DNA of 64,000 bases from an uncultured Planctomycetota bacterium (lineage in GTDB: Bacteria > Planctomycetota > PLA2 > JAEUHO01), in NCBI GenBank assembly GCA_963752285.1, contig CAVVXN010000005.1:1280001-1344000 (forward strand), read 5' to 3'. Below, in pieces: positions 1 to 64,000 of the stretch. The notes beneath the pieces are model-generated. The model saw only the letters and a program-made list of their open reading frames with translations, was not told where the DNA came from and made no database searches. Each line of letters starts with the position of its first letter. Position 1 is the stretch's first letter. Position numbers and translations under genes: made by a program.

Positions 1-2
1 GG

Positions 3-1025
3 TTCACCCGCGCGCTGCTCGCCCACGACCCGCGGACCCTCGTTCGCGTGGACACCGCCCGGTTCGACTACCCCCGGGGACGCGCCCGCCTCTACGGCGA
101 GGCGTTCCTCCGTCGGCTCGGGCCGCCCCGCCCGCGCGACGAGGAGCCCACGGAGACGCATCGCGCGGCGGCGCGCGGCATCCAGGACGCGATCGAGGCC
201 GCGTTCCTCGACGCCGCCCGGGACCTCGTTCTCGAGACGCGGGCCGAGGTGCTCGGCCTCGCGGGGGGCCTGTTCTTGAACTGCGCCCTGAACGGGCATC
301 TCGCGCGCGCACTCGACGTCGAGGTCCGCCCCTTCCCCGTCGCGGGGGACGCCGGCGCGGCCTGGGGCGCGGCGGCCTTCGCGCACCGCGCGCGGACGGG
401 CCGCGAGGCGGCGCCGCTCCGCACCCTCCGCCTCGGCGACGCGATCGACGACCAGCGCGCGCGGGATGCGCTCGGCGTCGCCGCCCCGCGACCCGCGGAC
501 CTCGCGCTCGAGGTGGCGCGACTCGTGGCCGCGGGCCGGCTCGTGGGCGTCGCACGGGGGCGGGCGGAGCTCGGGCCCCGCGCGCTCGGGGGCCGCAGCG
601 TGCTCGCGTCCCCGACGACCACGGCGTCGCGCGACCGACTGAACGCGCACAAGGGCCGCGAGGCCTGGCGCCCGCTGGCGCCCGTCGTGGCGGCGACCGA
701 CCGCGCGCACTTCCGCGGCCTCACGGCGAGCCCGTGGATGATCCTGACGTTCCCGGCGACGGACGAGGGCCGCCGCGCCCTCCCGGGCGCCGTCCACGCG
801 GACGGGACCGCGCGCGTGCAGACGGTGGACGACGCCACGGAACCGTTCCTGGCGGCGGTGCTCCGCCACCTCGCGACGCTCGGCCAGCCGCCCGTGGTGC
901 TCAACACGAGCCTCAACCGCCGCGGCGAGCCGATCGTGAACGACGCGGCGGAGGCGCTCGCGGCGGCGCGCGCGATGCGGCTCGACGCGCTCGCGCTCGG
1001 CGACTACCTCGTCTCGGACCCCTGA
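3..1025 (+). CDS. Carbamoyltransferase (NodU/CmcH/TobZ family), C-terminal part; 5' end lies outside the window
   Basis: Frame is open from base 3. Motifs LAGGLFLNC, PVAGDAGAAWGAA, GRAELGPRALGGRS, KGREAWRPLAP, VHADGTARVQTV and VLNTSLN are typical of O-carbamoyltransferases. Confidence 0.9.
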   Translation, partial: FTRALLAHDPRTLVRVDTARFDYPRGRARLYGEAFLRRLGPPRPRDEEPTETHRAAARGIQDAIEAAFLDAARDLVLETRAEVLGLAGGLFLNCALNGHLARALDVEVRPFPVAGDAGAAWGAAAFAHRARTGREAAPLRTLRLGDAIDDQRARDALGVAAPRPADLALEVARLVAAGRLVGVARGRAELGPRALGGRSVLASPTTTASRDRLNAHKGREAWRPLAPVVAATDRAHFRGLTASPWMILTFPATDEGRRALPGAVHADGTARVQTVDDATEPFLAAVLRHLATLGQPPVVLNTSLNRRGEPIVNDAAEALAAARAMRLDALALGDYLVSDP

Positions 1026-2107
1026 CGGCGGCGCCGGACGTCGCCCCGCCCGCGCACGAGGCTCCCGGGCGCGGAGGCGACGATCGTCGGGTACGCCTCG
1101 CACGGGCTCCAGCAGCCCGGGCAGCGGTCCCGCGCGACGTCGGCGCGCGTCGCCGCGGCCTCGGCGCTTTGCAGGATCTCGTCGAGCGGCCGCTCCAACG
1201 CGTTCCCGAGCCGTCGTCCCCACACCGTGCACGGGTACACGTCGCCGCCTGCCGCCACGAACACGCTGGCGCTGAGGCTCCGACACGGGATCGGGCTCCG
1301 GCCGCTCGCGAGGTACGCAGGTACGAGCCGGAGGTACGTGGCCTCGATCCGGTCCTCGGGGGAGGCGCCCGACGCGCGCGCACGGAGCGCACGCGCGAGC
1401 GCGCGCGACGCGCGCCGCGGAGGCCGTGCGTCGCTGTCGAGGTTCGCGTAGTAGTGCGGGCTCCGAACCCAGACGTTGAGGTGGAGGTCCTTCCATCCCA
1501 ACGCGCGGGCGCCGGCGGGGAGTCGTTCCCCCACGGCCCGGAGGGTCGTCTCGGCGAGGTCTTCGTTCTCCTCCGTGAGCGTCATGCCGAGGTACGCCTC
1601 GACGCCGGGAACCTCGCGCACGGCGGCGAACGTGCGGACGGCACGATCGAACGCGCCCGCGCGACCGCGCACCCGGTCGTGGTGGTCGGGCGGCCCCTCG
1701 ACGCTCACCGTGACGAGGACGCGCGGGATGCCGAGACGGGCCACGCGCCGGACGTCCTCGACGATGCGGTCCGTGCGCTGTCCCGTCGTGGGGAAGTCGA
1801 GGACCGCGAGCCGGGGCAGCGCGCGCGTCGCCGCCTCGGCAATCTCGGGCACGTCGTCGCGGAGGAAGAGCTCGCCGCCGGTCAGGTTGACCCAACGAAG
1901 GGACGGCACGCGCCCGAGCATCCCCTCCACCTCGTCCGGCGTCATCTCGCGCCCCTTCGGCTTCTCCCAGATGCGGCACCCGACGCAGCGGCAGTCGCAA
2001 CGGTCCGTGAGCGCGAGCGTGATCTTGAAGGGCCACGGCGAGCCGAGGCGCGCGGCGAGGATGCGGCCGGCGAGCCCGGCGTAGGCGCGGGCCGAACGGG
2101 CGTTCAC
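1004..2107 (-). CDS. Radical SAM protein with SPASM/twitch-like C-terminal Cys domain
   Basis: CxxxCxxC motif (TDRCDCRCVGC), TGGELF, and C-terminal C...GDVYPC...CPGCWSPCE. GTG start overlaps the upstream stop (GTGA at 2104-2107). Confidence 0.9.
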   Translation of the reverse strand: MNARSARAYAGLAGRILAARLGSPWPFKITLALTDRCDCRCVGCRIWEKPKGREMTPDEVEGMLGRVPSLRWVNLTGGELFLRDDVPEIAEAATRALPRLAVLDFPTTGQRTDRIVEDVRRVARLGIPRVLVTVSVEGPPDHHDRVRGRAGAFDRAVRTFAAVREVPGVEAYLGMTLTEENEDLAETTLRAVGERLPAGARALGWKDLHLNVWVRSPHYYANLDSDARPPRRASRALARALRARASGASPEDRIEATYLRLVPAYLASGRSPIPCRSLSASVFVAAGGDVYPCTVWGRRLGNALERPLDEILQSAEAAATRADVARDRCPGCWSPCEAYPTIVASAPGSLVRGRGDVRRRRQGSETR

Positions 2108-4104
2108 GGCGTCCGCCGGCCGTCCGCGCGCCGCCTCGCGTCCGCGCGCACGGACGCGGCCTCGGCGGTCCGACCGAGCGCGTCGAGGAGGAGCGCGAGG
2201 TTGCCGGCCTCGTTCGCGCCGGCCTCCGGCTCGGACGCGAGCGGGTGGTAGCGCTCGAGCAGGTTCTCCAGCGCTGGACGGTCGGCGCGACGAGGGTCGA
2301 TCCCCACGGCGTCGAGCACGCGCGCGCGTTCAGTGACGCGCGCATCGTAGAGCGCCGGCGCGAGCGTCTTGGGGCTCGGCGCCGTGAGCGCCTGGAGCGC
2401 GAGGTTCAGCCGGACGACGCGGCGACGGAAGGGCGCGCGCGCGAGCACGTCCCGGGCGTCGGCGGGGTCGAACCCGTCGAGCCGTAGGAGCGCGTCGTTC
2501 GCGTCCTCCGCCTCGCCGAGGTCGCCGAGATCCACGGCGGCCTCGATGCGCCGCGCCTGCACCTTCCGGAGCAGCTCCGGCGAGCCGCGTCCGCGGACGA
2601 GGCCGACCCGGGCCCAGGTCGAGAGCGCGGCGCGGTACATCGAGAGCTCGGCCACCCGGGCCTGTCGTCGTCCCTCGCCTCCGATCGCCTCGGTCGCGCT
2701 GGGGTGTGCCATGCGGAGCGCCCGCGCGGACTCGCGGTAGACCTCCGCGAGGGCCACCATCGACTTCCCGTCGATCGGGTTGTCCTCGAGGTACGACCGG
2801 TACGCGATCTCCGCGTCGTGGACCCGGCCCCGCCTCAGGTACTCGTACCCGAGGCCCTCGTACGCGTGCATGTGACTCGGCCGCTCTCGGAGAACGGTCT
2901 CCCAGAGCGTCTGGTCGTTCGACCACGCCTCCGTGCGCGCCCACGTGACGGGCGCCAGGACCGCCACGAGCACGGCGACCGCGGCGACCGCGACGGGACG
3001 GACCCGATCCTTCGCGAAGCGCGCCGCGAGGGCACGGACCGCGGCCGCGACGCCGACCGCGAAGAACACGAGGACGGGGTAGAGGAAGCGCTCCGCCACG
3101 AGGGCCTTCAGCGGCACGATCACGTTGCTGACGGGCACGAGGCAGGCCAGCGAGCCGAGGCACACGAAGCCGAGGACGGACCGCCGTCGGAGTCCGAGGA
3201 GGCCGGCGAGGAGGAGCGTCACGAGGAACCCGCCGCCGAGCACCACGCTCGGGTCGGTCCACCGGCCGGGGACCGGCAGGTGGAGGTCGAACGGGAAGCC
3301 CACGGGCCGGACCAGGTCGTTCGCGTACCACGCGAGGCCCGAGAGCATGCCGCGGGCCGCCGCCGCGCGGCTGCCGCCGGGGAAGTCCGCGACCTGGGCG
3401 AGGCCCGGGATCAACGCGAGGCGCACCGCCAGGTACGCGCCGACGACGACGGCGAGGACGCCGACCCGGATCGCGGTCGTGCGCCCCGGGAGGCGCCGGT
3501 CCGGCGGCAGCGTGACGTCGCGCAGCAGCAGCAGCGCGGGGAGCACGAGCGCCGACTCCTTCGCGAGGAGCGCGAGCCCGCCGAGCAGGGCGCCCCCTAC
3601 GGTCGCGCCGGGCCCCGGCCGTTCGAGGACGAGCAGCGCGCCGAGCATCAGCCCCACCGCCAGGAGGTCGCCGGAGCTGGTGATCCACGCGACGCACTCG
3701 ACGGCCGCCGGGTGGACGGCGAAGACGGCGCCGGCCAGGCCCGCAAAGAGGACGTTCCCGTCGAAGAGGGCCCACGCGAGCCGCACGACGAGCCCGACCA
3801 CGAGGAGGTGGATCAGGAGGTCCACCAGGTGGAACGGCCACGGACGGGAACGCCCGAAGGCGGCGGAGAGCAGCGCGTGGTCGAGCGTGCCGAGCGGGCG
3901 GTAGACGTCCGCTTGGATCCCCTCCCGCGCGGAGAACGTGCCCGGGTCGGTGAGGTACGCGATCGGCGTCACCGGGTCGAGAGACGGGTTCTGCTCGACG
4001 ACGCGGTGGTCGTCGTACACGAAGCCGCCGAAGAGCCCCGGCGCGTGGGCGGCGGCCGCGACCAGCAGGGCGAGCCCCACGGCCCATCGGAACGGACGCT
4101 TCAC
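2104..4104 (-). CDS. TMTC/DUF1736-like GT-C membrane glycosyltransferase (putative protein O-glycosyltransferase) with C-terminal TPR-like region
   Basis: True start is probably GTG 4104 (VKRPFRWAVG). Motifs GGFVYDD, YRPL, FAVHPxxVExVAWI, KES, AERFLY and WSNDQTLW; many TM helices followed by TPR-like helices. Confidence 0.8.
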   Translation of the reverse strand: MKRPFRWAVGLALLVAAAAHAPGLFGGFVYDDHRVVEQNPSLDPVTPIAYLTDPGTFSAREGIQADVYRPLGTLDHALLSAAFGRSRPWPFHLVDLLIHLLVVGLVVRLAWALFDGNVLFAGLAGAVFAVHPAAVECVAWITSSGDLLAVGLMLGALLVLERPGPGATVGGALLGGLALLAKESALVLPALLLLRDVTLPPDRRLPGRTTAIRVGVLAVVVGAYLAVRLALIPGLAQVADFPGGSRAAAARGMLSGLAWYANDLVRPVGFPFDLHLPVPGRWTDPSVVLGGGFLVTLLLAGLLGLRRRSVLGFVCLGSLACLVPVSNVIVPLKALVAERFLYPVLVFFAVGVAAAVRALAARFAKDRVRPVAVAAVAVLVAVLAPVTWARTEAWSNDQTLWETVLRERPSHMHAYEGLGYEYLRRGRVHDAEIAYRSYLEDNPIDGKSMVALAEVYRESARALRMAHPSATEAIGGEGRRQARVAELSMYRAALSTWARVGLVRGRGSPELLRKVQARRIEAAVDLGDLGEAEDANDALLRLDGFDPADARDVLARAPFRRRVVRLNLALQALTAPSPKTLAPALYDARVTERARVLDAVGIDPRRADRPALENLLERYHPLASEPEAGANEAGNLALLLDALGRTAEAASVRADARRRADGRRTP

Positions 4105-5255
4105 GGGCGGGCCTCGGACCGGGCCGCGGGCTGGAGCAGCGCCCGGAGCGCCGCACACACCTCTCCCGTCGGGATGGAGGCCATGCAGGTGTGGATCCGG
4201 CACCGGCTCGAGCGGTAGTTGACCGCCGTGAGACACGGGCTGCACGGTAGCGCGCGGTAGAAGGACCGGGATCCCGGCGCGAGGGGGCCGTAGAGCGCCG
4301 GCGTGTTCGGGCCGTAGATCGCGAGCGTCGGGGTGCCCGCGGCCGACGCGAGGTGGACCGGCCCGGTGTCGTTCGAGACGAGGGCGCGGGCGCCCGCGAC
4401 GACGGCGACGAGCTCGTCGAGCGAGAGGAGACCGGCGAGCGAGGCCGCGCCGCCGCCGACCGCCCGCGCGACGCGCTCCGCGAGGTCGCGCTCCGGCGCG
4501 CCGCCCGTCACGACCACGCCGAGGCCGAGCTCCAAGGCCGTCCGCCCCACCGCGGCGAACCCTGCCTCCGACCAGCGCCGCCCCGGGAAGTTGTCGCCGC
4601 TCCCCGGGTGGAGGACCACGTACGGGACCTCGGGGAGCCGGGTCCGCGCGCGCTCCCGCGCGCCGGCGTCCGGCCACAACGCGCCGGGGACGTACGGACC
4701 CGGCGGCACGCCGGCCGCCTCCGCCAGGTCGCGGAACGAGCGCGCGGCGTGCACACCGGGTCGGATGGGGACGAGGACGGTGTAGAGGCCGTCGCGTCCC
4801 GCGGCGCCCGACGCGAACCCGATGCGCTGTCGGGCGCCGCCGAGCCGCGCGAGGAGGGCCCCCGCGCGCGAGAACTGCTCGAAGTCGAGCGCGAGGTCGG
4901 GCGGACGGCGCCGGAGCGCGCGCACGGCCGCGAGCAGGTCCTCGGCGAGGACGACGAGACCCCGCGGCCGCACGAGGAGCACGTGGTCGGCGAGGTCCTC
5001 GACGAGCGGTCGGTTGGGCGCGAGCGTGGCCACCGTGAACGAGGCCCGGGGCCACCGTTCGCGAAGGTCGCGGAGCACCGGGCGGAGGAGCGACCAGTTG
5101 CCGAGCCCCCAGAACTTCACCACCAGCACCCGGCGTACCGCGGTCACGGGCTCCGGCGGCCGGAGCGCCTCTCCGAGGCGGTCGGCCGCGCCCACCACGC
5201 CGCCGACGAGGCTGCCCAAGCGGCGGTCCACGAGCTTGGCCAGCGAGAGGTTCAC
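4101..5255 (-). CDS. Glycosyltransferase family 9 (ADP-heptose:LPS heptosyltransferase-like)
   Basis: GTG start 5255 overlaps the upstream stop. Motifs VLVVKFWGLGN, VVLHPGSG..RRWS, VSNDTGPVHLASAAGTPTLAIYGP and C-terminal LPCSPC..C..C. Confidence 0.9.
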   Translation of the reverse strand: MNLSLAKLVDRRLGSLVGGVVGAADRLGEALRPPEPVTAVRRVLVVKFWGLGNWSLLRPVLRDLRERWPRASFTVATLAPNRPLVEDLADHVLLVRPRGLVVLAEDLLAAVRALRRRPPDLALDFEQFSRAGALLARLGGARQRIGFASGAAGRDGLYTVLVPIRPGVHAARSFRDLAEAAGVPPGPYVPGALWPDAGARERARTRLPEVPYVVLHPGSGDNFPGRRWSEAGFAAVGRTALELGLGVVVTGGAPERDLAERVARAVGGGAASLAGLLSLDELVAVVAGARALVSNDTGPVHLASAAGTPTLAIYGPNTPALYGPLAPGSRSFYRALPCSPCLTAVNYRSSRCRIHTCMASIPTGEVCAALRALLQPAARSEARP

Positions 5256-6343
5256 GCGGTCCGCGTCGCGCGGTGCGCGCCCTGGGGCAGGATGAGGTTC
5301 ATCTCGGTGTGGCAGTTCCAGAGGCACGCGCGGCAGTCGTGGAGAGCGTCGCGCGCCCGCGCGTAGGCGGCGCTCCTCCAGAGCCGGGCGAGCGGGACCC
5401 GCCCGACGGGCTGGCGCGTCTCCATGCGCGGGAAACACGCGAAGACGTCGCCGTAGCAGTCCACGACCACGCTGGTGTAGGGCGCGTAGCAGTCGAGCGG
5501 GCTGGGTGTCCCCCGGAGCGCCGCCGGCACGAGGTCGAGGTACGACGGGCTGTTGTCGAGCGCGCCCGCCTCCCGGAGCCGGGCGAGGGTCGCGGAGAGC
5601 CGGGCGAGGTCCGCGGGCGCGACCGGCGCCTCGCCCTGGCCGAAGTCGTGCACGGGGATCACGCCCACCCGGTCGGCCCCGGCCGCGAGGGCCACCCGGG
5701 CGACGTCCTCGAGCGACGTGAGGTTCTTCGAGGTGAGGACCGTCACCGCGGTCAACCGAGGCCGCCGCGCCGCGCCGCGCGCGCGCGCGAGCACAGAGAG
5801 CGCGCGACACGCGTCGTCGAACGCTCCGGCGCGACCGCGCGCGGCGTCGTGCGTCGCGGCCGTCGCGCCGTCGAGGGAGACGTTCACCGACCGGACGCCC
5901 GTGCCGAGCAGCCCGCGCGCGCGGCGCTCCACGTCGAAGCCGTCCGTGTTCAGGTGCGCGTGCAGGCCGAGGCTCGTCGCGTAGGCGAGCAGGTCCTCGA
6001 GGTCGCGACGGAGCATCGGCTCGCCGCCCGTCACGCCGACCCCGGCGGTCCCGATCGCCTTCATGTCGCGCAGCACGGCACGAAGCGCTCGGGTGTCGAG
6101 CTCGCGGATCCCCCGCCGGCGGTTCTCGAGCGCGCGATAGGGCAGGTCACAGACCCGGCACCTCAGGTTGCACCGGTACGTCACGAGGAGCGTACCGAGC
6201 GTGGGCCCCACCAGGGGCCGGCGCGCGCGGCGCGCCAGCGCGGAGCCCACCCAGCGCACGCCGAGGTCGAGGAGCCCCGCCCAGTCGCCGCCGCGAACGC
6301 GGTCGAGGACCACGTCCTCGTACTGGCGCCGGGGGCGCATCAC
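5252..6343 (-). CDS. Radical SAM protein with SPASM/twitch-like domain
   Basis: VTYRCNLRCRVC, TGGEPMLR, VSLDG and CYAP...GDVFAC...CRACLWNC. Start is GTG 6343 or ATG 6340. Confidence 0.9.
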   Translation of the reverse strand: MMRPRRQYEDVVLDRVRGGDWAGLLDLGVRWVGSALARRARRPLVGPTLGTLLVTYRCNLRCRVCDLPYRALENRRRGIRELDTRALRAVLRDMKAIGTAGVGVTGGEPMLRRDLEDLLAYATSLGLHAHLNTDGFDVERRARGLLGTGVRSVNVSLDGATAATHDAARGRAGAFDDACRALSVLARARGAARRPRLTAVTVLTSKNLTSLEDVARVALAAGADRVGVIPVHDFGQGEAPVAPADLARLSATLARLREAGALDNSPSYLDLVPAALRGTPSPLDCYAPYTSVVVDCYGDVFACFPRMETRQPVGRVPLARLWRSAAYARARDALHDCRACLWNCHTEMNLILPQGAHRATRTA

Positions 6344-7431
6344 GCCGTGGCCCGCCGGCTGCGACCCGAGGGCACGTCCGGCGACGCCTCGGCGGGCGAC
6401 GAGAATCGCGGGGCGGCGGCGTCGGTGGGGTACTCGGTGCAGCGCGCGCAGATCGGCGGGAGGTCGCCGGACACGTGCCTCTGCCGCAGCCGCCGCATCG
6501 CGGGGCCGTTCCAGATCTCACGGAGCGACGCCCGGCGGGCGTCCCCCACCGCCAGCTCGCCGTCGTGGTCCACGCAGCACGCGGTGACGCGTCCGTCCTG
6601 CAGCACGACGGGGCCGCCGCGCCACGGCTCACGGCACCGCGTCCGGCGCGTGCCGTGCGTGAGCACCGGGATGCGCTGTACGCGATCGACGACCCCGGTG
6701 AAGCGCGCCGCGAACCGGGAGGCCGCCGCTTCCGTCTCGGGCGCCACGACCATCGACACGTCCACGGCCGTCCGCGCGCCGCGGGCGTCTCGAGCGGCGA
6801 GCAAGCGTTCGATCCCCCGCTCGACGCGTTCGAGCGAGACGCCGCGGACGGCTTCGTGCGTGCGCGCGTCTCCGTCCACGGAGACCGTGACCCGGTCCAC
6901 CCCCGCGTCCAACAGCTCCTTCACGCGACGGTCGTCGAGGAGCGTGCCGTTCGTCGTCACGAACGTCCGCGCGCCCGCGCGGCGCGCGCGGAGGGCGAGC
7001 TCGCCGAAGCGCGGATGGAGGAGGGGCTCGCCCCACTGGAAGAGCAGGACGAAGTCGAGCGGCCGAGCGAGGCGCAACACGCGGTCGAAGAGGCTCGGGT
7101 CCATGAGCCCCCGGGGGCGCGTCATCCGGCCGTTTCCCGTGGGACAGAACGTGCACTTCAGGTTGCAGCGGTTCGTCACCTCGAGGTTCGCCGACACGAG
7201 GAACGGCGCACGGGTCCGACCGAGCCGGTACGCGACCTCGTTGGCGACGCCCGCGACGACCGTCCGGAGGCTTCGGTAGCGGATCGCGATCACCACGGCG
7301 AGCTCGGGGCGCCTCAGATAGAGGCGCGCGACGATCTCGCCGAGCCAGCGCGAGGGCCCGCGCACGTCGGCCGCCCGGGACCTCGGCCCGCTCGGGCCCG
7401 CGCGTCTGCGGGGGTGGCCTCGATCGCTCAC
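6340..7431 (-). CDS. Radical SAM/SPASM (twitch) protein, BtrN-like layout
   Basis: NLEVTNRCNLKCTFC, WGEPLLHP, TTNGTLL and CREPW...DGRVTACCVD...CARC. Start uncertain; GTG 7431 chosen. Confidence 0.88.
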   Translation of the reverse strand: MSDRGHPRRRAGPSGPRSRAADVRGPSRWLGEIVARLYLRRPELAVVIAIRYRSLRTVVAGVANEVAYRLGRTRAPFLVSANLEVTNRCNLKCTFCPTGNGRMTRPRGLMDPSLFDRVLRLARPLDFVLLFQWGEPLLHPRFGELALRARRAGARTFVTTNGTLLDDRRVKELLDAGVDRVTVSVDGDARTHEAVRGVSLERVERGIERLLAARDARGARTAVDVSMVVAPETEAAASRFAARFTGVVDRVQRIPVLTHGTRRTRCREPWRGGPVVLQDGRVTACCVDHDGELAVGDARRASLREIWNGPAMRRLRQRHVSGDLPPICARCTEYPTDAAAPRFSSPAEASPDVPSGRSRRATA

Positions 7432-7476
7432 GGTGTGCCTCGGCGTCCCGCCCGCCCGGGATGGCGCCCGACGAGA

Positions 7477-7514
7477 CGACGGGCGCCCCCCGGCCTTCCG
7501 CGGGGCGCCCGTCG
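7477..7514 (-). terminator. GC-rich hairpin between lipoprotein gene and radical SAM operon (terminator/attenuator-like)
   Basis: 13-bp inverted repeat CGACGGGCGCCCC (7477-7489) / GGGGCGCCCGTCG (7502-7514); no U-tract. Confidence 0.45.
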
Positions 7515-7576
7515 GGGATCGGACGTCGCGCGCCGAGGCGGGCACGGCCCGGCTCCGGCGCGCGCGCGGTCCAGGC

Positions 7577-10564
7577 TCAGCGCACGAACTGGATCGTGAA
7601 GTCGGTGATCGCCGGGAGCGGCTCGGTGGCCTGGGGGTACCCCGACTTCACCTGCATGCGCCAGCGGTACCGGATGTACCTCGACCCGTCGACGTCGGAG
7701 ATGTTCGAGCTCCACTGCGTCAGGCCGACGCCCGTCGCAGGGATCCCGCCCGATCCCGGGACCGGCGAGAGGGACGCCGCGCCCTGGAACTCCACCACCA
7801 CCAGGTAGTCGGTCCCCAAGGTGACGCCGTCCGCCGTCAGATTGTCGAAGTCCGAGCTCCAGAACGGCGTGTCGAACACCGCGGTGTTCGTGAACATGTC
7901 GTACCACTGGCTGACGCCGGCCGAGTTCTCGTTGATGGTCGGCTTGTACTCGAGCTGCGACTCGGGCGGGCTGATGGACGCTCCCGCGTCCACGTTCACG
8001 TTGTTCGCCGCGCCCAGGTACGCCAGGACGACCTTCCCGGTCGAGCCGTTCCCGCCTACGAGGTCCGCGTCGCCTGCGTGGCCGCCGAGCCCGCCCTCTG
8101 CGGAGATCACGGCGGTGCTCATCACGGTCACGCCCTGGGCGCCGAACACGAATACGCCGCCGCCGGCGCCGCCGCCACCCGGTCCGCCCCGTCCCGAGGG
8201 AAGGGCGCCCGGAGTGACGCCGGTGATGCGGTCCGCGTTCTCGTCGGTCCCGCCGGGCGCCCCGTCGGCGCCGAGGTCCACGACCTGGTCCGCGACCGCG
8301 AACGTGCTGCCACCGTTACCGCCGTCGGCGACGATCGAGCCGCCGATCGACACCTGGCCCGCGGCCAGGATCCAGAGGCCGCCGCCGCCGCCGCCGCCAC
8401 CGCCGCCGCCCGCGTCGCCGTTGTTGATGCTGGAGTCGGAATTGGTGTCCTCGCAGCCGCCGCCGCCGCCGCCCGGCCCGCCGGACACGTCGGTGTTCGG
8501 CGAGTACGTGCGGTCGGGCGCGAAACGAGACAGGTCACGGGAGAACGTCGCGTCCCCGATCAGGCTGCCGCCGTTCCCGACGCCGTTCCCGTTCGCGTCG
8601 GTACCCGCCGCCCCGGCCGCGGCGAAACCACCGCCGCCGCCGCCCGCCTGCCCGGGCGCCATCCCCTGGTCGCCGCCGGCGCCGCCGTTCACGCTGTCCG
8701 CGCCGAAGACCAGCTCGCGGGGCGCACCGGGGTTCCCGATGCCCTGCGAGTTCTGGACGCGAAGCGGGTCCCCGCCCGCGCCTCCGGCGCCGCCGCCCGC
8801 GCCCGGCATCCCACCCGTGCCAGCCGGGCTCGCGGCGCCCGGGACCGTGTAGCGCGTCGAGCCGTCGGTGTCGAGGCCGGGGGCGCCGTCGTGCCCGATC
8901 AGGTCGATCGTGCCGTCGAGGTGCACGTCGCCGCGACAGAGGATCAGGAGCGGGCGGCTGCCCGCCACGCCCAAGGAGTCGCCCGCGCGCAGGTTGAAGG
9001 ACGTGAACTCGTAGATCCCGTCCCCGTTCACGGAGTTCCCCGGCACGGGGTCGGTCCCGAGGCTCAGGTTCGCGCCGCCGCCGCCGCTGTCGAACGCGCC
9101 GTCCGCGCCCGTTCCGGCCCACGGCTTGTAGACCGCCTTCAGACGCCCGGTCCCCGTGTCGACGTCGGTGTTGACGGAGAGGCTCGAGAGACCGAGGAAC
9201 CGGAATCCGCCGTTCCAGTTCATCGTGGTGGACTGGCCCACGCCCGTCGCGTTGTAGAGGAGGGTGAACTCGGGCGCGGAGACGTTCGTGCCGGGGATCG
9301 GCTCGCGGAGGTCGCCGGTCCCGGGGTTCGTCTCCTCGAACACGCCGGGCTCGTTCGTCGAGCTCAGCGCGTCGCCCCACTCGTTCAGGTTCGTGTTGAA
9401 CCCCTCGTTGAACGACTGCGCGGTGCCCGGCACCTTCAGCGTGACGAAGTAGTAGCGGTAGCCGGGCGGGACCGCGCCGGACTGGTTCACGTTCGCTTCG
9501 ATCGCCTCGTACCCGCCGATCGAAGGGCTCGGCCGGTCGTCGATCCGGAGCGGGAAGCCGGGCAGGTCGGTGACGTCCGGGGTGATGTTCAGCATGTAGG
9601 TGCCCTGCGGCACGCCGCCGACCGGGATCCCGAACTCGTCCTCGTTCGCCGCCGACAGGATGATCGCCGCGTCGGTGAGCGACTGATTGACGACCGGCTT
9701 GTTCGTCCGAATCGGCTCCGGCGGGATCGGCACCCTCTCGGTGTCGCCGACGCGCCAGAGCTGGACGTTCAGGCCGAGCTTCGTCGTGGGCACCCAGGGC
9801 TCGACCGTGAGCGGGTCCAGCGGCTCGTTGAAGGCGAAGATGATCGCCGGGAGGTTGATCGCGCCGGGGGTCACGGCGGAGGGTACGCCCACGGCCTGCT
9901 GGTTGTGGGTGGGCGTGCACTGGTCGAGGATCACCTGCGGCGAACCCTGGTTCCTCAGGCAGAGGAGCTTCGCCCCGATGCCCGACCCGAATTGCACACT
10001 CCCGTCGAAGAGGGTGTTGTCGGGGTTCTGCAGGCAGCCCTCGTCGTCGCTACGCCCGCCCTGGCTCGGCGCCAGGCCGTGGTGGATCGGCCGGCGGGGC
10101 TCGACGAACGTCGGGAACGGCGTGGTGGTGAACTGGTAGCCCTGCGCGTCCGTCAGGGGCGACCCCGAGATCGACACGATGGTCGAGGGCGCGGGGAAGA
10201 CGGCGAAGTCGATGCTGTACGTGACCCCCGGCCCGTACCCGGCGTCGCTGTAGCTCGAGACCGTCGGGTTGCGCGGGATCAGGCCGACGAGGTTCCCGTC
10301 CACGACCGGCGCCTCGAAGTAGGGCCCGACGGCGCCCGTGACGCGCAGCGTGTCGGGCGTGATGCTCGACTGGGAGACGAAGGACGAGAACGTGAACACG
10401 CACGGGTCGTCGAGGGCGATGCCGGCGACGTTCGGCTTGTTGAAGCCGAGGAGCACCAGGTTCCCGCCCGAGCCCCCGCTGCCGCTCCCGCCCCCACCGC
10501 AGGAGGTGGCGCCGAGGGAGACCGCGAGGACGGCGGCGACCAGAAAGACACAAGAACGTCGCAT
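7577..10564 (-). CDS. Large secreted lipoprotein (995 aa): Ig-like (Big_5-like) domains, glycine-rich region and conserved C-terminal domain
   Basis: Signal peptide II ...VSLGATS-C-GGGG; Ig-like motifs FAFNEPLDP and DVTDLPGFPL; polyglycine stretches; RBS GAAGGAG. Confidence 0.8.
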   Translation of the reverse strand: MRRSCVFLVAAVLAVSLGATSCGGGGSGSGGSGGNLVLLGFNKPNVAGIALDDPCVFTFSSFVSQSSITPDTLRVTGAVGPYFEAPVVDGNLVGLIPRNPTVSSYSDAGYGPGVTYSIDFAVFPAPSTIVSISGSPLTDAQGYQFTTTPFPTFVEPRRPIHHGLAPSQGGRSDDEGCLQNPDNTLFDGSVQFGSGIGAKLLCLRNQGSPQVILDQCTPTHNQQAVGVPSAVTPGAINLPAIIFAFNEPLDPLTVEPWVPTTKLGLNVQLWRVGDTERVPIPPEPIRTNKPVVNQSLTDAAIILSAANEDEFGIPVGGVPQGTYMLNITPDVTDLPGFPLRIDDRPSPSIGGYEAIEANVNQSGAVPPGYRYYFVTLKVPGTAQSFNEGFNTNLNEWGDALSSTNEPGVFEETNPGTGDLREPIPGTNVSAPEFTLLYNATGVGQSTTMNWNGGFRFLGLSSLSVNTDVDTGTGRLKAVYKPWAGTGADGAFDSGGGGANLSLGTDPVPGNSVNGDGIYEFTSFNLRAGDSLGVAGSRPLLILCRGDVHLDGTIDLIGHDGAPGLDTDGSTRYTVPGAASPAGTGGMPGAGGGAGGAGGDPLRVQNSQGIGNPGAPRELVFGADSVNGGAGGDQGMAPGQAGGGGGGFAAAGAAGTDANGNGVGNGGSLIGDATFSRDLSRFAPDRTYSPNTDVSGGPGGGGGGCEDTNSDSSINNGDAGGGGGGGGGGGLWILAAGQVSIGGSIVADGGNGGSTFAVADQVVDLGADGAPGGTDENADRITGVTPGALPSGRGGPGGGGAGGGVFVFGAQGVTVMSTAVISAEGGLGGHAGDADLVGGNGSTGKVVLAYLGAANNVNVDAGASISPPESQLEYKPTINENSAGVSQWYDMFTNTAVFDTPFWSSDFDNLTADGVTLGTDYLVVVEFQGAASLSPVPGSGGIPATGVGLTQWSSNISDVDGSRYIRYRWRMQVKSGYPQATEPLPAITDFTIQFVR

Positions 10565-10651
10565 GGAGGCTCCTTCGCTACCTGACGGCCCCGTCCTCCG
10601 GGCCCGTCGTGGCGTCCCGGAGTGCGTGGAGGAGGTCGTCCTGCCGCATCG

Positions 10652-12844
10652 TCAGTCCGCGTTCACCACCGGCAGCGTCACGTCGTACAGGCGCGCCTTC
10701 GTCTGCGTGAGGAGGTTCGAGACCATCCGAATGCGCCAGCGGATGCACTTGTACCCGTCACAGTCGTTCACGTTCTGCGTCCAGCCCGTGTAGGCCTGCG
10801 AGGTGTTGATCGTGCGGCGGTCGGGCCCCACGGCCTGCGCTCCCTGGTACTCGACGACCACCTGTGCGCCGCCCGACTGCACGGAGGGCGTCAGCTGGAT
10901 CGGCCGGTAGTCGGAGCTCGCCCCGAAGGTCGTCTGGACGGAGGGCGAGGTCGCGCCCGTGTCCGTGTAGAAGAGCGTCTGCGCGTTGCTGACCCGCTTC
11001 GTGATCGTGAAGACCGTGTCCGTTACGCTCGGCTCCGGGTTCTGGATGCTGAACCCGTTCGACGCCGGGTCGGGCGAGTCGGCTTCGTACGTGCTGTACA
11101 TGCGCCGGTACGGGAACCCGGGGATCAGGAAGCCCGAGCACGGGTACGTCGCGCCGTACCAGCCGCGGATCTGCTGCCAGGTGTCCCCCTCCTTCGAGCT
11201 GACGTCGAAGATGAACACCTTGTCGCCCTGGATGATCGCGTCGCCGTCGTCCCACTCGAAGAACGAGTTGAAGGACGGCCAGTTCACGAAGCCCGTGTAG
11301 GCGAAGAGGGGGTCGTTCCAGTTGTTGGAGCAGACGAAGGGCCGGCCCGCGTAGGGGTTCGGGTACGGCGTGGGGTTCGTGACGGTGTTGCCCACGTTCG
11401 CCTTCTGGTTCACGCGGTACTCGCCCGTGTACAGGATGGTCGGGTTCCCCTCGTAGTTCCCGGAGAACTGTGGCGAGAGGCTGAGCGAGGCGTTCTTCTG
11501 GTACCCGCAGCGGATCGTGACCCCCGGGTAGATCGCCGCGAACGTCGCGTTGCTGTCGGGCCCCCACCCGGCCGAGGTGATCGCGCCGTCGGGCCCCATC
11601 TCGGTGTCGGTGAACGCCCACATCACGCGCCGCCCGTCGGAGGTCGGCGGGGTGATGCCCGAGACGTACTGGTTGAGGGCCGCGCCGATGAGCGGGGACG
11701 TGAACGCGGCGTACTGACCGAAGTCGTCCGAGGTCGCGCCGTCGCCCTGGAACGAGAACCCGAAGATCCGGGCGTCGCGGCTCGAGATCGGCTGGCCCTG
11801 CAGCACGCCGTCCTCGGTCGTCCCCCAGTCGGCCTCGTTGTTCACGAAGTCGATGTTCCCGGAGGAGGTGAAGTCCTCCTCGAGGACCACGCCCGTCTCG
11901 ATGCCTGCGCCGTCGCAGGTGTACGGGCCGAACGTGCGCGGGTTGACCAGCAGGTTCCCGGCGAGGTCCTTCAAGCCCTGGAACACCTGGGACGCGAAGA
12001 CGTACTTCTTGTCGCCGAACGAGAACGTGGGCGTGAAGAAGTACGTGACGTCCGCGGCGTCGTGCGTGAAGTACCCCGCCACCTTCTGCCCGACACCCGA
12101 ACCGTTCACCAGGCCGTTGTCGATGTTGATCTGCTCGGACGAGAGGTAGCGCACGTCGATCGTGGTCAGCGAGTCGGGTCCGTTGGCCCCGCCGAGGATG
12201 AAGGACGACGGGTCCATCGGCTCGTTGAACTCGAACGCCATCACCGCGTTGCCCGGGAACTGGCCGGTCAGCGGGTTCACTGCGAAGCGGTCCGGGATCG
12301 AGTAGACACGGACCACCTGCGGGGGCACGAGTTCGCGGAGGTACCCGTCCGAGGTCACGAACGTGGTGAAGAAGCTGCTCTGGCACGGGTCGTCGTCGAG
12401 GTTCTTGATCACGTCCAGCGACTCGTCGATGCTCGGGATGTACACGCTGTACTGCGTGGCCGGCTCGAAGCCGAACGGGTTCGGCTGGCCCTGTGCGGTC
12501 ACCGTCGGGTCGAAGAGGATGACGTTCCCGTCCACGGCGAACGAGCCCTTCGGGACCGACTGCCCACCCGAGCCGTAGCGGACCTGGAACGACTGCGTGT
12601 TCACCGAGGCGGCGTAGACCTTCTCCGCCATCACGGCCTTCAGCTCGATGTTCCGCGGCGCGTTCGTGGTCCCCGTGGGCGCGGTCGGGTTGAGTGCGCG
12701 GTCCACGAAGAGGAACTGCAGCAGGACCATGGGCTTCGCGGCGTATCCGCCGCCCCCGCCGCAGGACGTGGTGAGTGTGGCCAGCGAAAGCACGGCCGCG
12801 AACAGGATGAGAGCCCCCAGACGGGAGATCGCGTGGCGCAGCAT
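10652..12844 (-). CDS. Large secreted lipoprotein (730 aa) with Ig-like (Big_5-like) domains, paralog of the downstream gene
   Basis: ATG 12844 with RBS GAGAGGA; MLRHAISR...LTTS-C-GGGGG lipobox; FEFNEPMDP and GLKDLAGNLL. Confidence 0.8.
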   Translation of the reverse strand: MLRHAISRLGALILFAAVLSLATLTTSCGGGGGYAAKPMVLLQFLFVDRALNPTAPTGTTNAPRNIELKAVMAEKVYAASVNTQSFQVRYGSGGQSVPKGSFAVDGNVILFDPTVTAQGQPNPFGFEPATQYSVYIPSIDESLDVIKNLDDDPCQSSFFTTFVTSDGYLRELVPPQVVRVYSIPDRFAVNPLTGQFPGNAVMAFEFNEPMDPSSFILGGANGPDSLTTIDVRYLSSEQINIDNGLVNGSGVGQKVAGYFTHDAADVTYFFTPTFSFGDKKYVFASQVFQGLKDLAGNLLVNPRTFGPYTCDGAGIETGVVLEEDFTSSGNIDFVNNEADWGTTEDGVLQGQPISSRDARIFGFSFQGDGATSDDFGQYAAFTSPLIGAALNQYVSGITPPTSDGRRVMWAFTDTEMGPDGAITSAGWGPDSNATFAAIYPGVTIRCGYQKNASLSLSPQFSGNYEGNPTILYTGEYRVNQKANVGNTVTNPTPYPNPYAGRPFVCSNNWNDPLFAYTGFVNWPSFNSFFEWDDGDAIIQGDKVFIFDVSSKEGDTWQQIRGWYGATYPCSGFLIPGFPYRRMYSTYEADSPDPASNGFSIQNPEPSVTDTVFTITKRVSNAQTLFYTDTGATSPSVQTTFGASSDYRPIQLTPSVQSGGAQVVVEYQGAQAVGPDRRTINTSQAYTGWTQNVNDCDGYKCIRWRIRMVSNLLTQTKARLYDVTLPVVNAD

Positions 12845-12990
12845 GGGCTTCCTCTCGTTCCCCTGTCGGTCTCCAGGAGGCCGTGCTGGGGTCTGGGTCC
12901 AACCGGTTCCGACGTACGCGGGAGTCACATGCGGAGAGGACGCACCTCGCCCTTCCGTTCGCGGCTCGGCGCCGACCGTAAGGTGGCCGT

Positions 12991-13019
12991 ACTCTACGGA
13001 TGCCCACTCGACCGGTAAA
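12991..13019 (-). promoter_or_regulatory. Candidate sigma70-type promoter for the lipoprotein pair
   Basis: Minus strand TTTACC-N17-TAGAGT. Confidence 0.5.
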
Positions 13020-13077
13020 GGCTTTTGGGGGACCGTCCGACGGGTACGGAGGTTCTTCCGGCGCACGGCAGACGGGG

Positions 13078-13092
13078 GCAAACGGCATTCCA
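13078..13092 (-). promoter_or_regulatory. Candidate sigma54 (-24/-12) promoter for the lipoprotein pair
   Basis: Minus strand TGGAATGCCGTTTGC, i.e. GG-N10-GC with TTGC at -12. Confidence 0.55.
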
Positions 13093-13115
13093 CAGCCTGA
13101 CCGTCCGCCCGCGAC

Positions 13116-13146
13116 ACGTAACCGGATGGCAGGAGCCTTCTTACGT
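13116..13146. promoter_or_regulatory. Spaced palindrome ACGTAA-N19-TTACGT, putative protein-binding site
   Basis: Perfect 6-bp AT-rich inverted repeat in a GC-rich background, 23 bp upstream of the sigma54-like element. Confidence 0.4.
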
Positions 13147-13271
13147 TCGTCGTTGATCGCGTCGGACACCCCGGTGGCACGTGCGCAGCCCCGCCCCGAG
13201 CGAATCCGCACGCGGACCCGGACGTAGGGCTGGCGGGCGCTGCACGGGAGCGGCGGACGCGTGCCGGGAGG

Positions 13272-14030
13272 TCAGAGGACGTCCCGCCCGTCCACCACGG
13301 CCTGGGCCGCCGCGGCGCCGAGGAGGCCGAGCCCGGGGTGGCGCCGGCTGGGGAGCGTGAGCCGGGGCGCCAGGTGGCCCGCGTCGCTCCCGGTCAGGAA
13401 GATCTGGGCGCCCGCGGGGGCGCCGGCTCCCACCAGCCGCTCCACGGCGCCGACCGCGCCCTCGAGGACCCCGGCGCGGATCGCGTCCTCGGTGTTCCGG
13501 GCCGGGAAGCCCGCCTCGCCGTCCAGGCTCACGACGGGAAGGCGCGCCGTCCCCGCGGCCAGGGCCCGGACCGAGAGCGAGAGGCCGGGGAGGATCGCGC
13601 CCCCGAGGAGCCGGCCCTCCGCGTCGGCGACGTCCACGGTGAGGGCGGTGCCGCACGATACGACCACCACGGGCGACCGGGCGAGCACCGCGGCGCCGAA
13701 CACCTGCGTCCGCCGGTCGATCCCCACGCGCTCGGGACGCTCCACGAGGGCCGCAGGGAGGCCGGGGTGGTCGGGCCCGACGGTCGCGACGGACCCGAGC
13801 CGCAGCTTCTCGACCTCCCAGGCGAGGTCCTTCGCCTTCCCGGGGTCGCTGCCATAGACGACGAACGAGCCCGCGCCACCGGCGAGCAGCGCCGTGGCCT
13901 CGCCCCGCACGCCGCGGCCGCTCACGTCGGCGAGGCGCCGGGGCCCCGCGACGTCCTCGCCGCGGACGGCTCCGATCTTGGCGCCGGAGTTCCCGACGTC
14001 GATCACGACGTAGAGGTGGCCCTCCGCCAT
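13272..14030 (-). CDS. coaX: Type III pantothenate kinase
   Basis: VIDVGNS, GIDR, SCGTALTVD, GGAILPG and FLTG; ATG 14030 with GGGAGG RBS. Confidence 0.92.
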   Translation of the reverse strand: MAEGHLYVVIDVGNSGAKIGAVRGEDVAGPRRLADVSGRGVRGEATALLAGGAGSFVVYGSDPGKAKDLAWEVEKLRLGSVATVGPDHPGLPAALVERPERVGIDRRTQVFGAAVLARSPVVVVSCGTALTVDVADAEGRLLGGAILPGLSLSVRALAAGTARLPVVSLDGEAGFPARNTEDAIRAGVLEGAVGAVERLVGAGAPAGAQIFLTGSDAGHLAPRLTLPSRRHPGLGLLGAAAAQAVVDGRDVL

Positions 14031-14154
14031 GGTCCTCCCTCGGCACACCCTGCGGACCGCCTCGGCGGCCGCGAGCGTCCGGGGGTCCATGCTACTCGGC
14101 GTCCCCCTGGAGGGGAGCCGTGCGTCGCGGGCCCGAGGCGCGGCGCCGACGCGG

Positions 14155-15378
14155 CTAGCCGCCGCCCCCCGTGTTCAGGTACCGCGCGTTCCGCCGGATC
14201 TTGGGATCCCGCGGGTCCACCACGTACGTGATGCGGGTGCCGTGACGGTCGATCACGACCGTCACGCTGGCGACGTCCGGCTTGGACTTGACCATGCCCT
14301 GGACGATGTTCACCGCGTCGCTCCGCGTGGCCACCGGCTGGCCGTCGATCGAGACGAGGACGTCGCCCCGGCGGATGTCGAACTTGGAGGCGGGGCTGTC
14401 GGGCGTCATGCCCGTGATCTGCAGCCCAACGACCCGGCCCTGCGGGTCCCGGTACGTCTGCGTGGTCACCGTGTTCGCGATCGAGTCGGCGTCGTGCTGC
14501 CGGAAGTAGTCGTACGAGCTGTCGTCGTCGAAGCTGACCCGCCTCTCGGTGCGGCTCGGCTCCTCGATCTTGAGCTTCACGTCCTCGAACTTCACCGGCG
14601 CGGACGGGTCGGCCGACGAGGGGGCCGGCTCGCCCACCGTGGACGCGACCGCCCCGCCGCCGTTCCCGGCCCCGGGGGTCGGCGCCGCGGCGGCCACCCG
14701 GACCTTGCCCTGGAGCTCGTCGGGGAGCGCGAGCGCCGGCTTGTGGTCGTAGGCGTATACGGCCTGCTTCTCGGGCGGCTTGTCCGGGTCGGGGTAGACG
14801 TCGTAGACGATCTCGTAGACGTCGTCTCCACGCGCCCGGATGTCCACGAGCTTGAGCGACCCCGGCTCGGTCTTCTTGGCCCGGATCCAGTCGCCCGGAT
14901 GGAACTCGGCGATCGTCTCCTGGCCGCCGCCGGTGAACTTCCACTGCAGCACCGAGAGGCGGGCCACCTCGCCCTCCTTCTCGGGCGGGATGTACGCGAT
15001 GCTGTTCACGGCGCCCAGCTTCTCGAGCGCGCTCACGACCGGCGCTTTCGTGGCCTCCGGCTTCGGCGCCTCGGGCGGCGCCGGGGGGAGGCCCCCGGAG
15101 TAGAGCCACCACCACCGCTCGTTCCCCCGGCGGAACTGCGGCTGGTCGATCTCGTCGAGCTCCTTCTGGGAGACCGGCGGCTTCAGGGCGTTCTGGTTGG
15201 CCGCGGGCTTCTGGGTGAACTGTTCGATCGCCTTCTGGGGGAAGGCCGGGGCCAGGAAGGAGGGGTCGCCGATCGCCTTCCGCACGTCCAGGAAGTACCA
15301 GGCGCCCACACCGAGCAGTCCGACGCCGAGCAGGAAGTCCAGAAACCAGAGCAGGCGTCGCTGGCCGTGCGCCCTCAT
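14155..15378 (-). CDS. Membrane-anchored PDZ-domain protein, GspC-like
   Basis: N-terminal TM helix, Pro/Ala linker and C-terminal PDZ (VVGLQITGMTPDSPASKFDIRRGDVLVSIDGQPV); follows pilT. Confidence 0.65.
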   Translation of the reverse strand: MRAHGQRRLLWFLDFLLGVGLLGVGAWYFLDVRKAIGDPSFLAPAFPQKAIEQFTQKPAANQNALKPPVSQKELDEIDQPQFRRGNERWWWLYSGGLPPAPPEAPKPEATKAPVVSALEKLGAVNSIAYIPPEKEGEVARLSVLQWKFTGGGQETIAEFHPGDWIRAKKTEPGSLKLVDIRARGDDVYEIVYDVYPDPDKPPEKQAVYAYDHKPALALPDELQGKVRVAAAAPTPGAGNGGGAVASTVGEPAPSSADPSAPVKFEDVKLKIEEPSRTERRVSFDDDSSYDYFRQHDADSIANTVTTQTYRDPQGRVVGLQITGMTPDSPASKFDIRRGDVLVSIDGQPVATRSDAVNIVQGMVKSKPDVASVTVVIDRHGTRITYVVDPRDPKIRRNARYLNTGGGG

Positions 15379-15413
15379 GGGAGCTCCTCGCGGTGCGGAT
15401 CGCTCCCCTTAGA

Positions 15414-16580
15414 CTAGCGGCCGAAGCGGGTGATTCCCGGAATCTCGCGGCCGGAAGACGGCCTCGGCGCGGCCTCGGCGTACGTCGCCTCGATCGTGCT
15501 CACGCCCTTCGTGATGCCCCTCAGGGCGAGCTTCAGCTCGTCCGGGCTGTCGGCGGCCGCCATCGCGTCCTCGACATCGATGAGCCCGTCCCGGACCAAT
15601 CCGACCAGCGACTGGTTGAAGGTCTGGGTCCCGTAGTACTCGTACCCCTCCTCGAGCGCCTCGGGCAGCTCGCGGGTCCGACCCTCGACGATCATCTCCT
15701 TCACCGTCGGCGTGCCGATCAGGACCTCGACGGCCGGTACGCGACCCGCGGTCGTGCGGCGCGTGATCAAGCGCTGGCTCACGACACCCTCGAGTACGAG
15801 GCCGAGCTGGAGGCGGACGGTCGCGTGCTGGTACGGGGGGAAGAAGGAGATGATCCGCTCCACGGTCTGGACGGCGTTCACCGTGTGCAGGGTGGCCAGC
15901 ACCAGGTGTCCCGTCTCGGCGGCCATGAGTGCCGCGGAGACGGTCTCGAGGTCCCGCATCTCCCCCACCAGGATGACGTCGGGCGTCTGCCGGACCACGG
16001 CCTTCAGCGCCGTGTGGTAGTCCTCGGTGTCGATCCCGATCTCGCGCTGCGTGATCACGCTGCGCTCGTCCTTGAAGACGAACTCGATCGGGTCCTCGAT
16101 GGTGACGACGTGCCGCTGCGTGCAGCGGTTCACGTGGGCGATCATGGCGGCGAGGCTCGTGCTCTTGCCCGAACCCGCGACGCCGGTCACCAAGACCAGC
16201 CCGCGCTGGAGCAGCGCGAGCCGTTGGAGCGGACCCGCGGGGAGGTGGAGGTCCTCCATGCTCGGCACGCTCTCTTTGACGTACCGGAACACGAAGGCCA
16301 TCCGCCGGCGTTGCTGGAGCACGTTCGTGCGGAACCGGCCCACGCCCGGCACGACGATCGCCGTGTCCTTCTCGTGCACGTTCCTGAACGACTGGATGTC
16401 CTCGGGCTCGAGGATCGACTCGAGCAGGTTCTGGGCCTGCTCCTCGGTGAAGAGGTCGTCCGAGAGGAACCGCACCTTGCCCTCCACGCGGACCGCGGGG
16501 CGGTGCCCCGTGCGGAGGATCAGGTCGGAGGCCTGCTCCTTCACCATCTCGCGGAAGTAGGCGAGGACTTCGTCGTTCAT
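15414..16580 (-). CDS. pilT: PilT/PilU family type IV pilus retraction ATPase
   Basis: ASDL, RFRTN, Walker A GVAGSGKST, TIEDPIEF, Walker B VILVGEMRD and His box TGHLVLATLHT. Confidence 0.9.
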   Translation of the reverse strand: MNDEVLAYFREMVKEQASDLILRTGHRPAVRVEGKVRFLSDDLFTEEQAQNLLESILEPEDIQSFRNVHEKDTAIVVPGVGRFRTNVLQQRRRMAFVFRYVKESVPSMEDLHLPAGPLQRLALLQRGLVLVTGVAGSGKSTSLAAMIAHVNRCTQRHVVTIEDPIEFVFKDERSVITQREIGIDTEDYHTALKAVVRQTPDVILVGEMRDLETVSAALMAAETGHLVLATLHTVNAVQTVERIISFFPPYQHATVRLQLGLVLEGVVSQRLITRRTTAGRVPAVEVLIGTPTVKEMIVEGRTRELPEALEEGYEYYGTQTFNQSLVGLVRDGLIDVEDAMAAADSPDELKLALRGITKGVSTIEATYAEAAPRPSSGREIPGITRFGR

Positions 16581-17665
16581 GCTCCCGTCCGTTCCGCCCC
16601 CCTTTCCTCCTCCGGCGAGGCGGGCCCCAGCCGGCGCGGGGGCTCGGGCGGCGCGGGGGCGGACCCGAGCGTCCGCCCGATCGCCGCGAGGAGGGCCGGG
16701 AGGCCCTCCCCCGTGACGGCGGAGATGGGGTGCACCTCCCTATCGGCCGAGCGGGAGAGGCGGCTCAAGGCCGCCGCCCGGTCGCCCGGGGCGAGCGCGT
16801 CCACCTTCGTGCCGACCACGATCTCGGGCCGCTCGGCGAGCCCGTGCCCGTGGGCCCCGAGCTCGGCCCGGACCTGCCGCCACGCCCGCCCCGGGTCGTC
16901 CTCGCTCGGCGTGGCGAGGTCCACGAGATGCACCAGGACGCGGGTCCGCTCGACGTGCCGGAGGAACCGATGGCCGAGGCCGTGGCCCTCGTGGGCGCCC
17001 TCGATCAGGCCCGGCAGGTCGGCGAGCACCACGCGGCGGCCGTCGCCCAGGTCGAGGATCCCGAGGTGAGGCGAGAGCGTCGTGAAGGGCCACGCGCCGA
17101 TCCTCGGCCGCGCGCGCGTGAGGCGCGAGAGCAGGGTGCTCTTGCCGGCGTTCGGGAGCCCGACGAGGCCGACGTCCGCGAGGAGCCGGAGCTCCAGGCG
17201 CAGGCGCCGCTCGCGCCCCTTCTCGCCGAGCTCCCGGCGCATCGGACGCTGCTCCGTCGCGGAGGCGAACCGGGCGTTGCCCCGCCCCCCGTTCCCGCCC
17301 CGGGCGGCGCGCCAGCGCCGGCCGGGCGTGGCGAGGTCCACCAGCCGGCGCCGGGTCGCGAGGTCGTAGACGGAGGTGCCCACGGGAACGCGGACCACCT
17401 TGTCGCGACCGCTCCGTCCCTGGCACTTGTCGGGCCCGCCCCGCTCGCCGTCCTCGGCGGCGGCGAGGTGGATCTCTTCCATGTCGCCGAACGTCGAGAG
17501 CTCGGGGTCCGCGACCAGGTACACGTCGCCGCCCCGGCCGCCGTCCCCGCCGGCGGGGCCACCCCGGGGGACACGGGCCTCGCGCCTCCAGGCGACGATG
17601 CCGTCGCCTCCCGCGCCCGACCGGACGAGCAGGTCGCGCTCGTCTGCGTATCGTTCGTCCGCCAT
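16577..17665 (-). CDS. obgE: GTPase ObgE/CgtA
   Basis: Gly-rich Obg domain (GGPAGGDGGRGGDV, GGNGGRGNARF), GLPNAGKS, PFTT, DLPG and TKVD; ATG 17665. Confidence 0.95.
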   Translation of the reverse strand: MADERYADERDLLVRSGAGGDGIVAWRREARVPRGGPAGGDGGRGGDVYLVADPELSTFGDMEEIHLAAAEDGERGGPDKCQGRSGRDKVVRVPVGTSVYDLATRRRLVDLATPGRRWRAARGGNGGRGNARFASATEQRPMRRELGEKGRERRLRLELRLLADVGLVGLPNAGKSTLLSRLTRARPRIGAWPFTTLSPHLGILDLGDGRRVVLADLPGLIEGAHEGHGLGHRFLRHVERTRVLVHLVDLATPSEDDPGRAWRQVRAELGAHGHGLAERPEIVVGTKVDALAPGDRAAALSRLSRSADREVHPISAVTGEGLPALLAAIGRTLGSAPAPPEPPRRLGPASPEEERGAERTGA

Positions 17666-17708
17666 GGCGGGGCGCGACGGGCGGGGTGGCCCGGCGCGTC
17701 CTTCGCCG

Positions 17709-17960
17709 TCACGCCCGGACGGCGGGACGGACGTGGACGGTGCGGTTCGGACGGTACTCCACCACGCCCTCGGTGAGCGCGAAGAGGGTGAAGTCCCGAC
17801 CCATGCCGACGTTGTGTCCGGGACGAAGACGCGACCCCACCTGACGCACCAGGATGTTTCCCGCAGCGACCCGTTCACCGGCGAAGCGCTTCACGCCGCG
17901 GTACTGCGGGTTGCTGTCGCGGCCGTTGCGCGTCGAGCCCTGGCCCTTCTTGTGTGCCAT
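17709..17960 (-). CDS. rpmA: 50S ribosomal protein L27
   Basis: [24 protein letters not shown]. Confidence 0.98.
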
Positions 17961-17973
17961 GTCGCGCTCCCCT

Positions 17974-18285
17974 CTACCCGGCGATGCCGACGACGCGCAC
18001 GTCCGTGTAGCGCTGGCGGTGACCCTGCTTCTTCCGATAGCCCTTGCGGCGCTTCTTCTTGAAGACGATCACCTTCTTGTCCTTGACCTCGCCGAGGACG
18101 GTGGCCTCGACCTTCACGCCCTCGACGACGGGCGCGCCGGCGCGAATCCCGTCGTCGCCCGACACGAGGAGGACGCGGTCGAACACGACGGTCTCCCCGG
18201 GGCGCTCGGGCCGGAGGTCGAGGCGGACCCGCACCCCCGGCGCTACGAAGTACTGCCTTCCGCGATCGCTGATGACGGCGTACAT
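17974..18285 (-). CDS. rplU: 50S ribosomal protein L21
   Basis: [12 protein letters not shown]...[20 protein letters not shown] 18285. Confidence 0.97.
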
Positions 18286-18406
18286 GGTTCGGTTCCCTGG
18301 GCGCCGGGCTCGTTTCGCGCCCACGCGGTCGAGCGAAGCAGGGTAGCGCCCCCCGCGGGGGCTCCCAAGCCCATTCCCGGCCCCGCGGGGCCCCGCGGGC
18401 CTCCCC

Positions 18407-20716
18407 TCAGTGCGTCTCCTCGCGCCCGGCGGGCGGGAGGCCCTTCATCGCCCAGCCGTCCGCCGCGAGGCGGTCGTCGATCTCCACCCGGACGGAGCCG
18501 GACGCGCTCGCCTCGATCTCCCTCAGGAGCGCCGCCCGGTGGCGGAGGATCCACTCGCGGACGGCCCTCGGCAGGCGCACCTCGAGCCCGCCGCGTCCCC
18601 GGGACCGCGCGATGCGCGCCTGCATCTCGCGCAGCACGCGCAGGCCGAGGCCGGCCGGGTGGCGGCGACGTCCCGTGCCCCCGCACTCCGGGCACTCCGC
18701 GTGGGTCACGCGCGAGAGCGCCTGACGGACGCGCTGGCGCGAGAGCATGATGCAGCCGAACGGCCCGATCCGGCCGAGGCGGATCCGCGCGCGGTCCCGG
18801 GCGAGCGCCTGCTGGAAGGCCTTCTCGACGCTCTTGACCGCCCGGTGGCTCCGCATGTCGATCAGGTCCACGACGACCAGGCCGCCGAGGTCCCGGAGCC
18901 GGAGCTGCCGCGCGACCTCGTCCACGGCCTCCAGGTTCGTGTGGAGCGCGGTCGCCTCCGGGTCGGTCTCCTCGGTGAACCGGCCCGAGTTCACGTCGAT
19001 CGACACGAGCGCCTCGGTCGGGTCGATCACGATCGACCCGCCGCTCGGGAGCCGGAGCGAGCGGCGGAACGCCTCCTCGAGCTGCGACTCCACGTCGTAC
19101 GCGTGGAAGAGGGGCATCGGGTCGTCGGGGACGGCGACCTCGGGCATCGCGCGGACGACGGACGCCGGCGGCTCGACGGGCTCCGCCGCCGCCGCCTCCG
19201 CGGGCTCCGCGGACTCCGCGGGGAGCGAGGTCTCCTCGCCGTAGAGACGCGGCCGGGGAATCGGCCCGTACCACGCGCCGAGCAGGCTCCGGATGCGCGC
19301 CGCGAGGTCCTCGCGGTCCACGACGATCCGCACCGCGTCGGTCGGCATGATGTCGCGGATGGCGCGTTCGGCGACGTCGCTCTCCGAGCGCAGCAACGAC
19401 GGCGGCCCGCCCTGCGCCGCGAGCACCTCGAGGCGCCGCCACTCCTGCACGAGGTGGTCGAGGTCGCGCTTCAGGTCCTCGTACGTGCCCTCCTCGCCGG
19501 CCGTCCGGACGATGAGGCCCATGCCCTCGGGGACCTCGAGCTTCGCGAGGTTCTGTCGCACGCGGTCCCGCACCTCGCCGCGGCCGATCCGGCGCGACAC
19601 GCCCGACCGCGGGCTCAACGGCATCAGGACCAGGTACCGGCCGGGCAGCGCGATCCGCGCCGTGAGCGCAGGCCCCTTCTTGCCGATGCTGTCCCGCGTG
19701 ACTTGGACCAGCACCTCCTGCCCCGGCGAGAGGAGGTCGGTGATCGAGGAGCCGGGCTCTCGGTTCGGGAGGTCGGAGACGTGGAGGAACCCCGTGAGGC
19801 TCCGGCCGAGGTCCACGAACGCCGCGCCGATGCCCTGCTCGACGTTCTGGACGTGCCCCCGATACACGTTGCCGGTCGCGGAACGCTCGTCCGCGCCCTC
19901 GACGTAGAGCTCCTCGACCTTCCCGTTCTCGAGGAGCGCGATGCGGACCTCCTCGGGGTCCTTCGCGTTCACGAGCAGGACCTTCTCGACCGGCGTCTCC
20001 GGCTTCGGCGCCTTCGCCGCGCTCGACGCGGTGACCTCGACCGTCTCCTGGTCGCGCGACTCCCGGGTGCGGCGCCCGCGCCGGGCCGGCCGCTCCTCGC
20101 GGTCGCGCCGGGCCGGTCGCTCCTCGCGCTCGCGCCGGGCGCGGCGACGGCGCGGGCCGCCCTCCTTCTCCTCCTCGGCGCCCTTCGCCCGCCCCCCGTC
20201 TCCCCGCCCGACCTCGTCCGAACCCGCCTCGAGGGCGCCGCCCTCGGCGTCCGGCGACGCCGCGCTCTCTTCCGTCGCCGAACCGGCGCCCTTGCGCTTG
20301 CGGCGTCCGCGGCGCGAGGTGCGTCCGCGCTTCGTACGCCGGCGTGAGCGGCCCTCGCGCCCCGCGCCCGCGTCCTCCGCCGCGTTCACTGCGTCCGGCG
20401 CGTCCACCGCGTCCGCCGTGGCGGGGGCCCCGGCCGCGCCCGTCGCCTCGGCCGACGACGGCGACACCTCCTGCGCTTCGTCCGCCGCGCCCCCGCGCGC
20501 GGCGCGGCGCCGTCGGCGCGGGCGACGGCGGCGCTTCGAGGTCTCGTCGGCGGCCTCGTCCGGGGCGGCGTTCGCGCGCTCCCCGCCGCCGCCGGCCGTT
20601 CCCTCGTCGCCGCCTTCGCGCGACCGGCGGCGCGTGCGCCGCCGTCGCTTCGTGGATCCCTCCGCCCCGGCCGGCGCCTCGGCGGCGTCCGGCTCCGTGC
20701 CCTCGTCCGGCTGCAT
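18407..20716 (-). CDS. rne: Ribonuclease E/G family protein with long N-terminal disordered Arg/Glu-rich extension
   Basis: GNVYRG S1 domain, [39 protein letters not shown] and Zn-link CPECGGTG. Start ATG 20716 inferred. Confidence 0.9.
20078..20140. repeat. 27-bp in-frame tandem repeat (about 2.3 copies) encoding (E/D)REERPARR in the RNase E/G N-terminal extension
   Basis: GCGCCGGGCCGG(C/T)CGCTCCTCGCG(G/C)TC repeated. Confidence 0.6.
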
Positions 20717-20810
20717 GGCGGCGGAGGCTACCACCCGCCCGCGGGAACGAAAGTCGCCCCGCGGGCAGATCCCGCGGGGCGACGGCACATCGGGGTTCGC
20801 CGGTCTCGGA

Positions 20811-22808
20811 TCAGCGCGAGGGCGCCATCGGCATCGGCGGCGTCGGCGCAGGCGCCGGCGTCGGTGCCGCGGCCGGCCGGGGACCGCTCGGCGGAGCGCA
20901 GGGCGTGTAGCGCGGCTGACACGGCCCGAGGGGGAAGTCCCCGGCCGCGTGCCCGTACAGGTCGCTCCACTCGGTCGCGACCGTCGAGGCGCGCCCGGCG
21001 AGCTCGTCCGAGATCGTGCAGTTCGCCGCGTCGGAGCCCTTGAGGATCCTCGGCGTGATCGTGATCAGGAGGTGCTGCCGGTTCTTCGTGTGCGACTTGC
21101 CCTGGAAGAGCATCCCGAGCACCGGGATGTCGCCGAGGAGCGGCAGGTGGTCCACGGAGTCCCGCACCTGGTCCTCCAAGAGGCCGCCGATCACGGCCGT
21201 CTCGCCGTCCCTCAGGATCATCGCGGTCTTCATGGTGGACGTCTGGATGCGCGGAAGGTCGATCGTCTGACCGGAGACCGTGATGCGCTCGAACCCGATG
21301 ATCGGGCTCGTGGTCCCGTTCAGCGCGCTGCGCTGCGGGATCACCGTCATCAGGATCTTGCCCTCGCCGCGGATCACGTTCGGGATGATCAGGAGCTGGA
21401 AGCCGACGTTCACGGGGCTGTTCGGGTCCTCCTCGACGGAGAACGCGAGGCCGCCGTTCTGGTTCGTCGCCGCCGTGGACCGCGCGTACGGCACGGAGTC
21501 GCCGATGAAGATCGTCGCCTCCTGGTTGTCGAGCGCGAGGAGCTTCGGCGCCTGGACGATCCGGGTGCTCGTGTCCCGCTGCAGGGCCTGGAAGAACACG
21601 TCGGTCTGGCTCGTCGTCAGCGCGCCGTAGTTGAACGCGCTGCCCGCCGGCGAGGGGAACGCCGTCCCCGTGATCGCCTCGGCGAGGTCGCCCGTGCCGC
21701 CGCCCGCGTTGAACGGGAGCATGTGGATGATGTCCGAGCCCTGGAAGCCGACGCGCACGCCGTTCTCGCCGGCGTTGAGCCCGAGGTTCAACGCGTCGTC
21801 GCACGACGTGATGATGAAGTTCATGTCGATGAAGATCTGCGGCGGCTCGACGTCGAGCTCGCGCAGCATGTCGCGCACGTGGTTCAGCTTCGGCCGCGTG
21901 CCGATGCAGACGAGCGCGTTCTGCGACGCGATGTAGCGGACGTCGCCGTTCTCCTCCGCGACCACCTGGCGGAGCGCCTGGATGATCGGGAAGTTCTGCT
22001 CGAGCTCCGTGGGGTTGTCCGAGGGGACGTACACGTTGCTCTGGATGATGTTCGCGCCGGAGCTGCCGCCGCCGCCGCCGCCGGAGGAGCCGCCCGACGA
22101 GCTGGAGCTGCTGCTCGACGAGCTCCCGCCGGAGTTCCCGGACGCCACCACGCCCTTGTACGGAGGCGGCGGCCGCATGTAGCGGAAGCGGTAGTAGGTG
22201 GTCTCGAGCTCGAGCGAGGTCTTCGCGACGACCCGGAGGATGCCATAGTCCTCCTCGACCAGGGCGTAGCCGGCGGTCCGGACCACCTGCTCGAGCGCGG
22301 CGCGCCACGGCACCTCGTTGAGGCTCAGGGTGATCGTGCCCGTCACGTCCTGCGCGACCATGACGCTGGCGGACGAGTAGTCCGCGATCGCCACGATGAC
22401 CTTGCGGACGTCCTCGTCCGTGAACGAGAACGTGACCGGCTGCGGACGCTCGATGCGGAGCAGGTTCGTCGCCTGCCGGACCATCACGCCGCCGATCTTC
22501 TCGACCATCGCGTCGAGGGCCTGGACCCAGTGCAGGTCCACCACCCGCAGCGTGACGCGCTGCTCCGCCGCCTCGGGCGCCACGAAGATGTTGACCGTCG
22601 TGCGCGGCTGGATGCGCTCCGCGACGACCTGGCCGAACACCGCGTCCTGGACGTCGAGGGTGACCCGGCCGTCGCCCACGTCGTACGCCCGGTAGCTGTC
22701 CGGGTCGGCCGCGTCGCCCGCGTGGGCCACGGCTCCGGCGCCGAGGATCCACGCCAGGGCCAGCACTCCGGCGAGCCGCGCGCCCGCCCGACGAACATCA
22801 CGTCCCAT
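20811..22808 (-). CDS. Secretin (PilQ/GspD family)
   Basis: Signal peptide; STN-like N domains (GTITLSLNEVPWRAALEQV); LDVEPPQIFID, APKLLALDNQEA, DGETAVIGGL, LPLLGDIPVLGMLF and LLITITPRI. Confidence 0.92.
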   Translation of the reverse strand: MGRDVRRAGARLAGVLALAWILGAGAVAHAGDAADPDSYRAYDVGDGRVTLDVQDAVFGQVVAERIQPRTTVNIFVAPEAAEQRVTLRVVDLHWVQALDAMVEKIGGVMVRQATNLLRIERPQPVTFSFTDEDVRKVIVAIADYSSASVMVAQDVTGTITLSLNEVPWRAALEQVVRTAGYALVEEDYGILRVVAKTSLELETTYYRFRYMRPPPPYKGVVASGNSGGSSSSSSSSSSGGSSGGGGGGSSGANIIQSNVYVPSDNPTELEQNFPIIQALRQVVAEENGDVRYIASQNALVCIGTRPKLNHVRDMLRELDVEPPQIFIDMNFIITSCDDALNLGLNAGENGVRVGFQGSDIIHMLPFNAGGGTGDLAEAITGTAFPSPAGSAFNYGALTTSQTDVFFQALQRDTSTRIVQAPKLLALDNQEATIFIGDSVPYARSTAATNQNGGLAFSVEEDPNSPVNVGFQLLIIPNVIRGEGKILMTVIPQRSALNGTTSPIIGFERITVSGQTIDLPRIQTSTMKTAMILRDGETAVIGGLLEDQVRDSVDHLPLLGDIPVLGMLFQGKSHTKNRQHLLITITPRILKGSDAANCTISDELAGRASTVATEWSDLYGHAAGDFPLGPCQPRYTPCAPPSGPRPAAAPTPAPAPTPPMPMAPSR

Positions 22809-23057
22809 CGGTCTCCTCCCGTGCGAGGGGACGTCGGACCTGGGGGTCCGGTCTCCTCCCGCTTCTGTGTCGGTCGTCCTCCGCCGCAAGTAAAGCCCAC
22901 GCCGGGGACGCGTCCAAGAGGCGAGACCGGGCCCTGAACGTCGGGCTCACCCAAAACGTCCCGCCGGCGGCCACCCGATGACCGGACGGAGACATTTGCC
23001 CCACCTCGGGCGACGCAACGGTGACATGGCGCGTCGGACGGCGTCTCGCGAAATGCA

Positions 23058-23116
23058 CGGGGCCCGGACGCCTCGTGGCGCCCGGGCCCCGTCGCGACCC
23101 CCGACGTGTCGGGGGC
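23058..23116 (-). terminator. Tandem GC hairpins after the pilO-like gene
   Basis: Minus strand GCCCCCGAC-AC-GTCGGGGGT, then CGGGGCCCGGGCGCC-ACGA-GGCGTCCGGGCCCCG followed by TGCATTT. Confidence 0.5.
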
Positions 23117-23118
23117 CG

Positions 23119-24639
23119 TCAGTGGCTGGTGCTTCGCGCCGGCGCGCTCGCGCGGACCGGCTGCACGCGGCCCTTCGTGCCGTGCGGCTTCTCTTCCGCG
23201 CCCCCCTGCTTGCGCTTCACGGGGATCGACTCGCCCTGGTAGGCGAACACCACGTTCTCCGCGCCGATCTCCGAGAGGAGCACGTCTCCGTGCTCGTCGA
23301 GACGGTCGCCGATGTGCATGGGGCGCCCGTTCACGAGCGCGACGCTGCGCGACGGGTTCAAGGGGTTCACGATCGTGCCCGTCACGCGGAGCGGGATGCT
23401 GTGGAACTCGGAGAGGATCTTCGCGCGGGGCCGGAGCGCGGAGATCTGCTCCACGAGGTCGAGGGCGTCGGCCGAGACCTTGCGCCCCTCGAGGAACTGC
23501 TCCCACTGCCCCACCAGGTTCGCGACCTCCTGGTACTCGCCCTTCTCGAAGTGCTTCTGGACCTCGGACAGGGTGCTGGCCACGACGTCGCGGGGGATCG
23601 TCATCTCGCGCGGCGGACGGCGCCCGCGCAGCTCCTCGAGACGGTCCTTGACGGTCTGGACGCGCTGGGCGAGCTCCGGAATCGTGATGGCGCGGCGCTG
23701 GTCGAGCTGCGCGATCCGAGCCCTCAGCTCGTTGATCTGGTCGTCCACGTCACGCTGCAGGCGGTCGAGCCGGAACATGTCGCCCGTCTTGTCGAGGGCC
23801 TTCTCCTGCTCGACCTTCTCGTTGATGTCGTCGAGGAGGTGCTCGAGGTCGAGCACGATCGTCTCCTGGGCCCGCATCGCCTCCTGCAGGTCGCCCTCGT
23901 CGGCGGTCGGCCGGTGCCGGCGCGGGTCGATGAGCGGGTCCCGACGGCTCGCCGCCGGGCGGAGGACGTACGTCTCCGGACGCTCGGGCTGGAAGGCCGC
24001 GATCGCCTCCCGGATCTTCGGCTCCTGGAGCCGCGCCTCGGCGTTCGGGATGTGCACGCGGTCCGAGCCGTCGGACGACGGGTCGTAGAAGTACGTCTCG
24101 AGGGTCAGCTCGACGTCGTGCTGGATCGGCGCCGTGCTGTCGTTGTGCGCCTTCTCGCCCGCGTCGATCTTGAGCCCCTTCACGGAGATCAGGCGCGGGT
24201 CGTTCTCCATCATGTTGATGAACTTCAGGGTGGAGGACGCGTCCCCCTGGAACGAGATGGCGCTCCGGGTGACGTAGATGCCCTGCGCGAGACCGCTCTC
24301 CTGCGCCTGGCTCTCCGGCAGCTCCTGGAAGTGGAGGCCGGCCGTCGCCAGGAACGTGGAGAGGTTGCGGTGGAATCCCGCGATCTTCTGCCGGGTGGGC
24401 AGCACCGCGAGCTCCCGGTTCTCGACCGCGCGGTCCACGAGGACCACCTCCTCGCGCTCCCGGGTCCGGCGGATCTCGATGTCGGCCGCGCGGATGCGCT
24501 GGTCCAGGGAGGAGATCTCCTCCCGGACGCCGTCGATCTCCGTCCGGTCCTTCAGGATGAGCCCGAGGAGGCCCCCCGTGAGGAGGACGCTCGCACCGAT
24601 CGTGACGAACAGTCGCTGACGTTCGCTGAGCCTGGACAC
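23119..24639 (-). CDS. PilO-like protein extended by a coiled coil and a PilP/GspC-HR-like C-terminal domain
   Basis: N-terminal TM + coiled coil + LAVLP...FINMMENDPRLISV (PilO-like); then RRDPLIDP; then a beta-rich C-terminus LRVTGTIV...VALVNG...IGD...IGAENVVF. Confidence 0.7.
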   Translation of the reverse strand: MSRLSERQRLFVTIGASVLLTGGLLGLILKDRTEIDGVREEISSLDQRIRAADIEIRRTREREEVVLVDRAVENRELAVLPTRQKIAGFHRNLSTFLATAGLHFQELPESQAQESGLAQGIYVTRSAISFQGDASSTLKFINMMENDPRLISVKGLKIDAGEKAHNDSTAPIQHDVELTLETYFYDPSSDGSDRVHIPNAEARLQEPKIREAIAAFQPERPETYVLRPAASRRDPLIDPRRHRPTADEGDLQEAMRAQETIVLDLEHLLDDINEKVEQEKALDKTGDMFRLDRLQRDVDDQINELRARIAQLDQRRAITIPELAQRVQTVKDRLEELRGRRPPREMTIPRDVVASTLSEVQKHFEKGEYQEVANLVGQWEQFLEGRKVSADALDLVEQISALRPRAKILSEFHSIPLRVTGTIVNPLNPSRSVALVNGRPMHIGDRLDEHGDVLLSEIGAENVVFAYQGESIPVKRKQGGAEEKPHGTKGRVQPVRASAPARSTSH

Positions 24640-24652
24640 GGCGTCCTCCTTG

Positions 24653-25414
24653 CTACCGGCGGGCGCGCCCCGGCGCGTGCTTCGCCGCGCTCGGAGCGGA
24701 TGCGTTCTTGGGCTTCTCGGGCGGCTTCAACAGGAGCTCGTAGTGGAAGGCGCCGACCACCGGCGGGAGGAGGTCCTCGTCGCCACGCCCCCGATTCTCC
24801 ACCACCGCGATGTTGGGATTGTTGATCTGCAGGAAGTCGTCGTAGAAGTCGGTCCGCTCCCCGGTCGCGTCCGGGTCGCCGGTCAGCGCGCGGAAGAAGG
24901 CGCTGCTCAGGGCCAGGGCGTCGGACGAGTTGTCCATCGCGAGGAAGCCCTTGAAGCGGAACATCCCGCCGTTGGCGACCTCGCCGCGACGGACCGTCTT
25001 GTGGCCCTTCGCCGTGGGCGCCACCTGGGGCGGGACCTCGATCGAGTCGAGCCAGATCTGGAAGGCGTCCTCGGAGTTCTGGCTCGTGACGATGTCGAAG
25101 AACTGGTCGAGCTTGCGGGACCAGAGCGTGCGGGAGCGGTTGATCGTCTGGATCGCCGACCGGCGCTTCTCGTAGCCGTCGATCTCCTTCTGGAGCGCCA
25201 GGGACCGGTCACGCTGCGACTCCTTGCCGCGCGCCTCCTCGGTCTTGACGTTCTTGAGCTCCTTGACGTTGGAGAGCTCGATGAAGTGGGTGTAGGCGTA
25301 GGCACCGGAGGCGCTGGCGACCATGGCCACGCCGACGAGGATCGCCACCAGGCGCGCGACGGGCGTTCCCGTACGCGGGCGGTACTCCGGGGGGAGCAGG
25401 TTGATCTGGATCAT
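24653..25414 (-). CDS. pilN: Type IV pilus assembly protein PilN-like
   Basis: N-terminal IQINLLP PilM-binding motif, TM helix and coiled coil; follows pilM. Confidence 0.85.
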   Translation of the reverse strand: MIQINLLPPEYRPRTGTPVARLVAILVGVAMVASASGAYAYTHFIELSNVKELKNVKTEEARGKESQRDRSLALQKEIDGYEKRRSAIQTINRSRTLWSRKLDQFFDIVTSQNSEDAFQIWLDSIEVPPQVAPTAKGHKTVRRGEVANGGMFRFKGFLAMDNSSDALALSSAFFRALTGDPDATGERTDFYDDFLQINNPNIAVVENRGRGDEDLLPPVVGAFHYELLLKPPEKPKNASAPSAAKHAPGRARR

Positions 25415-25417
25415 GGC

Positions 25418-26449
25418 TCAGACGTTCCTCCGCACGCGCGACGCGAGGCCGACGGCCACCGCGAGCTCGCTCACGTGCTCCTTCAGCGCGTCCACCTCGA
25501 CGGTGCCGGCCGCGATGGGGAGGTCCCCCGTGGGGTCCCAGGTCATCGTCGGGCGGTCGAACGTCCGCGCGAGGTCGTCCTCGAGGCCGACGAGGCGCGC
25601 TCCGCCCCCGGAGAGCAGGACCTCGTCGATGCCGAGGTCGAACTGGTTCTCGAAGTACTCGAACGAGAGACGGATCTCGGCGGCGAGGTCGTCGACCGCG
25701 GGCGTGACCGCGGCGCGCACGCGCTCCACCTCCTGGCCGGGACGGAGCTTCAGGGCCTCGGCCTCGGCCTGCTTCAGGCCGAGACGGTTGCCGATCGCCG
25801 TCGTGAACGCGTCGCCGCCGGCGTGGATCTCGCGGGTGAAGAGCGAGGTCCCCGTGCGGACGAGGTTCACGCAGGTCTTCGAGGCGCCGACGTCCACCAG
25901 CGCCGAGACCCGGCTCCCTCCTTCCGGGCCCCGGCGCACGGAGGTCTCGAAGGCGTTGCCGAGCGCGAAGACGTCCACGTCCACGATCTCGGGGTGCAGA
26001 CCCGCGGCGGCCAGGATGCGGAGCTGCTCGTCGATGATGGCCCGTTTGCAGGCCACGAGGAGCACGCGCATCTCGTTCGGCGCGAGGTCGCCGACGCCCT
26101 CGGACTCGAAGGGCTGGCAGTCGAGCACGACCTCGTCCACGTCGAACGGGATGTACTTGTCCGCCTCGAAGCGGATGGCGTTGCGGAGGTCGTCCGCCCC
26201 CATCCGGTACATCGTGAGGTACCGGACGATGACCGCCTTGCCCGACACCGACGTCACGACGCGGCGCGAGTGGAAGTCGTTCTCTCTCAGGACCCGCTGG
26301 ATCGTCTCCGGTACGGCGTCGGGGCTGGGGAGCTCCGCGGTGCCGAAACCGGTGATGACCGGGCCGCCGTTCCAGGTGAGCTCGACGGCCTTGACGGCAC
26401 GGGTGCCGACGTCCAGACCGATGAGACTCCGGATCTTCCGGAAGAGCAT
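25418..26449 (-). CDS. pilM: Type IV pilus assembly protein PilM
   Basis: IGLDVGTRAVKAVEL, EADKYIPF, ALVDVGA, LSGGGA and VAVGLA; ATG 26449 with GGGAGG RBS. Confidence 0.92.
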   Translation of the reverse strand: MLFRKIRSLIGLDVGTRAVKAVELTWNGGPVITGFGTAELPSPDAVPETIQRVLRENDFHSRRVVTSVSGKAVIVRYLTMYRMGADDLRNAIRFEADKYIPFDVDEVVLDCQPFESEGVGDLAPNEMRVLLVACKRAIIDEQLRILAAAGLHPEIVDVDVFALGNAFETSVRRGPEGGSRVSALVDVGASKTCVNLVRTGTSLFTREIHAGGDAFTTAIGNRLGLKQAEAEALKLRPGQEVERVRAAVTPAVDDLAAEIRLSFEYFENQFDLGIDEVLLSGGGARLVGLEDDLARTFDRPTMTWDPTGDLPIAAGTVEVDALKEHVSELAVAVGLASRVRRNV

Positions 26450-26710
26450 GGTCGCCTCCCAGGGGAAGCCCTCGATCGGGCCTCGCGCCGGGACCTCTTT
26501 CGACCCGCGCCGCCGCCGCTCTTGAGCCCGTTCGTCTCCCGTGTCGGCCTTTCTCGACGCCGCGCGGTGCTCCCGGTCCACGCGACCGCCCGGACCGGCC
26601 ACGGGGCGGCCCCGACGGCCCCCGGGTGCGGTCCCCCTCGGACGGTCGGGCCCCCCGACCGGAGCCCCCGCCTCCGCCGGCGGCGGGCCGGGTCGCCGCC
26701 CCCCCGGTCC

Positions 26711-28438
<1,728 letters not shown>

Positions 28439-28537
28439 CGTCGCAAGATCGTACGGGCGGACGGCCTGCCGGTGGCGATCGGACCACCCGGGCCCCGTGG
28501 CCCCGGTCGGCCGGATGGACGGGCGGCCCGGCCCGAG

Positions 28538-28852
28538 CTACCGGATCCCGAACCGGTCCTGGAAGAGCAGTCGGATCGCCTCGACGGCGGCCTCGGCGTC
28601 CGGTCCCGACGCCTCGACGTCGAGCTTCGTCCCGCAGGGGGCGGCGAGGAACATCAGGTCCATGATGTTCTTCGCGTCGGCGCGGGTGCCGGGGGGGGTC
28701 GAGATCGTCACGGGGCTCTCCACGAGCACGAGGGCGATCTCGGACTGGTACTCGCGCGCCTTCTGGGCGACGAGAGAGGCGGGGCGGGCGTGGAGGCCCT
28801 TCTCGTGGATGACCTCGATCCGCGCGCGGACCACGTGGTTCGAGCCGGTCAT
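28538..28852 (-). CDS. ptsH: HPr family phosphocarrier protein
   Basis: GLHARPAS (His15), DAKNIMDLMFL and ASGPDAEAAV; ATG 28852. Confidence 0.9.
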   Translation of the reverse strand: MTGSNHVVRARIEVIHEKGLHARPASLVAQKAREYQSEIALVLVESPVTISTPPGTRADAKNIMDLMFLAAPCGTKLDVEASGPDAEAAVEAIRLLFQDRFGIR

Positions 28853-28931
28853 CCCCGCGCCTCCCCGTCCCGACGGGGAGCCGACCCGGGCCGCCGGGGG
28901 GCGCCGCGCCACGCCGGGGGCCGTCGCGGCC

Positions 28932-29432
28932 TCACGGGGCCAGCTCCTCCCAGGCGTCCTGGAGCGCCTCGCGGATCGCGCCGGGGGTCCGGCTCTGGCG
29001 AAGCACGCGCCGCCACTTCTCCTCGCGGTTGCCCGCCTTGGCCAGCGCCGCGATGCGCTTCGCGACCTCCAGGTACTCGACGTTGTCCGGCGAAGCGACG
29101 AGGAACACCGTGTACACGGGCCCGTTGTCGAGCGCCCGGAAGTCCACGCCGGAGGGCGACAGCCCGACGGCGATGACGGCGTGGTCGAGGAAGGCCACGT
29201 CCGCCACGCTCTTCGGGTGCGGGAGGGCGATGCCGTTGCCGACGCCCGTCGTGGCCGCGGCCTCGCGCTCGAGAACGGTCTCGAGGAGCAGGTCGCGCTC
29301 CGCCTTCGTGATCGACCCCGAAGCCACGAGGAGCCCCGCCAGCTCGGCGATCGCCTCTTCCCGGACGTCCTGTTTCAGGACCGGGCGGCAGTGTTCCTCG
29401 CGCACGTAGTCGATGATCTTGGTGACGGGCAT
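28932..29432 (-). CDS. PTS EIIA component, Ntr/fructose-type (PtsN-like)
   Basis: ERE...TTGVGNGIALPH and GVDFRALD..PV..VFL; ATG 29432. Confidence 0.88.
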   Translation of the reverse strand: MPVTKIIDYVREEHCRPVLKQDVREEAIAELAGLLVASGSITKAERDLLLETVLEREAAATTGVGNGIALPHPKSVADVAFLDHAVIAVGLSPSGVDFRALDNGPVYTVFLVASPDNVEYLEVAKRIAALAKAGNREEKWRRVLRQSRTPGAIREALQDAWEELAP

Positions 29433-29470
29433 CGCGCTCCCTCGCGGCCGGTGGGTGGAATCCGGCGGGG

Positions 29471-29866
29471 TCACTCGCCCCGTCTCATTCGGTCGATCAC
29501 GTCCTCGTACGTCTCGGCGTTGTCGGGGGCGCCGGCCGCCTCGCCCGGGCTCGCCGCCGGGGGCCGCTCGCCCCGGTGGTGGTCCGTCAGGCGCTGCTTG
29601 AACCGCCTCAGCTGGCCCGCCAGCTTCTGCTCTGCCAGGTCGCACGCGGCGAACATGTCCGGCGCCTCCGCCTTTCCGACCAGTCGGACGCCCCGAGGGA
29701 CGTCGAACACGATCTCGACGCGGTGCGAGTCGTGCTCGACGTCCATCGTGACGCTCGCGGACGTGGCGCGATCGTAGTACCGGGAGAGCTTTTCGACCTT
29801 CTCTCGCGCGTAGGCCTTCATGGCCTCGGTCACGACGGAATCACGACCGGTGATGACGATCTTCAA
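29471..29866 (-). CDS. hpf: Ribosome hibernation promoting factor (HPF/RaiA)
   Basis: TTG start 29866 with GGAGGT RBS; KIVITGR..VTEAMKAYAREKVEKL...DMFAACD...QLRRFK. Confidence 0.9.
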   Translation of the reverse strand: MKIVITGRDSVVTEAMKAYAREKVEKLSRYYDRATSASVTMDVEHDSHRVEIVFDVPRGVRLVGKAEAPDMFAACDLAEQKLAGQLRRFKQRLTDHHRGERPPAASPGEAAGAPDNAETYEDVIDRMRRGE

Positions 29867-30747
29867 GGGGGACCTCCGGACGGACCGCTGAGGGCCGATT
29901 CTACGGCCGCTCCGAAACGAGGGGGTAGTCGGCCCACGGCGTCCTCGCCGGCGACGCCCACCGCCATCAGCGTGAGCCCGCGCGCGGGCGCGGTCGGGCC
30001 CGCCGCGGCCCGGTCCCGCGCGGCGAGGATCCCGGCCATCGCCGCGCGCGCCGCGGCGGGGCCGCCACCGCCGCGCGCCGCCGCGACCATCGTGCCGACG
30101 AGCGTGCGGATCATCTTGTAGAGGAAGCCGTCCCCCACGACGTCGAGCCGCAGGTGTTCCTCGTCGCGCGTCCAGGACACGACCCAGAGGGTACGCACGG
30201 TCGAGCGCCGGGGGGATCCCGCGCTCGCGAAGGACCGGTAGTCGTGCGTCCCTACGAGGGCGGACGCCGCCGCGTCGAGCGTGTCCGGGTCGAGGGGGAC
30301 GGGGACCCGCCAGGTCACACGGCGCTCGAGCGGGCGCCGACCCCGGGTGGTGAGGAGGACGTACCGGTACCACTTCCAGCGCGCGTCGCGCCGCGCGTGG
30401 AAGGACGGGGACGCGTCCGAGACGGACCGCACGCCGACGTCCGGCGGCAGCACGGCGTCGAGCGCACGCGCGATCCGGGCCGCCGGCAGGGCCGACGGGG
30501 TGCGGCACGAGGCCACCATGTGCCGCGCGTGGACGCCCGCGTCCGTCCGGCCCGCGCCGACCACGCGGTGCGGCGCGCCGAGGACGCGTTCGAGCGCGGC
30601 CTCGACCACCGCCTGGACCGTCCGCCCGCCCGCCTGCCGCTGCCACCCGAGGAGATCGGTCCCGTCGTACTCCAGGTCGATCCGGAGCCCCCGCGGGGCG
30701 TCCCCGGTCCCGACGTGCTCCCGCCGCGGGAGGGGATCCGAGCCCAC
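29863..30747 (-). CDS. truA: tRNA pseudouridine(38-40) synthase
   Basis: LEYDGT..GWQRQ, AGRTDAGVHA, FHAR, GTHDYRSF, GFLYKMIR and TAPARGL. Confidence 0.95.
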   Translation of the reverse strand: MGSDPLPRREHVGTGDAPRGLRIDLEYDGTDLLGWQRQAGGRTVQAVVEAALERVLGAPHRVVGAGRTDAGVHARHMVASCRTPSALPAARIARALDAVLPPDVGVRSVSDASPSFHARRDARWKWYRYVLLTTRGRRPLERRVTWRVPVPLDPDTLDAAASALVGTHDYRSFASAGSPRRSTVRTLWVVSWTRDEEHLRLDVVGDGFLYKMIRTLVGTMVAAARGGGGPAAARAAMAGILAARDRAAAGPTAPARGLTLMAVGVAGEDAVGRLPPRFGAAVESALSGPSGGPP

Positions 30748-30762
30748 CTCGGGGCGCCCGCG

Positions 30763-32196
30763 TCACGACCACACGCGGCGCTGGCGCGACGAGGGGATGC
30801 CGAGGGCCTTCCGGTACTTCGTCACCGTGCGGCGCGCGATGCTCAGGCCGAACCCCTTGTTCAACCGGTCCGCGACCTCGTCGTCCGACATCGGCGACGA
30901 CTTGTCCTCGCCCTCGATGATCGTGCGGACGCGTTCCTTCACGCTCTGGCGCGACTCGACGCCGCCGTCCTCGCTCTCCGTCCCGCCCGTGAAGAAGAAC
31001 TTGAGCGGTACGATGCCCTGCGGGGTCTGCGCGTACTTGTCGCTGATCGCGCGGCTCACGGTCGAGACGTGGATCCCGAGGGCGTCCGCGACCTCCTGCA
31101 TCTTGAGCGGCCTGAGATGGCTCACGCCGAAGTCGAGGTAGTCGCGCTGGCGGGCGACGATCTCGCGCGCGACGCGGTCGAGAGTGCTCTTCCGCTGTGC
31201 GATCGCCTCGATCAGCCACTTCGCGGAGTCGATCTTCTTCTTCAGGTACTCGCGGACCTTCGGGTCGCCGCGGGACTCGCGGAGCATGGAGCGCACGCGC
31301 GGGCTGATCCCGACGCGCGGGAGGTGGTCGTTCACGAGGTCCACCACGTACACGCCGTCGTCCCAGTCGACGATCACGTCGGGCGTGATGTACCGGACCG
31401 GCACCGAGGTGTAGGCCAGGCCGGGCCGCGTGCTGAGGGTGGCCATGCTCCGCAGGAGGTCGTACACGTCGGGGACCTCGAGATCGAGCGCCTTCGCCAC
31501 CTTCGGCAGCTTGTTCCGCGTGACGTCGTCCAGGTGGTCCCTCACGAGCGCGCGCTTGAGGTCGGCGTCGGGGTCGGTGGGCGAGATCTGGAGCAGGAGG
31601 CACTCCGCGACGTCGCGGGCCCCGACGCCGGCGGGGTCGAGCGTGTGGACGACCGCGAGCGCCTGCTCGGCCACCGCGAGGTCCACGGGCGCGTCCATGC
31701 CCTCGACGACCTCCGCCAGGGGGCACGGGAGGTACCCCGCCTCGTCCAGGTTGTAGACGACGGCCTCCGCGGCGCGCCGGACCTCGGGATCGAGGTCCAG
31801 CTCCTCGAGCTGGACGATCAGGTGCTCGGCGAGGCCCCCGCCGGCCGCGGGCGTGTTCTGCATCGCCTCGAGCTTGCGGTCGGCGGCCTCCTCCGCGGCC
31901 TGGCGGCTGCCGTAGCTCGAGGGCGCCCGCTGCGCGTCCGCCAACGCGTCGAGCCGGTCGAGGACCTTCTCCGCGTCGTCCTCGAACGACTCGTGCTCGC
32001 CGTTCAGGGCCGCCCCGGGGAGGTCCTCCGGTGCGGGCTCGACGATCTCGAGGGCCTCGTTCTCCTGCAGCTCGTTCTCGATCAGCTCGCGGAGGTCCAT
32101 CGCGGGCAGCTGCAGGATCTCGATCGACTGGATGATCTGCGGCGCGAGTCGCAGCTGCTGGGACAGACGAAGGTTGAGACCTACTTCCAGTCGCAT
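30763..32196 (-). CDS. rpoN: RNA polymerase sigma-54 factor
   Basis: Gln-rich region I (PQIIQSIEILQL), GVGARD..ECL, HTH HVSTVSRA and RpoN box ARRTVTKYR. Confidence 0.97.
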   Translation of the reverse strand: MRLEVGLNLRLSQQLRLAPQIIQSIEILQLPAMDLRELIENELQENEALEIVEPAPEDLPGAALNGEHESFEDDAEKVLDRLDALADAQRAPSSYGSRQAAEEAADRKLEAMQNTPAAGGGLAEHLIVQLEELDLDPEVRRAAEAVVYNLDEAGYLPCPLAEVVEGMDAPVDLAVAEQALAVVHTLDPAGVGARDVAECLLLQISPTDPDADLKRALVRDHLDDVTRNKLPKVAKALDLEVPDVYDLLRSMATLSTRPGLAYTSVPVRYITPDVIVDWDDGVYVVDLVNDHLPRVGISPRVRSMLRESRGDPKVREYLKKKIDSAKWLIEAIAQRKSTLDRVAREIVARQRDYLDFGVSHLRPLKMQEVADALGIHVSTVSRAISDKYAQTPQGIVPLKFFFTGGTESEDGGVESRQSVKERVRTIIEGEDKSSPMSDDEVADRLNKGFGLSIARRTVTKYRKALGIPSSRQRRVWS

Positions 32197-32205
32197 GAGG
32201 TGCTC

Positions 32206-32235
32206 ATTCTACCGCGTCGGACACCGAAACGGCAA
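32206..32235 (-). promoter_or_regulatory. Candidate sigma70-type promoter of rpoN (near-leaderless)
   Basis: TTGCCG-N18-TAGAAT, 9 nt upstream of the ATG. Confidence 0.5.
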
Positions 32236-32251
32236 CGTGCCGGGCCCTCCG

Positions 32252-32902
32252 TCACGTCCGGGCGCGCCGGACGTCGCCGGGTCGGTCGGGTCCCTTCTCG
32301 ACGTCCTCGACGACCCGTCGCCCCTCGAACGCCTCGGCGAGCACGGCCGCGCTCTGGTACTCGATCTGTCCCCCCGTCGGAAGACCGCGCGCGAGACACG
32401 TGACCTTCACGCCCAGGGGGAGGAGCGTCCGCTCGAGAGCGCGCGCGGTGCCGTCTCCCTCCAGGTCGGGGTTCGTGGCGATGCAGACCTCCTCCACCCC
32501 GCCCGAGGACACGCGCGCCGCGAGCGCGTCGAGGTCGAGGTCCTCGGCCGACACGCCCTCCAGCGGAGACAGGCGGCCGCCCAGCACGAAGTAGAGGCCC
32601 GGGAACCCGCCCGCGTCCTCCATCGCCGTCTGGTCGCGCGCGGTCTCGACCACCATCAGCAGGCGGGCGTCGCGCGCGGGGTCGTCGCAGGTCGCGCACG
32701 GGTCGCGCTCCGACGGCGCGCGGCACCGCCCGCACGGTCGGATCTTCGAGCGCGCCGCGCGGATCGCGTCCGCGAGCTCGAGCGCGCGCGCCTCCGGGAC
32801 GCGGATCAGGTGGTGCGCGAGGCGCTCCGCGCTCCGGCGGCCGATGCCCGGCAGCCGTTCGAGCTCCGCCACGAGACGCACGAGACTCGGCGGGGTCGTC
32901 AC
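32252..32902 (-). CDS. recR: Recombination mediator RecR
   Basis: LPGIGRRSAERL, C4 finger CGRC..CATC, VVE, YFVLGG, ATNPDLEGD and LARGLP; GTG start overlaps the dnaX stop. Confidence 0.95.
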   Translation of the reverse strand: MTTPPSLVRLVAELERLPGIGRRSAERLAHHLIRVPEARALELADAIRAARSKIRPCGRCRAPSERDPCATCDDPARDARLLMVVETARDQTAMEDAGGFPGLYFVLGGRLSPLEGVSAEDLDLDALAARVSSGGVEEVCIATNPDLEGDGTARALERTLLPLGVKVTCLARGLPTGGQIEYQSAAVLAEAFEGRRVVEDVEKGPDRPGDVRRART

Positions 32903-34500
32903 GAGTCGTCCTCGGCGTCGCCGCCGCCGGCGTCCACGTCGAGGAGCCGGCCGCCCGTCTTCTCCGTGACGCGTCGGATCGCCGGGTGCTCGTGGGGTCT
33001 CGGCGTCGGCTCCGCGGGCGCGGCCGCCGCGCGGCGGACCTCGGTCAGGACGTAGGGGAGCTCGCGCCCCCACGCCTCCCGCGCGAGGCCGCGGAAGGCG
33101 CGTACCGCCTCGCGCCGTCCGAGCGCGGAGCGGGCGAGGTGGTCGTCCGGGTCCACCTCGAGCACGACGCGCTCGTCGTCGAGCGCGGCGGGCACGGCCC
33201 GCGCGAGCGCCGCGGCGAGGCGTCCGTCGTCGCGGCCCGCGGCCTCGACGAGCCGGTCCCATCCCGCGCGCACCGCCCCGATCCCGAGCGGTACGGGGCC
33301 CGTCGGACGCGGACCGGACGGCGCGACGGGCTCGCCAGCGACCGGGGCGGACGCGACGGACGCGGGCGGCGGCGCCTGGGCGACCGGGTCCCGGTCCACA
33401 GCGCCGCGCGGCGCCTGACGGAGCGCCTCGAGCAGACCGTCGAGGTCGCGCGCGTCGGGCAGCCGCGCCAGCTCGACGGCGGCCACCTCGAGCACGAGCG
33501 GCCCGTCGGCGCCGGCGCGGAGGTGCGCCCGCTTCTCGAGCAGCACGTCGATCGCGCGCGCCGTCGCGGCGAGCGAGCCGCCCTCGCCGCGCGCCGCCCG
33601 CGCGAGCGTCGCGCGGAGGGCCTCCATCCACTGGTCGAGCAGCACGCCGGGCTTCGCGCCCGACGCGAGGCACCCGTCCACCGCGTCGAGCGCGCCCGCG
33701 GCGTCGCCACGTCCCACCGCCCCTTGGAGGGCCTCGAGGAGGCGGCCGGGCGCGCGGCCCGCCAGCGCGTCGAGGTCCGCGCGCGCGAGGCGCCCCGACG
33801 GCGAGGCCGAGATGAGCTGCTCGAGCAGCGACTCCGCGTCCCGCAGCCCACCGAGCGCCGCGGCGGCCACGTCGTCGAGGAGGCCCTCCTCGGCCTCCAC
33901 CCCCTCGCGGGCGGCCAGGTCGGCGAGGCGGGCGGCCATCGCCGGCGCGTCGATGGGGCGGAACTCGACCCGTTGGCAGCGGCTCCGGAACGTGTCGGGG
34001 AGCTTGTGCTCCTCGGTCGTGCAGAACAGGAAGACCACGCCCTCCGGCGGTTCCTCGAGCGTCTTCAGGAACGCGTTGAACGCCGGGAGCGAGAGCATGT
34101 GGACCTCGTCCACGATCCAGATGCGGTGGCGCGACCGGACCGTCGCGTAGCCGACCTGCTCGCGCAGCCGCCGCACGTCCTCGACGTGGTTGTTCGACGC
34201 CGCGTCCATCTCGACCACGTCCAGGTCGTTGCCGCTGGCGATGTCGCGGCAGGAGGGGCACCGGCCGCACGGCTCCGGCGTCCCGTTCGCCGTCTCGGCC
34301 TCCGCGCAGTTCAGCGCCTTCGCGAAGATCCGCGCGCTCGTGGTCTTGCCGACGCCCCGCGGGCCCACGAAGAGGTACGCGTGGCCGACGCGGCCGGACG
34401 TGATCGCGTTCTCGAGGATGCGGGCGACGTGCTCCTGCCCGACGAGCTGCGAGAACGCCTGCGGCCGGTACTTGCGCGAGAGGACCTGATGGTGGGACAC
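32899..34500 (-). CDS. dnaX: DNA polymerase III subunit gamma/tau
   Basis: LSRKYRPQ.F, GPRGVGKTT, EMDAASN, VDEVHML, LKTLEEPP and SRCQ; GTG 34500. Confidence 0.95.
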   Translation of the reverse strand: MSHHQVLSRKYRPQAFSQLVGQEHVARILENAITSGRVGHAYLFVGPRGVGKTTSARIFAKALNCAEAETANGTPEPCGRCPSCRDIASGNDLDVVEMDAASNNHVEDVRRLREQVGYATVRSRHRIWIVDEVHMLSLPAFNAFLKTLEEPPEGVVFLFCTTEEHKLPDTFRSRCQRVEFRPIDAPAMAARLADLAAREGVEAEEGLLDDVAAAALGGLRDAESLLEQLISASPSGRLARADLDALAGRAPGRLLEALQGAVGRGDAAGALDAVDGCLASGAKPGVLLDQWMEALRATLARAARGEGGSLAATARAIDVLLEKRAHLRAGADGPLVLEVAAVELARLPDARDLDGLLEALRQAPRGAVDRDPVAQAPPPASVASAPVAGEPVAPSGPRPTGPVPLGIGAVRAGWDRLVEAAGRDDGRLAAALARAVPAALDDERVVLEVDPDDHLARSALGRREAVRAFRGLAREAWGRELPYVLTEVRRAAAAPAEPTPRPHEHPAIRRVTEKTGGRLLDVDAGGGDAEDDS

Positions 34501-34590
34501 GGTCGGGATCCTACCCGGCCACTCCCCCCCCAGCGGGCGGCCGCCCTCGACGCGGGTAGGATCCGGCCGGTCCCCGCGGAGTCCCGGATC

Positions 34591-35094
34591 ATGGCCGTCT
34601 GGAAGGTCGCTCGGCTCGGTCGCGCGTCGTCCCTCACGGGCGAACCGTTCGGGCCCGACACCGACGTGGTGACCGCCCTGTTCGGGACCGAGGAGGAGGT
34701 CGGGGAGGACCGCGTCCGCGGCACGGGCTTCGTGCGCCGCGACTACCTCGCTGCGGAGGCGACGCCGGAGGTGCTCGACGGCGCGTACTGCGTGTGGCGC
34801 ACGCGGACGCCGCCGGCGTCGCCGGACGCCGAACGCCGCCTCGACCTCGACATGGCCCGCGAGTTCCTGGAGCGTCTCCTCGCCGACGCCGAGGAGGAAC
34901 GCGCGCCGGTGGCCTTCGCCCTCGCGCTCATCCTCGTTCGGAAGCGCCGCCTCCGGCTGGTGTCCGAGGGCGAGGGCGCCCTGGAGGTCGCCTGGCCGCG
35001 CACGGACGCGACCTTCCACGTGCCCGCACCGGTCCTGACGGAGGCGGACACCGAGGCGCTGGAGCAGGAGCTCCGGCGGCTGTTCGCCCTCTGA
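34591..35094 (+). CDS. Hypothetical protein (167 aa)
   Basis: ATG 34591, protein-like composition (WKV...RRDY...WRT...LALILVRKRRLRL), divergent from dnaX. Confidence 0.7.
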   Translation: MAVWKVARLGRASSLTGEPFGPDTDVVTALFGTEEEVGEDRVRGTGFVRRDYLAAEATPEVLDGAYCVWRTRTPPASPDAERRLDLDMAREFLERLLADAEEERAPVAFALALILVRKRRLRLVSEGEGALEVAWPRTDATFHVPAPVLTEADTEALEQELRRLFAL

Positions 35095-35107
35095 GCGGCG
35101 GTCCGGC

Positions 35108-35989
35108 TCAGAACTCGATCTTCGTCTTCCCCTCCAGCGCCTCCTCGGCCTTCCGGCGGACGAAGGGGTCGGGGTCCTGCCGCGCGGCCTCGAGCGGCGC
35201 CCGGGCCGCCTCGTTCTTGTGGATCGCGAAGCCGAGGCCCTTCGCCGCGGCGCCGCGGTCCTGCCACGTGGCGCCTTCCCTCACCATGCGGCCGAGCGCG
35301 GCCACCGCGTCGTCGGTCGCGATCGCGCCGAGCGCGTACGCCGCGTACGTGCGCGCGCCGGGGACCGCGGACGAGAGGACGGCTCTCGAGGCGAGCGTGG
35401 GCACCGCGGGCGCGCCGATCGCCGCGAGGACCTGGGCGGCCTGCTGCCGGGCGATGTCGTCGATCTCGAAGTAGGTGAAGGTCTTGTGGAGCGGCTTGTT
35501 CGGGTTGTCGGGGTTGAAGACGTCTACGGTCAACGGCTCCTTCAACGGCCACCGCGCGGTGACGAGCGGCTCCGCGAAGTACGCGACCGCCGGCTCCCCC
35601 ACGTGAGCCGCCTCGTACGCGACGCGCGTCACCTCCGCGCGCTTGCCGAGCCGCGAGGCGCTCCAGAAGTAGCGGAACAGGTTCTCCGAGAGCACGTACG
35701 GCGCCGCGCCGCCGTACGACAGCCACGCGTCGCGCTCGCTCGGCCACCGGGGGTCCTTCGTGAGGAAGAGGCTCCACGCCCGCCGGAACCGCGCCTCCTC
35801 CTCGGGCGTCATCTTCGACGCGCGGACCATGCGGTCGTCCGCGACGCTCGTGACGGAGGACGGCGCCCCGGCCGCCGCCGTCCCCGGCGGCGGCGCCGCG
35901 CGGGGTCCGGATGAGCACGCGAAGAGGGACGCGGTCCCCGCGAGGAGGAGGGCGACCCGGACGCGGAGGCGAAGCGCAGGACGTTGCAT
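35108..35989 (-). CDS. HEAT-repeat lipoprotein
   Basis: Lipobox LFA-C; helical repeats ARQQAAQVLAAIG, ARTYAAYALGAI, RGAAAKGLG and DPDPFVRRKAEEAL. Confidence 0.75.
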   Translation of the reverse strand: MQRPALRLRVRVALLLAGTASLFACSSGPRAAPPPGTAAAGAPSSVTSVADDRMVRASKMTPEEEARFRRAWSLFLTKDPRWPSERDAWLSYGGAAPYVLSENLFRYFWSASRLGKRAEVTRVAYEAAHVGEPAVAYFAEPLVTARWPLKEPLTVDVFNPDNPNKPLHKTFTYFEIDDIARQQAAQVLAAIGAPAVPTLASRAVLSSAVPGARTYAAYALGAIATDDAVAALGRMVREGATWQDRGAAAKGLGFAIHKNEAARAPLEAARQDPDPFVRRKAEEALEGKTKIEF

Positions 35990-36023
35990 GGCCCGACGAT
36001 CGCGTCCGGCCGTCACGACTCCG

Positions 36024-39000
36024 TCAGGGCACGCGCGCGAGGTACTCGGCCCCGGCCACCTCGGGCAGGTCGGCGAGGCGCGCCAGGAGCCCGTCGTCGG
36101 GGGCCACGGCCCAGGACGGGCCTGCCTTGACCCGGGCCACGGTCCCGGGCTCCGGAGGGAACTCGAGCACCAGCGGCAGCGCGCCGGGCGCCCCGCGCAC
36201 CGTCTGGTGGAGGCGGTCGAGGACCGCCTCGTCCGCCTGCCGGAGCCGCACGAGCACGCCCTCCGCGAAGCGACGCGGCGCCTCCTCGACCGGGACGATC
36301 GCGTCCACCTGGATCGAGGGCGTCTCGCGGTTCTGGTCCACCTTGCCCTCGACGACCACGACCCGGTCGTCCTCGACGAGGTCCTGGAGCTCCGTGTACG
36401 CCCGCGAGAAGACGACGCACTCGACGGTGCCGCCGAGGGTCTCGAGCTGGAAGAACGCCATGCGACGCCCTTCGTTGCGCCCGCTCTTGACCACGGAGGT
36501 GCGCGTGCCGCGGAGCATGCCGCCGAGCCGGACGAGGGTCCGGTCCGGCAGGTCGCCGAGACCGAGGACCGTGGCCGTGGACAGTCGGCGCAGCCGCTCC
36601 GCGTTCGCCGCCAGCGGGTGATCGGTCGCGTAGAAGCCGATCACCTCCCGCTCCCACGCCATGCGTTGCGCGTCGGGCCAGGGCGGGACGTCGGGGTAGT
36701 CCGGGTCCTTGGCCAGGTCGAGCGCGGAGCCGCCGAAGAGCCCGAGCTGCCCCGCCGCGCGGTCCTCCGACCGCTCGTGCCCCAGGCGCTGCGCGCGGTC
36801 CAGCACGGCGAACACCTGCGCGCGCGTCGACCCGCCCGCGTCGAACGCGCCGGCCTTGACGAGGGCCTCGAGCGCCGCCCGGTTCACCGCGCGCGGATCG
36901 ACCCGTTCGCAGAGGTCGAAGACGTGACGGTACGGGCCGTCCCCCCGCCCCGCGACGATGGCCTCCGCGGCAGCGTGTCCCACGCCCTTCACGGCGGAGA
37001 GACCGTAGCGGATCGCGTCGCCCTCGACCGTGAAGTCGCACTCGGAGCGCGACACGTCCGGCGGAAGGATCTCCATCCCCATCCGCCGCGCTTCGTCCAC
37101 GTACTCCGTCACCTTGTCCATGTCCACCATCTCGCAGGTGAGGAGGGCGGCCATGAACTCGCGCGGGAAGTGACGCTTCAACCACGCCGTCTGGTACGTG
37201 ACGACCGCGTAGGCCACGGTGTGGCTCTTGTTGAACCCGTAGCCGGCGAAGTGCTCGAGCTGGGCCCAGATCTCCTCGGCACGCCCGCGCTCGAGCCCGC
37301 GCGTGACGCACCCGTCCACGAACTTCTCGCGGAACTTCGCGAGGAGCTCGGGCTTCTTCTTGCCCATCGCCTTGCGCAGGTTGTCGGCCTCGGAGAGCTC
37401 GAAGCCGGCGAGCACGTTCGCGACGCGCATCACCTGCTCCTGGTACACGACGACACCGCGCGTCTCGGAGAGGATCGGCTCCAGGTCGGGATGGGGGTAC
37501 GTGACGGCCTCGCGACCGTCCTTCCTGTCGATGTACATCTCCATCATCCCGGAGCCCATCGGCCCCGGCCGGTACAGCGCCACGATCGCCGTCAGGTCGT
37601 CGAAGCGCTCGGGTCGGATGCGGCGGAGGAGGTCGCGCATGCCGGACGACTCGAGCTGGAAGACGCCGAGCGCCTCGCCCGCCGAGAGCATCGCGAACGT
37701 CTCGGGGTCGTCGGCCGGGAGTCGGTCGAGGTCGGGCGGCTCGCGACCACCGCGGCGGATGTTCTCGAGCGCCTTCGCGATGATCGTGAGCGTGCGGAGC
37801 CCCAGGAAGTCCATCTTGAGCAGGCCGATCTGCTCGAGGACGTCCATGGAGAACTGCGTCGTCAGGTCCTTGCCCACCCGATAGAGCGGGACGTACTCCT
37901 CGAGGGGGGCGTCCGCGATCACCACGCCGGCGGCGTGCTTGCTCGCGTTCCGGTTGAGCCCCTCGAGGCGGAGCGCGATCTCGATCAGCTTCGCGTACGC
38001 GTCGTTCGACTCGACCTCCCGGCGCAGGTCCGGGTCCGACTCGAGTGCGTGCGCGAGGCTCGCCTTCGGACCGTTCGGCACCCGCTTGGCGAGCGCGTCC
38101 ACGTCGCGAAGCGGAACGTCGAGCACGCGTCCGACGTCCCGGATCACGGCCCGCGCGGCCATGCGTCCGAACGTGATGATCTGGCTCACGCGGTCCGGCC
38201 CGCCGTACTTCTCCTGCACGTACCGGATGACCTGCTCCCGCCCGTCCTTGCAGAAGTCGATGTCGATGTCGGGCATCGAGATGCGCTCGGGGTTGAGGAA
38301 CCGCTCGAACAGCAGGTCGTAGCGGAGCGGGTCGATCGACGTGATGCCCAGCGCGTAGGCCACGATGGAGCCGGCCGCGCTCCCGCGCCCCGGGCCCACC
38401 GGGATCCCCTCCCGCCGCGCGTACGACACGAAGTCCCACGTGATCAAGAAGTAGGGCACGAAGCCCATCTGCTCGATCACGCCCTGCTCCATCCGGAGCC
38501 GCTCCGCGACCCGGTCCGGCAGGGGGTCCCCGTAGCGCCGCACGGCGCCTTCCTGGCAGAGGCGGCGGAAGAAGAGGACGTTGTCCTCCCCGTTCGGCGC
38601 CTGGTACGCGGGCAGGTGGAGCGTGTCGAGGTCGAGCGCGAGGTCGCAGCGCGAGGCGATCTCCTCCGTGTTCCTCGCCGCGACCTCGAGGTCGTCGAAG
38701 ATCGAGTACATCGGCTCCGACGCGCGGAAGCAGAGAAGGCTCTCCTGCTTCAGGCGCTTGGCGTCCTTCAGGGTCTTCCCCATGCCGATGCACATGTGGA
38801 CCTCGTGCGCCGGCGCGTCGTCCTCCTGCACGTAGTGAACGTCGTTCGTGGCGACGACGGGGATCCCCAGCTCGCGTCCGAGCGCGAGGAGGACCTGGTT
38901 CACCTTCTCCTGGCCTTCGCAGCCGTTGCGCTGGAGCTCCAGGTAGTAGCGGTCGCCGAAGACGTCGCGCATCTCCCCCGCCGCCTTCCGGGCGCGCGCG

Positions 39001-39461
39001 ACGTCGTCGTGCCGCGCCCAGTACGAGGGCTCGCCGGAGAGACACGCCGACTGCGCGATCAACCCCTCGCCGAGCTCGGAGAGGAGCTCCTTGTCGATGC
39101 GCGGCACATAGTAGAAGCCCTCGGTGAACGACCGGGTGCTCAGCTTGATGAGGTTGCGGTAGCCCGTCTGGTTCTGCGCGAGCAGGATCACGTGGAACGC
39201 CGCGACGGGGTTCCTCTCGCGGTCGAACCGGGAGTGGGGCGCGAGGTACGCCTCGATCCCGACGAGCGGCTTCACACCCTGCTGGCGGCACTCCCGGTAG
39301 AACTCGATCGCGCCGCAGAGGTTGCCGTGGTCGGTGAGCGCGAGCGCGGGCTGCGAGAAGCGCGCGGCGGCACCGACGAGGTCCGGGATCTTCGCGGCGC
39401 CGTCGAGCAGGCTGTAGTCGCTGTGGACGTGGGTGTGGACGAAGTCGCGCGGCCGAACCAT
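36024..39461 (-). CDS. dnaE: DNA polymerase III subunit alpha
   Basis: PHP FVHTHVHSDYSLLDG, GPGRGSAAGS, MPDIDIDF, LKMDFLGL, FAGYGFNKSH and C-terminal OB fold; no intein evident. Confidence 0.97.
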   Translation of the reverse strand: MVRPRDFVHTHVHSDYSLLDGAAKIPDLVGAAARFSQPALALTDHGNLCGAIEFYRECRQQGVKPLVGIEAYLAPHSRFDRERNPVAAFHVILLAQNQTGYRNLIKLSTRSFTEGFYYVPRIDKELLSELGEGLIAQSACLSGEPSYWARHDDVARARKAAGEMRDVFGDRYYLELQRNGCEGQEKVNQVLLALGRELGIPVVATNDVHYVQEDDAPAHEVHMCIGMGKTLKDAKRLKQESLLCFRASEPMYSIFDDLEVAARNTEEIASRCDLALDLDTLHLPAYQAPNGEDNVLFFRRLCQEGAVRRYGDPLPDRVAERLRMEQGVIEQMGFVPYFLITWDFVSYARREGIPVGPGRGSAAGSIVAYALGITSIDPLRYDLLFERFLNPERISMPDIDIDFCKDGREQVIRYVQEKYGGPDRVSQIITFGRMAARAVIRDVGRVLDVPLRDVDALAKRVPNGPKASLAHALESDPDLRREVESNDAYAKLIEIALRLEGLNRNASKHAAGVVIADAPLEEYVPLYRVGKDLTTQFSMDVLEQIGLLKMDFLGLRTLTIIAKALENIRRGGREPPDLDRLPADDPETFAMLSAGEALGVFQLESSGMRDLLRRIRPERFDDLTAIVALYRPGPMGSGMMEMYIDRKDGREAVTYPHPDLEPILSETRGVVVYQEQVMRVANVLAGFELSEADNLRKAMGKKKPELLAKFREKFVDGCVTRGLERGRAEEIWAQLEHFAGYGFNKSHTVAYAVVTYQTAWLKRHFPREFMAALLTCEMVDMDKVTEYVDEARRMGMEILPPDVSRSECDFTVEGDAIRYGLSAVKGVGHAAAEAIVAGRGDGPYRHVFDLCERVDPRAVNRAALEALVKAGAFDAGGSTRAQVFAVLDRAQRLGHERSEDRAAGQLGLFGGSALDLAKDPDYPDVPPWPDAQRMAWEREVIGFYATDHPLAANAERLRRLSTATVLGLGDLPDRTLVRLGGMLRGTRTSVVKSGRNEGRRMAFFQLETLGGTVECVVFSRAYTELQDLVEDDRVVVVEGKVDQNRETPSIQVDAIVPVEEAPRRFAEGVLVRLRQADEAVLDRLHQTVRGAPGALPLVLEFPPEPGTVARVKAGPSWAVAPDDGLLARLADLPEVAGAEYLARVP

Positions 39462-39653
39462 GCCCTCTCCGAGCGCGCGCGGCCGGGCCGGCCGGCCCTC
39501 GGGGGCGACCCGGCCGGCGTCCCGCCGTCGTCCGGGGCGCACCGGCCCCGAGTCGGCTGCGGGTCCGCGCGAGCGGGCGGATCGTAGGCGCGGGGTGGGA
39601 CAGGCCCGCCGGCACGGGCCCGCCGGGACGGGCCCGCCGGGACGGGTCCCGTC

Positions 39654-40472
39654 CTACCGGTTCATCTGGATCTGGCGCTCGAGGCGAACGTCCCCCACCA
39701 CCAGCCACCCCTCGCGACCCGCGGTGATCAGGTCGTCGTCGGGCCGGAACTCGTCGCCGGGGCGCAGGAACGTCATGTCGTACACGCGGCGCTCGCGCAC
39801 CTCCCAGTACTCGACCTTCGGAGCGGGGATCCCGCCGTCGCCCGCGGCCTTCTTCATCGCGGCCCGCATCTCTCGGTTGCGCTCGACGTACCCCACGTCC
39901 TGGATCACCACGCCGGTGTCGATCGCCTCGGTCTCCCCGCTCTCGGGGTTCGTGATCGTGTACGTGGCGCCCGAAGGCGTCTCGACCTTCACGTCGTACC
40001 GCTCGACCTTGTAGATCGCCACGGGGTCGGCGAGCCCGAGCACCTGCACGTGCACCTCGTCGTACAGCGGGTCCAAGGGACCGAAGATCGCCACCGCGTC
40101 GTACGTCTGGCCGGGGTCGATCTTCCCGGTCGTGGACGCGACGGAGACGAGCTGGTCGTCGTTCTCCTGCTCGCGGATCGCGTCCAGGGCCTCGTCGTGG
40201 CTCGTGGCGACGACCACCTTCTTCGTATCGGTGATCGCCTTCACGAGGGGAACCCAGTGCCGCGCGAAGGCGGTCGGGTTCGTGACCTTGAGCCGGATGT
40301 AGTGATACGTCGTCCGCGCGCCGGTCGGGCTCTCGACCGTCACGATCCGGAGCGGACCGTGGTCGAGCGTGAGCGTCCAGCGGAGCGACTTCTTCTGTCC
40401 GACGTCGTCCGCCCGGGCGACGCCCAGCGAGAGGAGGGTCAGCACGCCGACGAGGGTCCAGACCGGCTTCAT
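39654..40472 (-). CDS. Secreted hypothetical protein (272 aa)
   Basis: Signal peptide MKPVWTLVGVLTLLSLGVARA-DD; beta-rich mature part. Confidence 0.7.
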   Translation of the reverse strand: MKPVWTLVGVLTLLSLGVARADDVGQKKSLRWTLTLDHGPLRIVTVESPTGARTTYHYIRLKVTNPTAFARHWVPLVKAITDTKKVVVATSHDEALDAIREQENDDQLVSVASTTGKIDPGQTYDAVAIFGPLDPLYDEVHVQVLGLADPVAIYKVERYDVKVETPSGATYTITNPESGETEAIDTGVVIQDVGYVERNREMRAAMKKAAGDGGIPAPKVEYWEVRERRVYDMTFLRPGDEFRPDDDLITAGREGWLVVGDVRLERQIQMNR

Positions 40473-40573
40473 GTAGGGAATCCTCCGGGAGGGGGACGCC
40501 GTCCCGCAGGGCGGAACATACCGTCCCCGCCGTCCGGGAGGCAAGAACTAGCCACCGACGGGGGCGGCCCCCG

Positions 40574-41269
40574 TCACTCGGACGACATGCACTTCAGGTC
40601 TTCGGACCGGGCGTCGTCGCCCAGGAAGGGCTCGACGTCCCCGTCCACCTCCTCCGGGCCCGCCTGCATCCCGAGGTCGGACCAGTCCTTGAACTGGGCG
40701 CTCCCGTCGGTGAACGCCATGATCAGGCCCTTGGGGTGGTGGAGGTTCCCGTCGTCGTCGTCGCAGACGAGCGGGACGACCATGCTCTCCTTGTCGGGGG
40801 TGATCCGACACTCGTCCCGGGTGTTCAGGCGGCCGGCGTAGGAGGTGAGGTCCTTGAAGTCCCCGGTGCCGCTCTTGAGCGACTGGAGCGTGATGTCCTT
40901 GTAGCGCTTGGCCCCGTCGATCTGGACCTTCTCCTGCCAGGTGTACTTCGTGTCGCCCGGCGAGAAGAAGACCTTGAGGTTGTCCGGACGCCGGGCGTCC
41001 ACCTCGCCGGTCGCGACCAGGGAGAGCAGGAAGTTCTTCCCGTCGAACGGCGGCCAGGCCCGCTTCTGCTGGGACTGCCCGGAGAGGAGGAGGGCGAGGC
41101 CCCGGACGTTGCTGAGGCTCTCGGTCCGGCGCCCCTGCTCGCGGACGTACGGCACGCCGACCATCACCATCCCGGCCAGGACGACGATGATCGACATCAC
41201 GACGAGGATCTCGATGAAGGTGAAACCGGACGGGCGGGCCTTCGTGCGCGCGGGCTCTGCACGTTCCAT
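40574..41269 (-). CDS. Type IV pilin/pseudopilin with prepilin cleavage site and C-terminal H-X9-DG motif
   Basis: G|FTFIEILVVMSII (Glu at +5) and H-PKGLIMAFT-DG. Confidence 0.9.
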   Translation of the reverse strand: MERAEPARTKARPSGFTFIEILVVMSIIVVLAGMVMVGVPYVREQGRRTESLSNVRGLALLLSGQSQQKRAWPPFDGKNFLLSLVATGEVDARRPDNLKVFFSPGDTKYTWQEKVQIDGAKRYKDITLQSLKSGTGDFKDLTSYAGRLNTRDECRITPDKESMVVPLVCDDDDGNLHHPKGLIMAFTDGSAQFKDWSDLGMQAGPEEVDGDVEPFLGDDARSEDLKCMSSE

Positions 41270-41372
41270 TCAGCGCTCCTCGGCGGGGATTTCTCGACGG
41301 TGGTGTGCGGGTCGGGCCGCGCGGAGCTCGTGTTCACGAGCGGTGCGAGGACCTGTCGAAACGGCATGATAA

Positions 41373-41387
41373 ACAACCCGCGTGCCG
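41373..41387 (-). promoter_or_regulatory. Candidate sigma54 promoter of the pilin gene
   Basis: Minus strand CGGCACGCGGGTTGT: GGCACG at -24 and TTGT (for TTGC) at -12 with correct spacing. Confidence 0.5.
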
Positions 41388-41559
41388 ATCTCCCGTCCAA
41401 TCGGCCCGGTCGCCCCCAGACCCCGAACGTCTCGGCTCGGCGGCCCGTGGGGACGCCGGGGCGCGTCCGCGTCGCGCGATGCGCGGCCTCCGCTTTTCGG
41501 TCACACGGTTTCCACCGGCGCCGGCCGGGAGACGCCCGCGTGAGGTCCGGGGCTCTCGT

Positions 41560-42729
41560 TCAGCCGCGCGCGCTGGCCGACTCGACCTCCTGGCGGAGGG
41601 CGGCCGTCCGGTCGGTCCGCTCCCACGGGAACTCCGGTCGGCCGAAGTGCCCCCCGACGGCCGTTCGACGGTAGATGGGCCGGAGCAGGTCGAGGTCCTG
41701 GATGATCCCGTAGGGGGTCAGCCTGAACACCTCGCGGACGGCCCGCTCGAGGACCGGCTCCGGCGCGGGGGTCCGCCCGAAGCCGCGGGCGCGGACGCGG
41801 AGCGACACGGGATCCGCGACCCCGATCGCGTAGGCCAGCTGGACCTCCACCTCGTCGGCGAGGTCCGCGGCCACCACGTTCTTCGCGACGTACCGCGCCA
41901 TGTAGCAGGCGCTCCGGTCCACCTTGCTCGGGTCCTTGCCGCTGAAAGCCCCCCCGCCGTGGGGCGCGGAGCCGCCGTACGTGTCCACGATGATCTTGCG
42001 CCCCGTGAGCCCGGTGTCGCCCTTCGGACCGCCGACCGTGAAGCTCCCGGTCGGGTTCACGTGGAGGACCGTACGGTCGTCGAGGAGCCCCTCGGGAAGG
42101 AGCGGCAGCAGGAGATCGTGCACGTCTTGCGCGATCCGGGCGTGGGACACGCCCGCGTCGTGCTGGGTCGAGACCACGACCGTGTGGACGCGCCGGGGCC
42201 GATCGTCCTCGCCGTACTCCACGGTCACCTGGCTCTTCCCGTCGGGACCGAGGTACGGGAGGGTGCCGTCCTCCCGGAGCCGGGTGAGGCCCCGGGTCAG
42301 CACGTGCGCGAGGTGGATGGGGAGGGGCATCAGCTCGTCCGTGTCGCGGCAGGCGTACCCGAACATCAGCCCCTGGTCGCCCGCGCCCTGGAGCTCCGGG
42401 TCGCCGCGGTCCACGCCCTGGGCGATCTCGGGGGACTGGTGGCCGAGCGCCACGAGCACGGAGACGTCGTCGGCCGGGAACCCGTACCGGGGGTCCCCGT
42501 AGCCGGCCGCGCGGATCGCCTCCCGGGCGACCTCCTGCACGTCCACGATGGCGCGGGAACGGACCTCGCCCCCCACGAGGCAGAGGCCGTTGGTCACGAA
42601 CGTCTCGCAGGCGACGCGGGCGCCCGGGTCCGCCCCGAGGTGCGCGTCGAGGACGGCGTCGCTCACGGCGTCGGCGAGCTTGTCGGGGTGTCCCCCCGTG
42701 ACGGATTCCGATGTGAAGAGATAGGACAT
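41560..42729 (-). CDS. metK: S-adenosylmethionine synthetase
   Basis: [42 protein letters not shown] and [16 protein letters not shown]. Confidence 0.98.
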
Positions 42730-43054
42730 GCGACGTGGCTCCCGTGGTCGCGGGGGATCCTAAATCCGGCCCGGGACGGCCACATGGACAAAGTGCGCCG
42801 TTCGGGTCCGCCGCTTGCGTAGGCCCTCCCGCCGAGCTCGCGCGGACCGTGGACCGCGGTCCCGTAAGCTCGGGGGACCGCGGGACCCGACGTCGGCGTG
42901 CCGGACGCGTCCGCCACGGTGGCGGTCGCGACGTCGGGCCGGGCCCGCGGACCCTCGTTTCCTCGTACGACCGCACGCGAACCCGCGACCGGGGGGCCGA
43001 CCGACGTCCCGTCGGCACGGGCGCGCGTGCCCCCCCCGAAGGGAGGACCCCGAG

Positions 43055-43426
43055 ATGACCGCGCCTCGCACCTTCCGGCGCGCCGCGCTCGCGCCGCTCG
43101 TCGCGCTCCTCGTCCTGGCGCCGATCGTCGCCGCCTGCGGCGGCGGCCACCACCACGACGTGTTCCTGTCGGGCAACGTGTTCGTGGACAACCTGACCGA
43201 CACCACCGCGCCCGAGGACTGCGAGGGGTTCTTCCTCGCGCCGTCCGGGGGCACGTTCACCGGAAACCTCCTCTCGGGCCCGTTGCCCGCCGGCTCGACG
43301 GAGTTCGTGGGATCCTTCACGGAGGGCTTCTACGACGGCGAGGCGGACATGGAGTTCGGCGACGTGATCCAGTGGTTCGACGTCTTCGTGGCCGGGAACG
43401 ACGACACGTACTTCGAGATCTACTGA
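43055..43426 (+). CDS. Small acidic lipoprotein (123 aa)
   Basis: GGGAGG RBS, ATG 43055 and lipobox VAA-C-GGGHHHD. Confidence 0.75.
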   Translation: MTAPRTFRRAALAPLVALLVLAPIVAACGGGHHHDVFLSGNVFVDNLTDTTAPEDCEGFFLAPSGGTFTGNLLSGPLPAGSTEFVGSFTEGFYDGEADMEFGDVIQWFDVFVAGNDDTYFEIY

Positions 43427-43435
43427 CCGCGGACG

Positions 43436-46162
43436 ATGACCTCGCGCCGACGCGTCCTCCTCGCCCTCGCGACCGTGCTCGCCCTCGGCGGAGCCGCGTG
43501 GCTCGTCGGGACGCGAGACGCTGCGCCCCCCCGGCCGGAGGGCGCAGCGCTCGTCCGGCCCGGCGCGCCCTTTACGGGCGCGGCGCGCGCCGAGGCGGCC
43601 CCGGGCGAAGCGGGCGGTTCCCCGACGGCGGCCGACCGTTCCGGGGCGCCGGCCCGTTCGGACGGGCGCGCCCGGGTTCCACGCGTCACCGGGCGCGTCG
43701 AGGACGAGCGGGGCGTGCCGGTCGCGGGGGCCGAGGTCCGCGCGGAGGCGCTCGACCCGCGCGCGCTCCGCGGCGGCCTCGCGGAGCACGGCGACGCGCT
43801 CGGCCACGCCACGAGCGACGCGGACGGACGCTTCGAGGTCCCGGTGCGCGAGGCGGGCTGGTCGAGGATCCGCGCCGAGGCCGCGGGCCACGGGACCGCG
43901 GACGCGTGGGCCGCGGGCCCCGGCGCGTGGGTCCTCCTCACGCTCCCCGACCCCGGGACGCTCGACGTCCGCGCCGTGGACGGCGACGGCGCGCCCGTCG
44001 CGGACGCGCACGTCGACGCCTGGATCGGCAGGACGCGCCTCGCCGGCACGACCGACGGGGACGGGACGTGGCACGACGAGACCGTCCCACCCGGCAGCGC
44101 GAAGCTCCGCGCGACCGCGCCGGACGGACGGGAGGGCGAGGCCGGCCCCGTCGCGGTCTCGCCGGGCGCGAGCACGCACGTCCTCGTCGTCCTGGCCCCC
44201 GCCGTCGCGCTCGGCGGACGCGTGGTGGACGCGAGGAGCGGGCTCCCGGTCGAGGGGGCCGAGGTGGACGTCGCGCGGCCCGGCCGGGGCGTGTCCTTCG
44301 GCACGACCGGGCCCGACGGGACGTTCGGACCCGCCGTCGCGGGTCCCGCGGGCGCGCGCGTCCTCGTCGCCGCGCGCGCACCGGGCCGACGCCCCACGCT
44401 CCTCCCCGTCGTGCTCGCGGCGGGCGCGCCCGCGATGGAGGTCCGGGTCCCGCTCTCGGAGGCCTCGGACGTCGCGGGGCGCGTCGTGGACGACGAGGGC
44501 CGGCCGGTCGCGGGCGCGCGGGTGACGACGACCTCGGACGGCGTGCTCGACCGCGCGCCGCCGGGGGTCACGACCGACGAGCAGGGGCGATTCGCGCTCC
44601 CGCCGCCCGGTCCGCCCGCACCCGGCCGCCGCGTCTCGATCGTGGCCGAGGGGCCGGAGGGCCGGGCGGCGCTCTCGCTCCGCCCCGACGAGACGGTCTC
44701 GGACGTGGTGCTCGTCCTCGTGCCCGGCGCGACGGTCCAGGGACGGGTCGTCGACGGCGAGGGCCGTGCGCTCGCGGGCGTCGTGGCGCGCCTCGAACCC
44801 GTCTGGGGACGCCTCCCCGACCGCGGGCGCCCGGGCGCGCGGACGTCGCTGCTCCTCTCGATGAGCGGGTCCGACGCGGGGTTCCCCACCGCCTCGACGG
44901 ACGCGGAGGGTCGCTTCGAGGTGCGCGCGGTGCCGCGCGGCCCGTACGACGTCCGCCTCGCGCGGGGCGCGCTCGAGGGCCGCGGCGGCTCGGGCCCGGT
45001 CGAGGTGGAGGGCGACCTGGATCTCGGCACCCTCGTCCTCGGCTCGGGCCGCGCCCTCGAGGGTCGCGTGCTCGACCTGCACGGCGCCGGGATCCCCGGC
45101 GCCCAGGTGGACCTCGCCCCGGCCGCCCGCCCCGACGCGGACCCCGCGCCGGACGACGGCGCCGGCGACGGGCGCCCGGCGGCCCGGGCGGCGGACCTCC
45201 CGCGCCACGCCACGACCGGCGCGGACGGGAGCTACCGCGTGCTGGGCGTCGGGCCCGGCACGTGGCGCGTCACGGCGCGCCGCGCGGGGCTCGCTCCGGA
45301 CGCGACCGAGGTCGAGGTCTTGGCAACTGGCCCCTTCGCCGGGCCCGCCGACCTCGTGCTCGAGGACGAGGCGACGGTCGAGGGCGTGCTCTCGGAAGGC
45401 GACGCGCCGTTCCGCCGACCCTTCGAGGTGGTGCTCGAGGCGGAGGGGGGAGGCCGACGCCGCGTCGGTCCCGTCGCGTTCCGCTCGCCCGAGGGCCGCT
45501 TCGAGGTGGACGGGGTCCCGGCGGGGTCCTGGCGCGTGCTCGCCCGGACCTTCGACGGACGGATCGCGCGCCCGCCGGAGCCGCTGGACGTACGCGCGGG
45601 CGGACGGTGGCCCGTGCGCCTCGAGCTCGAGCGCGCCGCGTCGCTCACGGGCCGGCTCCGCGGGCCCGACGGCGCGCCCGTCGCGGCGGGCCGGGTCACG
45701 CTTCGCCGCGAGGCCGACGGGACGCGGCGGAGCGCGACCACCGACGCGGCCGGCCGGTTCGAGGTCGCGGACCTCGCGCCGGGGTCTTGGCGCGTCCGCG
45801 CGACCGGGCGCGGCGGCGCGCCCGTCGAGACGCTCGTCGTCCTCCCCTCGGGCCCCTCGCTGCCGGTGGACCTCGCCCTCGCGCGCGGTGGCGCGTTGGA
45901 GGTCTCGGTCACGGCCGCGGGCGGCGGTCCCGTGCCGGGTGCGTTGGTGCTCGTGCGGCCGCCCGAGGACGCGATGCTCGAATCCGCGAGCGGTGCGCGC
46001 ACCGACGCGCGCGGCCGGCTCCAAATCGACGACCTGCCCCCCGGGGACCTCGAGGTGGTGGCGATCGCCGCCGACGGCCGCCGCGGCGGGTCCGCCTGTG
46101 TCGTCTCTGCGGGCGGGGTCGCGACGGTCGCGATCGAGGTGGCGCCGACGACCGGGCGCTGA
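43436..46162 (+). CDS. Carboxypeptidase regulatory-like domain repeat protein (membrane-anchored)
   Basis: N-terminal TM anchor and many GRVVD..G.PVAGA.V...TTD.DGRF repeats. Confidence 0.85.
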   Translation: MTSRRRVLLALATVLALGGAAWLVGTRDAAPPRPEGAALVRPGAPFTGAARAEAAPGEAGGSPTAADRSGAPARSDGRARVPRVTGRVEDERGVPVAGAEVRAEALDPRALRGGLAEHGDALGHATSDADGRFEVPVREAGWSRIRAEAAGHGTADAWAAGPGAWVLLTLPDPGTLDVRAVDGDGAPVADAHVDAWIGRTRLAGTTDGDGTWHDETVPPGSAKLRATAPDGREGEAGPVAVSPGASTHVLVVLAPAVALGGRVVDARSGLPVEGAEVDVARPGRGVSFGTTGPDGTFGPAVAGPAGARVLVAARAPGRRPTLLPVVLAAGAPAMEVRVPLSEASDVAGRVVDDEGRPVAGARVTTTSDGVLDRAPPGVTTDEQGRFALPPPGPPAPGRRVSIVAEGPEGRAALSLRPDETVSDVVLVLVPGATVQGRVVDGEGRALAGVVARLEPVWGRLPDRGRPGARTSLLLSMSGSDAGFPTASTDAEGRFEVRAVPRGPYDVRLARGALEGRGGSGPVEVEGDLDLGTLVLGSGRALEGRVLDLHGAGIPGAQVDLAPAARPDADPAPDDGAGDGRPAARAADLPRHATTGADGSYRVLGVGPGTWRVTARRAGLAPDATEVEVLATGPFAGPADLVLEDEATVEGVLSEGDAPFRRPFEVVLEAEGGGRRRVGPVAFRSPEGRFEVDGVPAGSWRVLARTFDGRIARPPEPLDVRAGGRWPVRLELERAASLTGRLRGPDGAPVAAGRVTLRREADGTRRSATTDAAGRFEVADLAPGSWRVRATGRGGAPVETLVVLPSGPSLPVDLALARGGALEVSVTAAGGGPVPGALVLVRPPEDAMLESASGARTDARGRLQIDDLPPGDLEVVAIAADGRRGGSACVVSAGGVATVAIEVAPTTGR

Positions 46163-46201
46163 GGGCGCGCGTCCGCACCGGGGCCGACGCCGCGGTCGGT
46201 G

Positions 46202-47647
46202 TCACCGGTCCCGGCGCACGATCGCCGCGAGCCACGGCCGGAGGACCTCCACGGTGCGCGTCGTGGCGCCCTTGCTCGCGCGGACGGCCTCCTTCGCGCG
46301 CCGTCCGACCTCCGCGGCGGCGGCGGGGCTCTCGAGCCACCCCTCCAGGGTCGCGGAGACGCCCGCCTCGTCGGGCGCCACGACGAGACCGCCGGCCTGT
46401 TCGAGCATCTCCACCTCGCCCCGGAAGTTCACGTACGAGGGCCCGATCACGGTGGGCTTCCCGAGGCTCGCGGGCTCCATCACGTTCTGGCCGCCGTGCC
46501 GGACGAGGGTTCCCCCGACGAACGCCGCGTGGGCCAGCGCGTACGCGCCTTCGAGCTCGCCGACCGTGTCGAGGAGCACCACGGCCGCGGGCGGGACCGA
46601 CGCGCCCGCCTCCAGGCGGCTCCGCCGGACGACGTCGAGCCCCTCGCGACGCACGTCGGCCTCGACGGCGTCCGCGCGGGCCGGGTGCCGCGGCGCGAGG
46701 AGCAGGCGGAACGGGCGGCCGCGCTCCGCCAGGCGGCGCGCGATCCGCGCGAGCGCGCGCTCCTCTCCGGGGTGCGTGCTGCCCGCGACGACGAGCGGCC
46801 GGCCGTCGGCGAGGTCGAGCGCGCCGATCCGCGTCGGGAGCGCCGACTCCGCGCGGAACGGCACGTTGTCGAGCTTCATGTTGCCCGTCACGTGGATCCG
46901 CGCGGGATCGACGCCGACGGCGGCGAAGCGCTCCGCGTACGCGTCGATCTGCACGCACACGGCCGCGAGGCCCCCCAGGAGCTCCCGCGCGAGGGGCCGG
47001 ACCCGGCAGAACCGCCGGCACGAGCGCTCGCTCATCCGCCCGTTCACGAGCACCACGGGGATCCGACGCGCGTACGCCGCCGAGAGGAAGTTCGGCCAGA
47101 GCTCGCTCTCGACGAGGAGGACGAGGTCGGGGCGCAGGCGGTCGAGAGCGTTTTGGACGATCCACGACAGGTCCGGAGGATAGAAGTCCACGCGCCGGTC
47201 GCCGTAGCGTTCGTGGGCGACGCGCCGCGCCGTGTCGGTGCTCACGGTGAGCACCGTCTCGAGGCCCGGGACCTCGCGCTCGAGGGCCTCGACGAGCCGC
47301 GCGGCCGCCTTCACCTCCCCCACCGACACGCCGTGGACCCAGATGCACGGGGCGTCCGACGCGCGGCGCCGGCGGCGCCGGAACCGCTCGGGGAGGTCCT
47401 TCGCGTACGCGCGCCACCGCGCGCGGGTCTTCTCCTGACGGAGGTAGCGACCGAGGGCGTACGGCGCGAGCAGCACGACGAGACCGCCGTACACCGCGTC
47501 GAGGATCCAGTGCCGCACGCGCGCGGGGACGCGGGCGAGCGCCGCGCCCGACCGCGCGGGGGGCACGGCGGACGGCTCCGGACGGCGCCGCGGCGGCGCC
47601 TGCGGCGCGGTCGAGAGGACGGGGTGCGCGGCGGCGCCTTCCCCCAT
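46202..47647 (-). CDS. waaA: 3-deoxy-D-manno-octulosonic acid (Kdo) transferase
   Basis: IWVHGVSVGE, ESELWPN, VNGRMS, TGNMK.D, AGSTHPGEE, APRHP and GGQNVMEPA. Start uncertain. Confidence 0.92.
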   Translation of the reverse strand: MGEGAAAHPVLSTAPQAPPRRRPEPSAVPPARSGAALARVPARVRHWILDAVYGGLVVLLAPYALGRYLRQEKTRARWRAYAKDLPERFRRRRRRASDAPCIWVHGVSVGEVKAAARLVEALEREVPGLETVLTVSTDTARRVAHERYGDRRVDFYPPDLSWIVQNALDRLRPDLVLLVESELWPNFLSAAYARRIPVVLVNGRMSERSCRRFCRVRPLARELLGGLAAVCVQIDAYAERFAAVGVDPARIHVTGNMKLDNVPFRAESALPTRIGALDLADGRPLVVAGSTHPGEERALARIARRLAERGRPFRLLLAPRHPARADAVEADVRREGLDVVRRSRLEAGASVPPAAVVLLDTVGELEGAYALAHAAFVGGTLVRHGGQNVMEPASLGKPTVIGPSYVNFRGEVEMLEQAGGLVVAPDEAGVSATLEGWLESPAAAAEVGRRAKEAVRASKGATTRTVEVLRPWLAAIVRRDR

Positions 47648-47649
47648 CG

Positions 47650-50241
47650 TCACGCCGAGAGGCCGTGGCACTTCTTGTACTTCTTGCCCGACCCGCAGGG
47701 ACACGGGTCGTTCCGGCCGATCTTCGGCTCGCTCCGCCGGATGGGGGCGACGGGCCCCTGGAAGCCGGGGGGCGGGCCCTCGCCGTCCGCGGCGGAGCCG
47801 CCGCCGAGCGCGTCGGACACGCCCGTCCCGCGCTCCTCGGGCGTCTGCGCCTCCGCGCCGCTCCAGCGGTCGTTCAGGAGGTCCTCGGCCTGCTTCGTGA
47901 GCCGGACCTTCAAGAAGCTCGAGGTGACCTGCTGGCGGACGGCGCGGAGCATCTCGCCGAACATCCGGTGGCCCTCGATCTTGTAGGCCACCTTCGGGTC
48001 GATCTGGCCGTAGCCCCTCAGCCCGATGCCGGTCTTGAGCCCGTCCATCGCGTGGAGGTGGTCCTTCCAGCGCGCGTCCATCGCGTCGAGGAGGAGGAAG
48101 CGCTCGATGAAGCGCATCGTGTCCTCGCCCTCCTCCGCCTCGCGACGGCGCCACGCCGACCGCACGTGCTCCACGACCCGGTGGATCGAGGCGTCGAGGT
48201 CCTGCGGATCGACCGCGTCCGCGGGTACGGGGACGCCGAAGTGCTTCGTGCACCACTCCGCGACGGACCCGGGGTCACGCGTCTCGGGCGGGGCCTGCTT
48301 GCCGAGCACGCTCACGACCTTCTCGTCGGTGACGCTCTCGATGAAACGCTCGAGCACCTCCTTCTGGTGCGCGACGTCGTTCTCGAGCAGGCTCTGCCTC
48401 AGGCCGTAGACCTCCTTCCGCTGGATGTCCATGACCTCGTCGTACTCGAGCAGGTTCTTGCGGATCTCGAAGTTGCGCGCCTCGACCTTCTTCTGCGCCT
48501 TCGTGATGGCGCGCGTCACGAGGGGCGCGGTGATCGCCTCGCCCTCCTTCATGCCCATCCGCGTGAGGAACCGCGCCACCCACTCGGGGGCGAAGATCCG
48601 CATCAGGTCGTCCTCGAGGCTCAGGAAGAACTGGCTCGAGCCCGGGTCGCCCTGGCGGCCGGCGCGGCCGCGGAGCTGGTTGTCCACGCGCCGCGACTCG
48701 TGCCGCTCGGTCCCGATGATGTGCAGGCCGCCCCGGTCGGCGACGCCGGGACCGAGCAGGATGTCCGTCCCGCGGCCGGCCATGTTCGTGGCGATCGTGA
48801 CCCGGTCCATCTGGCCCGCGCCCGCGACGATGTGCGCCTCGCGTTCGTGGTGCTTCGCGTTCAGGACCTCGTGCTCGACGCCCCGCCGGCCGAGCATCCC
48901 CGAGAGGAGCTCGGACTTCGCGATGCTCGTCGTGCCGACGAGGATCGGGCGTCCCGTCCGGTGGACCTCCGCGACCTCGTCGACCACCGCGCCGTACTTC
49001 TCCTTCTCGGTGCGGTAGATCATGTCGTCCTGCTCGGCGCGGATGAGCGGACGGTTCGTGGGCATGTCGAGGACGTCGAGCTTGTAGATCTGCCAGAACT
49101 CGCCCGCCTCCGTCATGGCGGTACCGGTCATGCCGGAGAGCTTGTCGTAGAGACGGAAGAAGTTCTGGTACGTGATCGTGGCGAGGGTCTGGTTCTCCTC
49201 GCGCGGGTGGATCCCCTCCTTCGCCTCGACGGCCTGGTGCAGACCGTCCGACCAGCGACGACCCTCCATGAGACGACCCGTGAACTCGTCGACGATGATG
49301 ATCTCGCCGTCCTTCGCCACGTAGTCGCGGTCGCGCGCATAGATGTGGTGCGCGCGCAGCGCCTGCTCGAGGAGGTGCGGCCAGTCGCTCTCGCCGGCCT
49401 CGTAGAACGAGACGCCCGCGATCCGCTCGGCCTTCTCCTGGCCCTCCTCCGTGAGCACGCACTGGTGCTCCTTCTCCTTGATCTCGAAGTCCTCGCCCGG
49501 GACGAGCCGCCGCGCGACCTGATCGGCCTCCTCGTACTGGGCCCGGTCGTCCTCGGACGGCCCGCTGATGATGAGCGGCGTCCGCGCCTCGTCGACCAGG
49601 ATCGAGTCCACCTCGTCCACGATGGCGTAGTGAAGGCGGCGCTGGACCTGGGACTCCTTGCGGATCTTCATGTTGTCGCGGAGGTAGTCGAAGCCGAACT
49701 CGCTGTTCGTGCCATACGTGACGTCGGACCGGTACTGGGGGATGCGCTCCTCGTTCGACATGGGCGCCTGGATCGCCCCCACGGTCAGGCCGAGGGCCTC
49801 GTACACCGGGCGCATCCAGTCGGCGTCGCGACGGGCCAGGTAGTCGTTCACCGTGACGAGGTGGACGCCCTGGCCCGCGAGCGCGTTCAGGTAGACCGCG
49901 AGCGTCGCGACCAGGGTCTTGCCCTCGCCGGTCACCATCTCGGCGATCATGCCCTGGTGGAGGGCCCAGCCGCCGATCAGCTGCACGTCGTAGTGCCGCT
50001 GCCCGAGCGCGCGCTTGCTGGCCTCCCGGCAGGCCGCGAACGCCTCGGGGAGCAGCTCGTCCAGCGTCGCCCCGTCCCTCAGGCGGCCGCGGTACGTCTC
50101 GGTCAGGGCACGGAGGCCCGCGTCGTCCAGGCGCTGCATCTCGGGCTCGAGCGCGTTGATGCGCTCGACGATCGGGAGCACGCGCCGGATGACGCGGTCG
50201 CTGCGGCGCCCGAACAGGGCCTGGAGGAGCTTGTCGATCAT
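47650..50241 (-). CDS. secA: Preprotein translocase subunit SecA
   Basis: [46 protein letters not shown] and C-terminal [22 protein letters not shown]. Confidence 0.98.
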
Positions 50242-50343
50242 GCGATCCCTGGGAGTCCGCGGGCGGGAGCCGCGGGAGAACGGACGAGCGTAGCAGTCCC
50301 CTGGGGCGACGCCAGCCCGGCGAGCGGGCCCCTCGCCGCCTCC

Positions 50344-51306
50344 TCAGGTCGCGTCGCGGGGATCCTCGAGCGTCCCGATCACGTCCCCGACGCGGGTCGC
50401 CCCGAGCGCGGCGACGCGCGGCGCGAGCCCCTCGAGGACCTCTACCGCGGCGCACGGGTTCACGTAGTTGGCGGTGCCGACCTGGACCGCGGTCGCCCCC
50501 GCGACGAGGAACTCCATCGCGTCGTCGGCCGTCGAGATGCCGCCGATCCCGATGATGGGCGCGCGGAGCGCGCGCCAGAGGTCGCGCACGATCCGGAGCG
50601 CGATCGGCTTGATGCACGGGCCGGAGAGCCCCCCGACGCCGCGGCCGAGCACCGTCTTCCGCCGGCGCCAGTCGATCGCCATCCCCACCACGGTGTTGAT
50701 CGCGCTGATCGCGTCCGCGCCGGCCTCGAGGGCCGCCTCGGCGACGGGTCGTGGGTCGGTGACGTTCGGCGAGAGCTTCGCGAACAGCGGCCGGTCCGTG
50801 ACGTCCCGCACGCGGCGCACGACGTCGCGCGCGGCGTCGGCGGTGGTGGAGAAGTCGAGGCCGCCCGCGACGTTCGGACACGACATGTTGAGCTCGAGGG
50901 CGGCGATGCCGTCTTCGCGCTCGAGCCGCGACGCGAGGTCCGCGAAGCCCTGGCGGTCCTCGCCCGCGATGTTGATGACGACGGGCGTCCCGAGGGTCCG
51001 GAGCAGCGGGAGCACCTCGGCGCAGTAGGCCTCGACGCCCGGGTTGGGGAGCCCGATCGAGTTGAGGAGCCCCCCGGGCGTCTCGGCGAGCCGCGGCGCG
51101 GGGTTCCCGGCGCGCGGCGCCTTGGTGATCGTCTTCACGACGACGAAGCCGAGGCGGCTCACGTCGTAGAACGACTGGAACTCGAGCCCCTTCCCGTACG
51201 TTCCCGAGGCCGTCCCCACCGGGTTGTCGATCCGGAGGGACCCGATCCGCACGCCGAGGTCGACGTCGTCCGGCGCGGACGGGAGGGGGCCCCGGGGGTC
51301 GCTCAC
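50344..51306 (-). CDS. pyrD: Dihydroorotate dehydrogenase (family 1B catalytic subunit)
   Basis: NPVGTASG, LNSIGL.NPG, ELNMSCPNV, KLSPN, AINT and GGLSG; GTG 51306 overlaps the lspA stop. Confidence 0.93.
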   Translation of the reverse strand: MSDPRGPLPSAPDDVDLGVRIGSLRIDNPVGTASGTYGKGLEFQSFYDVSRLGFVVVKTITKAPRAGNPAPRLAETPGGLLNSIGLPNPGVEAYCAEVLPLLRTLGTPVVINIAGEDRQGFADLASRLEREDGIAALELNMSCPNVAGGLDFSTTADAARDVVRRVRDVTDRPLFAKLSPNVTDPRPVAEAALEAGADAISAINTVVGMAIDWRRRKTVLGRGVGGLSGPCIKPIALRIVRDLWRALRAPIIGIGGISTADDAMEFLVAGATAVQVGTANYVNPCAAVEVLEGLAPRVAALGATRVGDVIGTLEDPRDAT

Positions 51307-51860
51307 CCGGGCCTCGCGACGTCGCCCGCCGCGCGGCGCGCCGCCCGGCGGCGTCCGAACGTCTCCTCCCAGAGGATCGTGGCGACGCCGACGACGATCA
51401 GGCTGTCCGCCAAGTTGAAGTTGGGCCACTCGAACCGGCCCACGTAGACGAGGAGGAAGTCGCGCACCTTCCCCCACTGGTGGCGGTCGTACAGGTTGCC
51501 GAGCGCGCCGGCGAGCACCATCCCGAGGCCGACGTGGAGCAGGACGCTCGTGCGTCGCGTGGCCAGCAGCCACACGAGGAGGGCCACGGTCGCGAGGATC
51601 GTGAACAGGAGGATCGGGTCGGTGTGCCCTCCAAAGAGCCCGAACGTCACGCCTTCGTTGTACGTCCCCTCGAGCGCGATGAAGTGCGGGACGATGTCGA
51701 TTCGCCCGAACGGTCCCGCGCCGGGCGACGGGTTCATGTCGAGGAGGCGCGCCATCCACGCCTTCGTCACGAGGTCGCCGGCGACGCCCGCTACGAGGAT
51801 CGCCAGGGCGAGGACCTTCAGTCGGAGGAGCCGCCTCCGCTCGGTCCCGGGCTCGCTCAC
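51303..51860 (-). CDS. lspA: Lipoprotein signal peptidase II
   Basis: DLVTK, YNEGVTFG, GALGNLYDR, VRDF and WPNFNLADS; GTG 51860. Confidence 0.93.
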   Translation of the reverse strand: MSEPGTERRRLLRLKVLALAILVAGVAGDLVTKAWMARLLDMNPSPGAGPFGRIDIVPHFIALEGTYNEGVTFGLFGGHTDPILLFTILATVALLVWLLATRRTSVLLHVGLGMVLAGALGNLYDRHQWGKVRDFLLVYVGRFEWPNFNLADSLIVVGVATILWEETFGRRRAARRAAGDVARPG

Positions 51861-52363
51861 GCCCCCCCCTGACGCTCCTCGAGCTCCTTTTGCACCACGC
51901 AGAGTCGCGCGTAGGGCACGGCGTCGAGACGGCCCTTCGCGATCCACGGGCACGTCGGGCAACGGTCGGGCGACCCCTCGACGGGCTGGGCGTCGGCGCA
52001 CGCCTCGCAGAGGCCGTACGGGAGCTCGCCGCGGCCGTCGATCTTGTCCAGGGCGTCCATGATGTCGCGATAGAGCTCGGACTCGCCCTCGAGCAGGGCG
52101 AGCGAGAAGTCCTGGTCGAAGTTGTCGGTGCCGTGGTCGGCCATGTGATCGACCGAGTAGTCCTGCCCCGACGACTTGAGCGCCTCGTCGGCGAGCTTCT
52201 GGCTGCTCTGCAGGATGCGCGCCCGCAGGTGGAGGAGCGCGTCGCGGTACCGCCGGAGCTCCGCCTTCGTGGGACCGCCCTTGGGCCAGCGGCGACGCGC
52301 TCCGTTCGAAGAGGACGGGGCGCGGTCCGGGGTGGCTTCCGGATCGGACTTCTTCGGCGGCAT
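51857..52363 (-). CDS. DksA/TraR family protein with atypical Cys finger
   Basis: Coiled coil with HMADHGTD tip, then ALDKID...YGLCEAC and RLDAVPYARLC. Confidence 0.88.
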   Translation of the reverse strand: MPPKKSDPEATPDRAPSSSNGARRRWPKGGPTKAELRRYRDALLHLRARILQSSQKLADEALKSSGQDYSVDHMADHGTDNFDQDFSLALLEGESELYRDIMDALDKIDGRGELPYGLCEACADAQPVEGSPDRCPTCPWIAKGRLDAVPYARLCVVQKELEERQGGA

Positions 52364-52586
52364 CGCCCCTCCGTGGTGTCGGAGGCCGCGCCCGCGGCGA
52401 GACCGATGGACGTGGCTCCGGCGTAGAAGGCGCGGGAGCATACCCGTGCCCATTGGGACGGTCAATCCGCGCGATGGGCGCCTGGAAACCGGGTTCTGCG
52501 CCTCGGGTGGACGCGTCCCGAGGACCGCGCCGCGCCCCGGCGCTCAAGGTCCGTCGCCCCGCGACCGTTCTCCTCACTGGGGGCCC

Positions 52587-53486
52587 ATGCGACGTCACCG
52601 CATCGACGATCTCGCGCGCGCGTGGCAGGACCACCTGGCCGTGGAGCGCGGGCTGTCCCCCCACACGCTCGCGGCCTACCGGCGGGACCTCGCCTCCGTC
52701 CTCGAGGGCGCGGGCCTGTCGGACCGTGTTCCCCCGGCGCGCCTCGACCGCGACGCGGTGCTCCGTTGGCTCTCCCGCGCGCGCCGGGCCCGCGCCGCGC
52801 CCGCGACGACCGCGCGACGCCTCGCGGCGCTCCGTTCGTTCGTGGCGTTCCTCAACAGCGAGGGGGCCCTCGAGCGGGACCCCACCGAGGGCGTGCTCCG
52901 TTCGCGCGCCCCCGCGCCCCTCCCCCGCGTGCTGTCCCCCGACGCGGTGCGCACGCTCCTCGCCTCGATCGACGGCGGTCGCGCGATCGACCTCCGGGAC
53001 CGCGCCTTGCTCGAGGCTCTCTACGCGACCGGCGCGCGCGTGGAAGAGGCGTGCGGATGGCGAGACGACGACCTCCGGCTGGACCGCGGCGTCGTACGCT
53101 GCTTCGGCAAGGGAAGAAAGGAGAGGTGGGTGCCGCTCGGCGCCCCCGCCGCGCGCGCGGTCCAGCGGTGGCTGGCCCAGGGCCGACCGGCGTTCGACCG
53201 CGGCGCGTCGGCCCACGTGTTCCTGTCGCGAGGCGGACGGCCTCTCGACCGCCATCGCGTCTTTCGGATGCTCGGCGCGCGCGCCGCGCGGGCGGGGCTC
53301 GCGAGCCGCCCTTCGCCCCACGTCCTCCGCCACTCGTTCGCGACGCACCTCCTCGCCGGCGGCGCCGACCTCCGCGCGGTGCAGGAGCTCCTCGGCCACG
53401 CGAGCGTGAAGACGACGCAGGTCTACACGCACGTCGAGTCGGACCGGCTGAAGGCGGTCCACCACAAGCACCACCCCCGCGGCTGA
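52587..53486 (+). CDS. xerD: Tyrosine recombinase XerD-like
   Basis: ERGLSPHT..AYRRDL, YATGARVEE, GKGRKER, SPHVLRHSFATHLL, LLGHAS..TTQVY and HHPR. Confidence 0.85.
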   Translation: MRRHRIDDLARAWQDHLAVERGLSPHTLAAYRRDLASVLEGAGLSDRVPPARLDRDAVLRWLSRARRARAAPATTARRLAALRSFVAFLNSEGALERDPTEGVLRSRAPAPLPRVLSPDAVRTLLASIDGGRAIDLRDRALLEALYATGARVEEACGWRDDDLRLDRGVVRCFGKGRKERWVPLGAPAARAVQRWLAQGRPAFDRGASAHVFLSRGGRPLDRHRVFRMLGARAARAGLASRPSPHVLRHSFATHLLAGGADLRAVQELLGHASVKTTQVYTHVESDRLKAVHHKHHPRG

Positions 53487-53528
53487 TCCGGCCGGAGGCG
53501 CCCCGGCCGGGGCGTACGATCGACCGGG

Positions 53529-55367
53529 ATGAGCGCCGCCTCCGCCCGACTCGAGACGCTTCGGGCTCGCGCCCGGCGGCTCCCGACCGGTCCGGGCGTG
53601 TACGTGTTCGAGGACGAGGCGGGCCGCGTGCTCTACGTCGGCAAGGCGTCCAACCTCCGGACGCGGGTCGCCACCTACCTCCGCGGCGGCGACGAGCGCC
53701 CCCTCGTCCGGCTGCTCCTCCGCCGGGCCGCCGACGTGCGGGTCGTCAGCACGGGCACGGCGGAAGAGGCGCTGCTCTACGAGAACACCCTCATCAAGAA
53801 GGAGAAGCCGCCCTACAACCTCAGGCTGAAGGACGACAAGTCGTACCTGCTCGTCCGCGTGGACCGGAGCCACGCGTTCCCCCGACTCTCCCTCGTGCGC
53901 CGTGTCAAGAAGGACGGCGCGCTCTACCTCGGCCCCTTCGCGAGCGCAAAGGGGATCCGCCGCACGCTCCGCTTCCTCCGCACGATGTACCCGCTCCGCT
54001 CGTGCTCGGACCGAGAGCTCCAGCAGCGGACCCGTCCTTGCCTGTACCACCAGATCGGCCGCTGCGCGGCGCCGTGCGTCGGCCGGATCGACGAAGCGTC
54101 GTACGCCCGGCTCGTGGAGGAGGCCGTCGCGGTGCTGCGCGGGCGCGGGCGGGCGATCGCGAAGCGGCTCCAGGAGGACATGGCCGCGGCCTCGGCGGAC
54201 CTCCTCTTCGAGCGCGCCGCGGTCCTCCGCGACCGGCTCGCCGCGCTCGATGCGTCGCTCGAGCGACAGGACACGGTCCACGTGGACGGGCAGGACCGCG
54301 ACGTCGTGGCCCTCGCCGCGGCGGGCGGCGTCACGATGGTCGCCGTCTTCTACGTGCGGGACGGGCACGTCACGGCGACGCGCGCGCTCCCCCACCGGAC
54401 GACCCTTCCGCGTCGCGAGGTCCTGACCACGTTCCTCTCGCTCTTCTACGCGAACGGCAAGATCGTCCCGCCCGAGATCCTCGTCGGCGAGGAGCCGGTG
54501 GACCCGGAGGGCCTCGCGGAGGCGCTCTCGGCGGTGCGCGGCGCGCCGGTCGTCGTCCGGACGCCGCAGCGGGGCGCGGCCCGCGCGCTGCTCGACCTCA
54601 CCCGGCGCCACGCCGAGGAGGCGCTCGCCGAGCACTCGGCGCGCGCGAAGGAGGCGCACGCGGCGCTGGAGCGGCTGGCCGAGGTGCTCGACCTCGCGGG
54701 GCCCCCGGAGCGGATCGAGGGCTACGACCTCTCCCACTGGATGGGCGCGGAGCCGGTGGCCGCGATGTCGGTCCTGGTCGGGGGCGTCGCGGATCCGTCG
54801 CGATACCGTCACTTCGCCGTCCAGGGGGCCGCGGGCGGCGACGACTACGCGGGCATGCGGGAGGTCCTCGTACGGCGCTTCGCGCGGGGCGAGGCGCTCG
54901 GCGCGTGGCCCGACCTCGTGATGGTGGACGGCGGCCGCGGGCAGGTCGAGGCCGCACGTCGCGCGCTCTCGGACGTGGGCGCGCCGCCCGTCCCGGTGGT
55001 CGGGCTCGCGAAGGCGCGGCCCGAGAGGGGGATCCCCGACGAGCGGATCGTCCGGCCGGACCGCGCGGCGCCGGTGATCCTCCCGCCGACCGACCCCGCG
55101 CTCCGCCTGCTCGTGAAGGTCCGCGACGAAGCGCACCGCTTCGCTGGCCGCTACCAGAAGAAGCGCCGCCAGATGGCGATGGCGGAGGGCACGCTCGACC
55201 ACCTCAAAGGGATCGGGCCCGCGCGCCGCCGCATGCTGCTCCAGCGGTTCGGCTCGATCGCGGGGCTCCGCGCGGCGTCGTTCGAGGACCTGGCCGCCCT
55301 GCCCGGCATCGGCGCCCACCGCGCCCGCCGGATCCGGGACCGTCTGGCGGAGGCGGGCCCGGCCTGA
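53529..55367 (+). CDS. uvrC: Excinuclease ABC subunit C
   Basis: GIY-YIG (PGVY..LYVGKA), LKDDKSY, CLYHQIGRC, RIEGYDLSH, DDY, VDGG.GQ, RDEAHRFA and HhH GIG. Confidence 0.96.
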   Translation: MSAASARLETLRARARRLPTGPGVYVFEDEAGRVLYVGKASNLRTRVATYLRGGDERPLVRLLLRRAADVRVVSTGTAEEALLYENTLIKKEKPPYNLRLKDDKSYLLVRVDRSHAFPRLSLVRRVKKDGALYLGPFASAKGIRRTLRFLRTMYPLRSCSDRELQQRTRPCLYHQIGRCAAPCVGRIDEASYARLVEEAVAVLRGRGRAIAKRLQEDMAAASADLLFERAAVLRDRLAALDASLERQDTVHVDGQDRDVVALAAAGGVTMVAVFYVRDGHVTATRALPHRTTLPRREVLTTFLSLFYANGKIVPPEILVGEEPVDPEGLAEALSAVRGAPVVVRTPQRGAARALLDLTRRHAEEALAEHSARAKEAHAALERLAEVLDLAGPPERIEGYDLSHWMGAEPVAAMSVLVGGVADPSRYRHFAVQGAAGGDDYAGMREVLVRRFARGEALGAWPDLVMVDGGRGQVEAARRALSDVGAPPVPVVGLAKARPERGIPDERIVRPDRAAPVILPPTDPALRLLVKVRDEAHRFAGRYQKKRRQMAMAEGTLDHLKGIGPARRRMLLQRFGSIAGLRAASFEDLAALPGIGAHRARRIRDRLAEAGPA

Positions 55368-55430
55368 CGCGTGCCTCCCTTCCGGGCCCCGGAGCCGGGT
55401 ACGCTCGCCGCACCGGACGGGAGGGACCTC

Positions 55431-56396
55431 GTGACGCGTACGGACCCCGAGGCGACCGCGTGGCCCGCGCTCGACTACGCCGCCTCCGCCGACACCCTCG
55501 CCACGCTCCATCTCGTCACGCAGATCGCCGGGAAGGTGCGCCTCGTCCTCTCGCCGTGGACGAACCACGCCTGGCACGTCCCCCTCTACGTCACCGCGCG
55601 CGGGCTCACCACCTCGCCGATCGCGCACGGGACGCGCGTCTTCGAGATCGACCTGGACCTCCTCGACCACCGTCTCGAGATCCGCACGAACGACGGAGGC
55701 ACGCAGGGCTTTGGGCTCGGGCCCCGGCCCGTGGCGGAGACGTACGCGGAGACGATGGAGGCGCTGAGGCGGCTCGGCCTGCCGGTCGCGATCCACACGC
55801 GGCCGTGCGAGATCCCCGACGCGATCCCGTTCGAGGAGGACCGCACGCACGCGGCGTACGACGCCGCCGCGGTCCGGCGCTTCCACGGCGCGCTCGTCCA
55901 GGCCGACCGGGTGCTCAAGCGCTTCCGCGCCGGCTTCACGGGCAAGGCCAGCCCCGTCCACTTCTTCTGGGGGAGCTTCGACCTCGCGGTCACGCGGTTC
56001 TCGGGGCGGCCGGCGCCCACGCACCCGGGCGGCGTCCCGAACCTGCCCGACTGGGTGGCGCGGGAGGCGTACTCCCACGAGGTGAGCAGCGCGGGCTTCT
56101 GGCCCGGGAACGCCGCGCACCCCGAGGCGGCCTTCTACGCGTACGCGTACCCCGAGCCCGACGGCTTTGCCGACACGGGGGTCGCGCCCCCGGGCGCCGG
56201 ATACGACGCGACGCTCGGCGAGTTCCTCCTCCCCTACGAGGAGGTGCGGAGGGCCCCCGACCCGGACGCCGCCCTCCTCGCGTTCCTCGAGAGCACGTAC
56301 GACGCCGCCTCACGCCTCGGCGCGTGGGACCGCGAGGCCTTCCGGCTCGGCGACCCCCGGGTCCGCTTCGCCGGGTCCGGCCCCGCCCCGGGATGA
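55431..56396 (+). CDS. DUF5996-like protein
   Basis: TLHLVTQIAGKVRL, NHAWHVPLYVTARGLTTSPI, VHFFWGSFDLAVTRFSGR and EAYSHEVSSAGFWPG; GTG 55431 after GGGAGG. Confidence 0.8.
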   Translation: MTRTDPEATAWPALDYAASADTLATLHLVTQIAGKVRLVLSPWTNHAWHVPLYVTARGLTTSPIAHGTRVFEIDLDLLDHRLEIRTNDGGTQGFGLGPRPVAETYAETMEALRRLGLPVAIHTRPCEIPDAIPFEEDRTHAAYDAAAVRRFHGALVQADRVLKRFRAGFTGKASPVHFFWGSFDLAVTRFSGRPAPTHPGGVPNLPDWVAREAYSHEVSSAGFWPGNAAHPEAAFYAYAYPEPDGFADTGVAPPGAGYDATLGEFLLPYEEVRRAPDPDAALLAFLESTYDAASRLGAWDREAFRLGDPRVRFAGSGPAPG

Positions 56397-56442
56397 CGGG
56401 CGCGCGGGGCACGGGACCCTCGTGCGGCCCGAGAATCCGCCC

Positions 56443-56670
56443 GTGGGCATCGGCGACCTGTCCTCCGGAGCGCTGTTCACCGCGCTCGTCGTGAGCTGCG
56501 TCGGGATGGGGATCTTCCTCTACGGGAAGCGCGAGCGCCGCTGGCCCCAGCTCGCCGCGGGCGTGGTCCTCATGGTGTTCCCGTACGCGGTCCCGAACGC
56601 CCTCCCGATGATCGGCATCGCGGTGGGCGTGATCGTCGTCCTCTGGTTCCTCGTCCGCGCGGGCTACTGA
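56443..56670 (+). CDS. Small membrane protein (75 aa, about 3 hydrophobic segments)
   Basis: GTG 56443; GMGIFLYGK...LMVFPY. Confidence 0.65.
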   Translation: MGIGDLSSGALFTALVVSCVGMGIFLYGKRERRWPQLAAGVVLMVFPYAVPNALPMIGIAVGVIVVLWFLVRAGY

Positions 56671-56678
56671 GGCGCGGG

Positions 56679-59600
56679 CTACCGAGGCGCGGGCGCGTCC
56701 GCGCCGGCCGGCGCCGGCCTCCGGGTGAGCGCGTGGTACGCGACCGGGATCACGACCAGGGTGAAGAGCGTCGAGGCCACGATCCCGAAGATCAGCGCCC
56801 ACGCGAGGCCGCTGAAGATGGGGTCCAGGGTGATCGGCCACGCGCCGAGCATCGCCGCGACCGCGGTCAGGAGGATCGGCCGGAGGCGCTGACGGCCGCT
56901 CTCGAGCACGGCCTCGCGGATCGGCATCCCGTCGCGCGCCCGCGCGTGGATGAAGTCGATCAGGATGATGCCGTTCCGGATCACGATGCCGGCCAGGGCG
57001 ATCATCCCGATCATGCCCGTCGCCGTGAACCAGACGGGGCTCTGGTATCCCCCGACCACGTGACCCGCCACGTGGTTGAGCAGCCAGAAGCCCGGCATGA
57101 TCCCGATCAGCCCGAGCGGGATCGCCGCCATCACCACCAGGGGCATCACGAACGAGTGCGTCTCGAGGACGAGCAGCGCGTAGATGGCGACGACCGCCCC
57201 GAAGAACGCGAGGCCGAGGTCGCGGAAGACGTCCAGCGTGATCTTCCACTCGCCCTCGCCCGTCCAGCGCGCCTCGATGCCGTCGCCGAGGGGCCGGGCC
57301 GCGAGGTCGTCCTGGATCTTGAAGATCACGTCGGCGGGCGCGCGTCCCGCGACGTCGCCCAGGACGAACACCACCCGTTCCAGGTCCTTGTGGGTGATCG
57401 TGGCGTCGTCGGTCACCTCGACGAAGTGCCCGATCTCGGCGAGGGGGACGAGCACGCCGCGGCCCCCCTTCACCTGGAGTCGCGAGAGCTCCTCGGGGCC
57501 GCTCCGCTCCTTCCGGGAGAGGACGAGCCGCAGGCGGAGCGGCTGGCGCTCGCCGGGCTCGTGCACCGTGGCCGGGGCGTCGCCCGAGAGCGCGAGCCGA
57601 AGCGTCCGTACCACGTCCACCGTCGCCACGCCGTGGAGCGCGGCCTTCTCCTTGTCCAAGACGAAGTCGTAGCGAGATCGCTCCGCCTCCGCCACGACGT
57701 CGGTGTCCACGACCCCCGACATCGCCCGGAGGCGGGCCTCGACGTCGCGCCCGGCCGCGACGAGGTCGCCGTAGGCGCGGCCGACGGGACCGTGCACCTC
57801 CGCGACGAGCGTGGAGAGCACGGGCGGGCCCGGCGGCGTCTCGACGATCTTCAGCCGCGCGCCCGCGCGGTCCGTGATCGCCTCGAGGTCGTGGCGGATC
57901 CTCAGCGTGAGGTCGTGCGTCTGCTGCGTCCGCCGGCCCTTGGCGACGAGGTTTACCCGCACGTCCGCGAGGTTCGGCGCCCTGCGCAGGCCGTAGTGGC
58001 GAACGAGGCCGTTGAAGTCGATCGGGCTCGAGGTGCCGACGTACGACTCGAGGTCGGTCACCTCGGGCACCGTGGCGAGGTACGCCTCCACCTCGCGGAC
58101 CAGGCCGTCGGTGTGCTCGAGCGTCGCCCCCTCGGGCAGGTCGAGCACGACCTGGAACTCGCTCTTGTTGTCGTACGGCAGCATCTTCAGGGGCACGTGC
58201 CCCGCGAGGACGATCTGGGCCGCGAGGCCGAGGAGCGCGAGGATGCCGACGAGCATCCCCCAACGCGCGGCGCGGTGGTCTATGAAGAACGCGACGCTCC
58301 CGCGGTACACACGCTCGAGGACGTTGGGCCGCCCGGCCGTGCGGTGCCCGCCCGCCTTGCCGTAGAGCGGCTTCAGGAGGTAGTAGGCCATCCACGGCGT
58401 GACCGTGAACGCCACGAGGAGGCTCATCAGCATCGCGATGGGCACGTTCAGCGCCATCGGACGCATGTACGGGCCCATCATGCCGGTGATGAAGAGCATG
58501 GGGAGGAACGAGAGCATGACCGCGACCGTGGCGAAGATCACGGGGGGCCGGACCTCGTTCACCGCCAGCAGGACGGCCTTCAGCGGCGGAACCTTCTTCT
58601 GCCCGAAGTGGCGGTGGATGTTCTCGACGTCCACGATCGGGTCGTCGCAGACGAGACCGAGCACGAGCACCAGGGCGAAGAGGGTCACGCGATTGATCGT
58701 GTAGCCGGCGATCAGGTTCACGAGCAACGTGAGCGCGAACGTGATCGGCACGGCCGCGGCGACGATGAGCCCCTCCCGCCAGCCGAGTGAGTACGCAACG
58801 AGACCGATCACGGTGAGGATGGCGAGCGTCAGGTGCCCGAGCAGCTCGTTCACCTTCTCGTTGGCGGTCTCGCCGTAGTCGCGCGTGACGAGCATCTCCA
58901 CGTCGTCGGGGAGGATCTCGGTGGCCAGCGCGCGGGCGCGACGCACCACGTCCTCGGCCACCCAGACGGCGTTCGTCCCCTTCTTCTTGGAGAGTGCGAG
59001 GGTCACGGCGGGAAACGGCCGGCCCGCCTCGACGCCGCGCTCCTTCGCCTCGGCCGGTCCGAAGCGGACCCGGGTGTAGGTGCTCGCCTCGGCGGGGCCC
59101 TCCACGACGTGGGCGACGTCCGCGAGGTGCACGGGACGGTCGCCGTAGGCGCCCACGACGAGATCCTCCACCTCGTCCTTCCCCCCCACGAACGGCCCCG
59201 CGACCACCGGCATCGTCCGGTCGGCGCGGTCGAAGGCGCCCGCCGGCAGGGAGGCGTCGGCGCCCGCCAGGGCGCGGGAGACCTCGAGCGGCGACAGCCC
59301 GTGGGCCGCGATCGCCTCGGGGTCGAGCTCCACGCGGACCTCGCGCGGCCGCCCGCCCACGACGTCCGTGCGCGAGAGGTCCGGCACCGGGTCGAGCCGG
59401 GCGGCGAGCTCCTCGGCCACGCGCCGCAGCTCGCCGGAGGCCGCGGACCTCGACCAGAGGGTGAGCGTGACGATCGGGACGTCGTCGATCTCGACGGGCT
59501 TCACGATCCAGCCGGTGACGCCCGGCGGGACCACGTCCTTGTTCGCGTCGATCCGGCTCTGGATGCGGACGAGAGCCCGCTCGCGGTCCTCGCCCACGAA

Positions 59601-59912
59601 GAAGCGGACGGTCACGATCGCGTGGTCGCGCCGCGACATCGAGTACACGTGCTCGACCCCGTCGATCTGCCACAGGAGCTTCTCGAGCGGCGTCGCGACG
59701 AGCTTCTCGACCTCCTCCGCGCTCGCGCCGGGATAGTGGACGAGGACGTCCGCCATCGGCACGACGATCTGCGGCTCCTCCTCGCGGGGCGTCAGCATCA
59801 CCGCCACGAGGCCCGCGGCGACGGCCAACACCAGGAGCAGCGGCGCGATCGGTCCCTCGACGGAGGCCCGGACGAGGCGCTGGACCAGACCTTCCTCGCG
59901 GTCCTGGGCCAT
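56679..59912 (-). CDS. RND efflux transporter permease (AcrB/CusA superfamily)
   Basis: TPREEEPQI, PGASAEEVE, LGLVCDDPIVDVENI, GIVIRNGIILIDF and RLRPILLT. Confidence 0.93.
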   Translation of the reverse strand: MAQDREEGLVQRLVRASVEGPIAPLLLVLAVAAGLVAVMLTPREEEPQIVVPMADVLVHYPGASAEEVEKLVATPLEKLLWQIDGVEHVYSMSRRDHAIVTVRFFVGEDRERALVRIQSRIDANKDVVPPGVTGWIVKPVEIDDVPIVTLTLWSRSAASGELRRVAEELAARLDPVPDLSRTDVVGGRPREVRVELDPEAIAAHGLSPLEVSRALAGADASLPAGAFDRADRTMPVVAGPFVGGKDEVEDLVVGAYGDRPVHLADVAHVVEGPAEASTYTRVRFGPAEAKERGVEAGRPFPAVTLALSKKKGTNAVWVAEDVVRRARALATEILPDDVEMLVTRDYGETANEKVNELLGHLTLAILTVIGLVAYSLGWREGLIVAAAVPITFALTLLVNLIAGYTINRVTLFALVLVLGLVCDDPIVDVENIHRHFGQKKVPPLKAVLLAVNEVRPPVIFATVAVMLSFLPMLFITGMMGPYMRPMALNVPIAMLMSLLVAFTVTPWMAYYLLKPLYGKAGGHRTAGRPNVLERVYRGSVAFFIDHRAARWGMLVGILALLGLAAQIVLAGHVPLKMLPYDNKSEFQVVLDLPEGATLEHTDGLVREVEAYLATVPEVTDLESYVGTSSPIDFNGLVRHYGLRRAPNLADVRVNLVAKGRRTQQTHDLTLRIRHDLEAITDRAGARLKIVETPPGPPVLSTLVAEVHGPVGRAYGDLVAAGRDVEARLRAMSGVVDTDVVAEAERSRYDFVLDKEKAALHGVATVDVVRTLRLALSGDAPATVHEPGERQPLRLRLVLSRKERSGPEELSRLQVKGGRGVLVPLAEIGHFVEVTDDATITHKDLERVVFVLGDVAGRAPADVIFKIQDDLAARPLGDGIEARWTGEGEWKITLDVFRDLGLAFFGAVVAIYALLVLETHSFVMPLVVMAAIPLGLIGIMPGFWLLNHVAGHVVGGYQSPVWFTATGMIGMIALAGIVIRNGIILIDFIHARARDGMPIREAVLESGRQRLRPILLTAVAAMLGAWPITLDPIFSGLAWALIFGIVASTLFTLVVIPVAYHALTRRPAPAGADAPAPR

Positions 59913-61054
59913 CACTCAGCCTCCGGGCGCCCGATCGTCTCGCCGCCCTCCAGGCCCGAGAGGACCTCGACGCCGCCTTCCACGGGCCGGCCGGTCGTCA
60001 CGTACCGGCGGACCCAGCGGTCTTCCACCCTCAGGATCACCGTCTCGACCTGCCCGACGCGAAGCGTCGCGTCCACCGGGATCCGCACGATCGCTCGCTC
60101 GCCGAGGGGCACGCGGAGGCGCCCGAACATGCCGGGGTGCACGCCCGGCGTGGGCGGGATGTCCACGCGCACGAGGAAGGTGCGACTCTGGGGGTCGGCC
60201 GTCGGGAAGATCTCCGAGACGGTGCCCGTGACGGTCTTCCCGGCGCTCGGGATCTCGACCGAGTAGGCCTTGCCACGCTCGATCTTCGAGATGAGGCCCT
60301 CGCGCACCTGCGCCTCCAGGCGAAGCTCCACGGGGTCGAGCACCGAGAGGAGGGTGCGGCCGGGCCACGCGAGGTCGCCGGGCTCCACCGCGCGCATCGC
60401 CACGACGCCGTCGATCGGGCAGTGGATCTGGGCGTGACCGAGCGCCAGGTCGGCCTCCGTCACGGCCTGCCGCGCGCGTTCCACCTCGGCATCGGCCGCG
60501 TGGATCGCCGCCTCCGCCTCGGCGACGCCGGCCTGGGCCTGTAGCAGGCCCGCCTCGGCGTTCTCGAGCTGCTCCGGCGTCGCGGCCCGGTCGCGCACGA
60601 GGCCCTCCACGCGGTCATAGTGCTTCCTCGCCTGCTCGAGCACCGCGTCCGCGCGGGCCCTCGCCTGCACGCGGCTCTCGCGCGCCGCCTCGGCCTGGTT
60701 CTGGACGTCCGACGCCTGCTCGCGGCGCGCCGAGAGCTCGCGGTCGTCGAGCTCGACGAGCACGGACTTCGCCGTGACGAGCGCCCCCGCCACGGCGTGG
60801 ACGGCCTTCACGCGCGCGGTCACCTGCGCGGCCACGTCCACGCGCGTCCGCGACCCGACGGTGCCGACGGCCTCCTCGAAGGTCGGGACCGTCACGCGCT
60901 CCGCGGTCGCGGTCCGCGCAGGCGCGGGCTCCCCGGCCGGGGCCGGCGCGCGACCCGGCGGAACCTGCTCGCCGTGGAACGTCCCCATCGCGTAGAGGAC
61001 GACGCCCGCGAGGAGGGCGAGGAAGAGGACCAGGCTCACGATCTTCTTCAGCAT
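59912..61054 (-). CDS. RND efflux membrane fusion (periplasmic adaptor) protein
   Basis: N-terminal TM, lipoyl-like halves (AQVTARV; CPIDGVV), hairpin, PTADPQSRTF and PGMFGR. Confidence 0.92.
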   Translation of the reverse strand: MLKKIVSLVLFLALLAGVVLYAMGTFHGEQVPPGRAPAPAGEPAPARTATAERVTVPTFEEAVGTVGSRTRVDVAAQVTARVKAVHAVAGALVTAKSVLVELDDRELSARREQASDVQNQAEAARESRVQARARADAVLEQARKHYDRVEGLVRDRAATPEQLENAEAGLLQAQAGVAEAEAAIHAADAEVERARQAVTEADLALGHAQIHCPIDGVVAMRAVEPGDLAWPGRTLLSVLDPVELRLEAQVREGLISKIERGKAYSVEIPSAGKTVTGTVSEIFPTADPQSRTFLVRVDIPPTPGVHPGMFGRLRVPLGERAIVRIPVDATLRVGQVETVILRVEDRWVRRYVTTGRPVEGGVEVLSGLEGGETIGRPEAE

Positions 61055-61069
61055 GGCGAGCCTCCCGGC

Positions 61070-62569
61070 TCAGCGCCCGGCCTCGAGACCGAGCCGACCG
61101 AGGGCGCGGCGCACGTCCACGACCGCGCGGTTCCAGTCGAGGCGCGCGCCGATGCGGCGCTGCCGCGTCCGGGTCCTCTCCTGCTCGGCCTCGAGGTAGC
61201 GCGTGATCGTCGCGCTGCCCGAGCCGTACTGCTTCTCCACCAGGTCCAGGGTCTCCTCCGACGCGCCGACGGCCTTGCCGGCCACGTCCAGCCGCGCGCG
61301 CGCCTCCTCGAGGCCGAGGAGCGAGCGCTCCACGTCGAGCGCGACGTCGAGGATCGTCTTCTGGTCCTGGGCCTCGAGCCGCGCGAGCGCCGCGCGCGCC
61401 CCCGCGAGGGACGCGTCGCGACGGCCCCCGTCGTAGAGGTCCCAGGAGACGGCGAGCGACACCCACCAGTTGCTCGAGAGACGGAGCCCCGGGTCGTCGC
61501 CGAACCACCGCGCCTGCAGGTCCACGGAGGGGAGCCCCGCGCGCTTCGCGCGCTCGACCTCGATCCGCGCCTGGCGGACGCGGCTCCGCACGCCTCGGAC
61601 CTCCGGCCGCTGCCGGTACGCCTCGACGAGCGCCGCGTCGAGGCTCGCGGGGAGCCCGGTCTCGTCGAGCGAGACGGGCGCGAGCACGAGCGTCGCGTCG
61701 GCGGGCAGCGCGAGGAGGCGTCGGAGCGTCGCGAGGGCCACGCGGCGCGCGACGTCCGTCCGGATCCGATCCTCCTCGGCCTGGGCGAGGCGCACCTCGA
61801 GCGAGAGCTCGTCGCTCTTGAGGACGACGCCGCGGTCCACCTTGGCCTTCGTCTCGGCGACCTGCGCCTCGACGGTCTTGACGCTCGCCTCGTCCGCGAC
61901 GAGGAGCTCCTCGGCCGCCTTCGCCCCGAGGTACGTGGTCACCACGCTCTCCGCCAGCTCGTTCCGCACGGCTTCGCGCGCCGCGCGCTCGGCGTTCGCG
62001 CCCGCCTCCGCGGCGTACTCGCCGAGCCGCCGGCGTCCGCCGTCCCAGAGGTTGTAGCGGAGCGTCGCGCCGAGCTCGAAGTTGCCGAAGGCCCCCGGGT
62101 CGTTGAAGTCGGTGAAGCGGTCGAACGTCCGCGCGTCGATGCGCTTGAAGAGGTAGCTCGACGGCGCGTCGCCCGCGAGCACGCTGGCGTCCACCGACAC
62201 GGACGGGCGCTTCTGTGCGCGCGCCCCCTCGAGCGTCGCGAGCGCGCTCTCGACGCTCGCCTCCGCGGAGTGGACGTCGGGGTTCCTCGCCATCGCCACG
62301 CGGATCGCGTCCTCGAGCGTGAGCGGCCCGTCGGGCAGGGCCGAGGCGGCCGGAGCGCACCCTCGAAGCGGCGCGGGGGACGTGGGGACGACGAAGTCGT
62401 CTCGACGCGGCGTCCGGAGCTCCCGCGCCTCGGGGACGCGGCAGGACGACGCGGCCGCCGCCAGGAGGACGAGACAGACCACGCGAACGGGCGCGGCGAA
62501 GGACGCCCTCGGCGTCGCCCTTCCCGCTCGGGACGCGCCTTCCCCGCCTCGTTCGTCCGGAAGCGCCAT
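61070..62569 (-). CDS. TolC family outer membrane efflux protein
   Basis: LTLEDAI..A..NP, LWDGG, PSVDL, LYDGG and YGSG; possible lipobox ASS-C; ATG 62569 after GAGGAGG. Confidence 0.9.
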   Translation of the reverse strand: MALPDERGGEGASRAGRATPRASFAAPVRVVCLVLLAAAASSCRVPEARELRTPRRDDFVVPTSPAPLRGCAPAASALPDGPLTLEDAIRVAMARNPDVHSAEASVESALATLEGARAQKRPSVSVDASVLAGDAPSSYLFKRIDARTFDRFTDFNDPGAFGNFELGATLRYNLWDGGRRRLGEYAAEAGANAERAAREAVRNELAESVVTTYLGAKAAEELLVADEASVKTVEAQVAETKAKVDRGVVLKSDELSLEVRLAQAEEDRIRTDVARRVALATLRRLLALPADATLVLAPVSLDETGLPASLDAALVEAYRQRPEVRGVRSRVRQARIEVERAKRAGLPSVDLQARWFGDDPGLRLSSNWWVSLAVSWDLYDGGRRDASLAGARAALARLEAQDQKTILDVALDVERSLLGLEEARARLDVAGKAVGASEETLDLVEKQYGSGSATITRYLEAEQERTRTRQRRIGARLDWNRAVVDVRRALGRLGLEAGR

Positions 62570-62802
62570 GACGACCTCCTCGCGGACCCGCCAGGGCCCA
62601 GCGGTCGGAACGACATCGGACATCCGGCCCGCAGAGACGGGCGCCCGGGAAGCAGAACAGGCCCGGGACGGCGCCATCCTACGGCGTCCCGGTCCAATGT
62701 CCCGGTCCGGCCGGGGTGCCGGTCGCCGAGGTCGCACGCGTCCGCCGTTCGCCGTCCGCCGTCCGCCGGCCACCCGCGGCCGGCCTCCGGCCGCCGGCCG
62801 CT

Positions 62803-63234
62803 CTAGCCGCCGTGGTGCGCGATCGGGAAGAGCGCGATGGCCTCGCACATCTCGTGCTGCGTGCGAGAGAGGTGGTGCATGAGGTCGTCCAGGCAGACGA
62901 TGCCGACGAGGCTCCCTTCGGGGCCCACGATCGGCAGCCTGCGGATCTGGGCCTCGCGCATCAACGTGGCCGCCCGGAGCGGCTCCTCGGTGTCCGAGAC
63001 GCACGTCAGCGGCGCGGACATCACGGACTCCGCGGAGAGCGAGGCGGTCGCGCGGTCGGTCGCGAGCACGCGGACGACCAGGTCCCGGTCGGTGACGATC
63101 CCCACCGGACGGCCGTCCCGCACGACGACGACGGAGCCGAGGCTCTTCTCCTTCATCATGCGCGCGATGTCGGGGACGGGCGTCGAGGGCCCGACCGTGA
63201 TCACGCTCCGGGTTCCGATCGTGGTGAGACTCAT
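62803..63234 (-). CDS. CBS domain pair protein
   Basis: VITV..., PVGIVTDRDL, VMS, IRRLPIV and LVGIV.LDDL; ATG 63234. Confidence 0.9.
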   Translation of the reverse strand: MSLTTIGTRSVITVGPSTPVPDIARMMKEKSLGSVVVVRDGRPVGIVTDRDLVVRVLATDRATASLSAESVMSAPLTCVSDTEEPLRAATLMREAQIRRLPIVGPEGSLVGIVCLDDLMHHLSRTQHEMCEAIALFPIAHHGG

Positions 63235-63296
63235 GGGGACGACTCCTCGTGCACGGGGTCGATGGAGCACGACCGTCACGGCACGGCGACGGCCGA

Positions 63297-64000
63297 TCAG
63301 ACGACCGACGCGACGCGGGCGCCTGGAGCGAGGCGCAGCGCGTCGCGCCGGGCGACGTCGGAAGGGAGGACGAACGCGGCGGTCGCCGCAGCGTCGGCGG
63401 CGAGGCACGTCGGCGCGACGATCGTCACACTGTGGAAGGCGGCCTGGCGGGGCGCCGCGGTGGCCGGGTCGAGGAGATGGTGGTAGCGGCGGCCGGCGTA
63501 CGTGAAGCCCCGCTCGTAGTCCCCCGAGGTCGCGACGGCCTCGTCCCGGACCTCGAGGCGCCCCACGAGGCCGTCCGGGTCGTTGGGGTCCTGGATGCCG
63601 ATGCACCAGGGATCGCCGTCCTCCGACCCGCCGATCGCGACGAGGTCCCCGCCCACGTTCACGAGGGCGCCCCGCGCACCACGGCGACGGATCGCGGCGG
63701 CGGCGCGGTCCACGCCGTAGCCCTTCGCGATGCCGCCGAGGTCGATCCGCGCGGCGCGGTCCGTGAGGCGGACGGCGGGCCGGCCGCGCCACGTGTCCAC
63801 GTCGAGCGCACGCCAGAGGCCGCGCCCCGCGAGGGGCTTCCAGGCCTCGGCGGGCGGCGGCGCGGCGCGGTGCTCCACGTCCCACGCCTCCGTCGCCTCG
63901 AGCAGACAGGGGTCGAACGCGCCCCGGCTCCCCTCGGCCCAGCGGATCGCCTCGCGCAGCACGAGGGCCGTCTCGTCGCCGACGAACACGGCCTCCCGCG
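63297..64000 (-). CDS. apbE: FAD:protein FMN transferase ApbE (5' end outside the window)
   Basis: GAFDP, IDLGGIAKGY, VNVGGD, VATSGDYE, YHHLLDP and ADAAATA. Confidence 0.93.
   Translation of the reverse strand, partial: REAVFVGDETALVLREAIRWAEGSRGAFDPCLLEATEAWDVEHRAAPPPAEAWKPLAGRGLWRALDVDTWRGRPAVRLTDRAARIDLGGIAKGYGVDRAAAAIRRRGARGALVNVGGDLVAIGGSEDGDPWCIGIQDPNDPDGLVGRLEVRDEAVATSGDYERGFTYAGRRYHHLLDPATAAPRQAAFHSVTIVAPTCLAADAAATAAFVLPSDVARRDALRLAPGARVASVV

Follow-up and report, generated by a model that had tools for sequence, protein, structure and literature searches.

The true unit at this locus is a six-gene module encoding three twitch-like radical SAM (rSAM) enzymes, a GT9 glycosyltransferase, a TMTC-type GT-C transferase with TPRs and a carbamoyltransferase. 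Its likely task is the assembly of a lipid-linked modified sugar, which is then likely passed to Ser/Thr residues of exported proteins, with Ser431 of the neighbouring lipoprotein LipoA as a possible acceptor, a reading to which an even chance is given. No description of this module was found in the literature searched.

A conserved six-gene enzyme module

In the window (the whole stretch of 64,000 nucleotides that was analysed), the genes for two lipoproteins, LipoA (10652-12844) and LipoB (7577-10564), and for five enzymes, rSAM1 (6340-7431; start uncertain, at 7431 or 7365), rSAM2 (5252-6343), GT9 (4101-5255), GT-C (2104-4104) and rSAM3 (1004-2107), all lie on the minus strand, as the initial annotation had placed them. 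The four stop/start overlaps that it claimed within the enzyme block were all found and are all GTGA (6343-6340, 5255-5252, 4104-4101 and 2107-2104); LipoB and rSAM1 do not overlap and are separated by 145 bases. The carbamoyltransferase gene lies on the plus strand and, as likewise annotated, converges on the end of the block, overlapping rSAM3 by 22 bases; its 3' part is at 1..1025, and at its 5' end the gene (560 aa) extends 657 bases beyond the edge of the window. A promoter/terminator scan gave no promoter-like and two terminator-like sites, the same as in shuffled sequences.

The module is present in 14 Planctomycetota families. Outside its own order, 40 loci around members of this GT9 subfamily were retrieved, and 24 of them, spanning 11 families and three gene orders, contain the module; it is also present in both families of its own order, with a split copy in one genome (G037); rSAM2 is absent from some module loci. 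Of 20 loci retrieved from relatives, 19 have GT9 next to the GT-C gene, and in all 17 of these that reach far enough a LipoA or LipoB gene is directly upstream. The gene order is far from chance. At five loci in four families the carbamoyltransferase gene lies within the operon. The gene-neighbourhood check suggested by the initial annotation finds the rSAM, GT9 and GT-C genes linked in relatives, together with the carbamoyltransferase gene.

The module has also been lost as a unit. Among the order's 35 other genomes, 32 have a GT9 orthologue; the exceptions are G015, G016 and G021, none of which has a PF13186 match. The carbamoyltransferase orthologue is absent from these three and from G319 (best identity 37-43% vs 64% in G006). 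In G015, all six module genes are gone from the locus by a clean deletion. G016, G021 and G319 retain the GT-C frame, in which the DD motif has become GD, D146 and K182 are gone, and AERF is gone where covered. These four genomes form one clade and represent a single loss event; a second independent loss was not found in the sister class, where all 15 genomes have GT9. Co-occurrence in 14 families, the intra-operon position of the carbamoyltransferase and the joint loss with GT-C catalytic decay support the initial proposal that the enzymes act as one pathway. The dN/dS values computed for module-bearing pairs were set aside, as they took in non-coding extensions of the frames.

Enzymes of the module

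All three rSAM proteins exceed the PF04055 and PF13186 cut-offs and carry CxxxCxxC and auxiliary-cluster cysteines. rSAM1 has a BtrN-like twitch domain with conserved C89/93/96, C266, C285, C286, C328 and C331; rSAM2 and rSAM3 have one auxiliary Cys set each (C285, C303, C337, C340 and C344; C275, C293, C329, C332 and C336, respectively). The five conserved C-terminal cysteines per protein are too few for a two-cluster SPASM. The best PDB sequence matches are BlsE and BtrN for rSAM1 and BlsE for rSAM2 (E 1e-10 to 1e-15), but the likeness is limited to the core barrel, and none of the three reaches an NCBIfam cut-off. RiPP maturation was rejected on the basis of family matches, as no family cut-off was reached. 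The carbamoyltransferase shares its Pfam domains with NodU, TobZ and CmcH (PF16861, E 4e-50; PF02543 over cut-off for the full gene), and its partial sequence falls far under the NodU equivalog cut-off. The known BtrN/BlsE and NodU/TobZ/CmcH enzymes serve antibiotic or Nod-factor synthesis and are not known to act with a GT-C enzyme.

GT9 matches PF01075 (E 5e-31) and stays under the NCBIfam cut-offs. Like WaaC, WaaF and WaaQ, it has the Asp261-type donor motif DTG..H (D296, G298 and H301 invariant); unlike them, it has an N-terminal extension and an invariant Asn53, which aligns with the G-D motif and occupies the position of catalytic Asp13, the proposed base of heptosyltransferases (PMC5713226). 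Asn-type GT9s form one clade (34 tips, support 0.988), and among other loci of base-less GT9s, 13 of 29 have a GT-C gene within 5 kb, vs 1 of 35 bacterial Asp/Glu-type loci. A search for gmhA, the gene for ADP-heptose supply, at E 1e-20 gave no match in any of five genomes, of which three carry the module (G000, G006 and G142; 89-93% complete); its control finds E. coli. The substitution of Asn for the catalytic Asp and the search result for gmhA suggest that this GT9 probably attaches a sugar other than heptose to polyprenyl phosphate. A role as housekeeping LPS-core heptosyltransferase was rejected; three Asp-type GT9s are encoded elsewhere in the genome. rSAM3 also adjoins this GT9 clade in Omnitrophota, and at the loci of sister GT9s the partners are PMT_2 and GT87 enzymes.

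Structure prediction on 2104-4104 (pLDDT 91.9), which the initial annotation had put forward as a check, gives a GT-C superfamily fold in a TMTC-type layout, 11 predicted membrane helices followed by a TPR-like C-terminal domain; the first external loop bears the invariant acidic motif D31-D32. Most TMTC motifs (PMC7801869) are present when compared by motif and order, without an aligned human sequence (D31/D32, R69-P70, D146, K182/E183 and R339, all conserved); HK of SHKSYRP is absent. The original TMTC/DUF1736-like call was thus right about TMTC likeness by fold and motifs but not about DUF1736: PF08409 was found neither in the genome (at E 10) nor in scans of the protein, and there is no DW in the alignment. 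JGI annotates three of 102 GT-C homologues as protein O-mannosyl-transferase. A PDB sequence search with the GT-C profile returned only TPR proteins. By fold, the model matches AglB, Pmt2, STT3B, ArnT, Pmt4 and PglB (Z 18-20; rmsd 4.4-5.2 over 322-346 residues); no TMTC or TMEM260 chain is among the fold matches listed, though likeness to these may still exist. Fold matches cannot separate protein from lipid acceptors because ArnT ties with protein transferases. Prokaryotic TMTC homologues have already been noted in print (PMC7801869), and no paper was found that assigns them a pathway. In G000, a GT2 gene is located near another TMTC paralogue.

The module GT-C shares with TMTC1-4 (CAZy GT105) and TMEM260 (GT117) the fold, the 11 helices with TPRs, and the DD, (Y)RP, EL2 Asp, KE and AER motifs. 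The proposed acceptors of these enzymes are beta-sandwich proteins (PMC7801869, PMC11292533). In contrast to them, the module enzyme is bacterial, is without DUF1736/DW, is linked to GT9, three rSAMs and a carbamoyltransferase instead of a Dol-P-Man synthase, and probably uses a donor other than mannose.

LipoA, LipoB and the Ser431 residue

LipoA (730 aa; lipobox Cys28; model pLDDT 85.7) consists of two CopC/Big_5-type Ig domains (aa 37-167 and 174-311) and two jelly-roll-like domains, and LipoB (995 aa; lipobox Cys22) belongs to a Planctomycetota Big_5 family. The initial description of both as Ser/Thr/Gly-rich is borne out for Ser+Thr (16.6% in LipoA, 98.5th percentile; 15.1% in LipoB, 97.6th), and for Gly in LipoB only (18.1%, vs 9.7% in LipoA, 62nd percentile), relative to 1875 proteins of at least 300 aa from rough gene calls of the genome. 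In an Atlas search, LipoA had no usable match and LipoB matched only Planctomycetota Big_5 clusters lacking names; a PDB sequence search with LipoA gave nothing significant. The LipoA Ig domains resemble the S-layer protein SbsC (Z 10.6, rmsd 2.7, 100 residues), with Ig domains of alpha-2-macroglobulin and amylase in a tie. Complex surface-protein glycans exist in the phylum, as the available part of a study on S-layer glycosylation in anammox Planctomycetota reports, the transferases not being identified there (bioRxiv 10.1101/2020.12.03.409086); LipoA is at most a putative S-layer protein.

Ser431 (codon 11552..11554, minus strand; motif WGP-D/S/E-S-N/D) is a residue whose conservation follows the enzyme module. 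It is Ser in all 36 module carriers and N, L, L and F in the four module-less genomes; of 125 near-invariant columns in LipoA and LipoB, no other shows a non-conservative loss in that clade. Metagenomic LipoA orthologues keep it in eight of eight cases (module status visible for two), and extra or unlinked LipoA-family copies lack Ser in 9 of 28. The model places Ser431 at a turn within one of the jelly-roll-like domains and not on an Ig strand, unlike TMTC sites, which sit on Ig strands (PMC11292533). This domain has middling lectin-like or CBM-like fold likeness (Z 7-9), and a glycan-binding role of Ser431 fits equally as well as an acceptor role.

Other data on the pair are mixed. The pair flanks the module in five families, and covering matches to the C-terminal domains of LipoA occur only in module-carrying families (301 genomes). 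LipoA and LipoB are intact in the four module-less genomes, with no drop in Ser/Thr content; 15 of the 24 distant module loci have other neighbours; and the module is found in genomes with no or fragmentary LipoA matches (f23, f60, f68, f79 and f87). Linkage of the module to pantothenate kinase is nearly as tight, this gene being upstream in six of the seven distant loci that have the lipoprotein pair. The overall excess of Ser/Thr losses in LipoA, counted without the signal-peptide Thr, is not significant (2/20 vs 5/185, p 0.14; 4/43 vs 9/279, p 0.08), and LipoB shows none in the module-less clade (0/16). A complex prediction for GT-C (aa 1-660) with LipoA (aa 318-640) scored 0.00 and gives no verdict either way. 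The original proposal that both lipoproteins receive the glycan is thus weakly supported overall, its positive part being that LipoA Ser431 follows the module, through one loss event. LipoA is possibly an acceptor or a glycan-binding partner; LipoB appears to be a syntenic neighbour, with no sign in its sequence of dependence on the module.

Proposed pathway and alternatives

Gene content, co-occurrence, co-loss, predicted folds and motif states are the directly observed basis of the following scheme. On the cytoplasmic side, the three rSAMs would remodel a sugar, either as its nucleotide derivative or once bound to lipid, by oxidation, epimerisation or another rearrangement. From the chemistry of its family, the carbamoyltransferase would add an O-carbamoyl group. 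GT9 would then place the sugar on polyprenyl phosphate, standing in for the usual GT2 donor synthase; a lipid phosphate is proposed because GT9 lacks the general base that a hydroxyl acceptor would require. The lipid-linked sugar would be flipped (the module has no flippase gene) and transferred in the periplasm by the TMTC-type GT-C, whose TPRs may select folded beta-sandwich proteins by analogy to TMTC/TMEM260. The logic of cytoplasmic synthase, modified sugar and periplasmic GT-C would be that of ArnC/ArnT, but with a base-less GT-B enzyme of family GT9 at the synthase position instead of a GT2, TPRs on the GT-C, and radical SAM and carbamoyltransferase enzymes as modifiers. It is rather unlikely that the most specific form of this scheme holds throughout, namely bacterial TMTC-type domain-selective protein O-glycosylation with a base-less GT9 as the polyprenyl-phosphate donor enzyme, an rSAM-reshaped, carbamoylated sugar, LipoA Ser431 as the mapped site and a pseudoenzyme control in genus g16.

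Transfer to exported proteins, possibly including the neighbouring surface lipoprotein, would make the system a bacterial analogue of cadherin glycosylation in animals. For a prokaryotic TMTC homologue, the module offers a route to the donor as well as a candidate acceptor protein and residue. From the base-less GT9 clade, found with GT-C enzymes in Planctomycetota, Omnitrophota and other phyla, it is predicted that lipid-linked sugar donors can be made in a second way, and the linkage of three radical SAM enzymes suggests unusual sugar chemistry in the envelope.

Protein acceptors are given about an even chance, and a lipid acceptor as in ArnC/ArnT, be it lipid A, the LPS core or a different envelope glycolipid, is a distinctly less probable alternative, in which LipoA would bind the product through its jelly-roll domain, with Ser431 as a binding residue, or be a mere neighbour. 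The ArnT match (Z 19.0, level with protein transferases), lpxB in all five genomes tested, the lectin-like or CBM-like domain around Ser431, and the PMT_2 and GT87 partners of sister GT9s are consistent with this, as are changes of the family-conserved LipoA residues W409, Y583, T585 and R617 in the module-less clade; however, W409, Y583 and R617 vary beyond the family, unlike Ser431, and the TMTC layout, TPR domain and RP/KE/AERF motifs argue for proteins, on whose domains characterised members act (PMC11292533). A lipid acceptor would still mean an uncharacterised envelope modification in a major uncultured bacterial group. With either acceptor, it is conceivable, at similarly modest likelihood, that GT9 is not the donor synthase but extends a lipid-linked oligosaccharide without a base, or is a non-catalytic scaffold, the GT-C donor coming from a GT2 elsewhere. 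The nearest archaeal relatives keep Asp/Glu and adjoin STT3 and GT2 genes (L073 and L079; one locus also has SIS, cytidylyltransferase and PfkB genes), the G000 GT2 near the TMTC paralogue could be such a source, and no paper was found on a GT9 glycosylating polyprenyl phosphate. Against this stand the linkage of GT-C genes to base loss (13/29 vs 1/35), the lack of a GT2 gene inside the operon in the mapped gene lists, and the nearly invariant donor-side motifs and HPGSGDNF..RRW, which argue against a dead enzyme.

Modification of a hopanoid or other small lipid headgroup is improbable: G000 has a squalene-hopene cyclase over cut-off and rSAM3 matches HpnH weakly (E 2e-5, far below cut-off), but a separate radical SAM gene directly follows the cyclase (C1:464214) and the mapped module loci contain no hopanoid gene. 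Hopanoid headgroup synthesis, as described so far, uses GT2 enzymes and is not known to involve a GT-C. Least probable of all is that the genes are passengers of conserved synteny with unrelated tasks. Housekeeping neighbours are syntenic too (pantothenate kinase, amidohydrolase, PilT and SpoIIE), but the module stays together through three gene orders with differing flanks and is cleanly deleted in G015, and the GT-C catalytic motifs have decayed precisely in the genomes that lack the other five genes; the passenger explanation is thus largely refuted for the six enzymes and plausible for LipoB.

Conservation of the enzyme module

The window (C5:1280001-1344000 of genome G000, a 4.64 Mb assembly with 73% GC) has the gene layout proposed in the initial annotation: the seven genes on the minus strand, their four GTGA overlaps and a convergent carbamoyltransferase gene all lie where it had placed them. 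Pfam assigns Radical_SAM and SPASM to three genes and Glyco_transf_9 to one (GT9), with a weak TPR match in the membrane glycosyltransferase (GT-C) and a weak Big_5 match in LipoA, one of the two neighbouring lipoproteins; no NCBIfam family reaches its cut-off among the locus genes. Besides a CxxxCxxC motif, each of the three radical SAM enzymes (rSAM1-3) has five conserved cysteines in its C-terminal part, which fits a single auxiliary cluster. For rSAM1 and rSAM2, the PDB gives BlsE and BtrN as best matches, confined to the core barrel. Sugars are oxidised, epimerised or decarboxylated by twitch enzymes and carbamoylated by NodU/TobZ enzymes.

In relatives, the enzyme genes recur together in their own taxonomic order and in 11 further families. 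GT9 adjoins the GT-C orthologue in 19 of 20 loci fetched from both families of the order, and LipoA or LipoB lies upstream in all 17 of those GT9/GT-C loci that extend far enough. Across the phylum, 68 of 301 genomes have a match to the GT9 profile at E 1e-60, a count that takes in a sister subfamily; among 40 loci fetched from the match list, 24 carry the module (11 further families), two of them ending early. The lipoprotein pair is upstream in seven of the 24 (f34, f53, f89), DUF1573 Ig-like genes are downstream with no pair nearby in ten (f19, f23, f60, f87), and the carbamoyltransferase is inside the operon in five (f42, f64, f68, f79). GT9 and GT-C form the constant core, rSAM2, rSAM1 and the carbamoyltransferase being absent from some loci; in G037 (f4), GT9 adjoins GT-C and rSAM1 is on a separate contig. 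As kin are not independent, these locus counts serve as a gauge of breadth, not as a test of significance. The six enzymes very probably constitute one pathway, which shares the logic of known lipid-linked GT-C pathways but differs from them by new parts; no description of this gene combination was found in the literature searched, mostly openly accessible papers.

Outside Planctomycetota, three Omnitrophota loci (L068, L072, L076) combine an Asn-type GT9 with an rSAM3 homologue and PMT_2-type GT-Cs, and two also encode SGNH/GDSL proteins; these amount to a pared-down module. Five loci of family f2 (L034:15133-16944, L035, L037, L038, L039) have a CitMHS/TrkA-C transporter gene adjoining the carbamoyltransferase, and L037 has a fourth radical SAM gene. 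In the closest relative (G001), the GT-C orthologue is split into two overlapping frames (L025:11995-13988), an assembly error or a frameshift.

Predicted roles of the two glycosyltransferases

In the GT-C model (pLDDT 91.9), 11 membrane helices, with a loop helix following the seventh, lead into a TPR-like C-terminus; AglB, Pmt2, STT3B, ArnT, Pmt4 and PglB are effectively tied as structural matches (Z 18-20, rmsd 4.4-5.2, 322-346 residues). The TMTC motifs listed in PMC7801869 are matched by D31/D32, R69-P70, D146, K182/E183 and R339. The earlier call of a TMTC-like transferase holds for fold layout and motifs but not for the DUF1736/DW loop, which has no counterpart here; the enzyme is built like a TMTC, yet we do not class it in GT105. 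Two more TMTC-like genes occur in G000, L139 (C5:1209535-1217196) and L140 (C5:1422722-1424971), one of them near asparagine-synthase-like, methyltransferase and GT2 genes.

Residue 53 of GT9 falls where solved GT9 structures have the Asp of their G-D motif. D13 is the proposed base of all heptosyltransferases, and D13A lowers activity 4688-fold (PMC5713226). Distinct GT9 sequences in the fetched loci have Asn (64), Ser, Ala or Cys (24), or Asp or Glu (81) at this position. A tree built from a subsample of 104 sequences places the Asn type in one clade, which takes in the three Omnitrophota copies and every module GT9 among the matches listed. A GT-C-family Pfam match (E ≤0.02, in several cases below the curated cut-off) lies within 5 kb in at least 13 of 29 base-less GT9 loci outside the module and at least one of 35 bacterial Asp/Glu loci (L095, a locus initially excluded because of its TMTC-like neighbour), both counts being lower bounds because the scan was confined to frames chosen by hydropathy. 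The archaeal relatives keep Asp/Glu, and two of the three are beside STT3. G000 has three Asp-type GT9s elsewhere, and a search for gmhA came up empty in three module carriers. An anionic phosphate acceptor requires no base. The lost base, the GT-C linkage, the gmhA result and this base-free chemistry suggest a module GT9 that would make the polyprenyl-phosphate sugar used by GT-C.

Related GT9s occur in other settings. G000 has a second base-less GT9, of Ser type, directly after a PMT-family GT-C (L178, C5:277462-278694). The sister Ser-type clade belongs to another recurring cassette (L161, L166, L167, L169, L170, L171) with PMT_2-type GT-Cs and one or two radical SAM genes distinct from those of the module, B12-binding in some cases; some cassettes add an amidophosphoribosyltransferase-like gene and GT4. 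In Woesearchaeota/Nanoarchaeota-titled loci (L073:1813-6952, L079:4784-18551), a related GT9 is beside STT3/AglB, GT2 and DUF2304-type genes. L079, whose STT3 is fused to an FKBP domain, also encodes SIS, cytidylyltransferase, PfkB and a second GT9, a set that suggests heptose in N-glycans. lpxB is present in G000, G006, G015, G016 and G142, and gmhA was found in none of these five despite the presence of Asp-type GT9s; their LPS core may contain a sugar other than heptose, or heptose may be made by a different route.

Loss of the module in one clade

Of the 35 other genomes of the order, 32 carry the GT9 orthologue and three, G015, G016 and G021 (completeness 90-96%), lack it; in G319 (75%), its absence was checked at the locus only. 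PF13186 has no match in the first three, and no carbamoyltransferase orthologue was found in any of the four. In G015, the gene flanking the module's far side directly follows LipoB. The other three, of genus g16, retain, immediately behind LipoB, a GT-C/TPR frame that has lost its catalytic motifs (L040:6274-8247, minus strand; L211:8891-10936 and L124:13926-14903, plus strand): DD has become GD, D146 and K182 are lost, and both full-length copies lack the AERF motif. Comparing G016 with G319 over 632 codons gives a rough dN/dS of 0.28, which suggests a retained natural pseudoenzyme, apparently under purifying selection and with a non-catalytic role. In LipoA trees, all four genomes group as a single clade, so the loss counts as one event. 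Even so, it shows that GT-C catalysis relies on the other five module genes and that the lipoproteins have no need of the module.

Candidate acceptors

The initial annotation had proposed the lipoproteins as possible glycan acceptors. Against this, the pair survives module loss, and its synteny with the module does not exceed that of pantothenate kinase, which is upstream in six of the seven distant loci having the pair; in G037 (L135), a LipoA/LipoB-like cluster is beside pantothenate kinase without the enzymes. At E 1e-22, LipoA has no match in five module families; of four tested by looser searches, three gave fragments only and G130 gave nothing.

In favour of the claim, matches over the C-terminal domains of LipoA occur, among 301 genomes, only in module-carrying families, and LipoA Ser431 tracks the module. 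Among 125 columns conserved at ≥94% in 36 LipoA and 32 LipoB orthologues from module carriers, it is the one changed non-conservatively in all four module-less genomes (N, L, L, F); as 13 of the 125 are Ser/Thr, a single such loss has a ~10% chance of falling on one. Ser431 is kept in seven further best-hit copies (sister class) and in 19 of 28 extra or unlinked copies, not in nine, counts that include two copies from G320 whatever its module status. At family level, the excess of Ser/Thr loss has p 0.037 when the signal-peptide Thr is counted and 0.14 when it is left out, and LipoB shows no such loss (0/16) in the module-less clade. In the LipoA model (pLDDT 85.7; two Ig and two jelly-roll-like domains, middling fold matches of Z 7-10.6), Ser431 is at a turn of the inserted jelly-roll-like domain and may carry the glycan or bind it. 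A functional tie of LipoA to the module is perhaps an even call; that of LipoB is synteny only.

A protein is the best reading of the acceptor, at about equal chances of being right, and is favoured because TMTC1-4 and TMEM260 are reported to act on strands of Ig-like domains (PMC11292533); a lipid acceptor comes next and is less likely. Anammox Planctomycetota have glycosylated surface proteins (bioRxiv 10.1101/2020.12.03.409086). Alternative acceptor candidates are the DUF1573 proteins, whose sequences are too few for the Ser/Thr loss test: a DUF1573/HYDIN Ig-like gene and a c554-type multiheme gene lie 2-5 kb past the carbamoyltransferase (L001:12498-15351, window -5505 to -2649), and their homologues directly follow the module in families without the lipoprotein pair. 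The upstream flank (window 13272-29432) is syntenic in relatives and encodes, by Pfam, type III pantothenate kinase, a PDZ protein and a PilT-like ATPase, with farther genes that we take to be those for Obg, L27, L21, an RNase E/G-like protein and pilus or secretion assembly.
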